Positions 1-64,000 of a stretch of DNA of 64,000 nucleotides are shown here, one piece after another. The stretch is taken from assembly GCA_963802945.1 (NCBI GenBank), contig CAWDKY010000029.1, positions 96,001-160,000 on the forward strand. The letters are read 5' to 3'. The translations under genes were made by a program, and so were the position numbers. A model generated the notes under the pieces. That model was given only the letters and a program-made list of their open reading frames with translations, was not told the origin of the DNA and ran no database searches. Origin of the DNA: an uncultured delta proteobacterium (GTDB lineage: Bacteria > Desulfobacterota > RBG-13-43-22). Numbering within the stretch: position 1 is the first letter of the stretch; each line of letters starts with the position of its first letter.

Positions 1-1
1 C

Positions 2-1949
2 ACCGGGGATAAGTCAGCCACGGGCGTGGCCTTTACCCGGAATCCGGCCACGGGAGAGAATGTATTCTATGGAGAATGGCTGCCCAATGCCCAGGGTGAA
101 GATGTGGTAGCCGGCATACGCACCCCCAATCCGGTCAACAAGGCCGGAAAAACCTCCGACACCCAGCATCTGACCTCTTTGGAAGAAATGATGCCAGACC
201 TATATAGCCAATTATTTAAGATTCAGAAAAAACTGGAAAGACATTATACCGATATGCAGGACATCGAATTCACCATCGAGGAGGGTAAGCTCTGGATGCT
301 TCAAACCCGGACAGGAAAAAGAAACGGCCAGGCCGCCATCCGGATGGCCGTGGAAATGGCCGAGTCCAGGTTGATCAACCAGGAAACGGCCTTGCTCCGA
401 GTGAATCCCGATCAGATCGATGAGCTCCTGCACCCCAGCGTGGATCCCGAAGCCGGGAAAGAGGCCCCGGAACTGGTCAAGGGGCTGCCGGCCGGACCGG
501 GCGGGGCGGTCGGGCGGATCGTCTTTACGGCTGATGACGCCGAAACATGGACTAAACGAGGAGAAAAGGTTATCCTGGTGCGTAACGAAACGTCACCTGA
601 AGATGTCAGTGGCATGCATGCCGCCCAGGCCATTTTAACGGCCCAAGGAGGTATGACCAGTCATGCGGCTTTAGTGGCCAGGGGCTGGGGGAAATGCTGT
701 GTTGTGGGGGCCAATGCCCTGGATATTGATGCCCAGAATAAAATCATCCGGGTTCATAGCCGGGAACTTCATGAAGGTGACTGGATTACCATGGACGGCA
801 CGCGGGGTCGTGTCTTCGAAGGCCAATTGAAACTCCTGCCGGCCGACCCGGCCAATAATCCCTGGTATTTGAAATTGATGACCTGGGCCGACCAAAGGCG
901 AAAATTAAAAATCCGGACCAACGCCGATAGACCGGAGGACGCCAAAACAGCCAGGACCTTCGGGGCCGAGGGCATCGGGTTATGCCGAACAGAACATATG
1001 TTTTTCGAGCCCGACCGGATTCGCTCGGTGCGGGAGATGATCCTGGCCGATACCCTGGAAGGCCGGCAAAAGGCCCTGGCCAAACTTTTGCCCGTGCAAA
1101 AAGAGGACTTTATCGGCATCTTTAAGGCCATGGATGGACTTCCGGTGACCATCCGCCTTCTGGACCCTCCCTTGCATGAATTCTTACCCAAAACAGAGGA
1201 AGAACTTCAAGAACTGTCCCGGGACATGGGGGTGCCCTTTACCCAATTAAAGGCCAAAAATGAGTCCCTCCACGAGTTCAATCCCATGCTGGGCCATCGG
1301 GGCTGCCGGCTGGGCATCACCTTTCCGGAAATCTATGAAATGCAGGTCCAGGCCATCATGGAGGCCGCCTGTGAATTGACGCCACAGAAGGTCAAGGTCC
1401 TTCCGGAAATCATGATCCCCCTGGTGGGACACGTTAACGAACTGGAATCCATGCGCGGCCCTGACCATTCGGATCGCCGAGGCCGTTCAGAAAAAAAGCC
1501 GGGTCAAAGTTAACTATATGGTGGGGACCATGATCGAACTTCCCCGGGCCTGCATCACCTCTGATGAAATCGCCACCCAGGCCGACTTTTATTCCTTCGG
1601 CACCAACGATTTGACCCAGACCGTGTACGGCCTTTCCCGGGATGATGCCGGACGGTTCCTGCCCTCTTACCAGGAACAGCACATCCTTCCAGACGACCCC
1701 TTTATCACCATTGATGTCGAGGGGGTTGGGGCCTTTATGAAACTGGCCGTGGAAAAAGGCCGGAAGGTCAAGAAGAATTTGAAGATCGGTATCTGCGGAG
1801 AACATGGCGGGGAACCGCGATCGGTTGAGTTCTGTCATCACCTCGATCTGGATTATGTAAGCTGCTCCCCCTTTCGGGTGCCCATCGCCCGGCTGGCCGC
1901 GGCCCAGGCCGCCATCACAGAGAAGACGGGGAAGAAAAAGAGAAAATGA
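2..1949 (+). CDS. ppdK: pyruvate phosphate dikinase, 5'-truncated by the window; +1 frameshift near 1455 joins ORFs 26..1513 and 1518..1949
   Basis: [21 protein letters not shown] (phospho-His), [30 protein letters not shown] and GICGEHGG motifs. Removing one base from atgcgcggcc restores a continuous frame. Confidence 0.95.
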
Positions 1950-2023
1950 CTATGGAGTCAAAAGCAGATCGGAAGGATTAAAAAAATAGGAATGTATTCT
2001 TATAGAAAGGGGGATGACTGAAG

Positions 2024-3682
2024 GTGGAATACACATACGATACCAAAATGTTTAAAGAGACTTTTGAAAGCCGATTTACTTTTCTGAACGGCTTTCTGCG
2101 CAATGTCCATCGTTTTGCCACCAGACCGGCTTTAACCTGCCCTATACGCGAGCATACCTGGACCTATCCGGAGCTGAACCGGGAGGCCAACCGATTGGCC
2201 CATGCCCTGTTGGCCGATGGAGTGGGGAAGAACGAAGTGGTCATGTACCAGTTGCTGAATTGTGCCGAGTTCGTTTTCTGCTATTTGGCCCCTCAAAAGA
2301 TAGCTGCGATTACCTGTCCCATCAATTTCCGACTGGCACCGGGAGAGACCGCCTATATCATCGATGACAGCCAACCGGCGGTCTTTGTCTATGATGTGGA
2401 GGTCAAAAAAAATGCCGAGGCGGCTTTGGCTATGGCTAAGCACAAACCGCGCCGGATCATCATGGTGGACATCTGGGGAAAAGAGCCGGTCCCCGAAGGC
2501 CATATTTCTTTCCAGGATTATGTACGCCATCAGTCGGAAGAAAATCCGGACACCGGACGACCCGTTCATATTTATGATGAAAGCCTTCGGCTTTACACCT
2601 CCGGAACAACCGGCCGGCCCAAGGGAGTGCAGCTCAACAATATCAATGACATCCTTTCGGCCCATGATGTGATCATGCACTTTCCGCTTAACCCGCAGGA
2701 CAAGACCATGAACATGAGCCCCTGGTTCCACCGGGGAGGCATACATTCAGGCGGCCCCAATCCCACCCTATATGTGGGCGGCGAGGTAATCATCCTCCGT
2801 CAGTTTGTCCCGACGACCTGTCTGGAGAATGCGGGAAAATACGGCGTAAGCTTTCTTATCGGCGCTCCGACGATGCTGAAAATGCTGCATGATACCCTGC
2901 TCAAGCGGCCGGTTAAACTGCCCAAGCTGAAGGGGATTATCACCATGGGGGCTCCTTTGGAAAGAGAGGTCTGCATCAAGTATCAGGAGGTATTAACCCC
3001 CAATATCTTTAACGGATACGGGACCTCGGAAGCCTTCTGGAACACCTTTCTGCGTCCCTACGATCTACCGGAGATGGCCGGTTCAATCGGGCGGGCTTGT
3101 ACGGATGATGACGTGGCTGTGGCGAAGGTCTACAGCGACCGCCGGGCCGAGCCCGATGATCATGTGGCCAAAGATGGTCTGGAGGTCGGGGAGATCATTG
3201 TTCGGGCTCCCAATAAAACCTCCTATGCTTATGTGAACAACCCCAAGGAAATAGAAAAGGTTTTCTACAAGGGCTGGATTTATATCGGTGATATGGGGAC
3301 CTGGGATGAGAACGAATTTGTAACCATTGTCGGCCGCAAGGATGATATGATCATTTCCGCCGGTGAAAATATCCACCCGGTACAAATTGAGGAAATCCTG
3401 AATGAGCATCCCAAAGTTCAGGAGTCGGTGGTCATCGGCGTTCCCGACGAACTGCGGGGTGAAGCCGTGGTAGCTTATGTGATCAAGGCGGATCCTTCCC
3501 TGACGGCCAAGGAGCTCAGTAATCACTGTAATAATCATCCCATGTTGGCCAAATTTAAGAAACCCCGCTATTACCGGTTTGTTGAGGAGATCCCTTATAC
3601 GGCCACCGGGAAGAAAATGCATTACAAGGTAAAGGAAACGGCTATTGAGGAGCAGAAACTGGGGCTCCTTGAGCGGGCCTGA
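2024..3682 (+). CDS. AMP-dependent acyl-CoA synthetase / long-chain fatty-acid-CoA ligase
   Basis: LYTSGTTGRPKG, YGTSE, YIGDMG...GRKDDMI and C-terminal TGK adenylation motifs. GTG start with GGGGGA upstream. Confidence 0.9.
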   Translation: MEYTYDTKMFKETFESRFTFLNGFLRNVHRFATRPALTCPIREHTWTYPELNREANRLAHALLADGVGKNEVVMYQLLNCAEFVFCYLAPQKIAAITCPINFRLAPGETAYIIDDSQPAVFVYDVEVKKNAEAALAMAKHKPRRIIMVDIWGKEPVPEGHISFQDYVRHQSEENPDTGRPVHIYDESLRLYTSGTTGRPKGVQLNNINDILSAHDVIMHFPLNPQDKTMNMSPWFHRGGIHSGGPNPTLYVGGEVIILRQFVPTTCLENAGKYGVSFLIGAPTMLKMLHDTLLKRPVKLPKLKGIITMGAPLEREVCIKYQEVLTPNIFNGYGTSEAFWNTFLRPYDLPEMAGSIGRACTDDDVAVAKVYSDRRAEPDDHVAKDGLEVGEIIVRAPNKTSYAYVNNPKEIEKVFYKGWIYIGDMGTWDENEFVTIVGRKDDMIISAGENIHPVQIEEILNEHPKVQESVVIGVPDELRGEAVVAYVIKADPSLTAKELSNHCNNHPMLAKFKKPRYYRFVEEIPYTATGKKMHYKVKETAIEEQKLGLLERA

Positions 3683-3723
3683 AGGCGATAACGGTTTGTT
3701 GTTAATGTAATCTGTTTGTAATC

Positions 3724-3781
3724 TGGGGAGACCAGACTTATTGCTTGACTTCCAAACCAAGCAATAAGTCTGGTCTCCCCA
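3724..3781. repeat. perfect 24-bp inverted repeat (REP-like hairpin, possible terminator)
   Basis: tggggagaccagacttattgcttg (3724-3747), 10-nt loop, caagcaataagtctggtctcccca (3758-3781), followed by attttt. Confidence 0.85.
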
Positions 3782-4571
3782 ATTTTTCCAAATAACTTCT
3801 TATTGTTAAAAGAAGGGTAGTTTTCAAAAGCCGGGTGGAAACGAGAAAATCGATCAGCCCAACCGCCAAACGTTCAAGCAATTTTTTTTAGCTCATTGGC
3901 CTTCTGCTTTATGTCTCTATGGGTTAAAGGCCAGACATTTAGCGCACCTTAATCGCACGGTGCAAGCCGATTTAGTGCTTCATTGTATTTCATAGTCTCA
4001 TCCTTTAGATACCCCAAGAAGTAATAAGAGTACTTTGCCGTCGGAACAAAAGGAAGCCAAGAGGATGCTCACTGCGGAGTTGTGTACTACCGAAGTGCAG
4101 AAATATAACCCGGGTAAGGCAGTTATACCCTTTGCAAAGAGGGCACTAATGCAAGCGGGCATAGGAATCGAAACGGTATTGCGGGATCAACCTAAGATGA
4201 TAATTGCTCAATGGAGGCGTTTTGATCAGGAAGGCACCGATCGTGGAATGACAAGAGGATAGCTGCGAAATGAACTTCTCTGGATCGCCTTAATCCTTTA
4301 TAGGTATTAGGTGAGTACTGTAAAACCCAATATTTTAAATAATAATTGAAAAAAAGGGCTGAAAATTTTATTGACTTTTCGGCGATCAAGGCGTAGGGAT
4401 TTTTTAGCAAATCAACCAAATTTTCTTAAAGGCAACCTTGGTCGATGGAAAAATAATAGGCCCCATTTCTGAAATAAGAGTGGAGTTTTTGGGGTGTTGC
4501 CTAATATTAAAAGTGCACAGGACGCAAAAAGATTTTTATTATCAAAACTGGCCTAAGGATTATGATCCATT

Positions 4572-5615
4572 ATGAGCGAGCAAGATGAGATACTGGTTGT
4601 TGACGACACTCCAACAATGGAGATGTTACTTGTGAGGATGTTGTCGGATGAAGGATTCCAGGTGCGATCTGCCAACAATGGAAAACTGGCGTTAAGCTCA
4701 ATCACATCCAACCCACCCCAGCTGATTTTGCTGGATATCGATATGCCTGGGATGGATGGGTTCGAAGTTTGCCGGCGGCTTAAAGCGCAGGAAGCAACCC
4801 GCGACATCCCCATAATATTCATCAGTGGCCTTATGGGCCTTGAGGAGAAGGTGAAAGGTTTTAGTCTTGGCGGAGTCGATTTTATTTCCAAACCTTTCCA
4901 ACCTGAAGAGCTTCTTGCACGGGTGCGAACCCATTTGGAATTAAATCGGTTGCGGACCAGGCTCGAAGCCCAGGTGGCGGATCGAACGGCTCAACTACAC
5001 AAGTCGACGGAAGAACTCAAACAAAGTTTAGAAAGACTACATAACTCCATGGGAGGGATTATCCAGGCCATGTCCTTGACTGTCGAGACCAGGGATCCCT
5101 ATACCGCCGGCCATCAGCGGCGGGTGGCCGACTTGGCCCGGACCATCGCCCAGGAGATGGGACTTCCTAAAGATCAGGTGGATGCCCTGCGTATGGCCGG
5201 AACTGTCCATGATTTGGGAAAAATTTCCATCCCGGCAGAGATCCTCAGTAAACCGGTTCAATTGTCCGATATTGAATTCAACCTGATCAAGGGCCATCCG
5301 CAGGTCAGTTATGACATCCTGAAGGATATCGATTTCGACTGGCCTGTGGCTCAGATCGTTCTTCAGCATCATGAAAGGATCAATGGGTCGGGGTATCCCC
5401 ATGGGCTGTCGGGAAAGGCCATTTGTTTGGAGGCCCGCATTCTGGCTGTGGCCGATGTCGTTGAAGCCATTTCAGGCCATCGGCCCTACCGGCCGGCTTA
5501 TGGGATTGATGTGGCTCTGGATGAGATTGAAAAAAACAAAGGGATTCTCTATGATTCCGAGGTGGTGGATGCCTGCCTGAGGCTTTTCAGAGAGAAGGGG
5601 TACCATTTCAATTAA
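4572..5615 (+). CDS. response regulator with HD-GYP c-di-GMP phosphodiesterase domain
   Basis: REC domain (ILVVDD, ILLDIDMP, KPF), coiled-coil linker, RDPYTAGHQRRV, HDLGK, HHERINGSGYP, HRPYR. Confidence 0.92.
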   Translation: MSEQDEILVVDDTPTMEMLLVRMLSDEGFQVRSANNGKLALSSITSNPPQLILLDIDMPGMDGFEVCRRLKAQEATRDIPIIFISGLMGLEEKVKGFSLGGVDFISKPFQPEELLARVRTHLELNRLRTRLEAQVADRTAQLHKSTEELKQSLERLHNSMGGIIQAMSLTVETRDPYTAGHQRRVADLARTIAQEMGLPKDQVDALRMAGTVHDLGKISIPAEILSKPVQLSDIEFNLIKGHPQVSYDILKDIDFDWPVAQIVLQHHERINGSGYPHGLSGKAICLEARILAVADVVEAISGHRPYRPAYGIDVALDEIEKNKGILYDSEVVDACLRLFREKGYHFN

Positions 5616-5717
5616 GCAGAGGAATTTTTATGGTAACCTGAGTTAGTTATTCTTTAAAACTGTTTTTGTGCACATTTCCTTTTCTTAACCAATGATCTGT
5701 ATAAAGCAAGTTCTCCA

Positions 5718-7130
5718 TTACTCCCCCCAGTACAGAACCTTATAGAGAGTCACCCGATTGACAAGCCGGGCTAATTGAAGCTGGATCAGTCCCTGTTGGG
5801 CCGCATAGAGGGAACGTTGCGCATCGAGGACGCTCAGGTAGCTGTCAATGCCCTTGGTAAAACGCGCCTTAGAGAGGCGGTAGGTTTCTGCAACAGCCTC
5901 GACCAAAGATTGCTGCGCCGCGATCTGCTGGTTCACTGTGCCCCGCACGGCCAGGGCATCAGCCACCTCCCGGAAAGCCGTTTGGATAGCCTTCTCATAC
6001 TGAGCCACAGCAATTTCCTTATCAACTTTGGTTACACGGTAGGCCGACCAAGTGCGGGTATCAAAAATCGGCAAAATGATCTGCGGTGTGAAAAGCCAGG
6101 TATCCTGGCCGGCTTTGAAGAGTCCGGACAGAGCGGCGCTGGCAGTTCCGATGGAGGTCGTCAGGGAGATATTGGGAAAGAAAGCAGCGCGGGCGGCGCC
6201 GATATTGGCGTTGGCCGCCTTGAGCAGATGTTCAGCCGTCAGCACATCGGGGCGGCGCAAGAGCAGTTCGGAGGACAGGCCAGGGGAAATTTCTTTGGTT
6301 GGGTTGACACTGCCCAGTTCCGAAGGCAAGATCTCTTGCGGTAGCGGAGAGCCGACCAGAAGATTCAAGGCGTTTTCATCTTGCGCCATCATTTGCGCAT
6401 AGCGGGCGACATCTCCCCTGGCCGTATCCACCTGGCTTTGGGCGCGCCGGAGATCCAATTCAGATGCGACCCCCACGTCATATTGTTTCCGGATCAATTT
6501 GTAAGAAGCCTCCTGAGCCTCGAGGGTGGAGGCCACCAGCTTGAAGTTTTCCCGGTCTGTAGCCAGGGTCAGATAGGCCTGAGCTACCGCTGAGACCAGC
6601 GAGATTTGTGCACTGCTACGGGCATCCTTGGTAGCCAAGTACTCCTCCAACGCTTGTTCTTTCAGGCTGCGGAGGCGGCCGAAGAAGTCAATTTCCCAGG
6701 AAGTGATGCCGAGATTGATGCCGTATTCTGAGTAGATCGCTTTGTACCCAGTGGTCGAAAGATCAGCCGGATAAAGTTGTCTAAGTTCCATCCCGACCGC
6801 ACTGACCGAAGGCAGCAGCGAGGCTCGCTGAATACCGTACAAAGCGCGGGCCCTTTCAACATTCAAGATCGCCAGCCGCAGATCGCGGTTGTTGTCCAAG
6901 GCGATCCCGATGATCTTTTGCAGACGTTCATCGATGAAGAACTCCCGCCATGGCAAGTCCGAGGCTGCCGGGGCAGAGGCCGCAGACTTCGCTTCATTGT
7001 AAGCCGCACCGGTCGGCCATTGGGCAGGCACCGGCGCATCCGGCCGCGTATATTTCGGGGCCATGGTGCAGCCGCCCAAAAAAACGCCGATCAGACTCAG
7101 AATCAGAAGAAGAAATAGGTTTCTCTTCAT
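5718..7130 (-). CDS. RND efflux outer-membrane lipoprotein (OprM/NodT family)
   Basis: Start MKRNLF with lipobox LGGC, then TMAPKYTRP; NNRDLR, WEIDFFGR, LLRRPDV, ARAAFFP motifs. Confidence 0.9.
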   Translation of the reverse strand: MKRNLFLLLILSLIGVFLGGCTMAPKYTRPDAPVPAQWPTGAAYNEAKSAASAPAASDLPWREFFIDERLQKIIGIALDNNRDLRLAILNVERARALYGIQRASLLPSVSAVGMELRQLYPADLSTTGYKAIYSEYGINLGITSWEIDFFGRLRSLKEQALEEYLATKDARSSAQISLVSAVAQAYLTLATDRENFKLVASTLEAQEASYKLIRKQYDVGVASELDLRRAQSQVDTARGDVARYAQMMAQDENALNLLVGSPLPQEILPSELGSVNPTKEISPGLSSELLLRRPDVLTAEHLLKAANANIGAARAAFFPNISLTTSIGTASAALSGLFKAGQDTWLFTPQIILPIFDTRTWSAYRVTKVDKEIAVAQYEKAIQTAFREVADALAVRGTVNQQIAAQQSLVEAVAETYRLSKARFTKGIDSYLSVLDAQRSLYAAQQGLIQLQLARLVNRVTLYKVLYWGE

Positions 7131-7131
7131 A

Positions 7132-10100
7132 TCATTTATCCTCCTCTGAAGGCTTTGCGTCACTTGTTTTAGCTGCTTTATCCTTACTGTGTTTGCCAAA
7201 GGTTTTCTCAATCAACACATAGAAGAGCGGCGCAAACAAGGTTACCAGGAAGGTGGCGGTCACCACCCCACCCAGCGCACCAGTACCGATGGCCTTTTGT
7301 GCGCCTGCTCCCGCGCCGGTTGCAAGGGCTAACGGCAGGACGCCGAATCCGAAGGCCAGCGAGGTCATGATGATGGGACGCAGCCTTAGTTTGGCTCCTT
7401 CCAGAGTCGCCTCAATCAGTCCCATTCCTCCTTCCAGACGGGCCTTGGCGAACTGGACGATAAGGATGGCATTTTTGGTGGTCAGGCCCAGGATGGTCAA
7501 AAGGCCGATCTGGAAATAGATGTCGTTGGGCATCCCCCGCATACTCGTGGCAATGGCGCCGCCGACTGCCCCCAGGGGGAGGGCCAGGAGGATCGCGATG
7601 GGAACGGTCCAACTCTCATACAGGGCTGCTACGCACAGGAAGATGATCAGGATAGAAAAGGCGTAAAGCGGGGCGGCCTGGGTGCTGGCTTGCCGCTCTT
7701 GGTAGGAAATTCCTGTCCAGTCAAAACCGATCTCCTTGGGCAGCTTCGAGGCAAAGTCTATCATGGCCTGCATGGCCTCACCGGAACTCCTGCCTGGCGC
7801 CGGCTCTCCCCATATTTCTAGGGAAGGAAAGGCATTATAGCGCTCTAACCTGGGAGAACCGTAGGTCCAGTGCCCAGAGGCAAAAGTGGAATAAGGGACC
7901 ATATTGCCCGCGTTGTTGCGCACGTAGAGTTTATCCAGATCACTGGGCAACATGCGGTATGGGGCGTCGGCCTGAATGTCCACATGCTTGACCCGTCCAC
8001 CTTTAATAAAATCGTTGACATAGGCGCTGCCAAATAATGCCGAAATGGAGTTGTGGATGGCACTAATGGGAACCCCCAAGGCGCCGGCCTTGTTCCAATC
8101 TAAGTCGATCTTGTATTGGGGAGTATCTTCCAGTCCGTTAGGTCTTATCCGGGTGATTCTCGGATCCTTGGCCGCCATGGCCAGGAGTTGGTCGCGAGCC
8201 GCCATCAGACCCTTGTGTCCCAGGCTGCCACGGTCCTGCAACTCGAAGTCAAAACCCTTGGCATTGCCCAGTTCGATAACCGGCGGCGGCGGGAAGGCGA
8301 ATACCTTGGCGTTGCGGATCTGCGAAAAGGCCCGCATGGCTCTGTCGGCCACAGCGGGGGCTCTCAGCTCCCGCCGGTTACGCAGTTTCCAGTCTTTGAG
8401 TTTGACATAGGCCATACCGATGTTCTGTCCCCGGCCGGCCTGATTCTGACCGCTATTGGCCATAACGGCTTCCACCGCGTCTTTTTCCTTAAGCAGAAAA
8501 TAATTTTGGACGGCATCCATTACTTCCCTGGTCTGTTCCAACGTGGAACCCGTCGGCAGCGTGGCCATGACAAGCAGTGTCCCCTGGTCTTCATCTGGAA
8601 GATAACCCTTAGGTAAATGCAGAAGCAGCAATCCCATCACCGCCACAATCAGCAGGTATAAAACCAAATAGCGCACGTTTTTGTTTAACGACTGACCGAC
8701 CATGCTCACGTACAGATCTCGGAATCGAAAAAAAACGCGATCAAACCATCTGAAAAACGGGCGGAGAAGAGATATCCCGCCTTCTGCCGCTTCATGGCCC
8801 TTGGGCACCGGCTTGAGCAGCGAGGCGCAGAGGACCGGTGTCAGGATTAAGGCCACCAACAGCGAAAGGAGCATGGAGGAGATAATGGTCACGGAAAACT
8901 GGCGGTAAATGACGCCGGTGGAGCCACCGAAAAAGGCCATGGGAGCAAAGACGGCTGAGAGCACCAACCCGATGCCGATCAGCGCCGGGGTAATTTGGTC
9001 CATGGACTTGGCGGTGGCTTCCCGGGGCGAAATCCCTTCTTCGCTCATAATTCGCTCGACATTTTCCACGACCACGATGGCGTCGTCCACCAAAAGGCCG
9101 ATGGCCAGGACCATGGCAAACATGGTCAGCACATTGATGGAGAAACCGAACAATCCTAGCGTCGCGAAGGTGCCGAGAAGGACCACCGGCACGGCGATGG
9201 TCGGAATGAGGGTGGCCCGCATGTTGCCCATGAACAGGTACATGACCAGAAAGACCAGCAAGATGGCTTCGAAAAGGGTCTTGACCACTTCCTCAATGGC
9301 CACTTTGGTAAAGGGTGTCGTGTCGAAGGGATAAACGGCCTTCATGCCGTGGGGAAAGTATCGGCTCAGCTCCTTCATCTTGGCCCGGATCGCGTTGGCC
9401 GTATCCAGGGCATTGGCACCGGGTTCCTGCCGGATGGCCAGCCCGGCCGCCGGCTTGCCCTTGTAATAAGAAAAGGAATCGGCAAGATCGGTTCCCAGTT
9501 CCGTCCGCCCTATTTGCTTGATCCGGACGATGGAGCCGTCCGGATTAATGCGGACGGGTATTTCGGAGAACTCCTCGGTGGTTCTGAGATAGCTATGGAC
9601 GATAATGCTGGCGTTGAGACGCTGTCCTTTCACCGCCGGCGCCCCGCCGAACTGGCCGCCGGAGATTTCCACGTTGTAGTTTTGAAGGGCATTGACCACA
9701 TCGTCCACGGTCAGGCTGTAATCCGTCAGCTTGTTGGGGTTGAGCCAAATCCGCATGGCGTACTCACCACCGAATCCTTCCACCTCCCCAACACCCGGAA
9801 CCCGCGCCAACACTTGCTGCACGGTGGTCAGGGCATAGTCTTTTAAATCGATATCGGTCATGCTGCCGTCTTCGGAAACCAGACCCACGATCATCAGGTA
9901 GTTGGCGGTGGATTTGCGAACCAAGACGCCCCGCTGCTGAACCGTTAAGGGGAGTCGGGCCATGGCCAGCTGGAGCTTGTTCTGCACCTTGGCCCAGGCC
10001 AGGTCCGGATCGGTCCCTGGGGCGAAGGTCAGCGTGATGACAGAGATGCCGGACGAATCGCTGGCGCTGGACATATACAGCATTTTGTCCAGCCCGGTCA

Positions 10101-10308
10101 TCTGCTGCTCGATGATCTGCGTTATACTGTCTTCCACCGTCTCGGCCGAGGCCCCAGGATAAAGGCAGCTAATCCTGATGGAAGGCGGAGCAATAGGGGG
10201 ATACTGGGTGATGGGCAAAGTGTAAATCGCCAGGCCGCCCACCACCATAATAATCATAGCGATGACCCAGGCGAAAACAGGACGGTCCAGAAAGAATCTT
10301 GATAGCAT
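7132..10308 (-). CDS. acrB: RND multidrug efflux permease (AcrB/MexB family)
   Basis: 1058 aa; FFLDRPVFAWVIA, QYPPIAPP, LAIGLLVDDAIVVVENVER, GLTTKNAILIV, RLRPIIMTSLAF. Confidence 0.93.
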   Translation of the reverse strand: MLSRFFLDRPVFAWVIAMIIMVVGGLAIYTLPITQYPPIAPPSIRISCLYPGASAETVEDSITQIIEQQMTGLDKMLYMSSASDSSGISVITLTFAPGTDPDLAWAKVQNKLQLAMARLPLTVQQRGVLVRKSTANYLMIVGLVSEDGSMTDIDLKDYALTTVQQVLARVPGVGEVEGFGGEYAMRIWLNPNKLTDYSLTVDDVVNALQNYNVEISGGQFGGAPAVKGQRLNASIIVHSYLRTTEEFSEIPVRINPDGSIVRIKQIGRTELGTDLADSFSYYKGKPAAGLAIRQEPGANALDTANAIRAKMKELSRYFPHGMKAVYPFDTTPFTKVAIEEVVKTLFEAILLVFLVMYLFMGNMRATLIPTIAVPVVLLGTFATLGLFGFSINVLTMFAMVLAIGLLVDDAIVVVENVERIMSEEGISPREATAKSMDQITPALIGIGLVLSAVFAPMAFFGGSTGVIYRQFSVTIISSMLLSLLVALILTPVLCASLLKPVPKGHEAAEGGISLLRPFFRWFDRVFFRFRDLYVSMVGQSLNKNVRYLVLYLLIVAVMGLLLLHLPKGYLPDEDQGTLLVMATLPTGSTLEQTREVMDAVQNYFLLKEKDAVEAVMANSGQNQAGRGQNIGMAYVKLKDWKLRNRRELRAPAVADRAMRAFSQIRNAKVFAFPPPPVIELGNAKGFDFELQDRGSLGHKGLMAARDQLLAMAAKDPRITRIRPNGLEDTPQYKIDLDWNKAGALGVPISAIHNSISALFGSAYVNDFIKGGRVKHVDIQADAPYRMLPSDLDKLYVRNNAGNMVPYSTFASGHWTYGSPRLERYNAFPSLEIWGEPAPGRSSGEAMQAMIDFASKLPKEIGFDWTGISYQERQASTQAAPLYAFSILIIFLCVAALYESWTVPIAILLALPLGAVGGAIATSMRGMPNDIYFQIGLLTILGLTTKNAILIVQFAKARLEGGMGLIEATLEGAKLRLRPIIMTSLAFGFGVLPLALATGAGAGAQKAIGTGALGGVVTATFLVTLFAPLFYVLIEKTFGKHSKDKAAKTSDAKPSEEDK

Positions 10309-10320
10309 TGTGGGCCTCCG

Positions 10321-11520
10321 TCAATTCGATTTTGCCGGCGGCGTTAAGGCCTTCTTACGTTCCCCGCTGCTTGTTGTGCTGCCCATTTCAAAAGGAACAA
10401 CCTTTACGGAAGCACCGGGTGTCACCTTTTGCATCCCTTCGATAATTACCCGATCACCTGGTGCCAGACCCGATGAAACGAGCCATTGATCGCCGATGGC
10501 TCGATCGAGCCTGAGCATCCGCAATTGGACCTTACTCGCGGCGTCTACGATCAAGGTGAACGGGTTACCCGTGGGATCGCGTGTCACGGCCTGCTGGGGA
10601 ATGAGGGTGGCCTTCTTATCGACACCTTCCGGCACCACCGTCCGGACGAACATGCCCGGCAGGAGAACCCCATTCGGATTGGGAAAGATGGCCCGTAGAA
10701 TTACCGATCCGGTCGTCGGATCGACCGTGACGTCTCGGAATTGAAGGGTTCCCGCCAATGGATAGGCTGTACCGTCTTCCAGAATCAGTTGAATCTTTTT
10801 CTGATTTGCCCCATTTTGATCCAGACGGCCTTCCTCCAAGCTGCGCCGTAATCGCAGCACTTCGGTCGTGGATTGAGGCACATCTACGTATATGGGATTC
10901 AGTCGTTGAACGGTCGCCAGGGCCGTGGGCTGCTGCGCCGTCACCAGGGCGCCCACTGTTACGTTGGATCTTCCGATCCGGCCTGAGATGGGTGCAGTGA
11001 CGGCGGTGTATTTTAGATTAATAAGGGCTGTCTCGACCATGGCCTTCCAATACTGGATATCCGCCTCTGTCTGTTTCAAGGCAGCAGCCGCATCGTCGTA
11101 GTCCTGCTGGCTGACCGCTTTATCGACCAGCAATTCCCGCAAACGATCAGCCTTCAGCCGGATCGCCGGCAGATTGGCCTCGGACCTCATGAGCGCGGCC
11201 TTGGCATTGTCAAGCGCCGCCTGATAGGTGGCCGGATCGATTTGATAAAGCACCTGGTCGGCCTTGACATCGGAGCCTTCCGTAAACAAGCGCTTCTGGA
11301 TGATGCCACCTACCTGAGGACGCACGTCAGCTACTAAATTGGCGGAGGTTCGACCGGGCAATTCGGTCGTGATAGCCAGCTGCTTCGTCTGTATCGTCAC
11401 AACGGCAACTTCGGGAGCAATACTTTGAATGCCTTTCTTCTGTCCGCAACCGCCCAGGAGCAAGAGTCCGAAGAGAAAACCCCCGGCAGCGATTAGTTTG
11501 GCTTGGTCATGAATCTGCAT
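10321..11520 (-). CDS. acrA: RND periplasmic adaptor (AcrA/MexA family)
   Basis: Lipobox LGGC, ELPGRT, VRPQVGGII, APISGRIG, NPNGVLLPGMFV. Confidence 0.92.
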   Translation of the reverse strand: MQIHDQAKLIAAGGFLFGLLLLGGCGQKKGIQSIAPEVAVVTIQTKQLAITTELPGRTSANLVADVRPQVGGIIQKRLFTEGSDVKADQVLYQIDPATYQAALDNAKAALMRSEANLPAIRLKADRLRELLVDKAVSQQDYDDAAAALKQTEADIQYWKAMVETALINLKYTAVTAPISGRIGRSNVTVGALVTAQQPTALATVQRLNPIYVDVPQSTTEVLRLRRSLEEGRLDQNGANQKKIQLILEDGTAYPLAGTLQFRDVTVDPTTGSVILRAIFPNPNGVLLPGMFVRTVVPEGVDKKATLIPQQAVTRDPTGNPFTLIVDAASKVQLRMLRLDRAIGDQWLVSSGLAPGDRVIIEGMQKVTPGASVKVVPFEMGSTTSSGERKKALTPPAKSN

Positions 11521-11627
11521 GCAACACCTCTGTCATTTGAAATTTGGCGACCCATCATCGATCACCTCTGGATGGTGACGGTTGGCTCGTGAGTAAAACC
11601 ATATAAAAATAAATCCAAAACATAACT

Positions 11628-11643
11628 GAATGAGCGAGCATTC
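11628..11643. promoter_or_regulatory. possible TetR/AcrR-type operator upstream of the efflux operon
   Basis: GAATG-agcgag-CATTC palindrome ~110 nt before the acrA start. Confidence 0.35.
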
Positions 11644-11675
11644 TTCATTTTAGAAAATACCCCGAATCCATCCCA

Positions 11676-11712
11676 GAAAAAAGAGGCCATGGAAAATCTG
11701 GCCCTCTTTTTC
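11676..11712 (-). terminator. intrinsic terminator-like hairpin (possibly bidirectional)
   Basis: Minus strand reads gaaaaagagggcca-gattttcca-tggcctcttttttc: a GC stem followed by a T-run. Confidence 0.6.
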
Positions 11713-11879
11713 TCAAGAACGAATGACTTAACTTATCTTTTGGAAGAAACACAGATTATCTGCCGCTCCACGGACAACCGTAAAGAATAAATCTGCGATG
11801 CCCTGGAATGGCTGGTCCTACCTTTGGCAGGATGCTTCCCTTTCCCCGACCAGGGGGGAGGCAATAGTTTGCTATTATG
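11676..11879 (-). ncRNA. candidate ~200-nt structured sRNA or attenuator leader
   Basis: Bounded by a consensus sigma70 promoter and a terminator; internal stems cugguc/gaccag, ccugcc-aaa-gguagg, cuuuacgg-uugu-ccguggag, gcagau(u)uau/auaaucugu. Confidence 0.45.
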
Positions 11880-11885
11880 ATTTTA

Positions 11886-11914
11886 ATTATAACGTCTTCC
11901 GGGGATTTTGTCAA
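11886..11914 (-). promoter_or_regulatory. perfect sigma70 promoter TTGACA-N17-TATAAT
   Basis: Minus strand ttgaca aaatccccggaagacgt tataat. Confidence 0.75.
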
Positions 11915-12346
11915 AAAGAAAATGACGATGCCTTCATTTCCTTACCATTTATGGAGATAATTTTTAAGCCGCCTCACCTCCTGGTGGGGCAGACTGTTGA
12001 GTTCAATCTGTAATGTAATCTTCACGTTAATAACTTGATGATTGTGAATGATAGTAGGTGTACTCGATGCATTCGCCAAAGTGAGACCATTTTCGAGAAA
12101 ACTTGAGGGCGTCTTCCTCTAATAATCATTTTAAGGTCTTGGGTCACCATGCGCGATTTCAAACAGCCATCGAAATGATCCACACCTCTCTTGATTATGT
12201 AATATACCTTGTCCACCACACCTCATAGTTGAATTAAGGCTCCCCTAAAAGAAGTGGACAAGAACCAATGATAATTTCTTGCCTTACTCTTCAATCGAGT
12301 CCAGTCAGCTTTTATATTCAGGACTCCGCAGTATGGCCAATTATTG

Positions 12347-12907
12347 CTATCTTACGGTATACCCCTGGGCATCAAGGCAGGCGCTTATCGCCCTAAAATA
12401 GTCCGCGCTCTTTTGGATGGCCTGAGCATCAGGGGCGCCAACGGGTGGTTTTGCCGGATCGAAGCCTGTCTGACTAACAGTCCAGGCGTGGCACTTGTCA
12501 AAATCTTTGGCCTTTTGCTCTTCACTTTGACCTTTACGGGGGTAGATAAACAACTTACCACCCGACCCTTGGCTTGCCGACGGCGGCACCTGATTTCCTT
12601 CGGCTGGAGGTGGATAATAATCTGGCGGCGGGGGATAATAATAATAATCTGGAGGGTAATAATAAGGCCACAAGTCCCAGCCTAAGACACCGCCAATAAT
12701 CAAACCGGGTAAGAACCCCCCATGCCCACGAAACCCTCTATACCCTCGAAATCCACGAAATCCTCCATGCCCTGCAGATCCATGAAATCCTCCATGTCCT
12801 CCAGATCCATGAAATCCTCCAGACCCATGGTCAGCTTCGGCCTGTTTAGGCAACACTAATAGGGTTAACACAAAAAGGATGCTTAAGAGACTAATGAGCT
12901 TTTTCAT
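12347..12907 (-). CDS. secreted/membrane hypothetical protein with Gly/His-rich repeats, a Tyr/Pro-rich linker and a small C-terminal Cys-containing domain
   Basis: Signal peptide MKKLISLL...AEA; HGGFHGSGG and GFR repeats; YYYPPP; IYPRKGQSEEQ..D..KC..W...TGFDP...ACLDAQGYTV; GGAGA RBS. Confidence 0.75.
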   Translation of the reverse strand: MKKLISLLSILFVLTLLVLPKQAEADHGSGGFHGSGGHGGFHGSAGHGGFRGFRGYRGFRGHGGFLPGLIIGGVLGWDLWPYYYPPDYYYYPPPPDYYPPPAEGNQVPPSASQGSGGKLFIYPRKGQSEEQKAKDFDKCHAWTVSQTGFDPAKPPVGAPDAQAIQKSADYFRAISACLDAQGYTVR

Positions 12908-13157
12908 ATTCTATTCTCCCGGCCAGTCTGGAACAGGCAACTGGTTCAAACTGGTTTTTTTAAATAAGACGTTAAAAGGACAGAAAAGTTAAAAAATATC
13001 AAACAAGACTATTTATGCCTCCTGGCTTTATATTAATAATATTTTGTGGCCCGTTGTCAAGAGAGGGCATTATCTGAAAAGGTAAGGGACGAAGTATTGA
13101 TAATCAGGACAGGTGGAGAGGAATTTCCCTTTTGTCTTCCCAGTATTTGCCTTTGTC

Positions 13158-13186
13158 TTGACTCTCCTTTTTTTTTATTTTATGCT
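13158..13186 (+). promoter_or_regulatory. sigma70-like promoter for usp
   Basis: TTGACT-N17-TATGCT, 46 nt before the ATG, which has an AGGAGG RBS. Confidence 0.5.
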
Positions 13187-13232
13187 ATTTCCAGTTAAAA
13201 GAAAAGGTCCAAATTTTTGAAGGAGGCCCAAT

Positions 13233-13676
13233 ATGTTTTCACCAAAAAGTATTCTGGTACCCACAGATTTTTCCGAATATTCGGACAAGGCACTGCAAAA
13301 CGCAATAGACATTGCTAAAAAATTCACAGGCAAGATCTATCTGTTACATGTGGTCGGAACAGTCATTCAGTACATGGCCTATTATGAGATTGATCCACAA
13401 ACCGTTAATTTGGTGGAAAAGGAAAATATCGCTGCGGCCAAAAAAATGCTTACGGAACAACTCGCAAAATTTCCGGATTCAAAATCGATTGAGATCATGA
13501 CCGATATTCGGATAGGAGCCCCCTACGAGGAAATATTAAGAGATCAACAAGAAAAAAAGATAGACTTGATCGTGATTGCCTCCCACGGCAAAACAGGCTT
13601 ATTAAGTCATCTTATCGGAAGCGTAGCCGAAAGAGTTGTAAGAAGTGCCAAATGCCCTGTTCTTCTGGTGAGGTAG
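13233..13676 (+). CDS. universal stress protein (UspA family)
   Basis: ILVPTDFS, LLHVV, DLIVIASHG, GSVAERVVRSAKCPVLLV. Confidence 0.93.
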   Translation: MFSPKSILVPTDFSEYSDKALQNAIDIAKKFTGKIYLLHVVGTVIQYMAYYEIDPQTVNLVEKENIAAAKKMLTEQLAKFPDSKSIEIMTDIRIGAPYEEILRDQQEKKIDLIVIASHGKTGLLSHLIGSVAERVVRSAKCPVLLVR

Positions 13677-13882
13677 GGTTAAGGATGATGACCGGAGACC
13701 GGAATAAGTTGGGTTGCACAGCGCATGTTGGCAACCATTGTCAGCCATTTCTAATTATAAGCCTGAACCTTCTTTTTTTATGAAAAAGTTTAGTTGTACT
13801 CTTTGTTCATCAGATATATTGACACTACTTGTCCGGTGAATTATCGTTCCAAGAATTTTTTTCGACTTATTGATTAGGAACG

Positions 13883-13957
13883 GTAGCAAAAGAGTAGCAA
13901 AACCGAAACGAAATAAAAAAAGGAGTTAACTTTCTTAGTTAACCCCTTAATTTTTCA
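13883..13957. other. att-like remnant at the tRNA-Val 3' end (direct repeats plus hairpin)
   Basis: gtagcaaaa twice (13883-13891, 13894-13902) and the hairpin ggagttaact-ttctt-agttaacccc ~10 nt from the tRNA CCA end. Confidence 0.4.
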
Positions 13958-14032
13958 TGGTAGGCGGTACTGGATTTGAACCAGTGACTTCCACCGTGTG
14001 AGGATGGCACTCTACCGCTGAGTTAACCGCCC
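13958..14032 (-). tRNA. tRNA-Val (anticodon CAC)
   Basis: gggcggttaactcagcggtagagtgccatcctCACacggtggaagtcactggttcaaatccagtaccgcctacca; cloverleaf with encoded CCA. Confidence 0.95.
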
Positions 14033-14332
14033 GAAACCTTTTTCTCTCTTTGTATCCAAAATCAAGAATTTTTTCAAGAGAAAATTATTTTTAAGGCCTG
14101 AATTGCTTTTTTCAAGCCATTATTGTTCTTGACAACAATAAGAGTTCTTTTATATTAAACCCATCGCACATCTTTCCCTTTTTCACGCATTATTTTTGTC
14201 CGGACAAAAGGCCAACATGGCTCTAGTCATAACCCTTCTCGGGTAGAACATGGAAACTGAAAGAACTGTTCTGGCAGGATTAAACTGAAATTGGCTAAAT
14301 AACGAGAAGATGAAAAAGGATTATCGGGGGAT

Positions 14333-15932
14333 ATGAGCAAGGACCGTACGAAGAAAACTACCAAGTCCCGGTCCAGACCTGAAAAGTCTTTGTCGCCTGG
14401 GTTGAGGAACTACCTGTATATCACCGCAGCGGTGTGCGGTGCGGCCGTGCTCATCGTTGAAATCCTCGGGGCCAAGATGCTCTCACCTTATTTCGGGACT
14501 TCCCATTTTGTCTGGACGGCGCAAATTGCCGTGACGTCTGGTATCGCTGGCCATTGGCTATTGGTTCGGCGGCTGGCTGGTGGACCGGTCAACCAGGCTG
14601 AACCGGCTCTATGCCTGTGTTTTGATCGCAGCCCTGTATTTATGCCTGACCGTGCCCCTGTGCCGTCCGTTGGCCGAAAGCTGTCTTGAACTCAGACTTG
14701 CCCTGGGTTCCCTGCTGACCTCCCTGTTTTTATTTTTTATTCCGCTGGCCTTGCTGGCCACGGTCGGTCCCTTTCTGGTCCGGGTGATGACCGCCTCCAT
14801 GAACGTCGTTGGCAGCCAGGTGGGCCGGTTGACGGCCATCAGCACAGCAGGGAGTGTGGCCGGAACGATACTGATCGGCTATGCCTTGATTCCGTTTTTC
14901 CCGAATTCAGTGACCATGCTCTGCACAGCGGCGATACTTTTGACTCTGGTGGTCATTTATTTCATCCTGTGGGGCAAAGGGCAAGGTGTAGTTGTGACGG
15001 CTGTAATGGTTTCCCTGGCTGGATTGTGGATTGGGTGGTGGGGTGTGGGCGTGGACGCTCGCCTCCAGATGCCGAATGTTATCGAACTGGAGAGATGCAA
15101 TTCCAATTTCGGCCTGATGCAAGTCATAGAAGCCACGAATCCGCCATCCCGAGTTTATTTCAATGATTATCTCTGCCAGAACGGCTTTGATCCGCAGACC
15201 AAGCAGAGCATTCATACCTTCACCTACCTGCTGTACGGTTTGGCGCGTGCTTATACAGAGAAGATCGAGAACGCCTTGTGTATTGGTATGGGGGTGGGGA
15301 TCGTGCCCATGCAGCTGGCGCGCGAAGGGGTTAAGGTGGATGTGGTGGAGATCAATCCGGCCGTGGTGCCGCTGGCCAAGCGATACTTCGAGTTCGATCC
15401 GGGACGTGTGAGTCTGTTTTTTGACGATGGCCGGCATTTCCTAAATGACTGCCAACGGCGCTATGATACGGTCATCCTCGATGCCTTTTTGGGAGACTCC
15501 TCCCCGTCGCATTTGATGACCCAGGAGGCCTTTACGGCCATGCGGGCGGTGCTCAAGCCGGGCGGCACCCTGGTGATCAACACCTTCGGCAACCTGGAAC
15601 AAGGAAAGGATTTTTCTACGGCCTCTTTGGAGAAGACACTGCGGGCGGTCTTTAAAAGTGTGAAACTCCATGCCGAGAGCCCGGACGGAAACATTTTCTT
15701 TGTGGCTTCGGACCGGAAGGAATTGACGTTTCTGCGCGAACCGGATCAGGCAGATATTCATTCTACTATAGCCGGACCGGTGGCGGCGGCCTTTAAGGGG
15801 GTAGTGCAGGCAGATTCTCACCATGGACGAGTGTTGATAGATGATTTTAATCCGGTGGAATATTATGATGCGGCCAACCGGGAAAGCCTCCGGCGAAGAC
15901 TGGCCTTGGTCATGAATCCCCGTACACGATGA
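14333..15932 (+). CDS. fused MFS-like membrane domain/spermidine synthase-like methyltransferase; +1 frameshift at ~14537
   Basis: N-terminal EILGAKMLSPYFGTSHFVW TM region; LCIGMGVG, VEINPAV, DDGRHFL, VILDAF, HLMTQE, LIDDFNPVE. Confidence 0.85.
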
Positions 15933-16001
15933 TGTTTCTGTGCCTGGCGATGTCCTTTCCGGCAGGATTCTGCTCCCACCCCTTCAAAGGCAAACTGTCT
16001 T

Positions 16002-17189
16002 CTATCCCCGCCACATGACCTCAAAGAGTTCGCGGAGGGCCGCGCCTTTGCATTCACAGGGCGTGGTGTACATATTGGGATCCTTTTCGGCAATTTGAAC
16101 CAGCTTATCAATCTCCGCCTTCATCTGGTCTTCCGTGATGCCGGCACCTCTCAGACTCAACGGTTCTTCGATTTCCTTCTGGATCGATCTGATCCGTTCG
16201 ATGAAGGCCTCCACAGCACCCTTAGGGGTGGGTTCGTTAATACCCACAAACCCGGCCAGGACGGCCAGGCGCTCGATGGGGTCCGGGACGCCCTCAATCG
16301 GCGGATGGGTGGCGATGTAGGTGAGAGAATAGGGCAGGGCAATCCCAATGGCCCGACCGTGTGAAAGGTGGAAGAGCGCACCAGCCGAATGGCCCAGGGC
16401 ATGGGACAGTCCGGTATTGCTGTTGCCGAAACCCAGTCCGGCAATGGTGGCGGCGTTCTGCATTTTTTCTCTGGCCTGGAGGTTTGAGCCGTCGCGATAG
16501 ACCACGGGAAGCCATTCCAGGGCCATGCGAACGGCCTGCAGGCAAGGGCCGTCGCTGAAATCGTTTTGTTGTCTTGAGGTGTATCCGTCTACGGCATGGG
16601 CAATAACATCCAAGCCGGTACTGGCTGTTAATCCTTTCGGCAAGGCCAGGGTCAGATTTGTTTCCAGTACAGATAGATCTGGGACGATGTCGTTATGGGC
16701 GAAGACGATCTTTCGGTTCATGGCTCGGTCGGTAAGCACGGCCACCCAGGTCACATCGGCCCCTGTGCCGCTGGTCGTTGGGATGGACACCAACCTGGCC
16801 TTTTGGCGCAGATTCAACTTGGCCTTGGGTAAAATGGATTTGGTCAAGTCACCTGAAGCCAGGTCCGGCCGCTCATAGAGCACCCAGGCGGCCTTGGCCG
16901 TGTCTATGGCTGATCCTCCACCGAACCCGATCACCCATTGGGGATTGAAATCAAGGAGAAACCGGCTGGCCGTAAGGGCAATATCCAAGGTGGGGTCGGC
17001 CTCCACCCCATCCCATATCTTGACCTCATATCCAACAGCCTTCAGCCCTTCAACCAACTCGTTGCATTTTTCCCTCAGGATCCGATCGGTAATGATGGCG
17101 GCCCGGTTACCCTTGCCATCCATTTCGAGAGATAATCTTTTGAGGGCACCTTTGCCGAATATGACTTTTGGACTTAGAAAATAAGGCAT
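16002..17189 (-). CDS. iron-containing alcohol dehydrogenase
   Basis: GGGSAIDTAK, IPTTSGTG, GLDVIAHAVD, SHALGH...HGRA. Confidence 0.9.
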   Translation of the reverse strand: MPYFLSPKVIFGKGALKRLSLEMDGKGNRAAIITDRILREKCNELVEGLKAVGYEVKIWDGVEADPTLDIALTASRFLLDFNPQWVIGFGGGSAIDTAKAAWVLYERPDLASGDLTKSILPKAKLNLRQKARLVSIPTTSGTGADVTWVAVLTDRAMNRKIVFAHNDIVPDLSVLETNLTLALPKGLTASTGLDVIAHAVDGYTSRQQNDFSDGPCLQAVRMALEWLPVVYRDGSNLQAREKMQNAATIAGLGFGNSNTGLSHALGHSAGALFHLSHGRAIGIALPYSLTYIATHPPIEGVPDPIERLAVLAGFVGINEPTPKGAVEAFIERIRSIQKEIEEPLSLRGAGITEDQMKAEIDKLVQIAEKDPNMYTTPCECKGAALRELFEVMWRG

Positions 17190-17233
17190 AATTTTTCTCC
17201 TTTGTTATTTGGATGTGATTTTAGGGACCTGAT

Positions 17234-18424
17234 CTACCAGGCAAGTTCGAGAATCTCCTTTACATCGGCCGGACCCTTGATCGGCCTGGGGTTCATTTTC
17301 ACCGGCGCATAGGTCATGGCCCGCTCGGCGATCTCTTCAAAGTTTTCACGTTTGATGTTCACCGCGCGCAAGGATCCCGGTTGTCCCAAGGCGGCAACTA
17401 GTGAGGCCACGAGATCCGAAGCCTTCTGCTGCGGTGCGCCCATCGCTTCAGACAAAGCCTGCTGGCGCTCGCTATTGACCGCCGCATTCCAGCGCAGCAC
17501 GGCAGGCAGCATGACGCAAGATGTATGGCCGTGGGCTACGCCAAAGGTTGCCCCAAGCACGTAGCCGATACCGTGACTTGCACCCGAGCTGGCGCCTGCT
17601 GCTGAGGCGGCAATCGCTTGCCACATGCCGAATTGCGCCTCAAGTCGGGCATTAAGGTTTTGCGGTTCGGCCTTGATTTTGGGAAGGGCGCGTGCAAGCA
17701 AACGAAGCCCCTGCAGGGAGAGAGCCTCCGTGGCCGGATTGGCCAGAGGTGAGCAATAGGACTCGACCGCATGATCCACCGACCTGATGCCGGTGGAGAA
17801 CAAGAGCCAGTTTGGTGTATCGAGCGTCGCCGCAGGATCAAGGACGACCGAACGGGGCACGAGCAGACGATGGGTGAAAGACTGCTTGGCATTGGCTTTG
17901 ATGTCAGTCACGCCGGCAGTTGATGTAAATTCCGAGGCCGAAAGGGTGGTCGAGATGGCTACCATACGGATCGGATTCGGCGGCGGTTCGATCTTGCGCC
18001 TGATGTCTGAAGCTGCACCGTCGCGATAAGGTTCCATGGATGCCGGGCTTTCAAGTCCGAGCCACAAGCACATCTGTATGGCCTTGGTGGCGTCGATCAC
18101 CGAACCGCCGCCGACGGCTACCAACAAATCGGCCTTGGCACTACGGGCGGCAGCCGCAGCGGCAATAACATCTTGGCGCGGGCTATGGGAGCGGATAGCT
18201 GTGAACGTACCAGAAAGGCGAGGACCCAAGGCCTCCATAATGCGCTGCAGAGGGCCGTTTTCTAATTGACTTAATGATCGTGTGGAGAAGATAAAAACAT
18301 GTTTGGCGCCATAACGATCGGCTTCAACGATGATGGCCTTTTCTGCTGGTCGGCCAAAGATAATGAATTCTTGGGCTTGAATGGTGAATCGGCCGCTTTT
18401 CAGAGTATTGTAAATGTCGCTCAC
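17234..18424 (-). CDS. iron-containing alcohol dehydrogenase family protein (maleylacetate-reductase-like branch)
   Basis: GGGSVIDATK, STTLSASEFT, GIRSVDHAVE, SHGIGY...HGHTS. Confidence 0.85.
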   Translation of the reverse strand: MSDIYNTLKSGRFTIQAQEFIIFGRPAEKAIIVEADRYGAKHVFIFSTRSLSQLENGPLQRIMEALGPRLSGTFTAIRSHSPRQDVIAAAAAARSAKADLLVAVGGGSVIDATKAIQMCLWLGLESPASMEPYRDGAASDIRRKIEPPPNPIRMVAISTTLSASEFTSTAGVTDIKANAKQSFTHRLLVPRSVVLDPAATLDTPNWLLFSTGIRSVDHAVESYCSPLANPATEALSLQGLRLLARALPKIKAEPQNLNARLEAQFGMWQAIAASAAGASSGASHGIGYVLGATFGVAHGHTSCVMLPAVLRWNAAVNSERQQALSEAMGAPQQKASDLVASLVAALGQPGSLRAVNIKRENFEEIAERAMTYAPVKMNPRPIKGPADVKEILELAW

Positions 18425-18589
18425 ATTCTCCGATGACTTTGATCAGAATTTGTTTCTTAATAAATATTATAAAATATGAAAAAGGTAAGGGTCAAGAGAA
18501 TTTATAGGACGGAAAACCAGGAGACGGAGAAGGGATGACGCAGAACATTCTAATATTATTTCTGAGAGAAAAGAAGCTTTGGGGAAGAC

Positions 18590-19349
18590 CTAAAGAAGAG
18601 CGTCACCTTTCAGTGCTCGAATTTCTTTTGGAGTCAAGGGGCGCAAATGGCCAGGGGCCAACCGGCCGATGGATAAGGGACCTAGGGCAATTCTCTTGAT
18701 GTTGATAACCGGATGCCCTATGGCGGCCAGCATATTTTTGACCTGATGTTTTTCACCCTCTCGAATGGTGATCAATAACCAGGAACGATCCGTACCTGTT
18801 TTAATTTTTTCACAATCGGAACGATGCAGTTTTCCCGCTGGGAAGACGTATCCCGGTTTGGAGGGATCTCAAAGAGATTTCGGATGGGATTCCTTGAATC
18901 TTGACCCGATAAGTCTTCGGGACTTGAAATCGGGGATGTTGAAGTTTTTGAGCCAGTTCTCCATCGTTGGTCAAAAGCATCAGCCCTTCGGCATCCCAGT
19001 CCAAACGGCCAACAGGAAAAACGCGTTCTTTGATCTGGGCCCGGGACAGGAAGTCTTTTATGGTGAGACGGCCCTGGGGGTCCTTAAGGGTCGAAAGGAC
19101 TCCTTGAGGTTTATTAAAAAGATAATAGGCCTTGGATTCAGGGGAAGCAATAGACTGGCCGTCAACTTCGATTCGATGTTCAGAAGGGACGATTTTTAAT
19201 CCCAGCTCCGTGACTACCTGGCCGTCAACAGTAACCCGGCCTTCCCGGATTAAATCTTCGGCCTTGCGGCGGGATGTCAATCCCGATTGGGCCAGGATCC
19301 GTTGTAATCGATAGGGGAGATTTTCAGCAATTTGTTGCTTACGGGGCAT
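18590..19349 (-). CDS. rluB: rRNA pseudouridine synthase RluB; +1 frameshift near 18835
   Basis: S4 domain RLQRILAQSG.SRRKAE, NKPQGV, PVGRLD, EGEKHQVK, KRIALG; directly follows scpB. Confidence 0.88.
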
Positions 19350-19388
19350 AGCTCTTGTTGATGTTAAGGAATACCTTGCCCTTCAGAT

Positions 19389-19947
19389 TCAATCTGTTTC
19401 GTCTGTTTCGTTTCCCATTAAATCGGCATTCAGGGCCTTGATTTCTTCTAGAGTTGGCAGAGAGGATAGGTTTTTCAGTTCAAATAATTCCAGAAAACGT
19501 TGGGTGGTCCCATAGAGAATGGGGCGGCCGGGGACCTCTTTGCGGCCTACGATATGAATCAAATTTTTTTCCAAAAGGGTCCGGATAATCCCATCCACTT
19601 CGACCCCGCGCAGCCGTTCCACTTCCCCTCGGGTGGCCGGTTGTTTATAGGCAATAATGGCCAGGGTTTCCAGGGAGGCTTTACTGAGGCGGGTGGGACT
19701 GATCTTTTTCAGCCTTTTAATCCATTCGCTGAACCGGGGTTTGGTGCGAAACTGAAATCCATCAGCCACCTCTTGAAGATAGAGACCCCGTTCCGGCGTT
19801 TCATATTCCATCAGTAATTGGGACAAAGCCGCTTCAACGTCTTTTTTGGGAAAACTATCTCCCACAACTTCCAGGATCTTTTTGATCCCTATGGGGTGCG
19901 GGAGAAACAAAAATCAGGGCTTCGAGTAGGGATTTTATTTCATTCAT
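19389..19947 (-). CDS. scpB: segregation/condensation protein ScpB; +1 frameshift near 19900
   Basis: MNEIKSLLEALIFVS joined to PHPIG; LSKASLETLAIIAYKQP, RGV, GRPILYGTTQRFL. Confidence 0.92.
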
Positions 19948-20024
19948 GAGGACCTATATAGCATAACAGGTTTAATAATGTTTTAAAATTTTTTCCTGTG
20001 CCCTGCCGATAAGTTTTGAGTAAT

Positions 20025-20149
20025 TAGGCTGAAGACCGAAGGCTGACGGCTGAAGGTTGGAAGAATTCCCAAGAGAAATTCAGCCTCGATTCTATATTCA
20101 TTGCACATTAGAGTAGTTTTTTACCTAATCCCCGTCAGTCTTCAGCCTA
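20025..20149. repeat. heptamer (AGGCTGA-type) array with inverted arm
   Basis: taggctgaagaccgaaggctgacggctgaagg ... gtcttcagccta (12-bp inverted match). Confidence 0.55.
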
Positions 20150-20167
20150 CACCCCTGCCTTTTCCCC

Positions 20168-20887
20168 TTAAGAAATTGTTGCCGGGGGGAGAAAATCATA
20201 AATCAGGATGTTTCCCCCCTGGATTTCTTGATAGACGACAATTTTCTGAAGCCGGACTAATTCCAGCAAGGCCAGAAAGGCCACGATGAGTTCAGCCCGG
20301 GTGAAATGGCCAGGTAATAGTTCTTCCAACAGGATGCGCCCCATTTTTTTGAGTTTGGTCAGAATTTCTTCCATTTTATTTTCAATGGGGACCAGAGGGC
20401 TGGGAAGAGGGACCGGTTCTTCTTCTTTCTTCTCCAGAAGCATCTTCCGGACAGCGTCAATCAACTCGAAAATGCCCACTCGGATAAGTCCTTCTTCTTT
20501 CCCTTCCATTTCCTTGGCCAGGAAGTCCCGGGTAAAGACATCCCGATACAAAAGCGGACGCTGTCCCAGTTGTTCCGCCGCCTCTTTGAGCTGCAGATAT
20601 TCAAGCAACGGCCGGGTCAATTCCAGACGGGGATCTTCCTCCTCTTCTTCTTCCGGAGGTCTGGGCAGGAGCATCCTGGATTTAATGTGGATCAAGGTGG
20701 CGGCCATGACCAGAAAATTTCCGGCAATATTAATGTTCAACTCCTTCATCAGATCCAGGTATTCCAGATACTGGGCGGTGATAACGGCGATGGGGATATC
20801 GTAGATATCCATCTCGTTTTTTCGGATTAAATGGACCAGGAGGTCCATAGGTCCTTCAAAGATGTCGAGTTTAACGTTATAGTCCAT
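20168..20887 (-). CDS. scpA: segregation/condensation protein ScpA
   Basis: FEGPMDLLVHLI, IYDIPIA.IT.QYL, KSRMLLP, EDPR, FLALLEL. Confidence 0.95.
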   Translation of the reverse strand: MDYNVKLDIFEGPMDLLVHLIRKNEMDIYDIPIAVITAQYLEYLDLMKELNINIAGNFLVMAATLIHIKSRMLLPRPPEEEEEEDPRLELTRPLLEYLQLKEAAEQLGQRPLLYRDVFTRDFLAKEMEGKEEGLIRVGIFELIDAVRKMLLEKKEEEPVPLPSPLVPIENKMEEILTKLKKMGRILLEELLPGHFTRAELIVAFLALLELVRLQKIVVYQEIQGGNILIYDFLPPATIS

Positions 20888-20948
20888 TTTGAGCTACCAG
20901 TTGTCAACTACGAGTTGAGAGTTTAGAAGAAAAAATATTTCAACGATA

Positions 20949-21006
20949 AACTCGCAACCCGTAATCCGTAATCGGCAATTCAATCCGTAATCCGAAATCC
21001 GCAATC
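20949..21006. repeat. degenerate tandem heptamer array (AATCCGY)
   Basis: aactcgc aacccgt aatccgt aatcggc aattc aatccgt aatccga aatccgc aatc. Confidence 0.7.
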
Positions 21007-21989
21007 TAAAATCCAATAGCCTGTCTGACTTCTTTCATGGTCTCCTGGGAAAAGGCCCTGGCCCGTTCGGTGCCGGCCATAAGAATGGATTGGACTTCAC
21101 GGAGGTTTTGGGTCCAATAATCCCTTTTCTCTTTAATCGGGCTGAGGGTCTTCAGGACCTGATCGATCAGTAATTTCTTGCAATCCACACAGCCGATCCC
21201 GGCCCGCTTGCATTCCCGCTCAATCTCATCGATCCTTTCCTGAGGTGAATAAATCTTGTGAAAGGGAAAGAGGATACAAACCTCAGGATTGCCGGGGTCT
21301 TTACGACGGGCCCGCTGGGGATCGGTGACCATCTGGGACAGTTTGTGACGGATTTCCTCCTTGGAGTCTGAGAGAAACACGGCGTTTTCATAACTTTTGC
21401 TCATCTTCCTTCCGTCCAGTCCCGTTAGTTTAGGAGTTTCGGTCAACAGCGTATCCGGTATAGGAAAAACCTCCTCATACAGGAAGTTGAATCTGCGGGC
21501 TATTTCCCTGGTCAATTCCACGTGAGGGGCCTGATCGATACCGACCGGCACGGCATGGGCCTTATACATCAGAATATCGGCGGCCTGCAAGACCGGATAA
21601 CCGATGAAACCATAGGTGCCGATCTCCTTGCTTTCTAGTTCTTGTTGTTGTTCCTTATAGGTCGGATTTCGTTCCAGCCAGCTTAAAGGTGTAATCATGG
21701 ACAGGATTAAATGGAGTTCGGCATGTTCTTTGACGGCCGATTGCAGAAAAAAAGTGCTGATCTTCGGATCCAGTCCGACACTTATCCAATCAATGACCAT
21801 GTCCAAGATATTTTCGTGAATGGCCTTGGGTTCTTTATATTCGGTGGTCAAGGCATGCCAGTCGGCAATGAAAAAAAAACATTGGTAGTCTTTCTGCAAT
21901 TCTTTCCAGTTCAATAAGGCCCCATGCAAATTGCCCAGGTGTAATTTTCCCGTGGGGCGCATCCCGCTTAAAATCCGTTTGCGTTCCAT
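21006..21989 (-). CDS. trpS: tryptophanyl-tRNA synthetase
   Basis: SGMRPTGKLHLGN (HIGH), YPVLQAADIL, VPVGIDQ, KMSKS. Confidence 0.97.
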   Translation of the reverse strand: MERKRILSGMRPTGKLHLGNLHGALLNWKELQKDYQCFFFIADWHALTTEYKEPKAIHENILDMVIDWISVGLDPKISTFFLQSAVKEHAELHLILSMITPLSWLERNPTYKEQQQELESKEIGTYGFIGYPVLQAADILMYKAHAVPVGIDQAPHVELTREIARRFNFLYEEVFPIPDTLLTETPKLTGLDGRKMSKSYENAVFLSDSKEEIRHKLSQMVTDPQRARRKDPGNPEVCILFPFHKIYSPQERIDEIERECKRAGIGCVDCKKLLIDQVLKTLSPIKEKRDYWTQNLREVQSILMAGTERARAFSQETMKEVRQAIGF

Positions 21990-22007
21990 TGATTAAGTTC
22001 TCCTTAA

Positions 22008-22122
22008 GATTCAAGGAATCAAGGGATCGAAGACCCGAGGCACAACATTTAAGGTTCAAGGAAAAACCTTAACCCGTGAACCTAACCTAATAACTTGCTG
22101 GAACCCTTAAATCTTCGAATCA
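22008..22122. repeat. nested octamer/heptamer inverted repeat array
   Basis: gattcaag gaatcaag ggatcgaa... aaggttcaagg / ccttaacccgtgaacct ... ggaaccctt aaatcttc gaatc. Confidence 0.55.
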
Positions 22123-22136
22123 TTGATTTCGTATTA

Positions 22137-22817
22137 TCACATTAAATAGTAATTGATGCCCCCTATTATCTTAAATAAATTAATAAAAAATATCATCGGG
22201 GGTGAAATCAACCAATCCAAAATATGAGTCAATAAAAGCCCGATGAGGATAAAGAAGCCATAAGGCTCAATTTTGCTATAGTTATAAGCAGCCTCTAAAG
22301 GCAGTAAGCCGACCATGACCCTCCCGCCGTCTAAGGGGGGAATGGGAATGAGATTAAATACAGCCAGTGCCACGTTGATTTCTACTCCGAAGATGATCAT
22401 ATTGATCAGAGGCTGAAGCACAAGACTTAAGAAAGGCCATTCCAAGAGGGGTGAGGCGATCAATAACATACGAAGAAGAATTGAAAACCCTAAAGCCAAA
22501 AGCAGATTGGTAGCCGGTCCGGCCAGGGCCACCCAGACCATATCTTTTTTAGGATTTCTAAGATTATTGAAGTTCACCGGGACCGGTTTGGCATAACCGA
22601 AAAGAAAAGGGGCATGGGATAAAATAAGAATGCCGGGGATCAGGATAGATCCGAAGGGATCGATATGGGCTATGGGGTTGAGTGTCAAACGACCGGATAA
22701 ACGGGCCGTGGGGTCTCCAAACTTGCCGGCCACCCAGCCGTGAGCCACCTCATGTAAAATTACCCCCAAAAGGAGAGGGATGACCACGATACTGATTTGT
22801 TGAATAAAGGAACTCAT
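22137..22817 (-). CDS. site-2 protease (peptidase M50)
   Basis: HEVAH (HExxH), GDPTA, ALAGP, FNLIPIPPLDG. Confidence 0.93.
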   Translation of the reverse strand: MSSFIQQISIVVIPLLLGVILHEVAHGWVAGKFGDPTARLSGRLTLNPIAHIDPFGSILIPGILILSHAPFLFGYAKPVPVNFNNLRNPKKDMVWVALAGPATNLLLALGFSILLRMLLIASPLLEWPFLSLVLQPLINMIIFGVEINVALAVFNLIPIPPLDGGRVMVGLLPLEAAYNYSKIEPYGFFILIGLLLTHILDWLISPPMIFFINLFKIIGGINYYLM

Positions 22818-22896
22818 GATTTACTTTTTTTCCACAGCTGAGTTTGTAAATTTATCTCTAACATTCTTCCCAATTGAGCTTTTGATAACAAGGGTT

Positions 22897-22986
22897 AGAA
22901 CCCAGAAGTCAGAATACAGAATAAAAACCTCATTTCTGTTTTAAGATTCATCCCCCTTCTGAATTCTTTCTCCTGAATTCCAGAAT
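22897..22986. repeat. degenerate heptamer (CAGAAT/ATTCTG) array
   Basis: agaacccagaagtcagaatacagaat ... ttctgaattct...ctcctgaattc. Confidence 0.45.
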
Positions 22987-25684
22987 TTAACTATTTTTAG
23001 TTTGACTTTTCTCCTGAGGCACAAAGTGTTTTTTAACATAGGCTATTTCATCCTCACGGGTCAATACTTTTCCATTAATTCGAGCTTCCAAAAGGTCCCC
23101 CAGGATTATTTTATAAATAGGACCTGGTACCAGTCCAAGGGTTTTTAGGTCTTCCCCCCCGATCGCTATCCGTATGGATTTCAATTGGGTAAAATAAAGT
23201 GAAATGGTCTTCCGACCCGTTTCCTGACCGGCCTTTGGCCATCAAGAAAAGCAGGACCTCATTGGGAAAGGACGACAATACCTTATAAATTTCATTTCGG
23301 GAAATTTCCGGATTTTTCTGAAGGGTCATCAAGACCTTTTCACCCTCATTCCGGCTTAAGGTCATGATTTCAAAAACCCTTTTAGGCAGTCCCAGACGCA
23401 GGCGCAATTCACTGAACCGGGAAACGGGCTGTGTCAAGGCCAGGAAATAGATCAGCCATTTTTCATAGGGCTCATTGAGATAGAGGAGATCAAACCAGGC
23501 TAGGACGGTTCTTATTTCACCAAAAAGAAGCGACTCTTTGGGAGTCAAGTTCCATTCCGGAAGAATGGCCTGGAGCAATTTTAAATCGATCAGCCTCTTG
23601 ATAACCGGTAAGGGATTTTCTTCGCTCAGGATCAACTGGAGTTCGGTAAAAATTCTTTTTGGGGCTAGTTTTTCTATGCCCCCGATGCGAATGGTGTTTT
23701 CGATCAGATTGGAGGTCAATTTCCCTATCTTGAACCCGAATCGTTGTTCAAATCGAACGGCTCGAAAGGCCCGGGTAGGATCCTCAACAAGGCTTAGATT
23801 GTGAAGGACCCGTATCGACCGTTCTTTCAGATCTTTTTGAGCCCCGAAAAAGTCGATCAGGATGCCGAAATGACCAGGATTCAGTTTAACGGCTAGGGTA
23901 TTGATGGTAAAGTCACGCCGGTAGAGGTCCATTTTAATCGAACTTCGCTCCACCACCGGGAGGGCGCCTGGAGATTCATAATACTCCGATCGGGCCGTAG
24001 CGACATCTACTTTAAAGCCTTCCGGGAAGATAAGGACCGCGGTTTTAAATTTGACATGATAGCGAATATGAGCCGGAAACCTCATGGCATACTCCTGAGC
24101 GAATTTAATCCCGTCCCCTTCGATGACCACATCGATATCCAAATTGTCAAATTTCAGAAATAGGTCTCGTATAAATCCCCCGACGGCATAGGCGTTGTAT
24201 CCGAGGCTGTCGGCCACCTCGCCCAGGGATTTAAGCATTTCGATAATCCGCTTGGGCAGCTTTTCTTCCATCAAATAGCCGACATTTTTTTTGCGGACCA
24301 ATTGGGGCGCCTTACGGGAATCATAAAGATACTCGGTCATGGAAGGGCCGCTGATCAGGATATTGAGCAGATCCGTACGGGTGATGACCCCCAAAAGCTT
24401 CCCTTGTTTGACCACCGGTAAAACCCTTTGTTTGTTCTCAATGATGAATTCCTGGATTTGAAACAAGGAGGCCTCGGGGTCGATGGTCGCAAATTCGGTG
24501 GTCATATATTCCCGGACCGGTAGATCCTTAAGACCGTGGAAAATGGCTTTTTCGATCACCTGCCTGGTGATCAGGCCCAACAGCTTTTCTCCTTCCATCA
24601 CCAAAAGGACATTGATGTTATAACGAGTCAGCAGTTCGTTGGCATGTTCGAGGGTCTCCTGGGGCTGAATCGATTTTATCGGAAAGGACATCATGTCCCT
24701 GGCCTTACGCTGGGGATTGATCCGGCTCTTAAGCTGCGAGAGCAAGGTTTCTTCTACCTGGACCAGGGTTTTGTCCTTGACCGTGGCTGAGGCCGCAGAT
24801 GGGTGTCCCCCTCCGCCAAAGGCCAAAAGGATTTCTCCGACATTGATTTCCCGCGTACGGCTCCGGGCGACTATATAGACTCGGTCTTCCATCCGGGCCA
24901 GGGCGAAAAGACAAAGGAGATTTTCCATGTCCATCATTTTATGGGCCAGGACGGCGAAGTCTCCCACATAGGTATCTATGGAGGCCTTGGTCACTACGAT
25001 CTCCAGGTTATTGATCCGATGCCGGGTAGCCGATTCCAACAACTGATTCAATAAGGAGATCTGTTCGGCGGTCAACTCCCGGGTCATCATATCAGCAATC
25101 AGGTTCAAATTGGCCCCTTGCTCCAGAAGATAGGCGGCAGCTTGATAATCCTCGGGGGTCGTTGAACCAAAGGAAAAAGACCCGGTATCTTCGTAAATCC
25201 CCAAGGCCATCAGGGTCGCTTCGTCCGGAGTCAAAGCAATATTTTTTTCCTTCAATAACCGGGTCATCAAGGTCATAGTGGCGCCAACCGGTTGAATGAT
25301 TTCCAGGCTCCCCCTTACATCGTTTTCGGCTGAAGGATGATGGTCATAAATATGAATCTCCAATCCAGGACGATTCAATATTTCTGCAAATCGGCCGATG
25401 CGATCCGCCTGACGGGTATCCACTAAGATAAGGCGATAGATCTGTTCCAAGGGCACCTGTTTTATTTTGGTAAAATTATACAGATAGACCGTGGATTGCA
25501 GAAAAAAGTTGCGCAGGTTCTGCTCTTGAGACCCGGGAAAGACCAGCCAGGCTTCCGGATAGAGCTTCTTGGCGGCCATCATGGAGGCCAGACCATCAAA
25601 ATCGGTATTGAGGTGAGTGGTGATGACCTCAATCCCTGCCGTTTTCTGAGCATCGGAATGGGTGACTGCCGGGATGGATTCCAT
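22987..25684 (-). CDS. DHH-CBS-nucleotidyltransferase (CCA-adding/A-adding tRNA enzyme); +1 frameshift near 23235
   Basis: THLNTDFDG, YDHH, GGGGH (DHH/DHHA1), two CBS domains, VGGFIRD..DID, DLYRRDFTIN, EDPTR; C-terminus continues in ORF 22987..23184. Confidence 0.88.
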
Positions 25685-25690
25685 TAAAAA

Positions 25691-26581
25691 TCAGGCTCGT
25701 GGATGATATCTCCGGTAGGCTTCTCGGAGGTGTTCATGGGTGACCAGGGTGTAGATCTGGGTTGTGGAAATATCCGCATGGCCCAGCATGGTTTGAATGG
25801 AACGAAGATCCGCCCCCCCTTCCAGCAGATGAGTGGCAAAGGTATGCCTCAGGGTATGGGGAGAAATTTTTTTCAAAATGCCTGCCTGTCGGCCATATTG
25901 TCCCAGTATCTTCCAAAATCCCTGACGGGACAGCCGGCCTCCTCGATTGTTGAGAAAGACGTAAGGGGCCATGGGGTATTTAAGCAGGGGAGGGCGTCCT
26001 TTATCAAGATATTCCGTTAGACACCGGGTAGCCGCTTTTCCGATAGGGACTAGTCGTTCTTTAGAACCCTTACCTATGGTGCGAATAAGATGGGCCTCCA
26101 ATTCCAATTGATCCAGGGTTAGAGAGATCAATTCGGAGACCCGCAGACCAGTAGCATAGAGGACTTCCAGCATGGCGGCATCCCTTAAACCCCGTGGTGA
26201 TTCGGTTTTAGGCTGATGGATCAGGGTTTCCACTTCCAGTTCCGAGAGGGTATGGGGCAAGGTCCGTCTGGGCTTAGGGCCTTGCAAGGGGAGGGTCGGG
26301 TTGTCTTTCCGTAGGGATTCTTCCTGAAGGAATCGGTAAAAGGACCTTAAGGCGGACAGTATTCTGGCCTGAGTACGGCCGGAGAGTTTTCGGGTCCGTA
26401 AGGTTCCCAGATATTCATAAAGAGTATCGGCTTGAGTTTGCAAAAGATTGGTAATGCCCTGTTTATCTAAAAATCGAAAGTATTGGATCAAATCACGGCT
26501 GTAAGCCTCCAAAGTATTTTGAGAAAGGCCTTTTTCGACCAACAAAAAATGCAGGAACCGATCAAGAGAGATATCCAACAT
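25691..26581 (-). CDS. xerD: tyrosine recombinase XerD
   Basis: EKGLSQNTLEAY.RDL, LYATGLRVSEL, GKGSKER, SRQGFWK, HTLRHTFATHLL, LGHADISTTQIYT, HPRA. Confidence 0.93.
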   Translation of the reverse strand: MLDISLDRFLHFLLVEKGLSQNTLEAYSRDLIQYFRFLDKQGITNLLQTQADTLYEYLGTLRTRKLSGRTQARILSALRSFYRFLQEESLRKDNPTLPLQGPKPRRTLPHTLSELEVETLIHQPKTESPRGLRDAAMLEVLYATGLRVSELISLTLDQLELEAHLIRTIGKGSKERLVPIGKAATRCLTEYLDKGRPPLLKYPMAPYVFLNNRGGRLSRQGFWKILGQYGRQAGILKKISPHTLRHTFATHLLEGGADLRSIQTMLGHADISTTQIYTLVTHEHLREAYRRYHPRA

Positions 26582-26587
26582 AATTAA

Positions 26588-26786
26588 AACATAACAGACA
26601 TTGACGGGTATGTCAAGAACAGTCGAAAATTCTATTGGTTAGAATGGGTTTATTGATAATAGGGCTTTAAATCCGGGCTGATTTTCCAGATTCCGGGTAT
26701 TGAGGATCTTTCTTCTTGGGGATGTTCAAAGGGCAAATTCCCACTTAGCTATAACTATTGACAATTTCTATCTATTGTTGTAATTT
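26588..26786. promoter_or_regulatory. divergent sigma70 promoters for xerD (-) and fabG (+)
   Basis: Minus TTGACA-N17-TATGTT (26616-26588), 6 nt before the xerD ATG; plus TTGACA-N17-TAATTT (26758-26786), 8 nt before the fabG ATG. Confidence 0.55.
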
Positions 26787-26794
26787 AAGGCCCT

Positions 26795-27523
26795 ATGGCT
26801 AAAGATAAAATCGCACTGATCACCGGCGGCAGCAAAGGAATCGGAGCGGCAATCGCCCTGACCCTGGCTGAAGATGGTTTTGATATCTGGCTTAACTACC
26901 GAAGCGATCATGAGGCGGCGTCCAAAGTTTGCACTGCGATTGAAAAGACAGGGAGAAAGTGTCTCTTGCTCCCTTTTGACGTTTCCAACCCGGAAGAGGT
27001 CCAGAACCATTTACAGCCCTTGCTGGAAAACGAAACCCCTTATGCTTTGATTAATAATGCCGGGTTTACCCGGGATGTGATCATGGCCTGGATGACCCAG
27101 GCGGAATGGGAGGATGTCCTCTCGGTCAGTCTGGATGGGTTTTTCTTGGTCACAAAACCGGTACTCAACAACATGTTGAGAAAAAAGGAAGGCCGTATCA
27201 TCAATATTGCTTCCACGTCGGGACAGAGCGGAATGGCCGGCCAGACCAATTACTCGGCTGCCAAGGCCGGCCTGATCGGGGCCACCAAGGCCTTAGCGGC
27301 GGAGGTGGCCAAAAGGAATATACTCGTCAACGCCGTTGCGCCCGGTTTTATAGAAACCGAAATGGTCAAGGATCTTTCAATGGATAAAATCCTGCCTATG
27401 ATCCCCTTGGGTCGTTTCGGAACACCCTTAGAAGTGGCGGGCGTTGTCGGCTTCCTCTGCTCGGACAAGGCATCGTACATTACCGGTCAGGTGATTTCCG
27501 TCAATGGAGGCACCTTTCGGTGA
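26795..27523 (+). CDS. fabG: 3-oxoacyl-ACP reductase
   Basis: TGGSKGIG, NNAG, YSAAK, VAPGFIET. Confidence 0.92.
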   Translation: MAKDKIALITGGSKGIGAAIALTLAEDGFDIWLNYRSDHEAASKVCTAIEKTGRKCLLLPFDVSNPEEVQNHLQPLLENETPYALINNAGFTRDVIMAWMTQAEWEDVLSVSLDGFFLVTKPVLNNMLRKKEGRIINIASTSGQSGMAGQTNYSAAKAGLIGATKALAAEVAKRNILVNAVAPGFIETEMVKDLSMDKILPMIPLGRFGTPLEVAGVVGFLCSDKASYITGQVISVNGGTFR

Positions 27524-27589
27524 AATGAATCCTGCCAGGCTGTTGGGTATTTTAGGTTACCAGGTCTAACGCTGCCGCAGCCATGAATC

Positions 27590-28477
27590 ATGACTTCACC
27601 CGTTACCAACTCAATGGAAAACCATAATCCCGAAATGATAAACGCTTTATGTTTTGATGTTGATGACTTGGCCTACGGGCTTAACATCGTTAAGGGGACC
27701 CGCCTGCCCAACCAATATCTTGTGGAGCAGGAAACTTACGCTTTGCTGGAATCATTGGAAGGGCTTGACCTACAAGCGACCATGTTCATTCCAGGATATG
27801 TGGCCCAGCGTTTTCCTGACCTGGTAAGGAAGATCGCTCGGGCCGGGCATGAGATCGGCTCTCATGGTTTCAAACATATCGTTACCCAACGGCTAAAGAG
27901 AAACGACTTTCATGAAGATGTTTCAGCCAGTAAAAAGATTTTGGAGGATCTCCTTTCCCGGGAAGTGTGCCTTTATAAAGCCCCTGACTGGAGCATCTCT
28001 CCCGACACCCTTTGGGCTTATGATGAATTGATCAGTCTGGGATTTCGGGTGGATAATTCAGCGCAGCCCTCATTATTGAAGTCCCTTGGTCGGCCTTCGG
28101 GAGAGATGATCCCCTTTGTTTATAAAGGGACCTTAACCATTATCCCCGTGACTTCTTATCGTTTATTGGGAAAGGCTATCCCTTTTAACGGGGGGATGTT
28201 TTGTAGCTATGTGCCGATTGCTATCCAGATCGGCCATTATAGACGGTTAAACCTGAAAGGGATCCCTTTTAACTACTATTGTCATCCCTATGAATTTGAT
28301 CCTCAGGGGACCAACCGACAGACCTGGAAATATCGTTCAGTCCGGGCGGCGCTCTATGGACTTCACTTTGGAAAATACAAGGATTACATTACCCGGCTGG
28401 CCGGGAATTTCCAGCTTTCGACGCTTACGGCCGCTTATCGCCGTTATCTTAACTGTCATGATATGGCACCTAGGTAA
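27590..28477 (+). CDS. polysaccharide deacetylase family protein
   Basis: FDVDD, ATMFIPG, GHEIGSHG..H, YKAP, YCHPYE. Confidence 0.8.
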   Translation: MTSPVTNSMENHNPEMINALCFDVDDLAYGLNIVKGTRLPNQYLVEQETYALLESLEGLDLQATMFIPGYVAQRFPDLVRKIARAGHEIGSHGFKHIVTQRLKRNDFHEDVSASKKILEDLLSREVCLYKAPDWSISPDTLWAYDELISLGFRVDNSAQPSLLKSLGRPSGEMIPFVYKGTLTIIPVTSYRLLGKAIPFNGGMFCSYVPIAIQIGHYRRLNLKGIPFNYYCHPYEFDPQGTNRQTWKYRSVRAALYGLHFGKYKDYITRLAGNFQLSTLTAAYRRYLNCHDMAPR

Positions 28478-28664
28478 ACTTATAAGACACTAAAATTGCA
28501 AAGGTCATCAAAGCTTGTACTATTTAAATATTTTTGTTATGTTAAAAACTTTAAAAAGAGGCGCCATAAGCTGAGACAAGAAACCTGGAAAAAGGATCAG
28601 AGGGAGATCATAGGTATGGGGTGGAACCCGTTATGACTGAAAAGATATTAGACAGGAGGGAGGA

Positions 28665-29102
28665 ATGAGGCCATCTTTTGCCTTTCCCATACCGGCGGAG
28701 CAACTCATTCCTCATCGGCCGCCCATACGCATTATTGACCGGCTGTTATCATACGACGGCCTCCAGGGGGTGGTGGAGTCTGTCATAATGCCCGATAGTA
28801 TTTGCATTGCGGATAATGGGGTCATTGAGCAGGCGGCCATGATAGAATTGATCGCTCAATCTTTTGCGGCAGTCAAAGGATACGCCGACTTCCTGGAGGA
28901 AAAACCGGTCCACAAGGGTTTTCTGGTGGGGGTCAAACATTTCGTTTTTCATAAAACAGCCAATGGTGGGGAACGGTTGTTGGTTTTCATTTCACCCGTT
29001 GGGGAAACGGACGAATTCGCCCTGGCCGAGGGCCGGGTAACGCGCGGGGAAGAGGTGCTGGCCACCGGAAACGTCATGGTTTGGATTCCCAGGGAGAGTT
29101 GA
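28665..29102 (+). CDS. hotdog-fold 3-hydroxyacyl-ACP dehydratase-like protein (ApeP-like)
   Basis: LIPHRPP..IIDRL, IELIAQ, GFLVGVK. Confidence 0.8.
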   Translation: MRPSFAFPIPAEQLIPHRPPIRIIDRLLSYDGLQGVVESVIMPDSICIADNGVIEQAAMIELIAQSFAAVKGYADFLEEKPVHKGFLVGVKHFVFHKTANGGERLLVFISPVGETDEFALAEGRVTRGEEVLATGNVMVWIPRES

Positions 29103-29104
29103 GG

Positions 29105-29764
29105 TTGTCCAAAAAATATTTCTATCTAATCGTCATTACTATTTCCTCTCTCTTATATGCACCCCAGGGATCGGCAGGAGAGATGAAACCCGAACAGGGA
29201 GCAAGGGAAACCCAATCTCAAACTTTTTCTCTTATTGCAGCCGAGGCGTCAAGGCTACAGACCCTCTCAAGCGACTTTTCTCAAGAGAGACACCTTTCCA
29301 TGCTGAAAGAGCCCTTGATCTCCAGCGGAAAGTTTGCTTATGAAAAACCGGACCGTATTTACTGGGAAATCGTTAAGCCTTCTCCGGCGGGATTTATTGT
29401 CCAAGGAGATAAGTTGAAACGGTGGAGCGGCGACCCACAGGACACCGAAACCTTGGAGGTTGCTCAGGTGCCGATAGCCAAGGCCATTGTCGATCAGGTA
29501 TTTGCCTGGACCAGGGCTGATTTTTCCTGGTTGGAAAAAAGGTACCGGATCACCGTGACTGAAGAGACTCCTTCCAAACTGAAGCTTATTCCCCTTTATG
29601 CTCAGGAAAAGAAGTTCCTCACCCATATCACCATCGCCTTTTCCGAAGACTGGACCCATATTCGTTCAGTGGAGCTACACGAAAAAGGCGGAGATTTTAC
29701 ACGAATTCGGTTTCTTAATACCCTTATAAATCCATCCTTACCGAAAGATCTTTTTGGGAAATAA
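29105..29764 (+). CDS. LolA-like outer-membrane lipoprotein carrier
   Basis: Signal peptide; DFSQERHLSML.EP.ISSG.F..EKP..IYWE..KP; LKLIP; EKGGDFTRI.F. Start codon approximate. Confidence 0.8.
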   Translation: MSKKYFYLIVITISSLLYAPQGSAGEMKPEQGARETQSQTFSLIAAEASRLQTLSSDFSQERHLSMLKEPLISSGKFAYEKPDRIYWEIVKPSPAGFIVQGDKLKRWSGDPQDTETLEVAQVPIAKAIVDQVFAWTRADFSWLEKRYRITVTEETPSKLKLIPLYAQEKKFLTHITIAFSEDWTHIRSVELHEKGGDFTRIRFLNTLINPSLPKDLFGK

Positions 29765-32158
29765 TGGCTTCTTCATTTGCATGGTTTTCAAGAAGTTTCC
29801 ACTTTTTTTCGCAACACAAAATGGTTCTATACGCCGCCATCCTGATTGTTGTCGTGTTGAGTGGTATCACCTTGTCCAAAATTAAGCTCAGTGAAGATCT
29901 CCAACCCATGCTTCCGGCCGGACAATCCGATGCCGCCCGAGATATTGCTTTACTGCAACAGGCACCCTTTATGCAGAAGGTTGTAATCAACCTCAAGGCC
30001 GAACCGAACATCGACCAGAAGGCCCTTATAGAAGCAGCGGACAAGCTGGCCGGGGCCTTGAAAAGACCCTATTACAGCCGGGTAGTTGCCGGACCTCAGA
30101 TGCCGTCGCCTGAACGGTTCTTTCCCTGGCTTCTTGAGGCCACCCCAGCGCTTTTGAACGAGATGGATCTGCAAGAAATCAAGACAGGTCTTTATTCGCA
30201 AAGCATTCATTCCAAACTTCAACACATCCGGGAGAGGCTGAATTCGCCGGAAGGATGGGTCATGAAAAGCCTTTTACAGGAAGACCCTCTGGAGCTTCAC
30301 CGGATCGTCCTGGAAAAATTTCGCTTTCTGAATATGTTTAAGGGGATGGTCCTTAAGGACCAGCATTTTCTCAGTGCCGACGGCCGAAATGCCCTGCTAG
30401 TGGCCGATACTTCCGTGAAGATTACGGATTCCCAAGGGACAAAAGACCTGGTTCTATACACTCAGGGAATCATCGACCGTCAAACCCAGCCGGGCATCAA
30501 GGTTTCTTTTCTGAGCGGCCACGCTTATACCTATGCCAATGCGGAGACGGTTAAATCCGACCTCTATGTCATATTCTCTTGTACCTCCCTGACGATCCTG
30601 GTACTCCTTTTTTTGTTTATGCAGAATTGGAGGGCCGTCTTTATCTTCCTGGTACCCGCTTCCGTAGTCTTAATTGCCACGGCCGGGGTGTTGGCCGTTT
30701 ATCAGACCATCTCGGCCATCACCATCGCCTTCGGCTCCGTGCTAATGGGCATCGCCGATGACTACCCGATATTCACCTATTTCTCTCTGAGGAATCGGGG
30801 GTGCTTATCCCGGGGAAGTGGTGGCTGAAATTGCGCCTCCGGTGCTCTTTAGCGGGTTGGCCACCATGGTCACCTTCAGCGCCCTTTTTTTTTCCGATCT
30901 TCCCGGTCAGCGTCAAATCGCCTTTTTTTCCATTGTGGGCATCATCGCCTCCTTGGCCTTTTCCCTCGTGGTTTTGCCTCACTTCATTCGGGGTCTGCCG
31001 CCGGCCAGGTACTCCATAATTCACAGGATGCCGGCCAAGCGCAAGCCTTATCGGGTTCTTATCATCGGAGGCTGGCTGCTCCTCCTGGCCGTCAGTTTAT
31101 GGCAAGGAAGCCGGGTGGTTTTTAACGGGGATATGCGGTCCATTAATATGGTTCCAAAGGCATTAATGGAAACAGAAAAGACCTTCAAGCGAACCTGGGG
31201 GGATTTCCGGGAAACAGCCCTGGTCTTCACCGAGGGGAGAGACCTTCAGGCGGCCTTAGTCAATAATGATCGCTTATTTGCCTATCTCAAAGGGAAAATC
31301 CCCGATGAACAGATCGTAAGCCTCGCCTCCCTTTTCCCTTCGACGGCAACCCAGGAGGAAAATATCCGGCGGTGGGAGACCCTGTGGGACAAAGAGACGC
31401 AAAACAGGGTCCGGACCCTCTTTATCAGGGAAGGAGACAAGGCCGGTTTTCAGCCCCAGGCCTTTGTCCCTTTTTTTACAAGGTTGGCGATCAAGCCTAC
31501 CCTCGTTACCTTGGAAGGGCTGAAAAAAGCGGGGCTTGGAGACTTAATAAACTCCCTGATCGTAAGGGAAGGAGATAAAACACGCCTGCTCACCCTGGTT
31601 CCGGACACCCCTCAGATGGCGGCGCTTTTCAGTAAAAATGCCGATCTTCCTTTTGCCGCCCGTTTTGTATCTCAAGGCGGTTTCAACCAAACTATCAGCC
31701 GGGCCATGATCAGAAATTTTATTCAATATATCATCACGGCCTTCCTGGTGATCCTGGTGTTTCTGGCGCTGCTTTTCCGCAAGGTCGGAAAGGTGTTCTG
31801 GGCCATGATTCCTGGGATTACCGGCCTTATGGTTATGTTCGGCGTTATGGGATGGCGGGGGATTGAATTTAATCTGTTCAATATCATAGCTACTATCCTG
31901 GTCATCGGTTTGAGTGTCGATCTCGGCATCTTCATGGTCAGTCGGATTTCCGGAGGCGATGAGGCCAACACCGGTCTGGGTGTTCTTCTCGGGGGCCTGA
32001 CCAGTCTGGTCGGAATGGGGGCTCTGACCCTGGCCCGCCATCCGGCCCTTTATTCCATCGGCATCACCGTGCTTCTGGGTATGTGTGGGGCCATTCCCTC
32101 GGCCCTTCTGGTTATCCCAGCCTTTTATCAAAATAATAAAGACGTGAACAATGGATAA
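29764..32158 (+). CDS. MMPL/RND-family lipid exporter; +1 frameshift at ~30800
   Basis: Two TM bundles; AFGSVLMGIADDY, PGQRQIAFF, NLFNI, IGLSVDLGIF, HPALYSIG. Confidence 0.85.
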
Positions 32159-32540
32159 CCTAAGATTCGCCATCCGATCATCGGCCTTGGGGTCCGTCAG
32201 GGAAACGGAGCTAGGCCATTTTATCCAGTCCTATTGTTTTGCACCGGATTTTATCGGATTTTCCGGCCATTTTCCCGGATACCCCATTCTTCCCGCTTTT
32301 ATTCAGGTGCTTATGGTTATGAATATGGCTGAAGAATTGAAAGGACGCAATCTAAGATTCTCCTCTCTGGAAAAGGCTAAATTTCAGAATAAAATATTTC
32401 CTGGCCAAGAAATCGAAGTTCGCTTCAGGGAAAGGCTCATTAAAGGAAAGAAGGCTCTTGAGGCAACACTTGCGGTTGTTGATGGTCAAGCGGCTTCTTT
32501 CCAGCTCACTATTGACGACAGGGCGGTAGGAAAGGAATGA
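32151..32540 (+). CDS. FabZ/ApeI-like dehydratase
   Basis: FSGHFPGYPILP, AKFQNKIFPG. Confidence 0.82.
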   Translation: MDNLRFAIRSSALGSVRETELGHFIQSYCFAPDFIGFSGHFPGYPILPAFIQVLMVMNMAEELKGRNLRFSSLEKAKFQNKIFPGQEIEVRFRERLIKGKKALEATLAVVDGQAASFQLTIDDRAVGKE

Positions 32541-32547
32541 TATAGAG

Positions 32548-33009
32548 ATGCGCAAACCCTATTTCCCTTCCGTTAAAGGTAATCCTCCACCCCTTAGAAT
32601 TCGGGTGGAGAGAAAGGTGAGATTTGAGGAGGTGGACCAACTGGGCATTGTCTGGCATGGACGTTATGCCAGTTTTTTCGAAGATGCGCGTAGCGCTGCA
32701 GGAGAGAAGTACGGCTTCGGTTATCCAGACTTTAAAAGGAATAGAGTCAGCGCACCCATACGGATACTGCATACGGAATTCCTTATTCCTTTAAAATTTG
32801 ACGAAACCTTTGTTGTCGAAGGCCTTCTTCATTGGACCGAGGCGGCCCGGATCAATATTGAGTACCTGATATGGAATTCTGATGGCCGCCTATCGACCAC
32901 CGGATACACTGTGCAGGTGCTGCTGGACAAGGATGAACAACTTCTCCTGATTTCTCCTCCCTTTTACCAGGAATTCCGTGAAAAGTGGCGGGCAGGTGAA
33001 TTCCAATGA
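32548..33009 (+). CDS. acyl-CoA/ACP thioesterase (4HBT/YbgC hotdog)
   Basis: VRFEEVDQLGIVWHGRY..FFEDAR. Confidence 0.88.
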   Translation: MRKPYFPSVKGNPPPLRIRVERKVRFEEVDQLGIVWHGRYASFFEDARSAAGEKYGFGYPDFKRNRVSAPIRILHTEFLIPLKFDETFVVEGLLHWTEAARINIEYLIWNSDGRLSTTGYTVQVLLDKDEQLLLISPPFYQEFREKWRAGEFQ

Positions 33010-34141
33010 GAGAAGTCTGGATTACAGATGCCGGGGTGGTGACCGCGGCCGGGAAAAACCTTGAGGACACCTGGAGGACCTCGCTATCCGGCCGGACGGC
33101 CATTCGGAAGATAGACCGATTTCCGGTCGAGGCCTACCGGTCGGAGGTCGGCGCATTAATTCAGGGGATAGAATCTTCCGGGGCAGCGTCATTGATTCAT
33201 AAAATCATGGACCTCCTTCTGGATCAGATGGATAAGGTTCCTGCCGATTCCCTGCTGATAACCGCCTCGACCAAGGCCGGCATCGACAACCTGGAAAAGA
33301 TCAAGCAGGGGACGGCCGCTGATTCCGAAGATATTTTACCGGCGTCGATGTCGAATTTGGTAAAGTCCAAACTGGATCTGAAGGGCGAGGTGTTGAACAT
33401 CAGCGCGGCCTGTGCCTCTTCCACCGTGGCTGTGGCCCAGGGAGCGCAGCTCATTGCCTCCGGAGCGGTGGAATCCGGTTGTGATCTGTTGCCGGGATAT
33501 CATCACTGAATTTGTTTTTTCAGGTTTTTCCGCCCTTCAAATCCTGTCGCCGTTTCCTTGCCAGCCTTTTGACCGGGACCGATCCGGTCTTTCCGTAGGA
33601 GAGGGGGGGGCCTTTATTATGCTCATGAGCGCCGAACGGGCACGGCGTCTTGGCTGCCCCCAAAAAGGGATTGTTGCCGGCGCAGGGATATCCAGTGATG
33701 CCCGGCACATCACTGCCCCGGACAGAAACGGGGCCGGTCTAATCAGGGCCATCACCGGAGCCATGAAAGGCGCCGGAGTGGAAAGGTCGGAGATAGCCGG
33801 GATCAGTGCTCATGGAACCGGTACGATTCACAATGACCTCATGGAATTAACCGCCTTTAAGACGGTTTTTGAAAAGCATTGTCCTCCGATTTACTCGGTG
33901 AAGGGGTGTATAGGCCATACCTTCGGGGCAGCGGGAGGGATCGAGATCGCCCTGGGGACCAGGATTCTGGCCGAACAAACTCTCCCGCCTACCGCAGGTT
34001 TTGTGCATCCGGAACAGGGGTGCGGAAGGATTAGTCAGCGCTCAACCCGTTTCCATAAAAGGGGATTATCTCCTGACAACGAACTCCGGTTTCGGCGGCA
34101 TCAATGCGGCCATCATCCTGAAAAGGGGGGAGTTATCGTGA
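33006..34141 (+). CDS. beta-ketoacyl-ACP synthase; two +1 frameshifts (~33475 and ~34020)
   Basis: Reconstructed: AACASS (Cys), PFD..R.G..GEG, HGTGT, KGCIGHT, TNSGFGGINA; stop TGA overlaps the next GTG. Confidence 0.8.
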
Positions 34142-34851
34142 AGGCTATGATAACCGGTGTCGGTTGGGTGAATAGCGCCGGCATGGGACAGGGGAAGCAG
34201 ACCATTTTTCGACGCGGGTCCAGTGAAGCCCGGTTGAAATTTTCGGCCAAGGGTGTTTTTGATAAACCGGTCCCACGCTACGGGAGAATGGATGAATATT
34301 CCCGGCTTGGGTTAACGGCCATAGCCCTGGCCCTGAAAGATGCGGAATTGGATCAATGGACGGAGAGGAGGAATATTGCTATGATAGCCTCAACGGTTTA
34401 CGGGTGCCTGCAAACGGATGCAAAATATTATGATACGGTCCGTGACGAGGGAGGGCGCCTGGCCAGCCCGAACCTTTTTGCTTATACCCTGTCCAACACC
34501 TTTCTGGGTGAGGTTTCTATTTATTTCGGATTGACAGGGGCCGGTTTTGTTATCCATGAAATGTCTCTTGCGGGCCTTTCCGGTTTGCGGTTGGCCATGA
34601 ACAGTATTTTGAGACAGGAGTGTGAGGCGGTCGTAACCGGGATTTGTGACGCCGGGCCGCCCCAGTCGCTTGGATTGACAGGGCGAGCGATCCCAGGGGC
34701 ACTCTTCTTTGTTCTCCAGGCGGAATCCGCAGGGCAAGGCTTGTCTTACGGGGCATTGACACAAAATAAAAGGGGTGCGGTTATTTTTGATGAGAAAAAA
34801 ATCGAAGAACTCCCTGACCTGGCCGAAAGGTGCACCAGAAAAATGAAATAG
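34138..34851 (+). CDS. short ketosynthase N-terminal/chain-length-factor-like protein
   Basis: GTG start KAMITGVGWV; YGRMD.YSRLG, ASPNLFAYTLSN; no C-terminal catalytic His motifs. Confidence 0.75.
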   Translation: MKAMITGVGWVNSAGMGQGKQTIFRRGSSEARLKFSAKGVFDKPVPRYGRMDEYSRLGLTAIALALKDAELDQWTERRNIAMIASTVYGCLQTDAKYYDTVRDEGGRLASPNLFAYTLSNTFLGEVSIYFGLTGAGFVIHEMSLAGLSGLRLAMNSILRQECEAVVTGICDAGPPQSLGLTGRAIPGALFFVLQAESAGQGLSYGALTQNKRGAVIFDEKKIEELPDLAERCTRKMK

Positions 34852-34993
34852 GATTCCTGGATTCAAGGGGATAAGGGATTCAAGCGATTGAAAGGTGCAA
34901 GGTATAAGGTTCAAGGAAGAACCTTATACCTTGCACCTTATACCTTATACCGGCAGTTTCTTTGAACCCTCGAATCCTGGAATTTTCGAGTCC
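34851..34993. repeat. nested octamer/heptamer inverted repeat array
   Basis: ggattcct ggattcaa..ggattcaa | aggtgca aggtata aggttca agg aaga accttat accttgc accttat accttat acc | ttgaaccc tcgaatcc tggaattt tcgagtcc. Confidence 0.75.
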
Positions 34994-35026
34994 TATTTTC
35001 GGAATAGATAAGGACAACAGTAACCC

Positions 35027-36295
35027 ATGAAGATGACACTCATCTATCCCACCTGGCCGAAATTGGAAGGACAGAGGGAATACCATTTGCCGCCCCACGG
35101 TCCGGTGGTGTTTGCCGCCGATGTCCCTCCCGAGGTCGATCTGACTTTTATTGATGAAAATGTTCAGGAGATCCCCTTCGATTCCTCTCCTGATGTGGTT
35201 GCCCTTTCCGTGATGCTCACCAGCCAGCTTCCCAGGGCCTTTGAGATTGCCCGGTATTTTCGTGGGCAGGGGATCACGGTCATTTTCGGCGGTATTGCCG
35301 TGATGCTTCATAGTGAAGAAGTGACGGATCACGCGGATTCAGTATTCCTGGGCGAAGTGGAGGGCCGATTTGCTGCCGTCCTTTCGGATTTCAAACAGGG
35401 CCGATTGAAAAAGGTATACAACTACATGAACGATTTCCCGGAGATAAATCTGGTGGGCACGGCCAGACGGGAGATCCTCAATCGTTCTTTCTACAACTAC
35501 CGTGGGGTCCAGATGTTTGACCTCGTTCATGCTTCCAGAGGGTGCAAATTCAATTGCTTTCCCTGCTGCACGGGTTTCCTGGGAGGGCGAAGGTTTCGTC
35601 CTCGGCCTATCGACCGGGTCATCGAAGAAATGGCCTCTATTCCTAACAACCGGTTGTTCATTGTTGACAACTCTCTGGCCCAGGACCGTCAATGGTTATT
35701 AGATCTGTTTTCGGCCATGATCCCCCTTAAAAAAAAGTGGGTATCCCATCCGATCCTTGATGATGACCAGGTACTTTCTCTGGCAGCCAAGGCCGGTTCC
35801 TGGTATGTGTACCAGGCCATTTTTGACACCTCGGAAGTGATCCGCAACCGGGTAAAAAGACTGAAAGACCATGGCATCGGCATTGAAGGCACTATTATTC
35901 TGGGAACAGACGACCAGGATGAGGATTATATCAAGAGACTGGTTGATTTTCTGTTGGAGATCGGGATTGATATGGCGGAGTTTACCATTATGACCCCTTT
36001 CCCTCACTCTCCTATAAGGGAACAGATGGAAAGGGAAGGCCGGATTCTCAGCAATAACTGGATTGACTACACGGCGGATAAGGTCGTCTTTCAACCCAAG
36101 CGCATGACCCCGGAAAAACTTCGTGAAATGTTTCATTACGCTTGGGACACCTTCTATCAGGGGGGGGGCTACCAGCTTAAAATGGGCGAACTTTTCAAAA
36201 AAGCCATTCGGCGGGAAATGGATGACGGGACCTACCGGAGATATGACGCCAGGAGGAAGCGGTCCTTTAAAACCGAGTTGAAAACCGATGAGTAG
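35027..36295 (+). CDS. cobalamin-binding radical SAM protein
   Basis: N-terminal B12-type Rossmann domain (IDEN, VALSV, VIFGG, GEVE), SRGCKFNCFPC (CxxxCxxC), TPFPHSP. Confidence 0.88.
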   Translation: MKMTLIYPTWPKLEGQREYHLPPHGPVVFAADVPPEVDLTFIDENVQEIPFDSSPDVVALSVMLTSQLPRAFEIARYFRGQGITVIFGGIAVMLHSEEVTDHADSVFLGEVEGRFAAVLSDFKQGRLKKVYNYMNDFPEINLVGTARREILNRSFYNYRGVQMFDLVHASRGCKFNCFPCCTGFLGGRRFRPRPIDRVIEEMASIPNNRLFIVDNSLAQDRQWLLDLFSAMIPLKKKWVSHPILDDDQVLSLAAKAGSWYVYQAIFDTSEVIRNRVKRLKDHGIGIEGTIILGTDDQDEDYIKRLVDFLLEIGIDMAEFTIMTPFPHSPIREQMEREGRILSNNWIDYTADKVVFQPKRMTPEKLREMFHYAWDTFYQGGGYQLKMGELFKKAIRREMDDGTYRRYDARRKRSFKTELKTDE

Positions 36296-37652
36296 GGTAT
36301 TTCTTCTTTCTTCTAATACCATGACCGAACCCTATCCGGTATATCCCTTGGGGATGGCGATAGTGGCTTCAGCCTTGGTCTCCGCCGGACACCAGGTTCA
36401 GCAGTTTGATTTCCTGGCCGAAGGCCGCAACTACAACCGTCTTCACCAGGCCATTCAAGAATTCAATCCCGATTTCGTCGGGGTTTCGATGCGCAATATC
36501 GACAATGTGGATTCCTTTACCTCGGAAGAATCCTGGGCCTTGGCCTTGGATAAGGAAATAATCAAGAGGATCAGAGGGGCTACTGGGGCCCCTGTGGTTT
36601 TGGGCGGATCGGCCTTCTCCCTCATGCCCGAAGAGATCCTTGAATTTGTCGGCGCCGATTATGGGATTATTGGGGATGGAGGAATTCTCTTTACTCATTG
36701 GCTTGAATGTTTTGAACAGGGACAAAAAATCCCTCTGATCTCAAGAGAGAACCATCCTCTCGATCTCGGTGATATGACCGTACCTCCTCTATGGAACGAA
36801 TCAATCATCAATTATTACAAAGAAAGCAGCAAAGTGATCGGCCTCAGGACCAAACGCGGCTGTCCCCATCACTGTGCTTATTGTACCTATCCGGCTTTGG
36901 AAGGGAGCAAGGTCAGACACAGGGAACCTGGATCAGTGATAGAGGATATCCGACGATTGCAAAAGGACTACCATATTGAAACTATTTTTTTTACCGATTC
37001 GGTATTTAACGATGATGAAGAAACCTATCTTGAGATGGTTGAGGAACTCATAAGAAGTGAAATCCGTATGCCCTGGTCGGCCTTTTTTCAACCTATAGGA
37101 ATCGAGAATAAACATTTACGGCGGTTAAAACGTTCTGGTCTCTATGCTGCGGAATCGGGGACGGATGCCTCCAGCGACGCAACCTTGGAGGGACTCAACA
37201 AGGGCTTTTGTTTCGACGATGTGGTGCATTTCAATGAGATTTGTCTTAATCAGGAGATCCCCTGCGCCCATTACATCATGTTCGGGGGACCCGGCGAGAC
37301 GAGAGGTACCGTCAAAGACGGATTAGACAATATTGAATTATTGAAGAACTGTGTTGTCCTGGCTTTTTCCGGGGTGCGTCTCTTACCCGGTACGCTCCTC
37401 TACTGGAAGGCCGTGAAAGAGGGAATTGTGCAGGAAGAGGACTCCCTTTTAAAGCCCGTTTTTTATTTTTCTCCTGATATTGAGCCCGAAACCATGAATA
37501 AGACCCTTGCAGAGGCCTTCAAACATCAGCGACAAAGGATTTTTCCTCCCTCCGCATGCCAGGAAAAACTTAAGCTCCTGAGACGTTTCGGTTACCGGGG
37601 CCCCCTGTGGGAAACACTGATTTCTTTTAACAAAGCCCAGTTAAGGAAATGA
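36288..37652 (+). CDS. lipid-biosynthesis B12-binding radical SAM protein
   Basis: PYPVYPLGM, VSMRNIDN, VLGGSAFS, KRGCPHHCAYCTYP, FFTDSVFN, FGGPGET; resembles my recollection of the TIGR04072 family. Confidence 0.85.
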   Translation: MSRVFLLSSNTMTEPYPVYPLGMAIVASALVSAGHQVQQFDFLAEGRNYNRLHQAIQEFNPDFVGVSMRNIDNVDSFTSEESWALALDKEIIKRIRGATGAPVVLGGSAFSLMPEEILEFVGADYGIIGDGGILFTHWLECFEQGQKIPLISRENHPLDLGDMTVPPLWNESIINYYKESSKVIGLRTKRGCPHHCAYCTYPALEGSKVRHREPGSVIEDIRRLQKDYHIETIFFTDSVFNDDEETYLEMVEELIRSEIRMPWSAFFQPIGIENKHLRRLKRSGLYAAESGTDASSDATLEGLNKGFCFDDVVHFNEICLNQEIPCAHYIMFGGPGETRGTVKDGLDNIELLKNCVVLAFSGVRLLPGTLLYWKAVKEGIVQEEDSLLKPVFYFSPDIEPETMNKTLAEAFKHQRQRIFPPSACQEKLKLLRRFGYRGPLWETLISFNKAQLRK

Positions 37653-37670
37653 CCTGGAGGGAGTCTGATT

Positions 37671-38456
37671 TTGTCTGAAAACTTAAAAGTCATCCTCGTC
37701 ATCCCGGTATACAATCATGGGAAAACCTTAAGTGAGGTGGTCCATCAGGCCCTTGAAACGGGCGCCGAGGTCATGGTGGTTGACGACGGCAGTACTGATG
37801 GGGGCCTGGAAACGCTTTCCGGGCTTCAGGTAATGACCATCCGCCATCCGCAAAACAGGGGTAAGGGGGCGGCCATCCTAACAGCGGCCAAGGAAGCCGG
37901 AAGACTCGGGATGACCCATATGGTCACCATAGATGCCGATGGGCAGCATGACCCGGGTGATTTTTTACGCTTCCTCCCAATGATCCGGGAAAATCCACTG
38001 GCCATGGTCATAGGAACAAGGGTTTTTGACAAAAAGGCTACTCCTTTGTTATCTCGATTCGGCCGGAGTTTTTCCAATTTCTGGTTCAGGATACAGACCG
38101 GCCATTCTTTAAAGGACACCCAGAGCGGTTTCCGGGTCTATCCGGTTGCTGTCCTATCCTGGTTAAAGCTCCACGAGAAACGATTTTCCTTCGAAGTGGA
38201 AGTGTCAGTGAAGGCTGCCTGGGCCGGTATCGAAATCAAGGAAGTGGATATTTCGGTCCATTATCCCCTCTACGGTGAACGGGTTTCGCATTTTCACCTT
38301 TTCAAAGACAATCTGGCCCTTACCTTACTCAACACCCGGCTCACCCTAAGGGCCTTTATCCCTATGCCACACAGGCAGTTTTCCAACCTTCAAAAACCCT
38401 TAGGAAAAGATAATGATCTTTCACCTTATGAAGTTTTTGAGGAAAAGCATGAATAG
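37671..38456 (+). CDS. glycosyltransferase family 2
   Basis: VIPVYNH, VDDGSTD, NRGKG, DADGQH, DTQSGFRVYP, RVSHF. Confidence 0.9.
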   Translation: MSENLKVILVIPVYNHGKTLSEVVHQALETGAEVMVVDDGSTDGGLETLSGLQVMTIRHPQNRGKGAAILTAAKEAGRLGMTHMVTIDADGQHDPGDFLRFLPMIRENPLAMVIGTRVFDKKATPLLSRFGRSFSNFWFRIQTGHSLKDTQSGFRVYPVAVLSWLKLHEKRFSFEVEVSVKAAWAGIEIKEVDISVHYPLYGERVSHFHLFKDNLALTLLNTRLTLRAFIPMPHRQFSNLQKPLGKDNDLSPYEVFEEKHE

Positions 38457-38903
38457 AGAAGGGCAGTCAAGGGAAAATCCGGATCAACGGACCAGCCGAA
38501 GTCTCGGTTCAAATTTTCAGCACCATATTTTCTATGCCCTTATTTGGTTCGGCGGATCAAAGGCTGCTTAGGCCCTACTTTATAGAATTGCCATGTATTT
38601 TACTTTTTACTCCGGCGATCAGGGGAAAAGTGTACTATTATCTGCAGCGGAGGTTTGAGACGAAAAATTTATTAAAAAAAGGTTGAACAGCTTCCGTATT
38701 TATGTCAATTTTGGAATGGTTTAGATCGATGAGGCCGTCATCGGGATCCATGGGCCGGATATGATGAAGGTGGCTTTTGATGATCGAGAAACCATACGGG
38801 CACTAGATCATCCCTATGTTGCCTAATTTGTCGAGGCCTTGGAAGCGTGCGTCCAAAGGTATCCCTGTTATAATATGTGGGAAGAAGATCTGGAAGTAAT
38901 TTA
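38449..38903 (+). pseudogene. decayed LpxL/LPLAT-type acyltransferase
   Basis: MNREG..RTSRSLGSNFQHHIFYALIWFGG.KAA* ... NFGMV*IDEAVIGIHGP ... A*FVEALEACVQRYP.YNMW; several in-frame stops, a frameshift and an apparent large internal deletion. Confidence 0.6.
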
Positions 38904-38922
38904 AGGGAAGAAAGGTCGTCTT

Positions 38923-39177
38923 ATGACCATTAAAGAAAAGCTGAAAAAAATGATTGTGGAAGAACTCAAACTGGAAGAGATCCAACCCGAAGAGATCGAG
39001 GATGATGCCCCTCTGTTCGGCGAGGGATTGGGACTCGATTCTTTGGATGCCGTTGAACTCGTTGTTCTTATTGAAAAGCATTTTGGAGTTGAAATCAAGA
39101 ACCTTGATAAAGGGCGTGTTGCCTTCCAGTCGATTAATACATTGGCTGCTTTCATAGAGGAGAGACAGGTTTCATGA
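38923..39177 (+). CDS. acyl carrier protein
   Basis: PLFGEGLGLDSLDAVEL (Ppant Ser). Confidence 0.93.
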   Translation: MTIKEKLKKMIVEELKLEEIQPEEIEDDAPLFGEGLGLDSLDAVELVVLIEKHFGVEIKNLDKGRVAFQSINTLAAFIEERQVS

Positions 39178-40379
39178 GCTTCACCTCCTCTGTGGCTATA
39201 ACCGGAATGGGCTGTCTGTGTGCCCCGGGTCATACCCTTACGGAATGCATGGATGCCCTTTTCAGGGGGGAAAGAAATCCTGCTCCGTCTTCAAGATTCC
39301 ATTCCGATCATTCGGTTTCCTATCCGGTTTTTGAAGTTACCGACGACCTGACATCGTTAAAAATCAAGGGGACCAAAAATGGCTCGCGTACTGCCAGGCT
39401 GGCCATGGCCGCGGCCTTGGAAGCCATCGGCAATGCCGGACTGGATAAGGAATGGATTCGTTCAAAACGGGTAGGGGTCTGTATGGGTACAACTGTAGGC
39501 AGTGCCATGAACAATGAAGCTTTTTATCGACAATACCGACAGGACGAGGAGCCGGATATGGACCCCATCACCAGGTTTCTTAACAATAATCCAGCGTCGG
39601 TTCTGTCCAGGGCGTTTAATCTGACCGGGCCCTGTCAGACAGTGGTCAATGCCTGTTCTTCCGGTACTGATGCGGTCGGACTCGGGGCCCTCTGGATTCA
39701 ATCGGGACTATGCGATATCGTACTGGCCGGCGGGGCCGATGAACTTTGCCATGTCACCTACAATGGATTTATCTCGCTTATGGTTACCGACGACTTGCCC
39801 TGCAAACCCTTTGATGTAGAACGGAAAGGTCTGAATCTGGGTGAAGGTGCTGCCGTGCTGGTTTTGGAATCCGAAGATTCAAGTCAGGCCAGGAAGAAAC
39901 AGGCCCGGGCCTTTGTCCGGGGGTACGGAGCCTCCTGCGATGCTTATCACCTGACCGCCCCTCATCCCCAGGGATATGGTCTAAAACGGGCGATTGAAGA
40001 GGCCATGGAAATAAGCGGCTCTGCTGCTTCGGATCTGGCCTTCGTCAATGCCCACGGAACAGGCACCAAGGATAATGACCGAGTCGAGTCTCAAGTCTTT
40101 AGTGACCTTTTACCAGGGATTCCTTTCCTTTCCACCAAGGGATATACGGGTCACACCCTGGGTGCGGCCGGGGCCATTGAAGCGGCTTTCACCGTGGCCT
40201 GTCTGGAAGAGGGGAGGATACCGAAAAGTGTCGGTTTCACCACCTCTGATCCGGAATTACCATGTTCCCCTGCAGGAATGGAAATGAGCGTTAAAGGAGC
40301 TGTTGCCCTTTCAGAGTCCCTGGCCTTTGGCGGCCATAACGCAGTTCTGATCATTGGGATAGAAAGAGGTCTGTTATGA
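39174..40379 (+). CDS. beta-ketoacyl-ACP synthase
   Basis: NACSSG, PFD..R.GL.LGEG, HGTGT, KGYTGHTLG, LAFGGHN. Confidence 0.92.
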   Translation: MSFTSSVAITGMGCLCAPGHTLTECMDALFRGERNPAPSSRFHSDHSVSYPVFEVTDDLTSLKIKGTKNGSRTARLAMAAALEAIGNAGLDKEWIRSKRVGVCMGTTVGSAMNNEAFYRQYRQDEEPDMDPITRFLNNNPASVLSRAFNLTGPCQTVVNACSSGTDAVGLGALWIQSGLCDIVLAGGADELCHVTYNGFISLMVTDDLPCKPFDVERKGLNLGEGAAVLVLESEDSSQARKKQARAFVRGYGASCDAYHLTAPHPQGYGLKRAIEEAMEISGSAASDLAFVNAHGTGTKDNDRVESQVFSDLLPGIPFLSTKGYTGHTLGAAGAIEAAFTVACLEEGRIPKSVGFTTSDPELPCSPAGMEMSVKGAVALSESLAFGGHNAVLIIGIERGLL

Positions 40380-41503
40380 GGCTGGCCATTCAAGGGGTTG
40401 GTGTGGTTGGTGGATTCGGCTGTGGCGTAGAAGCCTTAAGCCATGCGCTGGCTAATCAAGAGTCCAAGAGACAGAGTGTTTCTATCAAAACCGCCCAGGG
40501 AATGTGCAAGGTACCCGCCTTTCTGGCCGATACCTCCAGACTTGAGGATTTCGTGAATAAGAAGGCCCTGCGCAGGATCGATCACTATTCAAAACTGGCT
40601 CTGCTGGGGGCTTATCTGGCTCTCAATGATGCCGGCGGGGGTGCCGGACAATCAGAGGCAGACCGACAAAGGATGGGCATGATCATAGCTACCGGCTATG
40701 GGGCCTGCCGAACCACCTTTACCTTTCTTGATTCGTTTATTAATGACGGAGATAAATTTTCATCGCCGACCTATTTCTCAAATTCCGTTCATAATGCCGC
40801 CTTGGCCAACGTTTCCATGCTTTTGGGCATAACCGGGCCTGGTTTGACCGTAAGTCAACTCGAGATGTCCATCCCATCGTCCCTCTTTACCGCCAGAAAC
40901 TGGCTGGAAGAAGGCCGGGTCGATTCAGTACTTTTTGGGGGGATCGATGAATACTGTGATGTTCTGGGCTACTGTTGGCACCGTTTTTTTGGAGAACAAG
41001 GGGATACCGGCCAGGACATGAATCCTCTCTCTTTCAATCTGCAGAGCGCCATGCCCGGAGAAGGGGCGGCCTTTTTTTTGCTGACAAGAGCAGAAAAAGA
41101 CATGACTCCCTATGGGTGTATTGGTGATATAGCCATGGGGAGATTCGATCGAGGAAATTTAGAAGTGCCTGAAGAAGCAGTGCTGATCATCGGTGCTGAT
41201 GGTCAGAAAAAGTGCGGGAGTTATTATAAACGATATATTCCCGAGAGTGCACCGATGGCCTGTTACACCCCTCTCTATGGAAGCCTTCCGGTTGGCCCGG
41301 CCTTCGATATGGCCATAGCTGCTTTATCCATAAAAAACAACAAGGTTTTTCCTTCTCCCCATTGCCTCACGGAGATTCCTGAGATGAGGATCATAAGCAA
41401 AGAGACTGATCTCGCTTGGGAAAAAATCTGCTGCTTAAAAATAGACGGTTATGGTGAATGGGGAAGAATTACTTTGAGTGCTTTTCCTCTTTCCATCCTT
41501 TAA
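40376..41503 (+). CDS. ketosynthase chain-length-factor-like protein
   Basis: LRRIDHYSKL, SPTYFSNSVHN, VSQLEMS in place of the active Cys, GEGAAFF. Confidence 0.8.
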   Translation: MRLAIQGVGVVGGFGCGVEALSHALANQESKRQSVSIKTAQGMCKVPAFLADTSRLEDFVNKKALRRIDHYSKLALLGAYLALNDAGGGAGQSEADRQRMGMIIATGYGACRTTFTFLDSFINDGDKFSSPTYFSNSVHNAALANVSMLLGITGPGLTVSQLEMSIPSSLFTARNWLEEGRVDSVLFGGIDEYCDVLGYCWHRFFGEQGDTGQDMNPLSFNLQSAMPGEGAAFFLLTRAEKDMTPYGCIGDIAMGRFDRGNLEVPEEAVLIIGADGQKKCGSYYKRYIPESAPMACYTPLYGSLPVGPAFDMAIAALSIKNNKVFPSPHCLTEIPEMRIISKETDLAWEKICCLKIDGYGEWGRITLSAFPLSIL

Positions 41504-41640
41504 GATCAAGTGCAATGTTTCCCTGATTTTCAAGGGCTACCAGTAAGGGTTTATTAAGTTCTTCTATTCACTTGATGACCTTTTAAAACCAGGGAAAAGG
41601 ACTAAAGTTGAGGGCATTGGGTACGACTCCTCCTCAGAAA

Positions 41641-43128
41641 CTAGATTCGCACCTCTTGCTTGAATCGCTCTGAGCCCACGATAAATTTCACAGTGGAGAG
41701 AGAACCTAAAATTGTGCCCAAAATACCCGGGGCCAACACGCTCTGGCCGGCCAAAAAAAGGCCTCGCAAGGAGGTCCGATTCAACAACGCGGCCGAAAGC
41801 ATTTGGTCGTTCGATCGCATGACCCCGTAAGCCGATCCTTCAGGACTGTTGACCCAATCCCGGATAGTCAAAGGGGTAAAGACGTCGAGGATCTCCAGCC
41901 CATGGAAGGGACCTAAAATCTTTTCTGCCCTCCCAATAATACTATGGGCCATATCAAGTTTCTTCTGGATGTAATCCGGACCGCGCTGTCCGGAGTGTGT
42001 CTGTTGCCAGGCTTGCCATATTTCATTATGACCTGAGGTGATCAGCGTCAACAGATTCTGTCCCGGTTCATCACTGGAGCGTAATTGCAGAAAGATCAGG
42101 TCCAGGAGGTCACCGTTGGAGTCGGGCTGTGCCAGGTATAAATTATGTAGAATTTCGGGGTGCAGCTCGGTCGGCACAAGGGCGTGTACCGCCATCATAC
42201 CGGCGGTATCCCTTAACTCCATAATCCTCCGACGGTAGGAGGCTTTAATGACTCCAGGCTCTAATAACTCGATTATCCTCTTAGGGTGGATCGTGCCGAC
42301 AATGAAGGAGGCGTCAAGGGTTTCTCCTGATTCCAGGGTAACTCCCCGGACCCGGCCGTCGGCCGTTCGAATGCCGGCTACCGCTTCTCCGGTACGCAAG
42401 CCTCCTCCCAGGGATTTCAGGCGTTGAGCGCAGACGTCAACCATGGTCGCTCCCTGCCCTTTTAGGCGCCAGGCGGACAAAAGGTAGCTGGCCAGGGTCA
42501 TGGAGTGATAGAACTGGGGGCACACTTCATGAGGCACACCAATCAAGACTGACGGCAGTCCAAAGACAGCCCGCAGCCCGGGGGAACAGCCGATCCGGTC
42601 GAAAATCGCTCCCAGCGGTTCGGCTTGATCAAACCAGTATTCAGTCGGTCGGTCGGAATATAAAAATGACAGGCGGTCCAATTGGTCGGCGCCGCGGCGT
42701 AACATAGCCATCAAAGCGGCCACTTGTGTTCTTTGGGTTGGAAAGGCGGTGTTTAAACTGGCTTCGTAAGACTCAAAACCGGTGGGCACATCGAAACTAT
42801 CGATCCCAAGATGGTTGTCGGTGAAAATGATACCGTCCACCGGCGCATCAATCCCCATCCGAATAAGTGGAAGCTGATCGGTAATTCCCAGAAAATCGAA
42901 ACAGCGGCGCAGAATCTGGCCATGATCCAGGGCGCCCATGTAATGCAGGCCGACGTTGCACTGCACCCCCCGGCGTGCGTAGCTGCGCATCATCCCACCG
43001 GGTTGTCGATTCTTCTCGATGACGGTGACTTCAAAACCGAGCTTGGCTAAAATGATGCCCGTGCTCAGGCCACCGATCCCGGAGCCGATGACCAGGACCT
43101 TTTCCTTGCCTTCTTTTAGTGCAGGCAT
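41641..43128 (-). CDS. phytoene desaturase (CrtI)-like FAD oxidoreductase
   Basis: VIGSGIGGL..EKN..PGG, GLHY, TPLT.RDW..SP.GSAYG, LFLAGQS. Confidence 0.85.
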   Translation of the reverse strand: MPALKEGKEKVLVIGSGIGGLSTGIILAKLGFEVTVIEKNRQPGGMMRSYARRGVQCNVGLHYMGALDHGQILRRCFDFLGITDQLPLIRMGIDAPVDGIIFTDNHLGIDSFDVPTGFESYEASLNTAFPTQRTQVAALMAMLRRGADQLDRLSFLYSDRPTEYWFDQAEPLGAIFDRIGCSPGLRAVFGLPSVLIGVPHEVCPQFYHSMTLASYLLSAWRLKGQGATMVDVCAQRLKSLGGGLRTGEAVAGIRTADGRVRGVTLESGETLDASFIVGTIHPKRIIELLEPGVIKASYRRRIMELRDTAGMMAVHALVPTELHPEILHNLYLAQPDSNGDLLDLIFLQLRSSDEPGQNLLTLITSGHNEIWQAWQQTHSGQRGPDYIQKKLDMAHSIIGRAEKILGPFHGLEILDVFTPLTIRDWVNSPEGSAYGVMRSNDQMLSAALLNRTSLRGLFLAGQSVLAPGILGTILGSLSTVKFIVGSERFKQEVRI

Positions 43129-43176
43129 TGGATTGTTCCCTTTCTAGTAAGCTTCCATTCTAAAAATGCAGAAGAG

Positions 43177-43945
43177 TCAGGGCTCACGCTGGAGTTCAAA
43201 GGCTTGCCTGACTTGCTCGATCAGTGCATGAATCGAGAAAGTATCACTGTCGTATTCCGGCGGAATGCTTACAATCCGTTTTACTTCAATCGTAATCGGA
43301 ACACAGGTATTTAATAAGAATGTGCCCGGCTTTAATAACCTATTCGTATTGGTTGATCATCAACACCTGAATCGGAGCATGATATTGCCTGGCAATGGTA
43401 AAGGCCCCTTTGTTTAACCGCCCGATCTTCCCGTCTCGGCTTCTCGTACCTTCCGGAAAGACGAATAAATTCCCCCCTGATGACAAATAATTTTCCATAT
43501 GCTTGATACGTTCCAACATAAGGACAGTAAAAGTCTCCTCTTTCGTTGAAAATAAATACCCGGATTTTTTTAACACCCATCCGAAAACGGGTACTTTCAG
43601 AAATGTTTTTTTAACGACCGTCTTTTGTTTTTCAAACAGAGAAACCAGAAGGATCGGATCGAGGTATGAAAGATGATTACAGACAATAACGGAAGACCGG
43701 ATGGAACAAACGTCGTCGTCAATGCGGATGTTTAAGCGGGGGGTGATGATTCGCAGGACGATAAAAAACGATTTGAAAAATCGGTGATTTATTTTTTGAA
43801 AAGAATTTTCGAGGTTATCAGAGAATAGGAAGGAAAAGAGATAAAAGGGAGAGAATAAAATGAAATAGCCAAAGGTAAAATATATCCATATAATAATGGT
43901 GACAAAAAAATCAATAGAACGTTTAATCCATTTGGGAATGGTCAT
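43177..43945 (-). CDS. 1-acyl-sn-glycerol-3-phosphate acyltransferase (PlsC family); +1 frameshift near 43355
   Basis: NHLSYLD, FPEGTRS, KGAF; the frame resumes ITNTNRLLKPG...QREP*. Confidence 0.85.
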
Positions 43946-44025
43946 TTTATATTTTAGGAGGTAAGTATTGGCAGTGAGTTGTTTTTTGGAAAACTTTAAA
44001 AAACAAGCCCCTCAGACACCAAATT

Positions 44026-45270
44026 TTAAATATCTTTAGCTGGATTTTTGATAATCAGGCAGGTGTTAACACCCCCAAAGGCAAAATTTTGGATAGCAGC
44101 CATTCGGATGTTGCCTTCCTGAAGTTTCAGGGCGTGCCGAATCATGGCACAACGGTCATCCACTACCTCCAGGTTCAATGTTGGAGCCATGAATCCTTCT
44201 TCCATCATGTAAAGGCAGAGAATGGTTTCGATGACACCGCAAGAGCCCATCGTATGTCCCATATAACTTTTTAAACCGGCAACACAGGGTGAATTCCCAT
44301 AGACCGAATGGATAGCCTGCGCCTCAATAATATCCCCCATTTTGGTTCCTGTGGCATGAGCGCTCACAAAATCAATCTGATCCGAAGAAATTCCGGCATT
44401 CTCGAGCCCAAGTAGAAGCGTCTGGGTGACGCCGTTTAGATTGGGCAAAATCAAATCGCCGCCGTTATTAGTGCAGGAAAAGCCAATGACTTCTCCAAGG
44501 ATGTTGGCCCCCCGTTTACAGGCGTGTTCGTATTCTTCCAACAGGACCGCCCCGGCGCCTTCGCCAACGACCAGACCGTCTCTTCTGGAATCAAACGGGC
44601 GAGGGGTGAGATGCGGGGTGTCATTAAAAGCAGTGGAACAGGCCAAAAGATTATCAAAAACAGCAACGGTCGTAGTGTCATATTCGTCAGCCCCACCGCA
44701 AAGCATGGCCTCCTGCATCCCGAACTTGATCGATTCATATCCAAAACCGATGGATTGGCTGCTGGTCGTGCAGGCCGTTGAAGAAGAAATAACCCGCCCC
44801 GTAATTCCAAACATCTTGGTGATATTCACCGCTGTCGTATGGACCATGGATTTCAGGTATTCAACTGCACCGATGTTTGAATATTCGGAAGAAGAGCCCC
44901 CGAAAAAGATTTTATAGATATCCCTCTGAACCGAAGGGCTGCCATGAGTTGATCCAAAGGCTACGCCTAAGCGTCCTGAGGTGATAAACGCATTATCTAA
45001 ACCGGAGGCCTCAATAACTTCCTTGGCCACCTGACAGGCATAATAGGCCACCGGACCCATGGTCTTGCGATGCGAGCGTTTGAAATCATATTCAATGGGA
45101 TAATCTACCGTTCCGAAAACTCCGGAATGGATATAACTGGTCAGAAGATCATCCTTGCGTAACGGTTTTACTCCGGAAATTCCCTTAACCAGGCTATTGA
45201 TGATTTCTTTTTTGGAATGCCCAATAGGGGTAATCGCTGAACAGGCGGTAATAACGACTCTTCTTTCCAT
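44026..45270 (-). CDS. beta-ketoacyl-ACP synthase (FabF/FabB-like)
   Basis: RRVVIT, TACTTS, RPFD.RRDGLVVGEG, HATGT, KSYMGHTMG, NFAFGGVN. Confidence 0.92.
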   Translation of the reverse strand: MERRVVITACSAITPIGHSKKEIINSLVKGISGVKPLRKDDLLTSYIHSGVFGTVDYPIEYDFKRSHRKTMGPVAYYACQVAKEVIEASGLDNAFITSGRLGVAFGSTHGSPSVQRDIYKIFFGGSSSEYSNIGAVEYLKSMVHTTAVNITKMFGITGRVISSSTACTTSSQSIGFGYESIKFGMQEAMLCGGADEYDTTTVAVFDNLLACSTAFNDTPHLTPRPFDSRRDGLVVGEGAGAVLLEEYEHACKRGANILGEVIGFSCTNNGGDLILPNLNGVTQTLLLGLENAGISSDQIDFVSAHATGTKMGDIIEAQAIHSVYGNSPCVAGLKSYMGHTMGSCGVIETILCLYMMEEGFMAPTLNLEVVDDRCAMIRHALKLQEGNIRMAAIQNFAFGGVNTCLIIKNPAKDI

Positions 45271-45285
45271 AAATCAATTCACATT

Positions 45286-45552
45286 TCAGGCCCTTGTTTT
45301 AGCCAAAGCTTCCACATAATCACAAATATGGTTAATGGTCCTAATATCCATCGCCTGTTTTTTTTCTTCCTGAGTCAGCTCTGTTTTTAATAAATGTTCA
45401 ATCTCTACCAGAAGTTCTATGGCGTCGATACTGTCGAACTCATACTTCTCTCTTAAATCATCATCCAAGTCGGGATTTTCGATTTCAAATTCTCTGGATA
45501 GAATTTTTAATATTTCACTCTTTATCTCTTCCCGTGTCATAATGGTATCCAT
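45286..45552 (-). CDS. acyl carrier protein
   Basis: Acidic 88 aa, YEFDSIDAIEL. Confidence 0.88.
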   Translation of the reverse strand: MDTIMTREEIKSEILKILSREFEIENPDLDDDLREKYEFDSIDAIELLVEIEHLLKTELTQEEKKQAMDIRTINHICDYVEALAKTRA

Positions 45553-45774
45553 CGTTTTGTTATCTTACAGCTTCCTTCTTCCTATTCTTTAACCAAGGAT
45601 CTTCAATAAGATCGATCAATTTTAAAAGAATAATTATAGGGCAAGAAAAGTGCTGGGTCAAGGAGAAAAAAGGTCAAATTTAAACAGGCTTTATTTGGCT
45701 TAGAAAACAAAAAAATAGAACTTTTGTCCGCCGACGGTTGGGAAAAAATCGCTAAGTTTCCTTCCCTGAACCAG

Positions 45775-46512
45775 CTAAATCATTCCCCCATTGACGGAGA
45801 TGACTTGACCGGTAATATAGGAGGCATCATCGGAACAGAGGAATCGGACAACTTTGGCCACCTCTTCCGGGAGTCCAACCCGACCCATGGGGATGATCTG
45901 TTTTATCATCGCCTTGGGCATGGCTTGAATCATCTCAGTTTCGATCATGCCTGGGGCCACTACGTTGACCCGAATACCGAGACGGGCGACCTCCGAGGCC
46001 AGGGAGCGACAAGCCCCTTCAAGAGCGGCCTTAGCTGCCGAATAGTTGGTCTGACCGCGGTGGCCGAGCCTGGCAGAAACGGAGGAGATGATCACAATCA
46101 CCCCTTGGTTTCTGGTGACCATCTTTTTAAGGACAGGTTGAGTGACATTATAAAATCCTTGTAACGATGTGTTAATAACCCTGGTCCATTCCTCGTTAGA
46201 CATGAGCACAAAAAGACTGTCTGCCGCTACTCCGGCATTATTGACTAAAATATCAATTCCTTCATGACGGGTCAAAAGGGCTTCAAGGCTTTTCTCGGTT
46301 GCTTCTTGATCCGCCACGTCAAAGCAGACCGTCTCGCCCATTCCTCCAGCTTCATGAATCAATCCCAAGGTCTCTTCAGCCGCCTTTTGGTTGGAAAGGA
46401 AATTAACAATCACATATAGGCCGTTTTTTGCCAGTTCCAGACAGATAGCCCGTCCGATTCCCCGACCTCCCCCCGTTACCAGGGCAATCTTCCTCGGCGA
46501 TAAAGGTTCCAT
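45775..46512 (-). CDS. fabG: 3-oxoacyl-ACP reductase (second copy)
   Basis: TGGGRGIG, LVNNAG, NYSAAK, VAPGMIET. Confidence 0.9.
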   Translation of the reverse strand: MEPLSPRKIALVTGGGRGIGRAICLELAKNGLYVIVNFLSNQKAAEETLGLIHEAGGMGETVCFDVADQEATEKSLEALLTRHEGIDILVNNAGVAADSLFVLMSNEEWTRVINTSLQGFYNVTQPVLKKMVTRNQGVIVIISSVSARLGHRGQTNYSAAKAALEGACRSLASEVARLGIRVNVVAPGMIETEMIQAMPKAMIKQIIPMGRVGLPEEVAKVVRFLCSDDASYITGQVISVNGGMI

Positions 46513-46633
46513 GTTTTTCTTTCTCCTCAAGTTATTAAGGGTTTATAATAATCTTGACCTGAAATGGATGGACTTACCTAACATTGGACTGGGGGATCTT
46601 TTTTGGGGCTTGTCTAAAAGGTAACTCATTGCC

Positions 46634-47098
46634 CTACCCCGGCCCGTCCAGTAAAGTTTTTTCGGAAAGGGCTTCCTCCTCCGGCTCCATGACTTGGATC
46701 GTGGTTTTAAAATGGAAGTCCGACCCAGAGTCGACCTGACCTTCATACACGGCATATTTTTCAACATAATAGGTCTCGGCAATATGGATAACAAGCCTCG
46801 TCCCCAAAGGAATGCTGGAGGGAGAAAATTCAGCTTCTTTAAGACCGACTACGAATCCAAGTCGCGATTCGGCTCCTTTTCCTTCATTCCAGGTTCTCAA
46901 GGCAGCGATGGCTTGGGCGACCAGTTCGATACATATCAAGGAACTCACCATACCGTCTCGGTGAAGAGGCCAATTGGCGTTTACGGTAGCTTCTGCCTGC
47001 AGGGTTTTCTCGATCGGTCGTCTTACCCATTCCAAGAGCCTCATAAGATGACGGTGCGGGATCAAAGGTTCAGCAGGAAACAATTCATTCCGTTCCAT
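46634..47098 (-). CDS. hotdog dehydratase-like protein (ApeP-like, second copy)
   Basis: LIPHR..MRLL, IELVAQ, GFVVGLK. Confidence 0.78.
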   Translation of the reverse strand: MERNELFPAEPLIPHRHLMRLLEWVRRPIEKTLQAEATVNANWPLHRDGMVSSLICIELVAQAIAALRTWNEGKGAESRLGFVVGLKEAEFSPSSIPLGTRLVIHIAETYYVEKYAVYEGQVDSGSDFHFKTTIQVMEPEEEALSEKTLLDGPG

Positions 47099-47123
47099 TT
47101 TTTTTATCCCATTAAATCATTCA

Positions 47124-47516
47124 TCAGTGTTCAAAAGGGCCTTCTTCTCGGGCCTTCAAAAAACCATGGACAACGAGTTTGGCCTGACAGGTTATCTGAA
47201 AATCGAGTTTAGCCTCAGGACCGCTGGGCATGGCTGCTACAGAAATGCATAGTTCATCCCCCGGGAGAACCAGATGCCTAAACCTTACCCTGGAAAAGCC
47301 TAAGACATTGAGAAGCCGACCATTTTCAAAGCCTTGCCTTTGTAGCGTTTCAGAAGCCAAGGCGAGGAGAGCCACGCCGGGTAACAAGGGGAATGTTTCA
47401 AAATGCCCCGAGAACCACTTTGATTGAGGCCCGAATCGCACCCTCGATTCCCATCGGCCTTCAGGGGTGATCCGTTGTTTCTCCAGAGGCAACCAATCAT
47501 CGGGGGGGGTAGGCAT
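47124..47516 (-). CDS. FabZ/ApeI-like dehydratase (second copy)
   Basis: WFSGHF..FPLLPGV, VRFRHLVLPG. Confidence 0.8.
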   Translation of the reverse strand: MPTPPDDWLPLEKQRITPEGRWESRVRFGPQSKWFSGHFETFPLLPGVALLALASETLQRQGFENGRLLNVLGFSRVRFRHLVLPGDELCISVAAMPSGPEAKLDFQITCQAKLVVHGFLKAREEGPFEH

Positions 47517-47600
47517 CCTACGACAGACTTTCTATTTTCGAGCTATCTGATATAAAATATAAGAGCTTTTCTTTTGGGGGACTTTTTATCAGTATGAAAA

Positions 47601-47688
47601 ATTCTATCCATAACTATTGGTATTGTCAATATTAAATAAACTTTATACTTAATTTCTCTTGACCTCAGGTTCTAATCCATTTTATAAT
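47601..47688. promoter_or_regulatory. divergent sigma70 promoter pair inside the lipid cluster
   Basis: Minus TTGACA-N17-TAGAAT (47629-47601); plus TTGACC-N18-TATAAT (47659-47688). Confidence 0.55.
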
Positions 47689-47740
47689 TCGTCTCACTTT
47701 AAAGGATAACCAATAAGAAAAATAATAAAAAGGGAGGATC

Positions 47741-48016
47741 ATGATGCCTGAAAAGGAAGACATTAAGGGCATTATTGAAAATGTAGCCCAAAAAATAATT
47801 TTTGAACTCAAACTGGAAGATGTAACGGTGGAAACGTTCAATCCTGATTTGGATCTGATCGATGAACTGGGAATTGACAGTATGGATCTGGCCACTATCG
47901 CTCTGGTTTTACAGGATGAATACAAGATTGTCATTGACGAAGACGATTATCCCAAATTGAAGACCATTCGCTTGATCGCCGAATATGTTGAGGAAAGAGT
48001 TAAAGCCCGGAGTTAA
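47741..48016 (+). CDS. acyl carrier protein
   Basis: DLIDELGIDSMD; GGAGG RBS. Confidence 0.9.
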   Translation: MMPEKEDIKGIIENVAQKIIFELKLEDVTVETFNPDLDLIDELGIDSMDLATIALVLQDEYKIVIDEDDYPKLKTIRLIAEYVEERVKARS

Positions 48017-48074
48017 GAATCCGGCAGCCCGATCCCGGTGCTAGGGTAGAGCAACTGAGAGGAACTCATTCGCC

Positions 48075-49145
48075 ATGACCATGAATCATCAGCCATTCTT
48101 GGAACCAGACCAAACGAAATTTTCCGAACTGCTTGCCCATCCGGAAGTCAGGCAGCGGTGGGAGAAAGTCCGAAAATATTTTTTCCTGCGGGAATCCACC
48201 TATGACATGAGCAATCGCTGCAATCTCCGTTGCGACGGATGTTATTATTATGAGGGGGAAAAACAATTCGCCGTTGAAAACAATCAGGTCGAAGCCTGGC
48301 GGGAACTGATGCAAACCGAAAAAAAACGGGGTATCACTTATGTGGTTCTGGCCGGGGCTGAACCCTCGCTCGTTCCGGAACTGTTGGAGGTATGCTTTCA
48401 GGAAATGCCGTTGGGCAGCATAGCCACCAATGGGTTGAAAAAAATCCCGGAATCGGTTGGATATAAAATCCACATTTCGGTTTGGGGTAACGATGAAACC
48501 AGCCTTCAGGTTCGGAAGGCCAGGGATCTTTTAACAAAACAAATCGAAAATTACCGGAATGACCCGCGGGCCGTTTTTGTCTATACCTTCACCCGGGTCA
48601 ATATCGCAGAGGTCTGGGAGGTGGCCGAACGCCTCGTGGCCGAGGATTGTAAGTTGACCTTCAATGTTTTTTCCTCCCCGATCGGCTATAAAGGACCTTT
48701 ACGCCACAATGAAGATTCACTGGAACGTACCAGAAACAATATGATCGCCCTCCTGGAGAAATATCCTCAGCAGGTTTTGTTCTCGGTCTATAATGCCGTT
48801 GCCCATACCCACCGCGGCAGTTTGCATGACCTTTTTGCCTGCCAGTACCCTCGACAAAACCCCTCTCAGGACATTGGCCTGGGACGGTCCTTTCGACAGT
48901 ACCGAACGGATTTAAAATGGGACCGGTCGGTGGCCTGCTGTGTGCCGGATACCGATTGTAGCGATTGCCGGCATTATGCCTCAGGTTCAGCTGTGGTCAC
49001 CGCCCGTCTTTTTCGTCATGCCGGTCAATTGGACACCTTCAAGGCTTGGCTGGATTATGTGGATACGTACCTGGCGGTATGGGTGATGGGGTATCCCAAA
49101 GGGGAGAATCTCTGTCCGGCCCCGGTCAGCCCCCCGATGACCTGA
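48075..49145 (+). CDS. radical SAM protein (paralog A, no B12 domain)
   Basis: YDMSNRCNLRCDGCYY, LAGAEP, ATNG, C-terminal C..CCVPDTDCSDC. Confidence 0.85.
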   Translation: MTMNHQPFLEPDQTKFSELLAHPEVRQRWEKVRKYFFLRESTYDMSNRCNLRCDGCYYYEGEKQFAVENNQVEAWRELMQTEKKRGITYVVLAGAEPSLVPELLEVCFQEMPLGSIATNGLKKIPESVGYKIHISVWGNDETSLQVRKARDLLTKQIENYRNDPRAVFVYTFTRVNIAEVWEVAERLVAEDCKLTFNVFSSPIGYKGPLRHNEDSLERTRNNMIALLEKYPQQVLFSVYNAVAHTHRGSLHDLFACQYPRQNPSQDIGLGRSFRQYRTDLKWDRSVACCVPDTDCSDCRHYASGSAVVTARLFRHAGQLDTFKAWLDYVDTYLAVWVMGYPKGENLCPAPVSPPMT

Positions 49146-49198
49146 ACTCCGGACCGAAAAATCAGAAAAACAAAAAGAAGGCTTTAAGAGACGACTTT

Positions 49199-50197
49199 AT
49201 GAAAACCGTCAGTTCATTATTAGATTCATCCTGGTCCGAACGTTATCGGAGGATTTCCAAATTAAATATCCGCAGTTCCATCTATGATGTTACCAACCAA
49301 TGCAATTTGCGCTGTAAGGGGTGCTTTTTCTTTTCCTCCAATGAACATCGGGCGGCCCGGGAAGAAATGGATCTAAAAAAGTGGGAGACTTTTATCGACC
49401 GGGAAAAAGAGCGGGGCGTCAATCTGGCCATATTGATCGGCGGAGAGCCGACCCTTTTCCTGGACAGGGTTGAGGCCTTTTATCATCGGCTGCCGACCTA
49501 TTGTGCCACCAACGGCTTGATCAAAGTGCCCCGGGATCGGTTTCCTGATATGATGATCGGGATCTCTCTCTGGGGCAGTCCTGAAGATGAAAAAATGCTC
49601 AGGGGAAAAGACACCTTTGCCGTTTCCAGTAAGCATTATGCCGGTGACCCCTATACCTATTATCTGTACACCATCACGCCACGGCAGGTAGGTAAAATCG
49701 AACCGGTCATTAAAAGAATCGCCGATATCGGGTTGAAGGTTCATCTTCAGCTTTTGTCAAACGACGAACATGTGGAAGGCTTTTCCTGGCGGGAAGAAGA
49801 ACTAACGGCCTTGCGTCACGAACTGGATGAAATGTTGGATCGGTATCCCCAAACGATCATTTCCTGCAAATATTACCATCAAATCATCACCACAGGGACC
49901 ATGATGGGCCGTCCCTTCGGCTGGAACGAATGCCCCTCTGTAACCGAATCCTTAGACAATAGGAATCCCCAGCCCCACCGTTTGATTCACTTCATCCGCT
50001 GGGCTTCTGATTTAAAGACGGTCCACCGCTGCTGCACTTCAGCCAGCCGGGACTGTTCCACCTGCAAGGACGGGGCGGCCCACATGAGCTGGGTTATGGT
50101 CAACAAAAGGGAACATATTCGGTCGACCGAAGATTTGCAGAACTGGATCGAAGTTTATGAAATGTTCGCCAAACTGTATCATTTTATCCCCTGGTGA
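49199..50197 (+). CDS. radical SAM protein (paralog B, no B12 domain)
   Basis: YDVTNQCNLRCKGCFF, IGGEP, ATNG, C-terminal C..CCTSASRDCSTC; ATG MKTVSS taken as the start. Confidence 0.85.
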   Translation: MKTVSSLLDSSWSERYRRISKLNIRSSIYDVTNQCNLRCKGCFFFSSNEHRAAREEMDLKKWETFIDREKERGVNLAILIGGEPTLFLDRVEAFYHRLPTYCATNGLIKVPRDRFPDMMIGISLWGSPEDEKMLRGKDTFAVSSKHYAGDPYTYYLYTITPRQVGKIEPVIKRIADIGLKVHLQLLSNDEHVEGFSWREEELTALRHELDEMLDRYPQTIISCKYYHQIITTGTMMGRPFGWNECPSVTESLDNRNPQPHRLIHFIRWASDLKTVHRCCTSASRDCSTCKDGAAHMSWVMVNKREHIRSTEDLQNWIEVYEMFAKLYHFIPW

Positions 50198-50374
50198 TTC
50201 CGGGCGGGACTTTGGCAGTCTGCTTTTTCCGGCATTCAAATCCGACCTCCTCATCGATTCCATCGAAAAGAGAAAAAGCGCTGGCTTGGTCTCCTCAACG
50301 GTAGGTGATGCCTCAGGGCATATACTTAAAAATTTATTTCTCTTCAAATGTTCTTTTTGATTTGAGTACTCTTT

Positions 50375-51625
50375 ATGGAATCAAAAAAAGCAGTCATTTT
50401 AGGATATGATGCTGTTTCCCCTTTAGGAACGGACTGGAAAACCCAATGGGAAAGGGTGGTACGCGGGGACTCAGGAATAGGCCCCCTAACCCGTTTTTCC
50501 TTAAGTCCCGATTTCCCGGTAAGGGTGGCCGGGGAAGTTCCGCCTTTTGATATCAAGCCTTTTCCTTTTTTGCAACCCCGGGAAATGGCCCATTGGACTT
50601 CCCCTATTTTCCCCAACGCCCTGTTGGTCGTCCACCGCGCCCTGCAAAAAAGCGGTTTGGTGATTACACCCGAGATAGCCCCCCGCGTGGCCGTCACCTT
50701 CAGCAGTGCCATCGGAGGGCTGGATGCCGTGTTGGTGGCGGACCGCTTGATGGTCTCCCAGGGGAAAATGCCCCATCCCTTTACCAACCCCAACTCATGC
50801 ATCAATATGGTCGGCGGACGGGTCTCTGTTTTCACCGGGGCTACCGGACCCATCTTTTCCACCATTACGGCCTGCGCCACGGGCGTCACCTCATTAATCA
50901 CAGGGGCAATGCTTCTGCGTCAGGGGCTGGCCGATGTGGTCATCGGAGGAGCGGTCGATTTTCCGTTGGTTGAACCGATCGTTGCCGGCTTTGTCACCAT
51001 GAACGGCGCTTATCATCCCAAAGAGGGTCAGCCGCTTGAACCGCCTGAAAAAACCAGCCGGCCTTTTTCCGTTAACCGCAGGGGGTTTGTGGTTTCCGAA
51101 GGGGCAGCCTGCATTATCATTGCCTCAGCGGAATTCGCTGCCGCCCATGGACTTAAAGCGCCCATAGAACTGGCCGGGTTTGGAATGACCTCGGATGCCA
51201 AGCACTTCGTTGCCCCTAATCTGGAAACCGTTCAAAGATCCATGGAGCTGGCTATCACCCAGGCCGGGATTAATCCCTCGGATATCGATGCCATAAACGC
51301 CCACGCCACTTCGACCAAGGTAGGGGACAAGGTGGAGGTTGATGCCCTGCATAATATCTTCGGAAAACGCATTCCTCCGGTATCGGCCAATAAATCCCAA
51401 ATGGGCCATGCCATGGGGGCCTCCAGCGCCATTGAGGCCATTTTCGCCATGGAAGGGTTGCTCAAAGATACCTTGCTTCCCACGATTAATTATCTCCCTG
51501 ATCCGGAAGTTGAATTGGACTGTGTGTCCGAAGGGGCCAGAAAATTGAACGGAGAATTTATCTTGAAAAATGCACTGGGCTTTGGCGGGTGCAATGCCTG
51601 TTTGGTTTTACGGAGATTGTTATAA
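50375..51625 (+). CDS. beta-ketoacyl-ACP synthase II-like
   Basis: TACATG, SRPFS..R.GFV.SEG, HATST, KSQMGHAMG, GFGGCN. Confidence 0.9.
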   Translation: MESKKAVILGYDAVSPLGTDWKTQWERVVRGDSGIGPLTRFSLSPDFPVRVAGEVPPFDIKPFPFLQPREMAHWTSPIFPNALLVVHRALQKSGLVITPEIAPRVAVTFSSAIGGLDAVLVADRLMVSQGKMPHPFTNPNSCINMVGGRVSVFTGATGPIFSTITACATGVTSLITGAMLLRQGLADVVIGGAVDFPLVEPIVAGFVTMNGAYHPKEGQPLEPPEKTSRPFSVNRRGFVVSEGAACIIIASAEFAAAHGLKAPIELAGFGMTSDAKHFVAPNLETVQRSMELAITQAGINPSDIDAINAHATSTKVGDKVEVDALHNIFGKRIPPVSANKSQMGHAMGASSAIEAIFAMEGLLKDTLLPTINYLPDPEVELDCVSEGARKLNGEFILKNALGFGGCNACLVLRRLL

Positions 51626-51653
51626 AGGATAAACTGGAAAAACTCTAAATCCG

Positions 51654-51790
51654 GACGGCTTCGTAAAAAGTTCGCAGGTAAGGCGCGCAAATCCTGAGAA
51701 ACGAGGCGTACACATAGGTACGCCGCAATGACGAAGGATGAAGCGCAATCCCGCGAAACGCGGGACTTCCGGACTTTTTACGAAGTCGTC
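51654..51790. mobile_element. 137-bp MITE-like element with 18-bp terminal inverted repeats
   Basis: gacggcttcgtaaaaagt ... actttttacgaagtcgtc (1 mismatch); internal hairpins ggcgtac/gtacgcc and tcccgcg/cgcggga. Confidence 0.75.
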
Positions 51791-51811
51791 ATAAAGGACG
51801 TGCAGTGAACC

Positions 51812-53077
51812 ATGAAGGCACCTAAAAACAGAAGGGTGTTTGTTGTCGGTTATGGGATGGCCACACCCCTGGGCAGCACCTTTGAGAAGACCTGGAAGCG
51901 GGCTGTCAAAGGGGAAGCCGGGTTCCGGAAAGTCACCCGATGCCAGGTGGAATCGGCCTGCAACATTGTCGGAGAAATCCCGGACTGGAATCCCTTAGAG
52001 CTGGATTATATCGATGCCAAAGAAGTGTACAACTGGAACGCCGGTTTTGTTATCATGACCATGGCTGTCTGTCAGGAAGCCCTGCAAAACGCCGGGATTA
52101 CCATGGATGAACAGATTTCCCCCCGAATGGCCTGCCTGATGGGCTCTGCCTTAAATGGGCCGGATGCTTTTCGTATCGCCATGCAGGACCTGGAACAACG
52201 GGGACCTTTAAGGGTAAGCCCTTATCTGCTCCCCAATCTATGCGCCAATGTACCTGGCGGAAAGGCCGGCATGCTCCTAAAATTCACCGGTCCCATCTTT
52301 TCTCCCCAAGGGGCCTGCGCCTCGGGGAACCATGCCATCGGGATAGGGGCCAGAATGATCCGGGACGGGGATTGCGATTTCGTATTGGCCGGCGGGGCCG
52401 ATGCCCCTATTCTGCCGGAATTGATCCACGGCTTTGCCAATATGAATGCTACGATCAAGGTCTACCCAAAAGATCGGGCCTTTACAGATCCAGCCCAGGC
52501 TTCACGCCCTTTCAGTCTTGACCGAAGAGGATTTGTTCTTTCTGAAGGAGCCGGCGCAGTAATTCTGGCGGCGGAAGAAGTCATTAAGGCTTACGGTCTC
52601 AAGGCCCTGGCCGAGGTCTTAGGGGTAGGCTGGACTTCGGACGCTTATCATTACACCAGTCCCAATCCCGTCACCATTGTCCGGGCCATCAGGGAAACTA
52701 TTGAGGACGCTGGCTTGGAGCCAAAGGACATCCAATATATCAATGCCCACGGTACGTCTACGCCCAAAGGGGACCGGACGGAAATAAAATGCCTTCGTGA
52801 AGTGTTCGGCAAGGCCATTGAAAAAATCCCCGTTTCTTCCAATAAGTCCCAATTTGGCCACACTTTGGGGGCCACCGCAGCAATTGAAGCGGCCTTAACC
52901 ATCGAAGCCATGGGAAGAGGGTGTATCTTACCGACTATCAATCATATTCCTGATCCGGAATTTTCCGATATCGATGTAGTGCCCAATGAAGTCCGCCGGC
53001 ATCATTATGAATTGGCTCTTTCCAATGCCTTTGGGTTTGGAGGGACGAACTGCTGTATTATTTTCAGGGGGGTGTGA
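51812..53077 (+). CDS. beta-ketoacyl-ACP synthase II-like
   Basis: RRVFVVG, GACASG, SRPFS.DR.GFVLSEG, HGTST, KSQFGHTLG, NAFGFGGTN. Confidence 0.9.
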   Translation: MKAPKNRRVFVVGYGMATPLGSTFEKTWKRAVKGEAGFRKVTRCQVESACNIVGEIPDWNPLELDYIDAKEVYNWNAGFVIMTMAVCQEALQNAGITMDEQISPRMACLMGSALNGPDAFRIAMQDLEQRGPLRVSPYLLPNLCANVPGGKAGMLLKFTGPIFSPQGACASGNHAIGIGARMIRDGDCDFVLAGGADAPILPELIHGFANMNATIKVYPKDRAFTDPAQASRPFSLDRRGFVLSEGAGAVILAAEEVIKAYGLKALAEVLGVGWTSDAYHYTSPNPVTIVRAIRETIEDAGLEPKDIQYINAHGTSTPKGDRTEIKCLREVFGKAIEKIPVSSNKSQFGHTLGATAAIEAALTIEAMGRGCILPTINHIPDPEFSDIDVVPNEVRRHHYELALSNAFGFGGTNCCIIFRGV

Positions 53078-53562
53078 AGATGCGTCCCAAACCTTTTCGA
53101 CCCGAACCTTTCACTAACGATCCCAACTTTATCCGCGACCAATCCACTGGTTTGATCTGGCACCGCTCTAAGTATAGAACGTTATATGCCGATACGGACC
53201 GTTCGGCCGTGGTTTATCATGCCAATTACTTGAGATTTTTTGAATTCGGACGAACCTCTTTGATGCGCGACTTCGGTTACCCCTATAAAGAAATCGAAGC
53301 CAGCGGCTTTGTTTATCCCATTATCGATTTAAGGATCGGATATTATTCTCCCTTGTATTATGATGACGTCATGCTGATCCATACCCGGCCGACCCACCTG
53401 GAAAGGGTCCGACTGCAGTTTGACTACCTGATCACCGAAGCGGAAACCGGCCGGATCGTCTGCATCGGATATACTAAACACTGCGCCCTGAATGCCAAGG
53501 GGCTTCCTGTGGCCGTGGACCCCCAAACGATTGCCCTTTGGAAATCCTTCCCCGGTGACTAA
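53074..53562 (+). CDS. YbgC/FadM-like thioesterase
   Basis: YADTD..VVYHANYLRFFE.GR. Confidence 0.88.
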   Translation: MKMRPKPFRPEPFTNDPNFIRDQSTGLIWHRSKYRTLYADTDRSAVVYHANYLRFFEFGRTSLMRDFGYPYKEIEASGFVYPIIDLRIGYYSPLYYDDVMLIHTRPTHLERVRLQFDYLITEAETGRIVCIGYTKHCALNAKGLPVAVDPQTIALWKSFPGD

Positions 53563-53610
53563 GGGTCTCATAATAGTTTTGGCATGAAACGTTTTGCTTC
53601 GCATTAGATT

Positions 53611-53829
53611 AAGGACCAGGGAGGTTTTATTTTTGGGGTTGTCCACTCTGAACCTGGAAGCTTCTTTACCGGGCCAATTATTTAACTAAATCAAAAGCAG
53701 GCCTTCACCTGGGCTCGAAACAGGCTACGGTGGAGGCCCTGCCTCGAATCAAACTTTGCTGGACTGGCCGGGATAGGGCGATAAATTACCCTTTGGACAA
53801 TCCCCAAAAATAAAACCTCCCCGGTCCTT
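53611..53829. mobile_element. ~219-bp MITE-like element with ~35-bp terminal inverted repeats
   Basis: aaggaccagggaggttttatttttggggttgtcca (53611-53645) vs tggacaatccccaaaaataaaacctccccggtcctt (53794-53829); 1 mismatch and 1 indel. Confidence 0.75.
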
Positions 53830-53845
53830 TTTAGACAATGTTATT

Positions 53846-54703
53846 TTGAGACCCTTATTAAATCAAAAAATGCGCCATCCTTTGGAAATTGAAGTCGGTG
53901 ACTATTTATTGGACCATCGATTTGAAGGCCGGTGTGTTTTGCCGGCGGCAGAGGCTTTAAATGTCCTGGCCATGGTTGTTCATGAATATTTTTCCAATTG
54001 GGATATGGTTTGTTTGACCGAAGCGCGGTTTCCCCGTTTTCTGATTATCCCCCCTGAAATACACCGTCTGCCGGTCATCGTCGAAATAGATCACACCCCC
54101 AAGGGGGGTATTTCAGCTGGGCTTATGACCTCGATGAGATCAAGGACTGGAGGCATCAGCCGTAACCTGGAGCATGCCCGGGTGGAATTTTTTCTGGCCA
54201 ATTCTTCCTCAATTTCTGTGCCGTTTTTAACCGATGTGGGAAATCCCGACGGACAGGGCTTCACGATACCGGTTGTTTCGATTTACCCCCAGCTGATCCC
54301 CTTCGGGACGGCTTATAGGAATATTATCGGCCCGGTGTCTCTTTCACCCCTAGGGGCTTCGGCTTCCCTGTTCGGCGGGGATCAGAGAAAGGAGGATGAT
54401 CTGCTCGGCTCCCCGTTTCCCTTTGATGCCGCTCTTCAGATGGCTTGTATCTGGGGGCAATGTTTTACCGAGCATGTTCCCTTCCCAGTGGGTTTTGAAA
54501 AAAGGGTCATCTACCAGAAAACCAAAAAAGGGGGTTTCTACCTCGGCAGGATTATACCGGTGGCGGTTGAGCAGAACCCGTTCTTATTTGACGCCCTGAT
54601 TATTGATTCCCAAGGGTCTATCTGCGAGGAAATCCTGGGAATTCAGATGCAGGATGTATCTCAAGGGCGCCTGCACCCGCCGTCATGGATCAAAGAGTTG
54701 TGA
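53846..54703 (+). CDS. stand-alone polyketide-synthase-type dehydratase (double hotdog)
   Basis: YLLDHRFEGRCVLP (HxxxGxxxxP), IY...PFG.AY, SPFPFDAALQ (DxxxQ). Confidence 0.75.
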   Translation: MRPLLNQKMRHPLEIEVGDYLLDHRFEGRCVLPAAEALNVLAMVVHEYFSNWDMVCLTEARFPRFLIIPPEIHRLPVIVEIDHTPKGGISAGLMTSMRSRTGGISRNLEHARVEFFLANSSSISVPFLTDVGNPDGQGFTIPVVSIYPQLIPFGTAYRNIIGPVSLSPLGASASLFGGDQRKEDDLLGSPFPFDAALQMACIWGQCFTEHVPFPVGFEKRVIYQKTKKGGFYLGRIIPVAVEQNPFLFDALIIDSQGSICEEILGIQMQDVSQGRLHPPSWIKEL

Positions 54704-55114
54704 CCGTAAAGCTAACCAAATATGTTTGAAATTGGATTCGTTAGACCAAGTTTCCAAGCCTATGGAAAGGACTCAATCTTCTGAAATGATATTGGATACT
54801 GGTTTCTTGATTCTGGATAAAGTCAATCAAGCAGCAAGGATCGGCTATTTGATCCAGTATCAGGTTTTTGGTTTAATTCAGCTTCCCCTTGACTCTCCTT
54901 CAAAAGTACCTTATAAATTTCCATCCAAAAGCAATAAAAGTGACGGACATCGGAGACTCATGGAGGAGATTTGCCCTTCAAGGCTCAAAGATCAGTAAGG
55001 CTGTTTACCCGATGGAGACGACTACGGACGTTTGTATGACATCCTTCTGGATTGTGGGCAGAAGGAATCCCATTTATATCAGGAGTTATCGGTAAAAATC
55101 CGTTGAAGGTATGT

Positions 55115-55867
55115 ATGTTTTCCGATGTAAAAATACTTTCTGCTGACCGATTGGTCAAGATCTATCCGAAACGATCCCAACCGGCCATAAACGGAATTAC
55201 ACTCTCCATCACGGAAGGGGAGGTTTTCGGTCTTCTTGGCCCGAATGGGGCCGGAAAGACTACGGCGATTTCAATCATGACCACACTGCTCAAACCTACG
55301 AGCGGGAGCCTTACGATCTGCGGATTGGATACCCTCAGATACCCTGCTCAGGTAAGAGGTCTTATCGGCTTTGTTCCCCAGGAGGTCGCCCTTTATCAGA
55401 ATCTCACCCTTCGTGAAAATCTCAGATTCTTTGGCCGTATCTATGGGTTGCGAGGGAAAGAACTGGCAACCCGTATCTCCGAATTTATTGAAATGGTAGG
55501 TCTTGAGGAAAGTGCCGATTCCCTTGTTTTCACCTTTTCCGGGGGAATGAAGCGTCGGGCCAACTTGGCGGCGGGTATCCTCCACAAGCCGAAGGTTCTC
55601 TTTCTTGACGAGCCGACCGTGGGAGTTGATCCCCAATCCAGAAATTTAATCCTGGAGAGACTTGCCGGATTAAAAGAAAAAATCACCATGGTCTATACCA
55701 CCCACTATATGGAAGAGGCCGAATCACTCTGTTCTTACGTGGCTATCATGGATGCAGGGCAAGTCATCATCGAAGGAACTCCTGAGGAGCTTCTTCGACG
55801 GTTCCCCGAGTGTATCGATTTGGAAGCCCTTTTTATTAAACTGACCGGGAAACAACTTCGAGATTGA
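55115..55867 (+). CDS. ABC-2 exporter ATP-binding subunit
   Basis: GPNGAGKT, FSGGMKRR, LDEPT, TTHYMEE. Confidence 0.93.
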   Translation: MFSDVKILSADRLVKIYPKRSQPAINGITLSITEGEVFGLLGPNGAGKTTAISIMTTLLKPTSGSLTICGLDTLRYPAQVRGLIGFVPQEVALYQNLTLRENLRFFGRIYGLRGKELATRISEFIEMVGLEESADSLVFTFSGGMKRRANLAAGILHKPKVLFLDEPTVGVDPQSRNLILERLAGLKEKITMVYTTHYMEEAESLCSYVAIMDAGQVIIEGTPEELLRRFPECIDLEALFIKLTGKQLRD

Positions 55868-55876
55868 CAGGTTGCT

Positions 55877-57235
55877 ATGGTTAAATTCTGGTCTTTTGTT
55901 CAAAAAGAACTGATCCTCTTCTACCGTGATTTTTCCGGCCTGTTGGTGTTGTTTGTCATGCCTTTGGCCCTGGTTATTGTGGTCACTTTGGTTCAGGAGA
56001 ATGTTCTTAAATACATGGGAGAGACTAAGAACCGGGTGCTTTTTGTTGACCAGGATGGAAAAATGATAGGGAAATGGGTAGAAGAATCCTTAAGAAAGTC
56101 CGGTTCGATAGAAATGGTCAAGGACCTCAAAGGAAAACCGGTCGATATAGAAACGGCCAAAAAGGCAGTGCTTAGAGGAGATTTCCAGACCTGTGTCCAA
56201 ATCCCCCCCGGGCTGACCGAAGCTTTCAAAAAAAAAGTTCGACAATCGGTAAAAAACTCTCTTGCTCCTGATGCTAAAAAAAGGAAAACCCTGACTGCAG
56301 GAGATAAAGGTCTTCTGTTTGTTCCGGTCTATTTTGATCCAACCCTTCGGGAAAACTACCGGACCGGGATGATCAACGGTCTGGAAAAAATGATCCTGGG
56401 ATTGGAAATCAAAGAAAAGATGGGGGTCTTCTCGGAACTCTTGCCGGAAAAAATGGAAGAAATGGCTAAAAAAGTGGCCGGGCCTATGTGGTCGGATGAA
56501 TTTAAAAAAGGGATACCCAAAATTCAATTAGACTGGGACGAAAAGCCCCTTATGGCGATTAAAGAGAAGACGACTCAATCTCAAGACGTCATCGTGGTTT
56601 TTAGTACCATACAGCAGAACGTTCCAGCCTGGACCCTCTTCGGTATGTTTTTTATCGTGGTTCCTCTGGGCGGTTCCCTTATTCGGGAAAGACAAGAGTT
56701 GATGCTGGCCCGACTTCTGACCATGCCGACTTCTTATCTCACCATCATTTCCGGAAAGATCCTGGCCTATGTTATGATATGTTTGGTCCAGGTTGTCCTC
56801 ATTTTTTCTGTCGGGAAGTTTTTGTTGCCGCTTCTTGGGACACCCGGTCTGGAATTGGGGGCATCACCAATGGCGTTATTACTCGTTGTTTTAAGTTCGG
56901 CCCTGGCCGCCTCCGGGTATGGCATACTCCTGGGTACCATTGCCAGGACTTATGAGCAGGCTTCCATGTTCGGCGCCGTCTCGGTGGTGATCGCCGCAGC
57001 TCTTGGCGGAGTGATGGTTCCGGCCTATTTTATGCCGAAAGTGATGCAGGAAATCAGTAGTTTTTCCCCTCTCGCCTGGGGCCTGAATGCATTTTTAAAC
57101 GTGTTGGTTCGCGGCGGGAATATACGATCGATCATTCCCGATGCAGCCTTATTGATGAGTTTCTTTGTAATAACCGTCAGCGTGGCCTGGTTTTATATGT
57201 TTAAACGAGGGCGGGTCGGAATTCAGCAACAGTAA
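55877..57235 (+). CDS. ABC-2 exporter permease
   Basis: KEL...RD, large periplasmic loop, QQNVPAWTLFGMFF, ALGGVMVP, SPL.WG. Confidence 0.88.
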   Translation: MVKFWSFVQKELILFYRDFSGLLVLFVMPLALVIVVTLVQENVLKYMGETKNRVLFVDQDGKMIGKWVEESLRKSGSIEMVKDLKGKPVDIETAKKAVLRGDFQTCVQIPPGLTEAFKKKVRQSVKNSLAPDAKKRKTLTAGDKGLLFVPVYFDPTLRENYRTGMINGLEKMILGLEIKEKMGVFSELLPEKMEEMAKKVAGPMWSDEFKKGIPKIQLDWDEKPLMAIKEKTTQSQDVIVVFSTIQQNVPAWTLFGMFFIVVPLGGSLIRERQELMLARLLTMPTSYLTIISGKILAYVMICLVQVVLIFSVGKFLLPLLGTPGLELGASPMALLLVVLSSALAASGYGILLGTIARTYEQASMFGAVSVVIAAALGGVMVPAYFMPKVMQEISSFSPLAWGLNAFLNVLVRGGNIRSIIPDAALLMSFFVITVSVAWFYMFKRGRVGIQQQ

Positions 57236-57289
57236 GGTAAATGGGGGGAAATTGCCCTTGATAAAGGGAGCCAACCGTTGAGAGCGACC

Positions 57290-57940
57290 ATGAGTGTTGA
57301 AGCGATTATTTTTGACCTGGACGGGACCTTGCTGGATACTATTGATGACCTGACGGATTCTATGAACCAAGTGTTGAGCCGTTTTGGCTTTTCAGGGCAT
57401 GACCGGGAGGCTTATAAATATTTTGTCGGCGATGGGATTGGCGCCTTGGTTAGAAGGGCTTTGCCGCCGGAAAACCGTGATGAAGAAATGGTCGCGCGGT
57501 GTGTTGAGGCCATGAGAGAAGAATACAGCTTACGTTGGGACAAAAAGACCCACCCTTATTCGGGGATCCCCGAACTTTTGGATGCCCTTTTCCAAAGGGG
57601 ATTATCTATGGCCATCCTGTCCAACAAACCCCATGATTCTTGCCAAATGGTCGTGGCCAAATTACTGCCCAAGTGGCCGTTTCAAATAGTTTTGGGCGCC
57701 CGCCCCTCTGTTCCCAAAAAGCCGGACCCTGCAGCGGCCCTGGAAATCGCTGAAAGGATGCACCTGACCCCCGGACAATTTTTATATCTTGGAGATACCG
57801 GCACCGATATGAAAACAGCAGTTAATGCCGGGATGTTTCCTGTCGGGGCTTTATGGGGCTTTCGTACGGCCCAGGAACTCATGGCCGATGGGGCCAGGGC
57901 CTTGGTTGAACAACCTTTGGATTTTCTCCAATACCTGTAA
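57290..57940 (+). CDS. HAD-family phosphatase (Gph-like)
   Basis: FDLDGTL.D, LSNKP, KPDP, GDTGTD, WGFR. Confidence 0.9.
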   Translation: MSVEAIIFDLDGTLLDTIDDLTDSMNQVLSRFGFSGHDREAYKYFVGDGIGALVRRALPPENRDEEMVARCVEAMREEYSLRWDKKTHPYSGIPELLDALFQRGLSMAILSNKPHDSCQMVVAKLLPKWPFQIVLGARPSVPKKPDPAAALEIAERMHLTPGQFLYLGDTGTDMKTAVNAGMFPVGALWGFRTAQELMADGARALVEQPLDFLQYL

Positions 57941-58038
57941 GGTTCAGGGGTACTGCGAAGCGAGAGCTAAAAGACATTAACGCTTTTGGCTAGAGCGGGA
58001 TTCGGCAAGATTTTTTTGGTGAATTTTAAACTTGTAAT

Positions 58039-58068
58039 TCCCCGTAGCTTGCTACGGGGAGGTTCATT
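58039..58068. mobile_element. solitary IS200/IS605-type end hairpin (REP-like)
   Basis: tccccgtagc-tt-gctacgggga followed by ggttcatt; no transposase nearby. Confidence 0.5.
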
Positions 58069-58224
58069 TTGAACCAGGCCCACAAACAAGACCGAAATGG
58101 GCTTGGGTGCCTGACCTGCACCTAATCCCATCAGCCGTCCGGGCCGGAATAAGGTGATGAGTTACTCTTTGGGCAATCCTATAAAAGAGGGACACCGGTC
58201 CTTGGCCTTCCTTCATCAAAGGCG

Positions 58225-58722
58225 TTAGTCAATCAGGACGAATCCATAGCGATTTTGAAGATCGTTTTTCCCTTGAAGGACTTGACAGGGCAGCCCTAAG
58301 TTCCGCACGGTCTTGTAAACATCAATCCCAAAACTTTGATCGCAGGGTCTGACCTTTTGCGGGGTTGGGCAGGGCTTCCCCTGGGAGACTTTACACGTTT
58401 TACATAAATTACAGAATCGAACAGCAAAAGCGAAATAATAACCGTCCAGAAAGGCAGTTCGTTCAATCTCTAAGACAGCCCGGCTTATTTTGTGGGCGTC
58501 ATGGGAATGGACCAGAAGGATGCGGTTATACGCTTTTATCATTCCTACCCGTTCCTCAAAGGTTGTTCCCCGAATATCACACCGGATACCCTGCTTATCA
58601 TAATCCTCACAACCCCAACGGCATTTCAATATGGCCCGGTTATCGAAAAAGACATCTTGAGGTGATATGATCAGGGCATTGATCATGCCAAGTTTCTTGG
58701 CTAATTTCTTGTAGTTTTCCAT
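58225..58722 (-). CDS. DUF2284-like Cys-rich metal-binding protein
   Basis: KCRWGC, LEIERTAFLDGY, CNLCKTC....CP.P...RP...FGIDV..TV. Confidence 0.75.
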   Translation of the reverse strand: MENYKKLAKKLGMINALIISPQDVFFDNRAILKCRWGCEDYDKQGIRCDIRGTTFEERVGMIKAYNRILLVHSHDAHKISRAVLEIERTAFLDGYYFAFAVRFCNLCKTCKVSQGKPCPTPQKVRPCDQSFGIDVYKTVRNLGLPCQVLQGKNDLQNRYGFVLID

Positions 58723-58840
58723 GTTGGCCTCCTGACCCGAAAAGAATTTGTCTAAGAGGAACAGATGTGTTACTAAATGACTTTAACTCGATGGAATAAT
58801 TATAGGACGATACTTTGGCTGAAATCAACCTAAAGAATTT

Positions 58841-59974
58841 TTATTTATCGACACGGGCAATAAACCAGATTTCTTCTCTATGGGGGATGGTGCGCTCCAC
58901 AAGTTCCTCTTTGAAGCCGGCATCTTTGAGGATTCGGATACATTGTTCCCTTTCCCTGAAATGATATTTCACTTCTTTGAATCGAAGTTTAGTCTCTTCC
59001 ACAAAACGGAGCAGGCTGAATCCTTCCCTGGGAACAGTTGCTCGGATGATCAACCTTCCTTCCGGCCTTAGTACCGGTCTGCTTCTGTCCAGGAATTTCA
59101 ACAGTTCCTGGTCGGAAAGATAATGGAGGATATCCAGAAGGAGGATGGCATCCGCTTTTTTATTCTCTAAAGGCAGGTCCTGAGCAGTGCAGGTCAAGAC
59201 CTCCCCTTGTTTACCAAGGATCCTGGTTGCAACTCTCGTTCGTTCTCGATTAGGATCACAGGACAGAAATTTCAGGTCAGGATAAGCGGCCAAAAGCCAG
59301 GCTGCCGGTGCCCCATAGCCGCAGCCCACATCGATTATTTTCCAGCCCGGCCTGACAAAATCGGCCAGACGAGGGAACATGGGGTCGGTGAGGATCTTGA
59401 ACCGGGCGAAAAGACGGGGATAGGGTTCAAGATGCCGAAAGCGGCGGAGAGCCATCCGGAGGTGTTGCTTTGATCCTATTTGCACCGGAGTGAAAGCAAT
59501 CGGCGAATCCGAGAAGAGGTGATGTAGCACAAGCGGCATGATTCCACAAGTGGCTACCGTAACAAAAAAGAACCCTAAGAAGGTGAACCCTTTGTTGTCC
59601 CGAAACAGGGGTTGCCCGAAAAGTATCAAAAATCCGAAGCCGATCAGGACGGAGATACATCCGACGAGAACCATAACCCGAATTGGTTTGAAACCTAAGG
59701 GGGGTGAGGGCCGCCAGCGTTGAAAGGATCGAATCACAAAAAAACCTTGAATAAGTCCCAGGCCCACCATTACGGATGCAGGAAGGAGAAAGGATATGGA
59801 CAGAGGAAATCCCAAAGTACTCATGGTCACTAAGGCGGCCAGAATAGAAAGACTGATTAATGCGATCAGGAGAAGAAAACTTTGCCAATCCAGAAAGATA
59901 AAAAAGAAAAAGACTAACATCCCGCCGACGATGAAAAGAATTCTTGGGAGGATAGTATTGATAGCGAGGTTCAC
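58841..59974 (-). CDS. membrane-anchored class I SAM methyltransferase
   Basis: Hydrophobic N-terminal ~150 aa; RHLEPYPRLFARFK..DPMF, IDVGCGYG, LDILHYL, LRPEGRLII. Confidence 0.8.
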   Translation of the reverse strand: MNLAINTILPRILFIVGGMLVFFFFIFLDWQSFLLLIALISLSILAALVTMSTLGFPLSISFLLPASVMVGLGLIQGFFVIRSFQRWRPSPPLGFKPIRVMVLVGCISVLIGFGFLILFGQPLFRDNKGFTFLGFFFVTVATCGIMPLVLHHLFSDSPIAFTPVQIGSKQHLRMALRRFRHLEPYPRLFARFKILTDPMFPRLADFVRPGWKIIDVGCGYGAPAAWLLAAYPDLKFLSCDPNRERTRVATRILGKQGEVLTCTAQDLPLENKKADAILLLDILHYLSDQELLKFLDRSRPVLRPEGRLIIRATVPREGFSLLRFVEETKLRFKEVKYHFREREQCIRILKDAGFKEELVERTIPHREEIWFIARVDK

Positions 59975-60268
59975 TTTAAGTATATCCGATTAAAAAATTT
60001 ACGCCTCAATCCTGACTTGAATTTCCAGAGCCGTTTTTATAAAGACGAATACCAAATCCTCTTCTCTTACCTCTCTAATACTACTTATTTGTTTATATTG
60101 TAAATCTCTTTTTTGCCCTTGGACCTTAAACGCTATGAGAGGGGACACCTAATTAATCCCTAAAAAGTTCTCTGGCGACGAAAGGTTTGGCTTGAGAGAA
60201 AGGCCATATAGGTATTAATCGTCTTATTGTAGAACAGACACGATGCTTTTCCTGAAAATGAATAATCT

Positions 60269-60295
60269 CTGGACTCCGGTTTTCACCGGAGTGAC
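60269..60295. repeat. REP/dRS3-like palindrome
   Basis: ctggactccggt-tttc-accggagtgac. Confidence 0.6.
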
Positions 60296-60328
60296 AGATA
60301 GGGGTTAAAAGTCCATAATAGTTCAACC

Positions 60329-60442
60329 AAAAAAGCATTTATGGTCTGCAACGAAGGCACTCCACGGCTGCATGAGGATAGCCATGTTTTGACCTGGCGT
60401 GATTTTCTGAAAATGTTGTTGAAAGGAGAAGTGATATCATGA
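60329..60442 (+). pseudogene. C-terminal fragment resembling AAA/DUF4143 ATPases
   Basis: KKAFMVCNEGTPRLHEDSHVLTWRDFLKMLLKGEVIS* with no upstream gene body. Confidence 0.35.
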
Positions 60443-60556
60443 AGGGAAAGCGGATAGGCCGTCAGGCGATTGTTCTCAACCCGTGGTGGTAATCGGAGAA
60501 GGCGAAAGGTGTGGCTCGTCGCCGCTTTTTAAACAGCTTCATAGACGTGCGAAATT

Positions 60557-61327
60557 TTACACTGGTGACCGATAGGCCAGGTAATCGTAGGGATTATCGA
60601 AGCCGATTCTCGCATAGACAGGTTTGCCCATGGCCGAAGCCTGCAGACTTGCGTACGCGCAGCCTTTCTCCTTACCGGCCAAGACAGCCCTCAGGGTTAT
60701 AGCTGCGCCGAAGCCTCGATGGCGGTATTCCGGTAAAGTCGATACCCAGTATATGCCCGCTACAGGACCTGTCCGGATAAGCATCGACGTACAAGCAGGT
60801 TTGCTTTCCGTGTAGCCTATGAACATTTCAATATCAGGAAGTCTAAAGGTCTGTTCGGTCGTTACATAGGGTCCCGTGCCGGCGGGCAGGGAGAATCCTT
60901 TTTCCCCCGCTTCCTGAAAATCGCCCAGTTCTTCTAGCGTAGAGACCTTTCGTATGTCCAAGTCTGTCCTTTCATCAACCTTGGTAGGCAGATTTTCTAA
61001 GGTCATGACCGGTAGGGGATCCGACTTTTCATAACCTCTCTCCTGCAAGAGCGGCAAGAACTCGCCCTCCACTCCTGGCGAAAAAAGGACACGAAAGGGC
61101 AGCTGTCGGGGAGTAAAGAACTCCTCCCACTTTTCCACTACCCTCTGGGGTTTTGAAGTCGTTCTCTTGACGAAGACCACGTTCCATCGCTCATCGGGAA
61201 TGCCGCTACTGTAAATACCTATCCGGTAAGAATCGAAGAACTCTCCAAACACGGAGTTAGACATCATTAGACCCATGGTCAACAAAAAATTATGATCCAT
61301 TGAAATGATTTTTTCCTGGCTAATCAT
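60557..61327 (-). CDS. GNAT family N-acetyltransferase
   Basis: AGIYWVSTLPEYRHRGFG, LQASAMGKPVY.RIGF; AGGAGG RBS. Confidence 0.88.
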   Translation of the reverse strand: MISQEKIISMDHNFLLTMGLMMSNSVFGEFFDSYRIGIYSSGIPDERWNVVFVKRTTSKPQRVVEKWEEFFTPRQLPFRVLFSPGVEGEFLPLLQERGYEKSDPLPVMTLENLPTKVDERTDLDIRKVSTLEELGDFQEAGEKGFSLPAGTGPYVTTEQTFRLPDIEMFIGYTESKPACTSMLIRTGPVAGIYWVSTLPEYRHRGFGAAITLRAVLAGKEKGCAYASLQASAMGKPVYARIGFDNPYDYLAYRSPV

Positions 61328-61401
61328 CCAATAATCTTCCTCCTTCAGTCTGCGGTCGGGGTAGGTCCGTCTTTAGATAAGAAATTTCTTTTCGAGGTGA
61401 A

Positions 61402-61430
61402 GTTATAGAAAAGGAAGCCTTGTATGTCAA
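61402..61430 (-). promoter_or_regulatory. sigma70 promoter for the GNAT gene
   Basis: TTGACA-N17-TATAAC on the minus strand just past the tRNA 3' end. Confidence 0.55.
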
Positions 61431-61437
61431 TACAACT

Positions 61438-61513
61438 TGGTGGGCCGTGCAGGGCTCGAACCTGCGACCTACTGATTAAGAGTCAGTTGCTCTACCTGTT
61501 GAGCTAACGGCCC
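61438..61513 (-). tRNA. tRNA-Lys (anticodon CTT)
   Basis: gggccgttagctcaacaggtagagcaactgactCTTaatcagtaggtcgcaggttcgagccctgcacggcccacca. Confidence 0.95.
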
Positions 61514-61592
61514 AATTGGAATTTTTCTAACATAATTTATTTGAGATGACAATAGGAAAAACCTTTGAGGTATAAAAAGTTCCCGGAACAAA

Positions 61593-61859
61593 TTATGAAC
61601 CTGTTTTGGTTCCTTTGATTTGCATCAGACAGTCAAAAATCCGTTCCAGTCGAGTTTTAGGCAATCCTCCGAAGGCGGCTTCCAGATCAGGCCTGGAAAA
61701 GTTCTCGGCTAAAAAGGAATCCACGGGAATTCGTTTCTCCCAGCAGCCGATTAAATTTCGACAGGGCAAAGGGGACTGCGCTCGGCGGCAGTATTGGAAA
61801 TTCATCATCATCCCCAGTTGGGGGCAATAAATTTCCAAATGGTCGTAAGTTTCAATCAT
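61593..61859 (-). CDS. small Cys-containing hypothetical protein
   Basis: 88 aa, YCPQLG...F.YCR.....PC....CW pattern; lies between trpB2 and tRNA-Lys. Confidence 0.65.
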   Translation of the reverse strand: MIETYDHLEIYCPQLGMMMNFQYCRRAQSPLPCRNLIGCWEKRIPVDSFLAENFSRPDLEAAFGGLPKTRLERIFDCLMQIKGTKTGS

Positions 61860-61866
61860 AAAGAAT

Positions 61867-61960
61867 GGTTCAAGTTTTAAGGTTTCGAGGTATAAGGTTC
61901 AAGGAATAGGGTTGAGACGTGTTGTTTTTCCTTGAACCTTACACCCTGAACCTTATGCCT
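61867..61960. repeat. heptamer inverted repeat array (AAGGTTC/GAACCTT)
   Basis: ggttcaagttttaaggtttcgaggtataaggttcaagg ... ccttgaaccttacaccctgaaccttatgcct. Confidence 0.65.
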
Positions 61961-61966
61961 GCCTTT

Positions 61967-63334
61967 TTATATTTTCGGCTTGGGAAATTTTTCCAGGGCT
62001 TTTAATGACTTTCGGATCTCTTCGTCTGGCAGTTCAAAATCAGACAGTTTCCCTTCGAAATAGGCATTGTAGGCCATCATATCCACCAGGCCATGGCCGC
62101 TCCAGTTGACCAGTATGGTCTTGGCTTTGCCCTCTTCCTTGCATTTCTTGGCCTCGGAGATAACTACGGCCAGGGCATGATCGGTTTCCGGTGCCGGGAT
62201 ATTCCCTTCGGTCCTGGCCCAGGTCACCCCGGCGGCAAAGGTTTCCAATTGGCCAACGGCCCTCGGTTCGACCAGTTTATCCAGGATGAGCTGGGAGACA
62301 ATGGGGGCCATTCCATGATAACGGAGGCCTCCGGCGTGAATGGGAGCAGGGACAAAGGTATGACCCAAACTAAACATGGGGAGTAAGGGCGTCATTTGCA
62401 CGGTATCCCCGAAGTCATAGACAAAGGGACCTTTGGTCATGGTCGGACAGGAGGAAGGTTCAACGGCGATAATCTCGACTTTCTTTCCGCCAATCTTATC
62501 TCGGACAAAGGGAAGGGCCAGTCCGGCGAAGTTGCTCCCGCCGCCGGCACAACCGATGACGATGTCAGGATATTCCCCGATTTTTTGAAATTGTTTCTGG
62601 GCCTCCTGGCCGATGATGGTTTGATGGAGCAAGACGTGATTTAAGACGCTGCCCAAAGAATATTTGCTGTTCGGGGTGGTCACCGCATCCTCCACGGCCT
62701 CACTGATGGCAATACCCAGACTTCCAGGAGAATTGGGATCCTGGTCCAATATGGTTCTCCCGGCCTTGGTATCCGGACTGGGGCTGGGGATGCAAGTCGC
62801 CCCCCAGGTGTTCATCATCAGCCGCCGGTAAGGTTTTTGATCATAACTGACCCGAACCATATAGACTTTTATTTCCAAACCAAAGAGGGCCCCGGCAAAA
62901 GCCAGGGCACTGCCCCATTGTCCGGCCCCGGTCTCCGTGGCTATCCGTTTGGTACCGGAGATCTTGTTGTAATAGGCCTGGGCCACGGCGGTGTTGGGTT
63001 TGTGACTGCCGGCCGGGCTAAGGCCTTCGTTCTTAAAATAGATTTTTGCCGGGGTCTGTAAAAACTGTTCCAGGGCATAGGCCCTACACAATGGTGACGG
63101 CCGCCAGATCAGATATTTTTCTAAAACCGGTTCAGGGATGTCGATAAAGCGCTGCGGACTGACTTCCTGTTCGATCAGAGGCATGGGAAAGATCGGGGCC
63201 AGATCATCCGGACCGACCGGTTGACCGGTGCCGGGGTGTAAGGGAGGTTGCATCCCGTTCGGCATATCCGGCAAAATGTTATACCACTGGCGGGGCATTT
63301 CGTCTTCAGTTAAAAGTATTTTTCGGGTCACCAT
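61967..63334 (-). CDS. trpB2: tryptophan synthase beta chain, TrpB2 type
   Basis: [24 protein letters not shown] (PLP Lys), [33 protein letters not shown]. Confidence 0.93.
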
Positions 63335-63448
63335 GATTCCTCCTTTTCCTTAAGGATTGTATTTATTTTGTTGCACTATTTTTTGTTTTCATTGAGAATA
63401 TGGTCCTTCTGGCAGAGGCGATGACCTGCCGGAAAAAATATGCGGTTT

Positions 63449-63477
63449 ACTATATAAAGATCGATTAAAACTGTCAA
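63449..63477 (-). promoter_or_regulatory. sigma70 promoter for trpB2
   Basis: TTGACA-N17-TATAGT. Confidence 0.5.
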
Positions 63478-63490
63478 TCAAATTTCTGAA

Positions 63491-63835
63491 ATGAAAAAAG
63501 AGGCCGTACCTTTAAAGACCATTGTCCAGGAGTTGTGGAGCGGAGGGAATTCCGTCATCGATCCCCTGATCCCGGCCGTCATTGAGGCCTGGGCCCAGGT
63601 GGTCCCTGACTCCATACGCCAGGGGATCTGTCTGGAAGGGATCCGTGAGGGGACTCTCCATCTGTTGGTTTCCAACCCTGTGGTCGGGCAGCAGTTTCAG
63701 TTTCTTAAGGAAACCATTCGGGAAAAAATGAATGTTATTTTGGGAGCTCCGCAAGTCAGAGAGATTCGGGTAAAACCCGGTTCGTTTCCGGAGATGCGCC
63801 CAACAGCTCCTGAGTCAGGGATAATGAAGGAATAA
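63491..63835 (+). CDS. DUF721/DciA-like protein
   Basis: W..VV...I, G.L.L.VSNPV..QQ..F.K..I...MN..LG...V.EIRVK pattern. Confidence 0.65.
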   Translation: MKKEAVPLKTIVQELWSGGNSVIDPLIPAVIEAWAQVVPDSIRQGICLEGIREGTLHLLVSNPVVGQQFQFLKETIREKMNVILGAPQVREIRVKPGSFPEMRPTAPESGIMKE

Positions 63836-64000
63836 GCGATAAAACAAGAATCGTAAAAAGGGGGAAAAGGGCAAAGGGCTTTCTCATTTTGACCTCCGCA
63901 ATAAAGGCAAGATTAACCCCTTTAGGTTCTATTTGCAAGAGGTTTGAAAAGAACTGGCAGACCCTTTCCTATTTGAGGACTTCATCTAACTACTCTTCTA

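Follow-up and report, generated by a model that had tools for sequence, protein, structure and literature searches.

The seven genes located at positions 47741-54703 on the plus strand of the analyzed window encode, in this order, an acyl carrier protein (ACP), two radical SAM proteins (A and B), two ketosynthases (KS1 and KS2), a thioesterase (TE) and a dehydratase (DH). Since this gene set is conserved and often co-held with the marker TIGR04072, it is best explained as an optional add-on module of unsolved ladderane-like/aryl-polyene-like lipid clusters of anaerobes, in which the A/B pair probably alters a chain built on the dedicated ACP. We assign a probability of roughly 55% to the reading that this self-contained carrier-protein module both builds and tailors a chain as an add-on to such clusters, by the steps proposed below. 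The window comprises 64,000 nucleotides (forward-strand positions 96,001-160,000 of contig CAWDKY010000029.1, assembly GCA_963802945.1) from an uncultured delta proteobacterium of the Desulfobacterota lineage RBG-13-43-22, a peat-type syntrophic bacterium.

The gene content that an earlier note had read from the DNA was confirmed by the open reading frames, Pfam and NCBIfam searches and conserved residues, and every motif named there is present. The 91-residue ACP (47741..48016) matched PF00550 with a score of 34.8 (cut-off 20.8), with all NCBIfam ACP models remaining below their cut-offs (best 37.3 versus 76); its phosphopantetheine serine Ser47 lies in the motif GIDSMD and was kept in 25/25 rows of the alignment. 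The genes for A (48075..49145, 356 amino acids) and B (49199..50197, 332 amino acids) follow after gaps of 58 and 53 bases, respectively, and the deduced proteins matched PF04055 with scores of 32.5 and 30.7 (cut-off 29.5). The start of B at 49199 is supported by the N-terminus MKTVSSLL shared among the orthologs.

The FabF-like proteins KS1 (50375..51625) and KS2 (51812..53077) contain both the N- and the C-terminal ketosynthase domains of Pfam, and scored 332.2 and 388.9 with TIGR03150, i.e. under the cut-off of 493.75. Their best solved relatives are FabF of B. subtilis (4ls5, E 2.9e-79) for KS1 and the FabF structure 2gqd (E 9.2e-87) for KS2. The Cys/His/His residues of both enzymes had been described as intact, and the triads Cys167/His310/His345 of KS1 and Cys169/His313/His350 of KS2 are indeed present; in either enzyme, all 27 rows retain the Cys and the first His, and 26 of the 27 retain the second His. 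The TE gene (53074..53562), whose first 4 bases overlap the end of the KS2 gene, encodes a hotdog protein of the YbgC/FadM family (TIGR00051, 82.5 versus 68.7; PF13279 (4HBT_2), 49.9 versus 25.5) with D40, D42, H49 and N51 kept in 27/27 rows. The 285-residue DH (53846..54703) fell below the Pfam thresholds (PKS_DH_N, 21.1 versus 27; PS-DH, 19.8 versus 23.7). It was nevertheless classified as a stand-alone PKS-type double-hotdog dehydratase because His24 of the HxxxGxxxxP motif and Asp194 of the DxxxQ motif are both kept in 26/26 rows, orthologs pass the PS-DH cut-off of 23.7 with 45.4 and 38.2 bits, and the structural model (pLDDT 88.6) matches PKS DH domains at TM 0.67-0.75.

A and B are paralogs, as previously claimed, with 25% identity over 321 columns (E 1e-32). 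The motifs YD..N.CNLRC.GC, ATNG and HISVWG/GISLWG occur in the pair, and the CX3CX2C cysteines are C49/C53/C56 in A and C35/C39/C42 in B. The reported lack of a B12 domain agrees with the Pfam search, which detected none in A or B. At the C-terminus, A carries C256...C288C289-x5-C295-x2-C298 and B carries C245...C278C279-x6-C286-x2-C289. These five cysteines are kept in 26-28 of 28 rows and differ, as the earlier note had stated, from the canonical SPASM pattern of seven cysteines; SPASM models of Pfam and NCBIfam gave no match in the C-terminal part of either protein. In A, this cysteine set likely holds one auxiliary Fe-S cluster.

No NCBIfam family came near its cut-off for A, the A/B family being without a curated model, and our literature search found no paper on it. 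The best weak NCBIfam matches, PapB and ScmE, are restricted to the radical SAM core and score at least 10-fold under their cut-offs. Across the families of the phylum, orthologs of A show 63-96% identity, and the mean column identity amounts to 71% for A and 82% for B (among 19 orthologs); judged from these alignments, purifying selection on A and B is strong. The predicted model of A (pLDDT 89.8, pTM 0.90) is nearest to SkfB (6efn; Z 19.1, rmsd 4.2, 245 residues), tied with viperin (Z 18.4), SuiB (18.2), BlsE (17.5) and anSME (17.4) and with ChlB (16.2), CteB (16.0) and GDGT-MAS (7tom, 14.5) scoring lower, at sequence identities of 11-21%. By this modelling, the fold class of A and B is SPASM/twitch-like. 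Solved members of that class are known to carry out oxidations and cross-links using an auxiliary cluster.

The conservation of the gene neighborhood across Desulfobacterota, named in the earlier note as a check, was analyzed in 80 Syntrophales loci fetched with 10-kb flanks, in a sample of 401 genomes of the phylum and in 15 loci fetched from other families. Among the Syntrophales loci, an ACP gene lies upstream of A in 76 of 77 cases, B comes immediately after A in 74 of 74, and the complete order ACP-A-B-KS1-KS2-TE-DH is retained in 48 of the 56 loci with enough flank. A occurs at an identity of at least 63% in 30 of the 401 genomes, representing about 10 families, and B adjoins A in all 30. 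The loci from other families contain A, B, KS1, KS2, TE and DH without exception (15/15) and the ACP in 14 of 15; in three of the 15, DH is fused to an Sfp-type phosphopantetheinyl transferase (PPTase). ACP, A and B are kept together without KS-KS-TE-DH in loci L011/L103, L064 and L086, and one genome encodes a natural A-B fusion. A distant B-like member of the family (P0222) carries, by gene fusion, both a TubC docking domain and a thioesterase domain of type I. A third type of member (G057, L098; one examined in the phylum) has no ACP or KS nearby, its neighbors encoding DnaE2, a GSDH-like protein and an SDR; thus linkage to an ACP characterizes the A and B clades and not the family as a whole. 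The arrangement is not unique but represents a widespread accessory module of TIGR04072-marked lipid clusters; like the earlier note, our literature search brought up no characterized pathway of this kind.

The cluster around the module includes a full member of TIGR04072 (rSAM_ladder_B12; 36288..37652, plus strand; 640.9 versus a cut-off of 360), the curated 'lipid biosynthesis B12-binding/radical SAM protein' that marks this cluster type, and a second B12-like radical SAM protein (35027-36295). A divergent minus-strand operon (41641..47516), assigned with Pfam and NCBIfam, encodes a CrtD/phytoene-desaturase-like flavoenzyme, an LPLAT acyltransferase, a KS, an ACP, a FlxB-like FabG, an ApeP-like DH and an ApeI/FabZ-like DH, and is collinear with the module in L007, L011 and L012. 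TIGR04072 exceeded its cut-off in 21 of the 30 genomes with the A-B pair versus 57 of the 371 without it, which is a count among related genomes and not a test. It lies within 25 kb of the pair on the same contig in 17 of the 30, including this window. Of the 78 sampled genomes with a TIGR04072 match above the cut-off, only 21 contain the module. In the 10-kb flanks, at least two genes with at least 40% identity to the aryl-polyene-type genes of the window were detected in only 5 of the 80 Syntrophales loci. Most of the Smithella-type loci still carry a B12-radical SAM gene (33-38% identity to the protein B12b) and a FabZ/ApeI-like DH gene directly upstream on the same strand, and other families place the module among FabG, LolA-like, MMPL, GT2, LPLAT, PDH and KS/CLF genes.

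Two sigma-70-like sites, each matching 11 of 12 consensus positions, were found in the divergent intergenic region (47601..47688), one facing the ACP operon (47659-47688, plus strand) and the other directed towards the dehydratase/FabG/ACP/KS operon on the minus strand (47629-47601, minus strand). The module had been described as separately promoted, and one of these sites does face the ACP gene; it is a consensus match only, and the number of such sites in the whole region (10) is not above that expected from shuffles (11.9). Between TE and DH lies a MITE-like insertion (53611..53829) with 28-nt terminal inverted repeats that are 96% complementary. At least six further near-full-length copies (82-95% identity) are present in the genome, and the relative L007 (93% identical), in which TE and DH abut, lacks the element. 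It does not belong to the conserved gene set, and in this genome it may disconnect DH from the operon. The DH DNA is only 77% identical to the nearest relative, compared with about 93% for the remainder, and synteny with that relative stops just after DH.

The kind of locus is not new, as the cluster type has been in print since 2009 (PMC2649909). Ladderane-like clusters are described for Kuenenia stuttgartiensis (kuste3335-3352, kuste3603-3608) and Desulfotalea psychrophila (DP185x), and also for other non-anammox anaerobes to which the cited passages assign no product (PMC2649909, PMC4790861, PMC9902471, PMC13459092). Like the present locus, they comprise a type II FAS/PKS-like gene set in which additional ACPs and multiple FabF paralogs occur alongside radical SAM enzymes, a flavoenzyme resembling phytoene desaturase, a glycosyltransferase and an exporter of the MMPL type; the TIGR04072 member adds to this likeness, but A and B do not belong to TIGR04072 and lack its B12 domain. 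The Syntrophales, which are the hosts here, are not known as ladderane producers. Aryl polyene (ape) and flexirubin clusters of Gammaproteobacteria and Bacteroidota resemble the surroundings of the module in their ApeI- and ApeP-like DHs, LPLAT, GT2, MMPL, hotdog TE and KS/CLF pair, although most matches here are sub- to near-threshold with respect to curated cut-offs, e.g. 299.4 versus 340 for the FlxB-like FabG and 102.4 versus 125 for LolA2_flexi. Classical ape clusters (genes ApeA-R) are not known to include radical SAM enzymes or a second module of the ACP-KS-KS-TE-DH kind.

With SkfB (6efn), SuiB (5v1q), anSMEcpe (4k36), BlsE (7vob), CteB (5why), MoaA (1tv7) and viperin, A and B share a radical SAM core of the partial TIM-barrel type and, after it, a cysteine-bearing C-terminal extension; they differ in their low identity, their five C-terminal cysteines and their genomic partners, which are an ACP and ketosynthases instead of a precursor peptide or a sugar or nucleotide pathway. 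The sole characterized radical SAM enzyme named in a 2026 review as modifying a growing ketoacyl chain on its carrier is Jaw5/C10P of the iterative PKS for jawsamycin, a cyclopropanase that uses an enoyl thioester as radical acceptor (PMC13459092). The module likewise pairs DH, KS and ACP with radical SAM enzymes, but no Jaw5 or HemN-like structure was among the 50 fold matches listed for A. Jaw5 is counted among the HemN-like enzymes, a class that employs two SAM molecules and is not known to possess a C-terminal cysteine cluster.

According to the preferred reading, holo-ACP would bear the growing acyl chain via Ser47, KS1 and KS2 would lengthen it with malonyl units, keto-reduction would be borrowed from a neighboring or housekeeping FabG, and the PKS-type DH, often together with the upstream FabZ/ApeI-like DH, would generate enoyl intermediates. 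A and B, which may form a complex, would each hold the SAM-cleaving cluster and one twitch-like auxiliary cluster on four conserved cysteines; gene linkage and fold class suggest that they attack the ACP-tethered chain in an O2-independent two-electron change, i.e. desaturation or C-C ring or cross-link formation. The hotdog TE would free the product, which in this genome would probably be taken over by the neighboring genes for an acyltransferase, a glycosyltransferase, LolA and MMPL, serving lipid attachment and export. This hand-over is put forward with reserve because so few Syntrophales loci hold two or more aryl-polyene-type homologs.

The same scarcity, the module's own ACP, KSs, DH and TE and the end of synteny just after DH would suit a module that independently produces a modified fatty acid, either free or at the CoA/ACP level, and lies next to aryl-polyene-like genes by local accident; this is rather unlikely, considering the B12-radical SAM and FabZ/ApeI-like DH genes upstream in most Smithella-type loci, the lipid-cluster neighbors in other families and the TIGR04072 counts, read with the caution given above. 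A and B might instead tailor a finished or released lipid, e.g. by joining membrane-lipid tails, with ACP-KS-TE-DH only supplying the chain. The archaeal tetraether synthase Tes/GDGT-MAS performs such cross-linking, and weak N-terminal matches to Tes (28.3 bits versus 450), the structural neighbor 7tom (19% identity over 230 residues) and the surrounding attachment and export genes fit this idea. We consider it unlikely, as Tes lies far under its cut-off and 35th among the folds, and the most tightly kept unit is ACP-A-B, in which the ACP immediately precedes A and persists where KS-KS-TE-DH is absent.

A RiPP-maturase-like action of A and B on a protein or peptide, be it a KS, the small ACP or a short peptide that escaped annotation, is improbable indeed. 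The peptide maturases SkfB, SuiB, ChlB and CteB are among the closest folds and PapB and ScmE are the best weak family matches, but the latter concern the core only, the Pfam search revealed no peptide-recognition domain, and A and B co-occur with KS-KS-TE-DH in close spacing to the ACP. Moreover, only about 1-2 Z units separate viperin, BlsE and anSME from SkfB, and hence the fold does not point to peptide work alone.

The reading of a chain built and tailored on the ACP is favored because of the linkage of all seven genes, including ACP-A-B where the other four are absent, the conserved cluster cysteines and catalytic residues of KS, TE, DH and ACP, the ties to carrier proteins in the DH-PPTase and P0222 fusions, the SPASM/twitch fold class and the TIGR04072 cluster context. 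Against it stand the nearest folds, chiefly those of peptide maturases and of enzymes working on nucleotides or sugars, at low identity and with none known to act on acyl-ACP; the substrate is fixed by no curated family or close solved relative of A/B; and the third-type member without ACP or KS nearby, the MITE-like element that splits TE and DH and the divergent DH likewise count against it. A and B constitute an unstudied family and are candidates for uncharacterized radical chemistry.

The seven genes of the module lie on the plus strand between positions 47741 and 54703 of the window, where ORF calling delimited an acyl carrier protein gene (ACP; 47741-48016), two radical SAM genes termed A (48075-49145) and B (49199-50197), two KS genes (KS1, 50375-51625, and KS2, 51812-53077), a thioesterase gene (TE; 53074-53562) and a dehydratase gene (DH; 53846-54703). 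The ACP of 91 aa matched PF00550 with 34.8 bits (cut-off 20.8), and both radical SAM proteins belong to PF04055 by virtue of a CX3CX2C motif and scores above the Pfam cut-off of 29.5, namely 32.5 for A (356 aa) and 30.7 for B (332 aa). The two proteins are paralogs with 25% identity (E 1e-32), and Pfam revealed no B12-binding match in either of them. Additionally, neither protein matched TIGR04072, the curated B12-binding/radical SAM marker of 'ladderane-like' clusters, at its cut-off of 360 bits. The cysteine triplet of the SAM cluster is retained in 28 of 28 aligned rows for A and B alike and is invariant in a 40-row alignment of the whole family, and the non-canonical cysteine tail C...CC-x5/6-C-x2-C is conserved in the 25 to 28 aligned orthologs.

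Both KS proteins contain the N-terminal and C-terminal KS domains and carry the Cys/His/His triad of the active FabF type, which is retained in 27, 27 and 26 of 27 rows for C167, H310 and H345 of KS1 and likewise for C169, H313 and H350 of KS2. Neither of them attained the status of a FabF equivalog, the scores against TIGR03150 being 332.2 for KS1 and 388.9 for KS2 versus a cut-off of 493.75, and the two enzymes are accordingly predicted to be FabF-like in their working and yet distinct from the housekeeping FabF equivalogs. The TE gene specifies a hotdog thioesterase of the YbgC/FadM type (TIGR00051, 82.5 bits versus a subfamily cut-off of 68.7), and its Asp/His/Asn residues are conserved, as is Ser47 of the ACP, in alignments of 25 to 28 orthologs per protein. 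The DH protein (285 aa) remained below the Pfam thresholds for PF14765 (19.8 versus 23.7) and PF21089 (21.1 versus 27). Two orthologs scored 45.4 and 38.2 bits and thus above the PS-DH cut-off of 23.7, the catalytic residues His24 (HxxxGxxxxP) and Asp194 (DxxxQ/H) are present in 26 of 26 rows, and the predicted structure (pLDDT 88.6) aligned over its full length with PKS DH domains at TM values of 0.67 to 0.75, including MAS-like 5bp4, the trans-AT domains 5j6o and 5hqw, and CurF/J/K. The protein is therefore a true double-hotdog dehydratase of the PKS type. Since the reading frames, the motifs, the catalytic residues and the type of the dehydratase were all verified, the observation of an earlier note, which had described the seven genes, the paralogy of the radical SAM proteins, their lack of a B12 domain and their unusual cysteine tail from the sequence alone, is confirmed.

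The region of the TE/DH junction (53556-53858) contains a MITE-like element, approximately 220 bp long and bordered by 28-nt terminal inverted repeats (53611-53638 and 53802-53829) with 96% complementarity. At least six further near-full-length copies with 82-95% identity are located on other contigs of the genome, and no such insert is found at this spot in the nearest relative locus, L007. The DNA identity to L007 amounts to approximately 93% from 44045 to 53555, decreases to 77% within the DH gene (53859-54731 versus 15368-16240 of L007) and ceases past position 54731. Judged from these identities, the TE/DH junction probably marks a recombination or replacement breakpoint exactly at the MITE-like element. 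The genes encoding an ABC transporter and a HAD protein (55052-57940) were considered as part of the module and rejected, as they are absent after DH in the relatives.

The host genome comprises 4.37 Mb on 72 contigs, with the window covering 96001-160000 of contig C29, and its nearest named relatives are metagenome-assembled genomes of Thermodesulfobacteriota, Smithellaceae and Syntrophaceae. A pattern derived from a 7-row alignment, applied to a collection with one genome per species, detected at least 599 stretches, of which 570 encode a relative, which amounts to 570 or more sites for the module in this collection. The best 80 loci stem from metagenome-assembled or draft genomes assigned to Smithella, Smithellaceae, Syntrophaceae, Syntrophales, Deltaproteobacteria and Thermodesulfobacteriota. 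Among these, the ACP gene is located immediately upstream of A in 76 of the 77 loci with sufficient flanking sequence, B follows A directly in 74 of 74 loci, and a strict script recovered the complete order ACP-A-B-KS1-KS2-TE-DH in 48 of 56 loci. The eight misses comprise three loci in which ACP-A-B is followed by other genes (L011, L064, L086), two without a DH match at the 39% filter (L061, L083), one with a 5-kb insert separating B from KS1 (L081), one with a fragmentary KS1 (L084) and one in which the ACP match was present and was removed by the filter of the script (L008).

Within the same genus, A was detected at E 1e-200 or better in 10 of 13 other genomes, the three genomes devoid of A being 97, 93 and 85% complete; outside the genus, none of seven genomes of the same family yielded a strong match to A. 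When 401 genomes were sampled evenly across the phylum, A occurred with at least 63% identity in 30 of them from about ten families, this genome included, and B was its neighbor on the same contig in all 30. The 15 loci examined from other families all contain A, B, KS1, KS2, TE and DH, with the ACP gene present in 14 of them, and two loci of one family (L096 in genome G308 and L100 in genome G281) display the order ACP-A-KS1-B-KS2-TE-DH. These data clearly indicate that the module is real, intact and strongly conserved and that it is not limited to the host genome. The conservation of the gene neighborhood, on which the reading of the earlier note depended, is thus borne out. NCBIfam, Pfam and the ESM Atlas provided no assignment beyond 'radical SAM', and no curated family claims the pair.

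With respect to the C-terminal regions, the SPASM subgroup is characterised by a pattern of seven cysteines that accommodates two auxiliary clusters. A and B contain only five C-terminal cysteines, neither protein matched the SPASM domain model at E 0.01 or better, and the NCBIfam SPASM families matched the N-terminal core only, with 16-33 bits versus cut-offs of 300-855; A and B thus stand outside this subgroup. In the 40-row family alignment, C49, C53, C56, C288, C295 and C298 (A numbering) are among the invariant positions, and in the A-type rows C288, C295 and C298 are each retained in 27 of 28 rows and C256 in 26 of 28. Since C288, C295 and C298 are invariant and an upstream cysteine, C256 in A and C245 in B, is kept within the respective clades, four ligands would be available for a single auxiliary Fe-S cluster, a candidate for the twitch type. 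The structural model of A (pLDDT 89.8, pTM 0.90) has its nearest fold in SkfB (Z 19.1, rmsd 4.2 over 245 residues), with viperin (18.4), SuiB (18.2), BlsE (17.5) and anSME (17.4) effectively level. Because these structural neighbors are nearly tied, the predicted fold class of A is SPASM/twitch-like, a class assignment from which the substrate cannot be named.

Relatives of A number more than 2000 in the protein collection, with the best 120 being 76-93% identical, and clustering of the whole family at 50% left 475 representatives within an E-value limit of 0.001. Compared with A, these include only one full-length close representative (P0121), another at 41% identity (P0128) and many at 23-38%. 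In a quick tree that was rooted at the midpoint only, the clades of A and B group together against 29 rows of a third type with weak support (SH-aLRT 84), and the long stem under each clade fits an old duplication. Among the third-type matches listed, those with names include the Alphaproteobacteria Jiella pelagia and a Sphingomonadaceae metagenome-assembled genome. In the one third-type locus examined (genome G057), the neighboring genes encode DnaE2, a GSDH-like protein and an SDR, and judged on this example a link to carrier proteins is as a rule not a feature of the third type. Taxon names among the matches from the cluster and profile searches were limited to Deltaproteobacteria, Smithella, Syntrophaceae, Thermodesulfobacteriota, Desulfobacterales, Bacteroidales, Sphingomonadaceae and Jiella pelagia, and no anammox name appeared among the matches listed in the protein, genome, cluster and profile searches. 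Radical SAM proteins of the phylum with weaker similarity (E 1e-20 to 1e-28) were also considered and set aside, as five of six fetched regions lack lipid genes nearby; the sole exception, L109, is located inside a TIGR04072-type cluster.

Gene fusions provided further hints of a link to carrier proteins. In three of the 15 loci from other families, the C-terminus of DH is fused to a 4'-phosphopantetheinyl transferase of the Sfp type (L092, 4604-6064; L093, 2481-4007; L094, 7888-9408), and no separate gene for such a transferase was seen downstream of DH in the window. The distant B-like metagenomic protein P0222 (724 aa) carries two further domains ahead of the radical SAM domain, namely a TubC N-terminal docking domain and a thioesterase domain of type I, a predicted architecture that suggests participation in an NRPS/PKS assembly line. 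In a metagenome-assembled genome of the same genus (G004, contig C29), the locus L103 (9840-11960) encodes A and B in one ORF of 706 aa, the two halves being connected by about 30 linker residues. This fused copy adjoins an operon of the aryl-polyene type and lacks the KS-KS-TE-DH genes; downstream of it lie a B12/DUF4070 radical SAM gene and an AMP-ligase gene, and the genome contains a second, complete and unfused module on another contig. As a single case, the fusion could reflect the loss of a stop codon or a sequencing error, and a protein search, which is weak evidence in this respect, revealed no fused A/B forms among longer proteins. An apparent fusion of B and KS1 in L089 (760-aa frame) was dismissed as a stop-to-stop frame only, with B ending at 11600 and KS1 starting at 11616.

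The module closes, on the right-hand side, an approximately 30-kb lipid cluster that extends roughly from 26.8 to 54.7 kb. The first part of this cluster encodes FabG, a polysaccharide-deacetylase-like protein, a LolA2-like protein, pieces of an MMPL/HpnN-like exporter, an ApeI-like dehydratase, a hotdog thioesterase and KS pieces, the middle part comprises two B12-type radical SAM genes, a GT2 gene and a KS/CLF pair, and the minus strand carries genes for a CrtD-like flavoenzyme, an LPLAT, a KS, an ACP, a FlxB-like FabG, an ApeP-like dehydratase and an ApeI/FabZ-like dehydratase. Through the gene at 36288-37652, a full TIGR04072 member (model name rSAM_ladder_B12; 640.9 bits versus the cut-off of 360), the locus belongs to the 'ladderane-like' type of FASII-plus-radical-SAM clusters. 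Of the promoter-like sites in this region, the two top-ranking ones face away from each other within the 224 bases upstream of ACP, an arrangement which by consensus match only would fit a divergent promoter region.

A similar setting was observed in related loci: in most Smithella-type loci a B12-type radical SAM gene (33-38% to the B12-type enzyme B12b) and a FabZ/ApeI-like dehydratase gene are located directly upstream on the same strand, and in other families the module resides amid FabG, LolA-like, MMPL, GT2, LPLAT, PDH and KS/CLF genes. In the phylum sample, TIGR04072 exceeded its cut-off in 78 of 401 genomes, namely in 21 of the 30 carriers of the A/B pair and in 57 of the 371 non-carriers, which are counts over related, non-independent genomes and not a test. 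It was found within 25 kb of A on the same contig in 17 of the 30 carriers, with two more just below the cut-off (356 and 353 bits). The module is accordingly read as an optional add-on of the TIGR04072 cluster family, which about one in four of the sampled genomes with TIGR04072 contains.

Several other features of the genome were recorded. A KS is split into two overlapping ORFs, with the N-terminal part at 33006-33509 and the C-terminal part together with a second partial KS at 33412-34851, and an MMPL-type exporter is likewise split (29764-30828 and 30818-32158); both could represent frameshifts, assembly errors or decaying genes. Outside the window, contig C34 of this genome (65250-66527) carries a second TIGR04072-like gene with 305 bits, below the cut-off, and one in-frame TAA. 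The only Rfam matches at gathering score within the window are two tRNA genes (13961-14032 and 61441-61513 (-)).

In the working scheme that we favor, at a probability of roughly 55%, the ACP would hold the acyl chain, KS1 and KS2 would lengthen it, and DH together with a borrowed FabG would prepare enoyl or hydroxy intermediates. A and B, with one auxiliary cluster each and possibly as a complex, would then alter the tethered chain in a two-electron step that needs no oxygen, by desaturation or by C-C closure, before TE frees the product, which may be handed over to the neighboring genes for lipid attachment and export. In a bolder version, which we regard as a long shot, A and B would be the first radical SAM enzymes with an ACP-dependent tailoring role in fatty-acid-type synthesis, alternating with the two KS in rounds of extension, dehydration and radical ring closure, cross-linking or desaturation on enoyl-ACP. 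If true, the A-KS1-B-KS2 order of L096 and L100 would mirror two working pairs of enzyme and KS, and anaerobes would gain an oxygen-free route to cyclised or otherwise C-C-modified fatty acids. This alternating reading resembles the 'stepwise' route to ladderanes, one hypothesis presented in the accessible text of a 2026 review (PMC13459092).

Different roles for the pair or its product have to be weighed against this scheme. The NCBIfam matches of A and B to PapB, ScmE, Tes, NirJ, MoaA and viperin are confined to the core, with 15-33 bits versus cut-offs of 131-855. Alongside the match to Tes stands the view that the pair tailors a lipid after its assembly in a Tes-like manner, which we consider improbable in a module where the ACP gene so regularly precedes A. 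That the pair modifies a protein or peptide would leave the fold neighbors of A to speak for it, set beside the KS, TE and DH genes of the conserved order, and appears very improbable. Unlikely, too, is a module product without any tie to the neighboring cluster, against which the lipid genes around the module in other families speak. The chain-tethered scheme of ACP, KS, DH, A/B and TE hence remains the preferred one.

The kind of cluster to which the module belongs has a longer history. As far as the accessible text of the respective papers goes, 'ladderane-like' FASII-plus-radical-SAM clusters were initially reported from Kuenenia and Desulfotalea (Rattray 2009, PMC2649909), one was expressed in E. 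coli without result (Javidpour 2016, PMC4790861), the cluster type was flagged by genome miners across many non-anammox phyla (PMC9902471), and the ring-forming enzymes of ladderanes are still unidentified (2026 review, PMC13459092). For the anammox 'Cluster I', the accessible text of the sources, including PMC13459092, names a B12-dependent enzyme and no twin non-B12 pair, whereas A and B represent such a pair. The candidate ladderane cluster of anammox bacteria (kuste3335-3352) includes the radical SAM pair Kuste3342/3343, and the accessible text offers no domain detail for these two genes or for DP1853/DP1855. Within the library covered, the literature search yielded no paper on an ACP-linked twin radical SAM pair and no characterised pathway with the arrangement of the module, in agreement with the earlier note. 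The polyunsaturated hydrocarbons of Desulfotalea were reportedly ascribed later to Ole and Pfa genes, a reassignment that would make the functional reading of 2009 weaker. The module is accordingly novel inside a known, unsolved kind of lipid cluster and is not a separate new type of system.

Radical SAM chemistry on ketoacyl lipids of the fatty acid type is almost unexplored, and the module represents a compact test system for it, with seven strongly conserved genes and a dedicated ACP directly before two sister enzymes. Solving it could clarify the larger 'ladderane-like' clusters, which have been flagged without known products, and would name a lipid of syntrophic anaerobes living in peat, wetlands and digesters.
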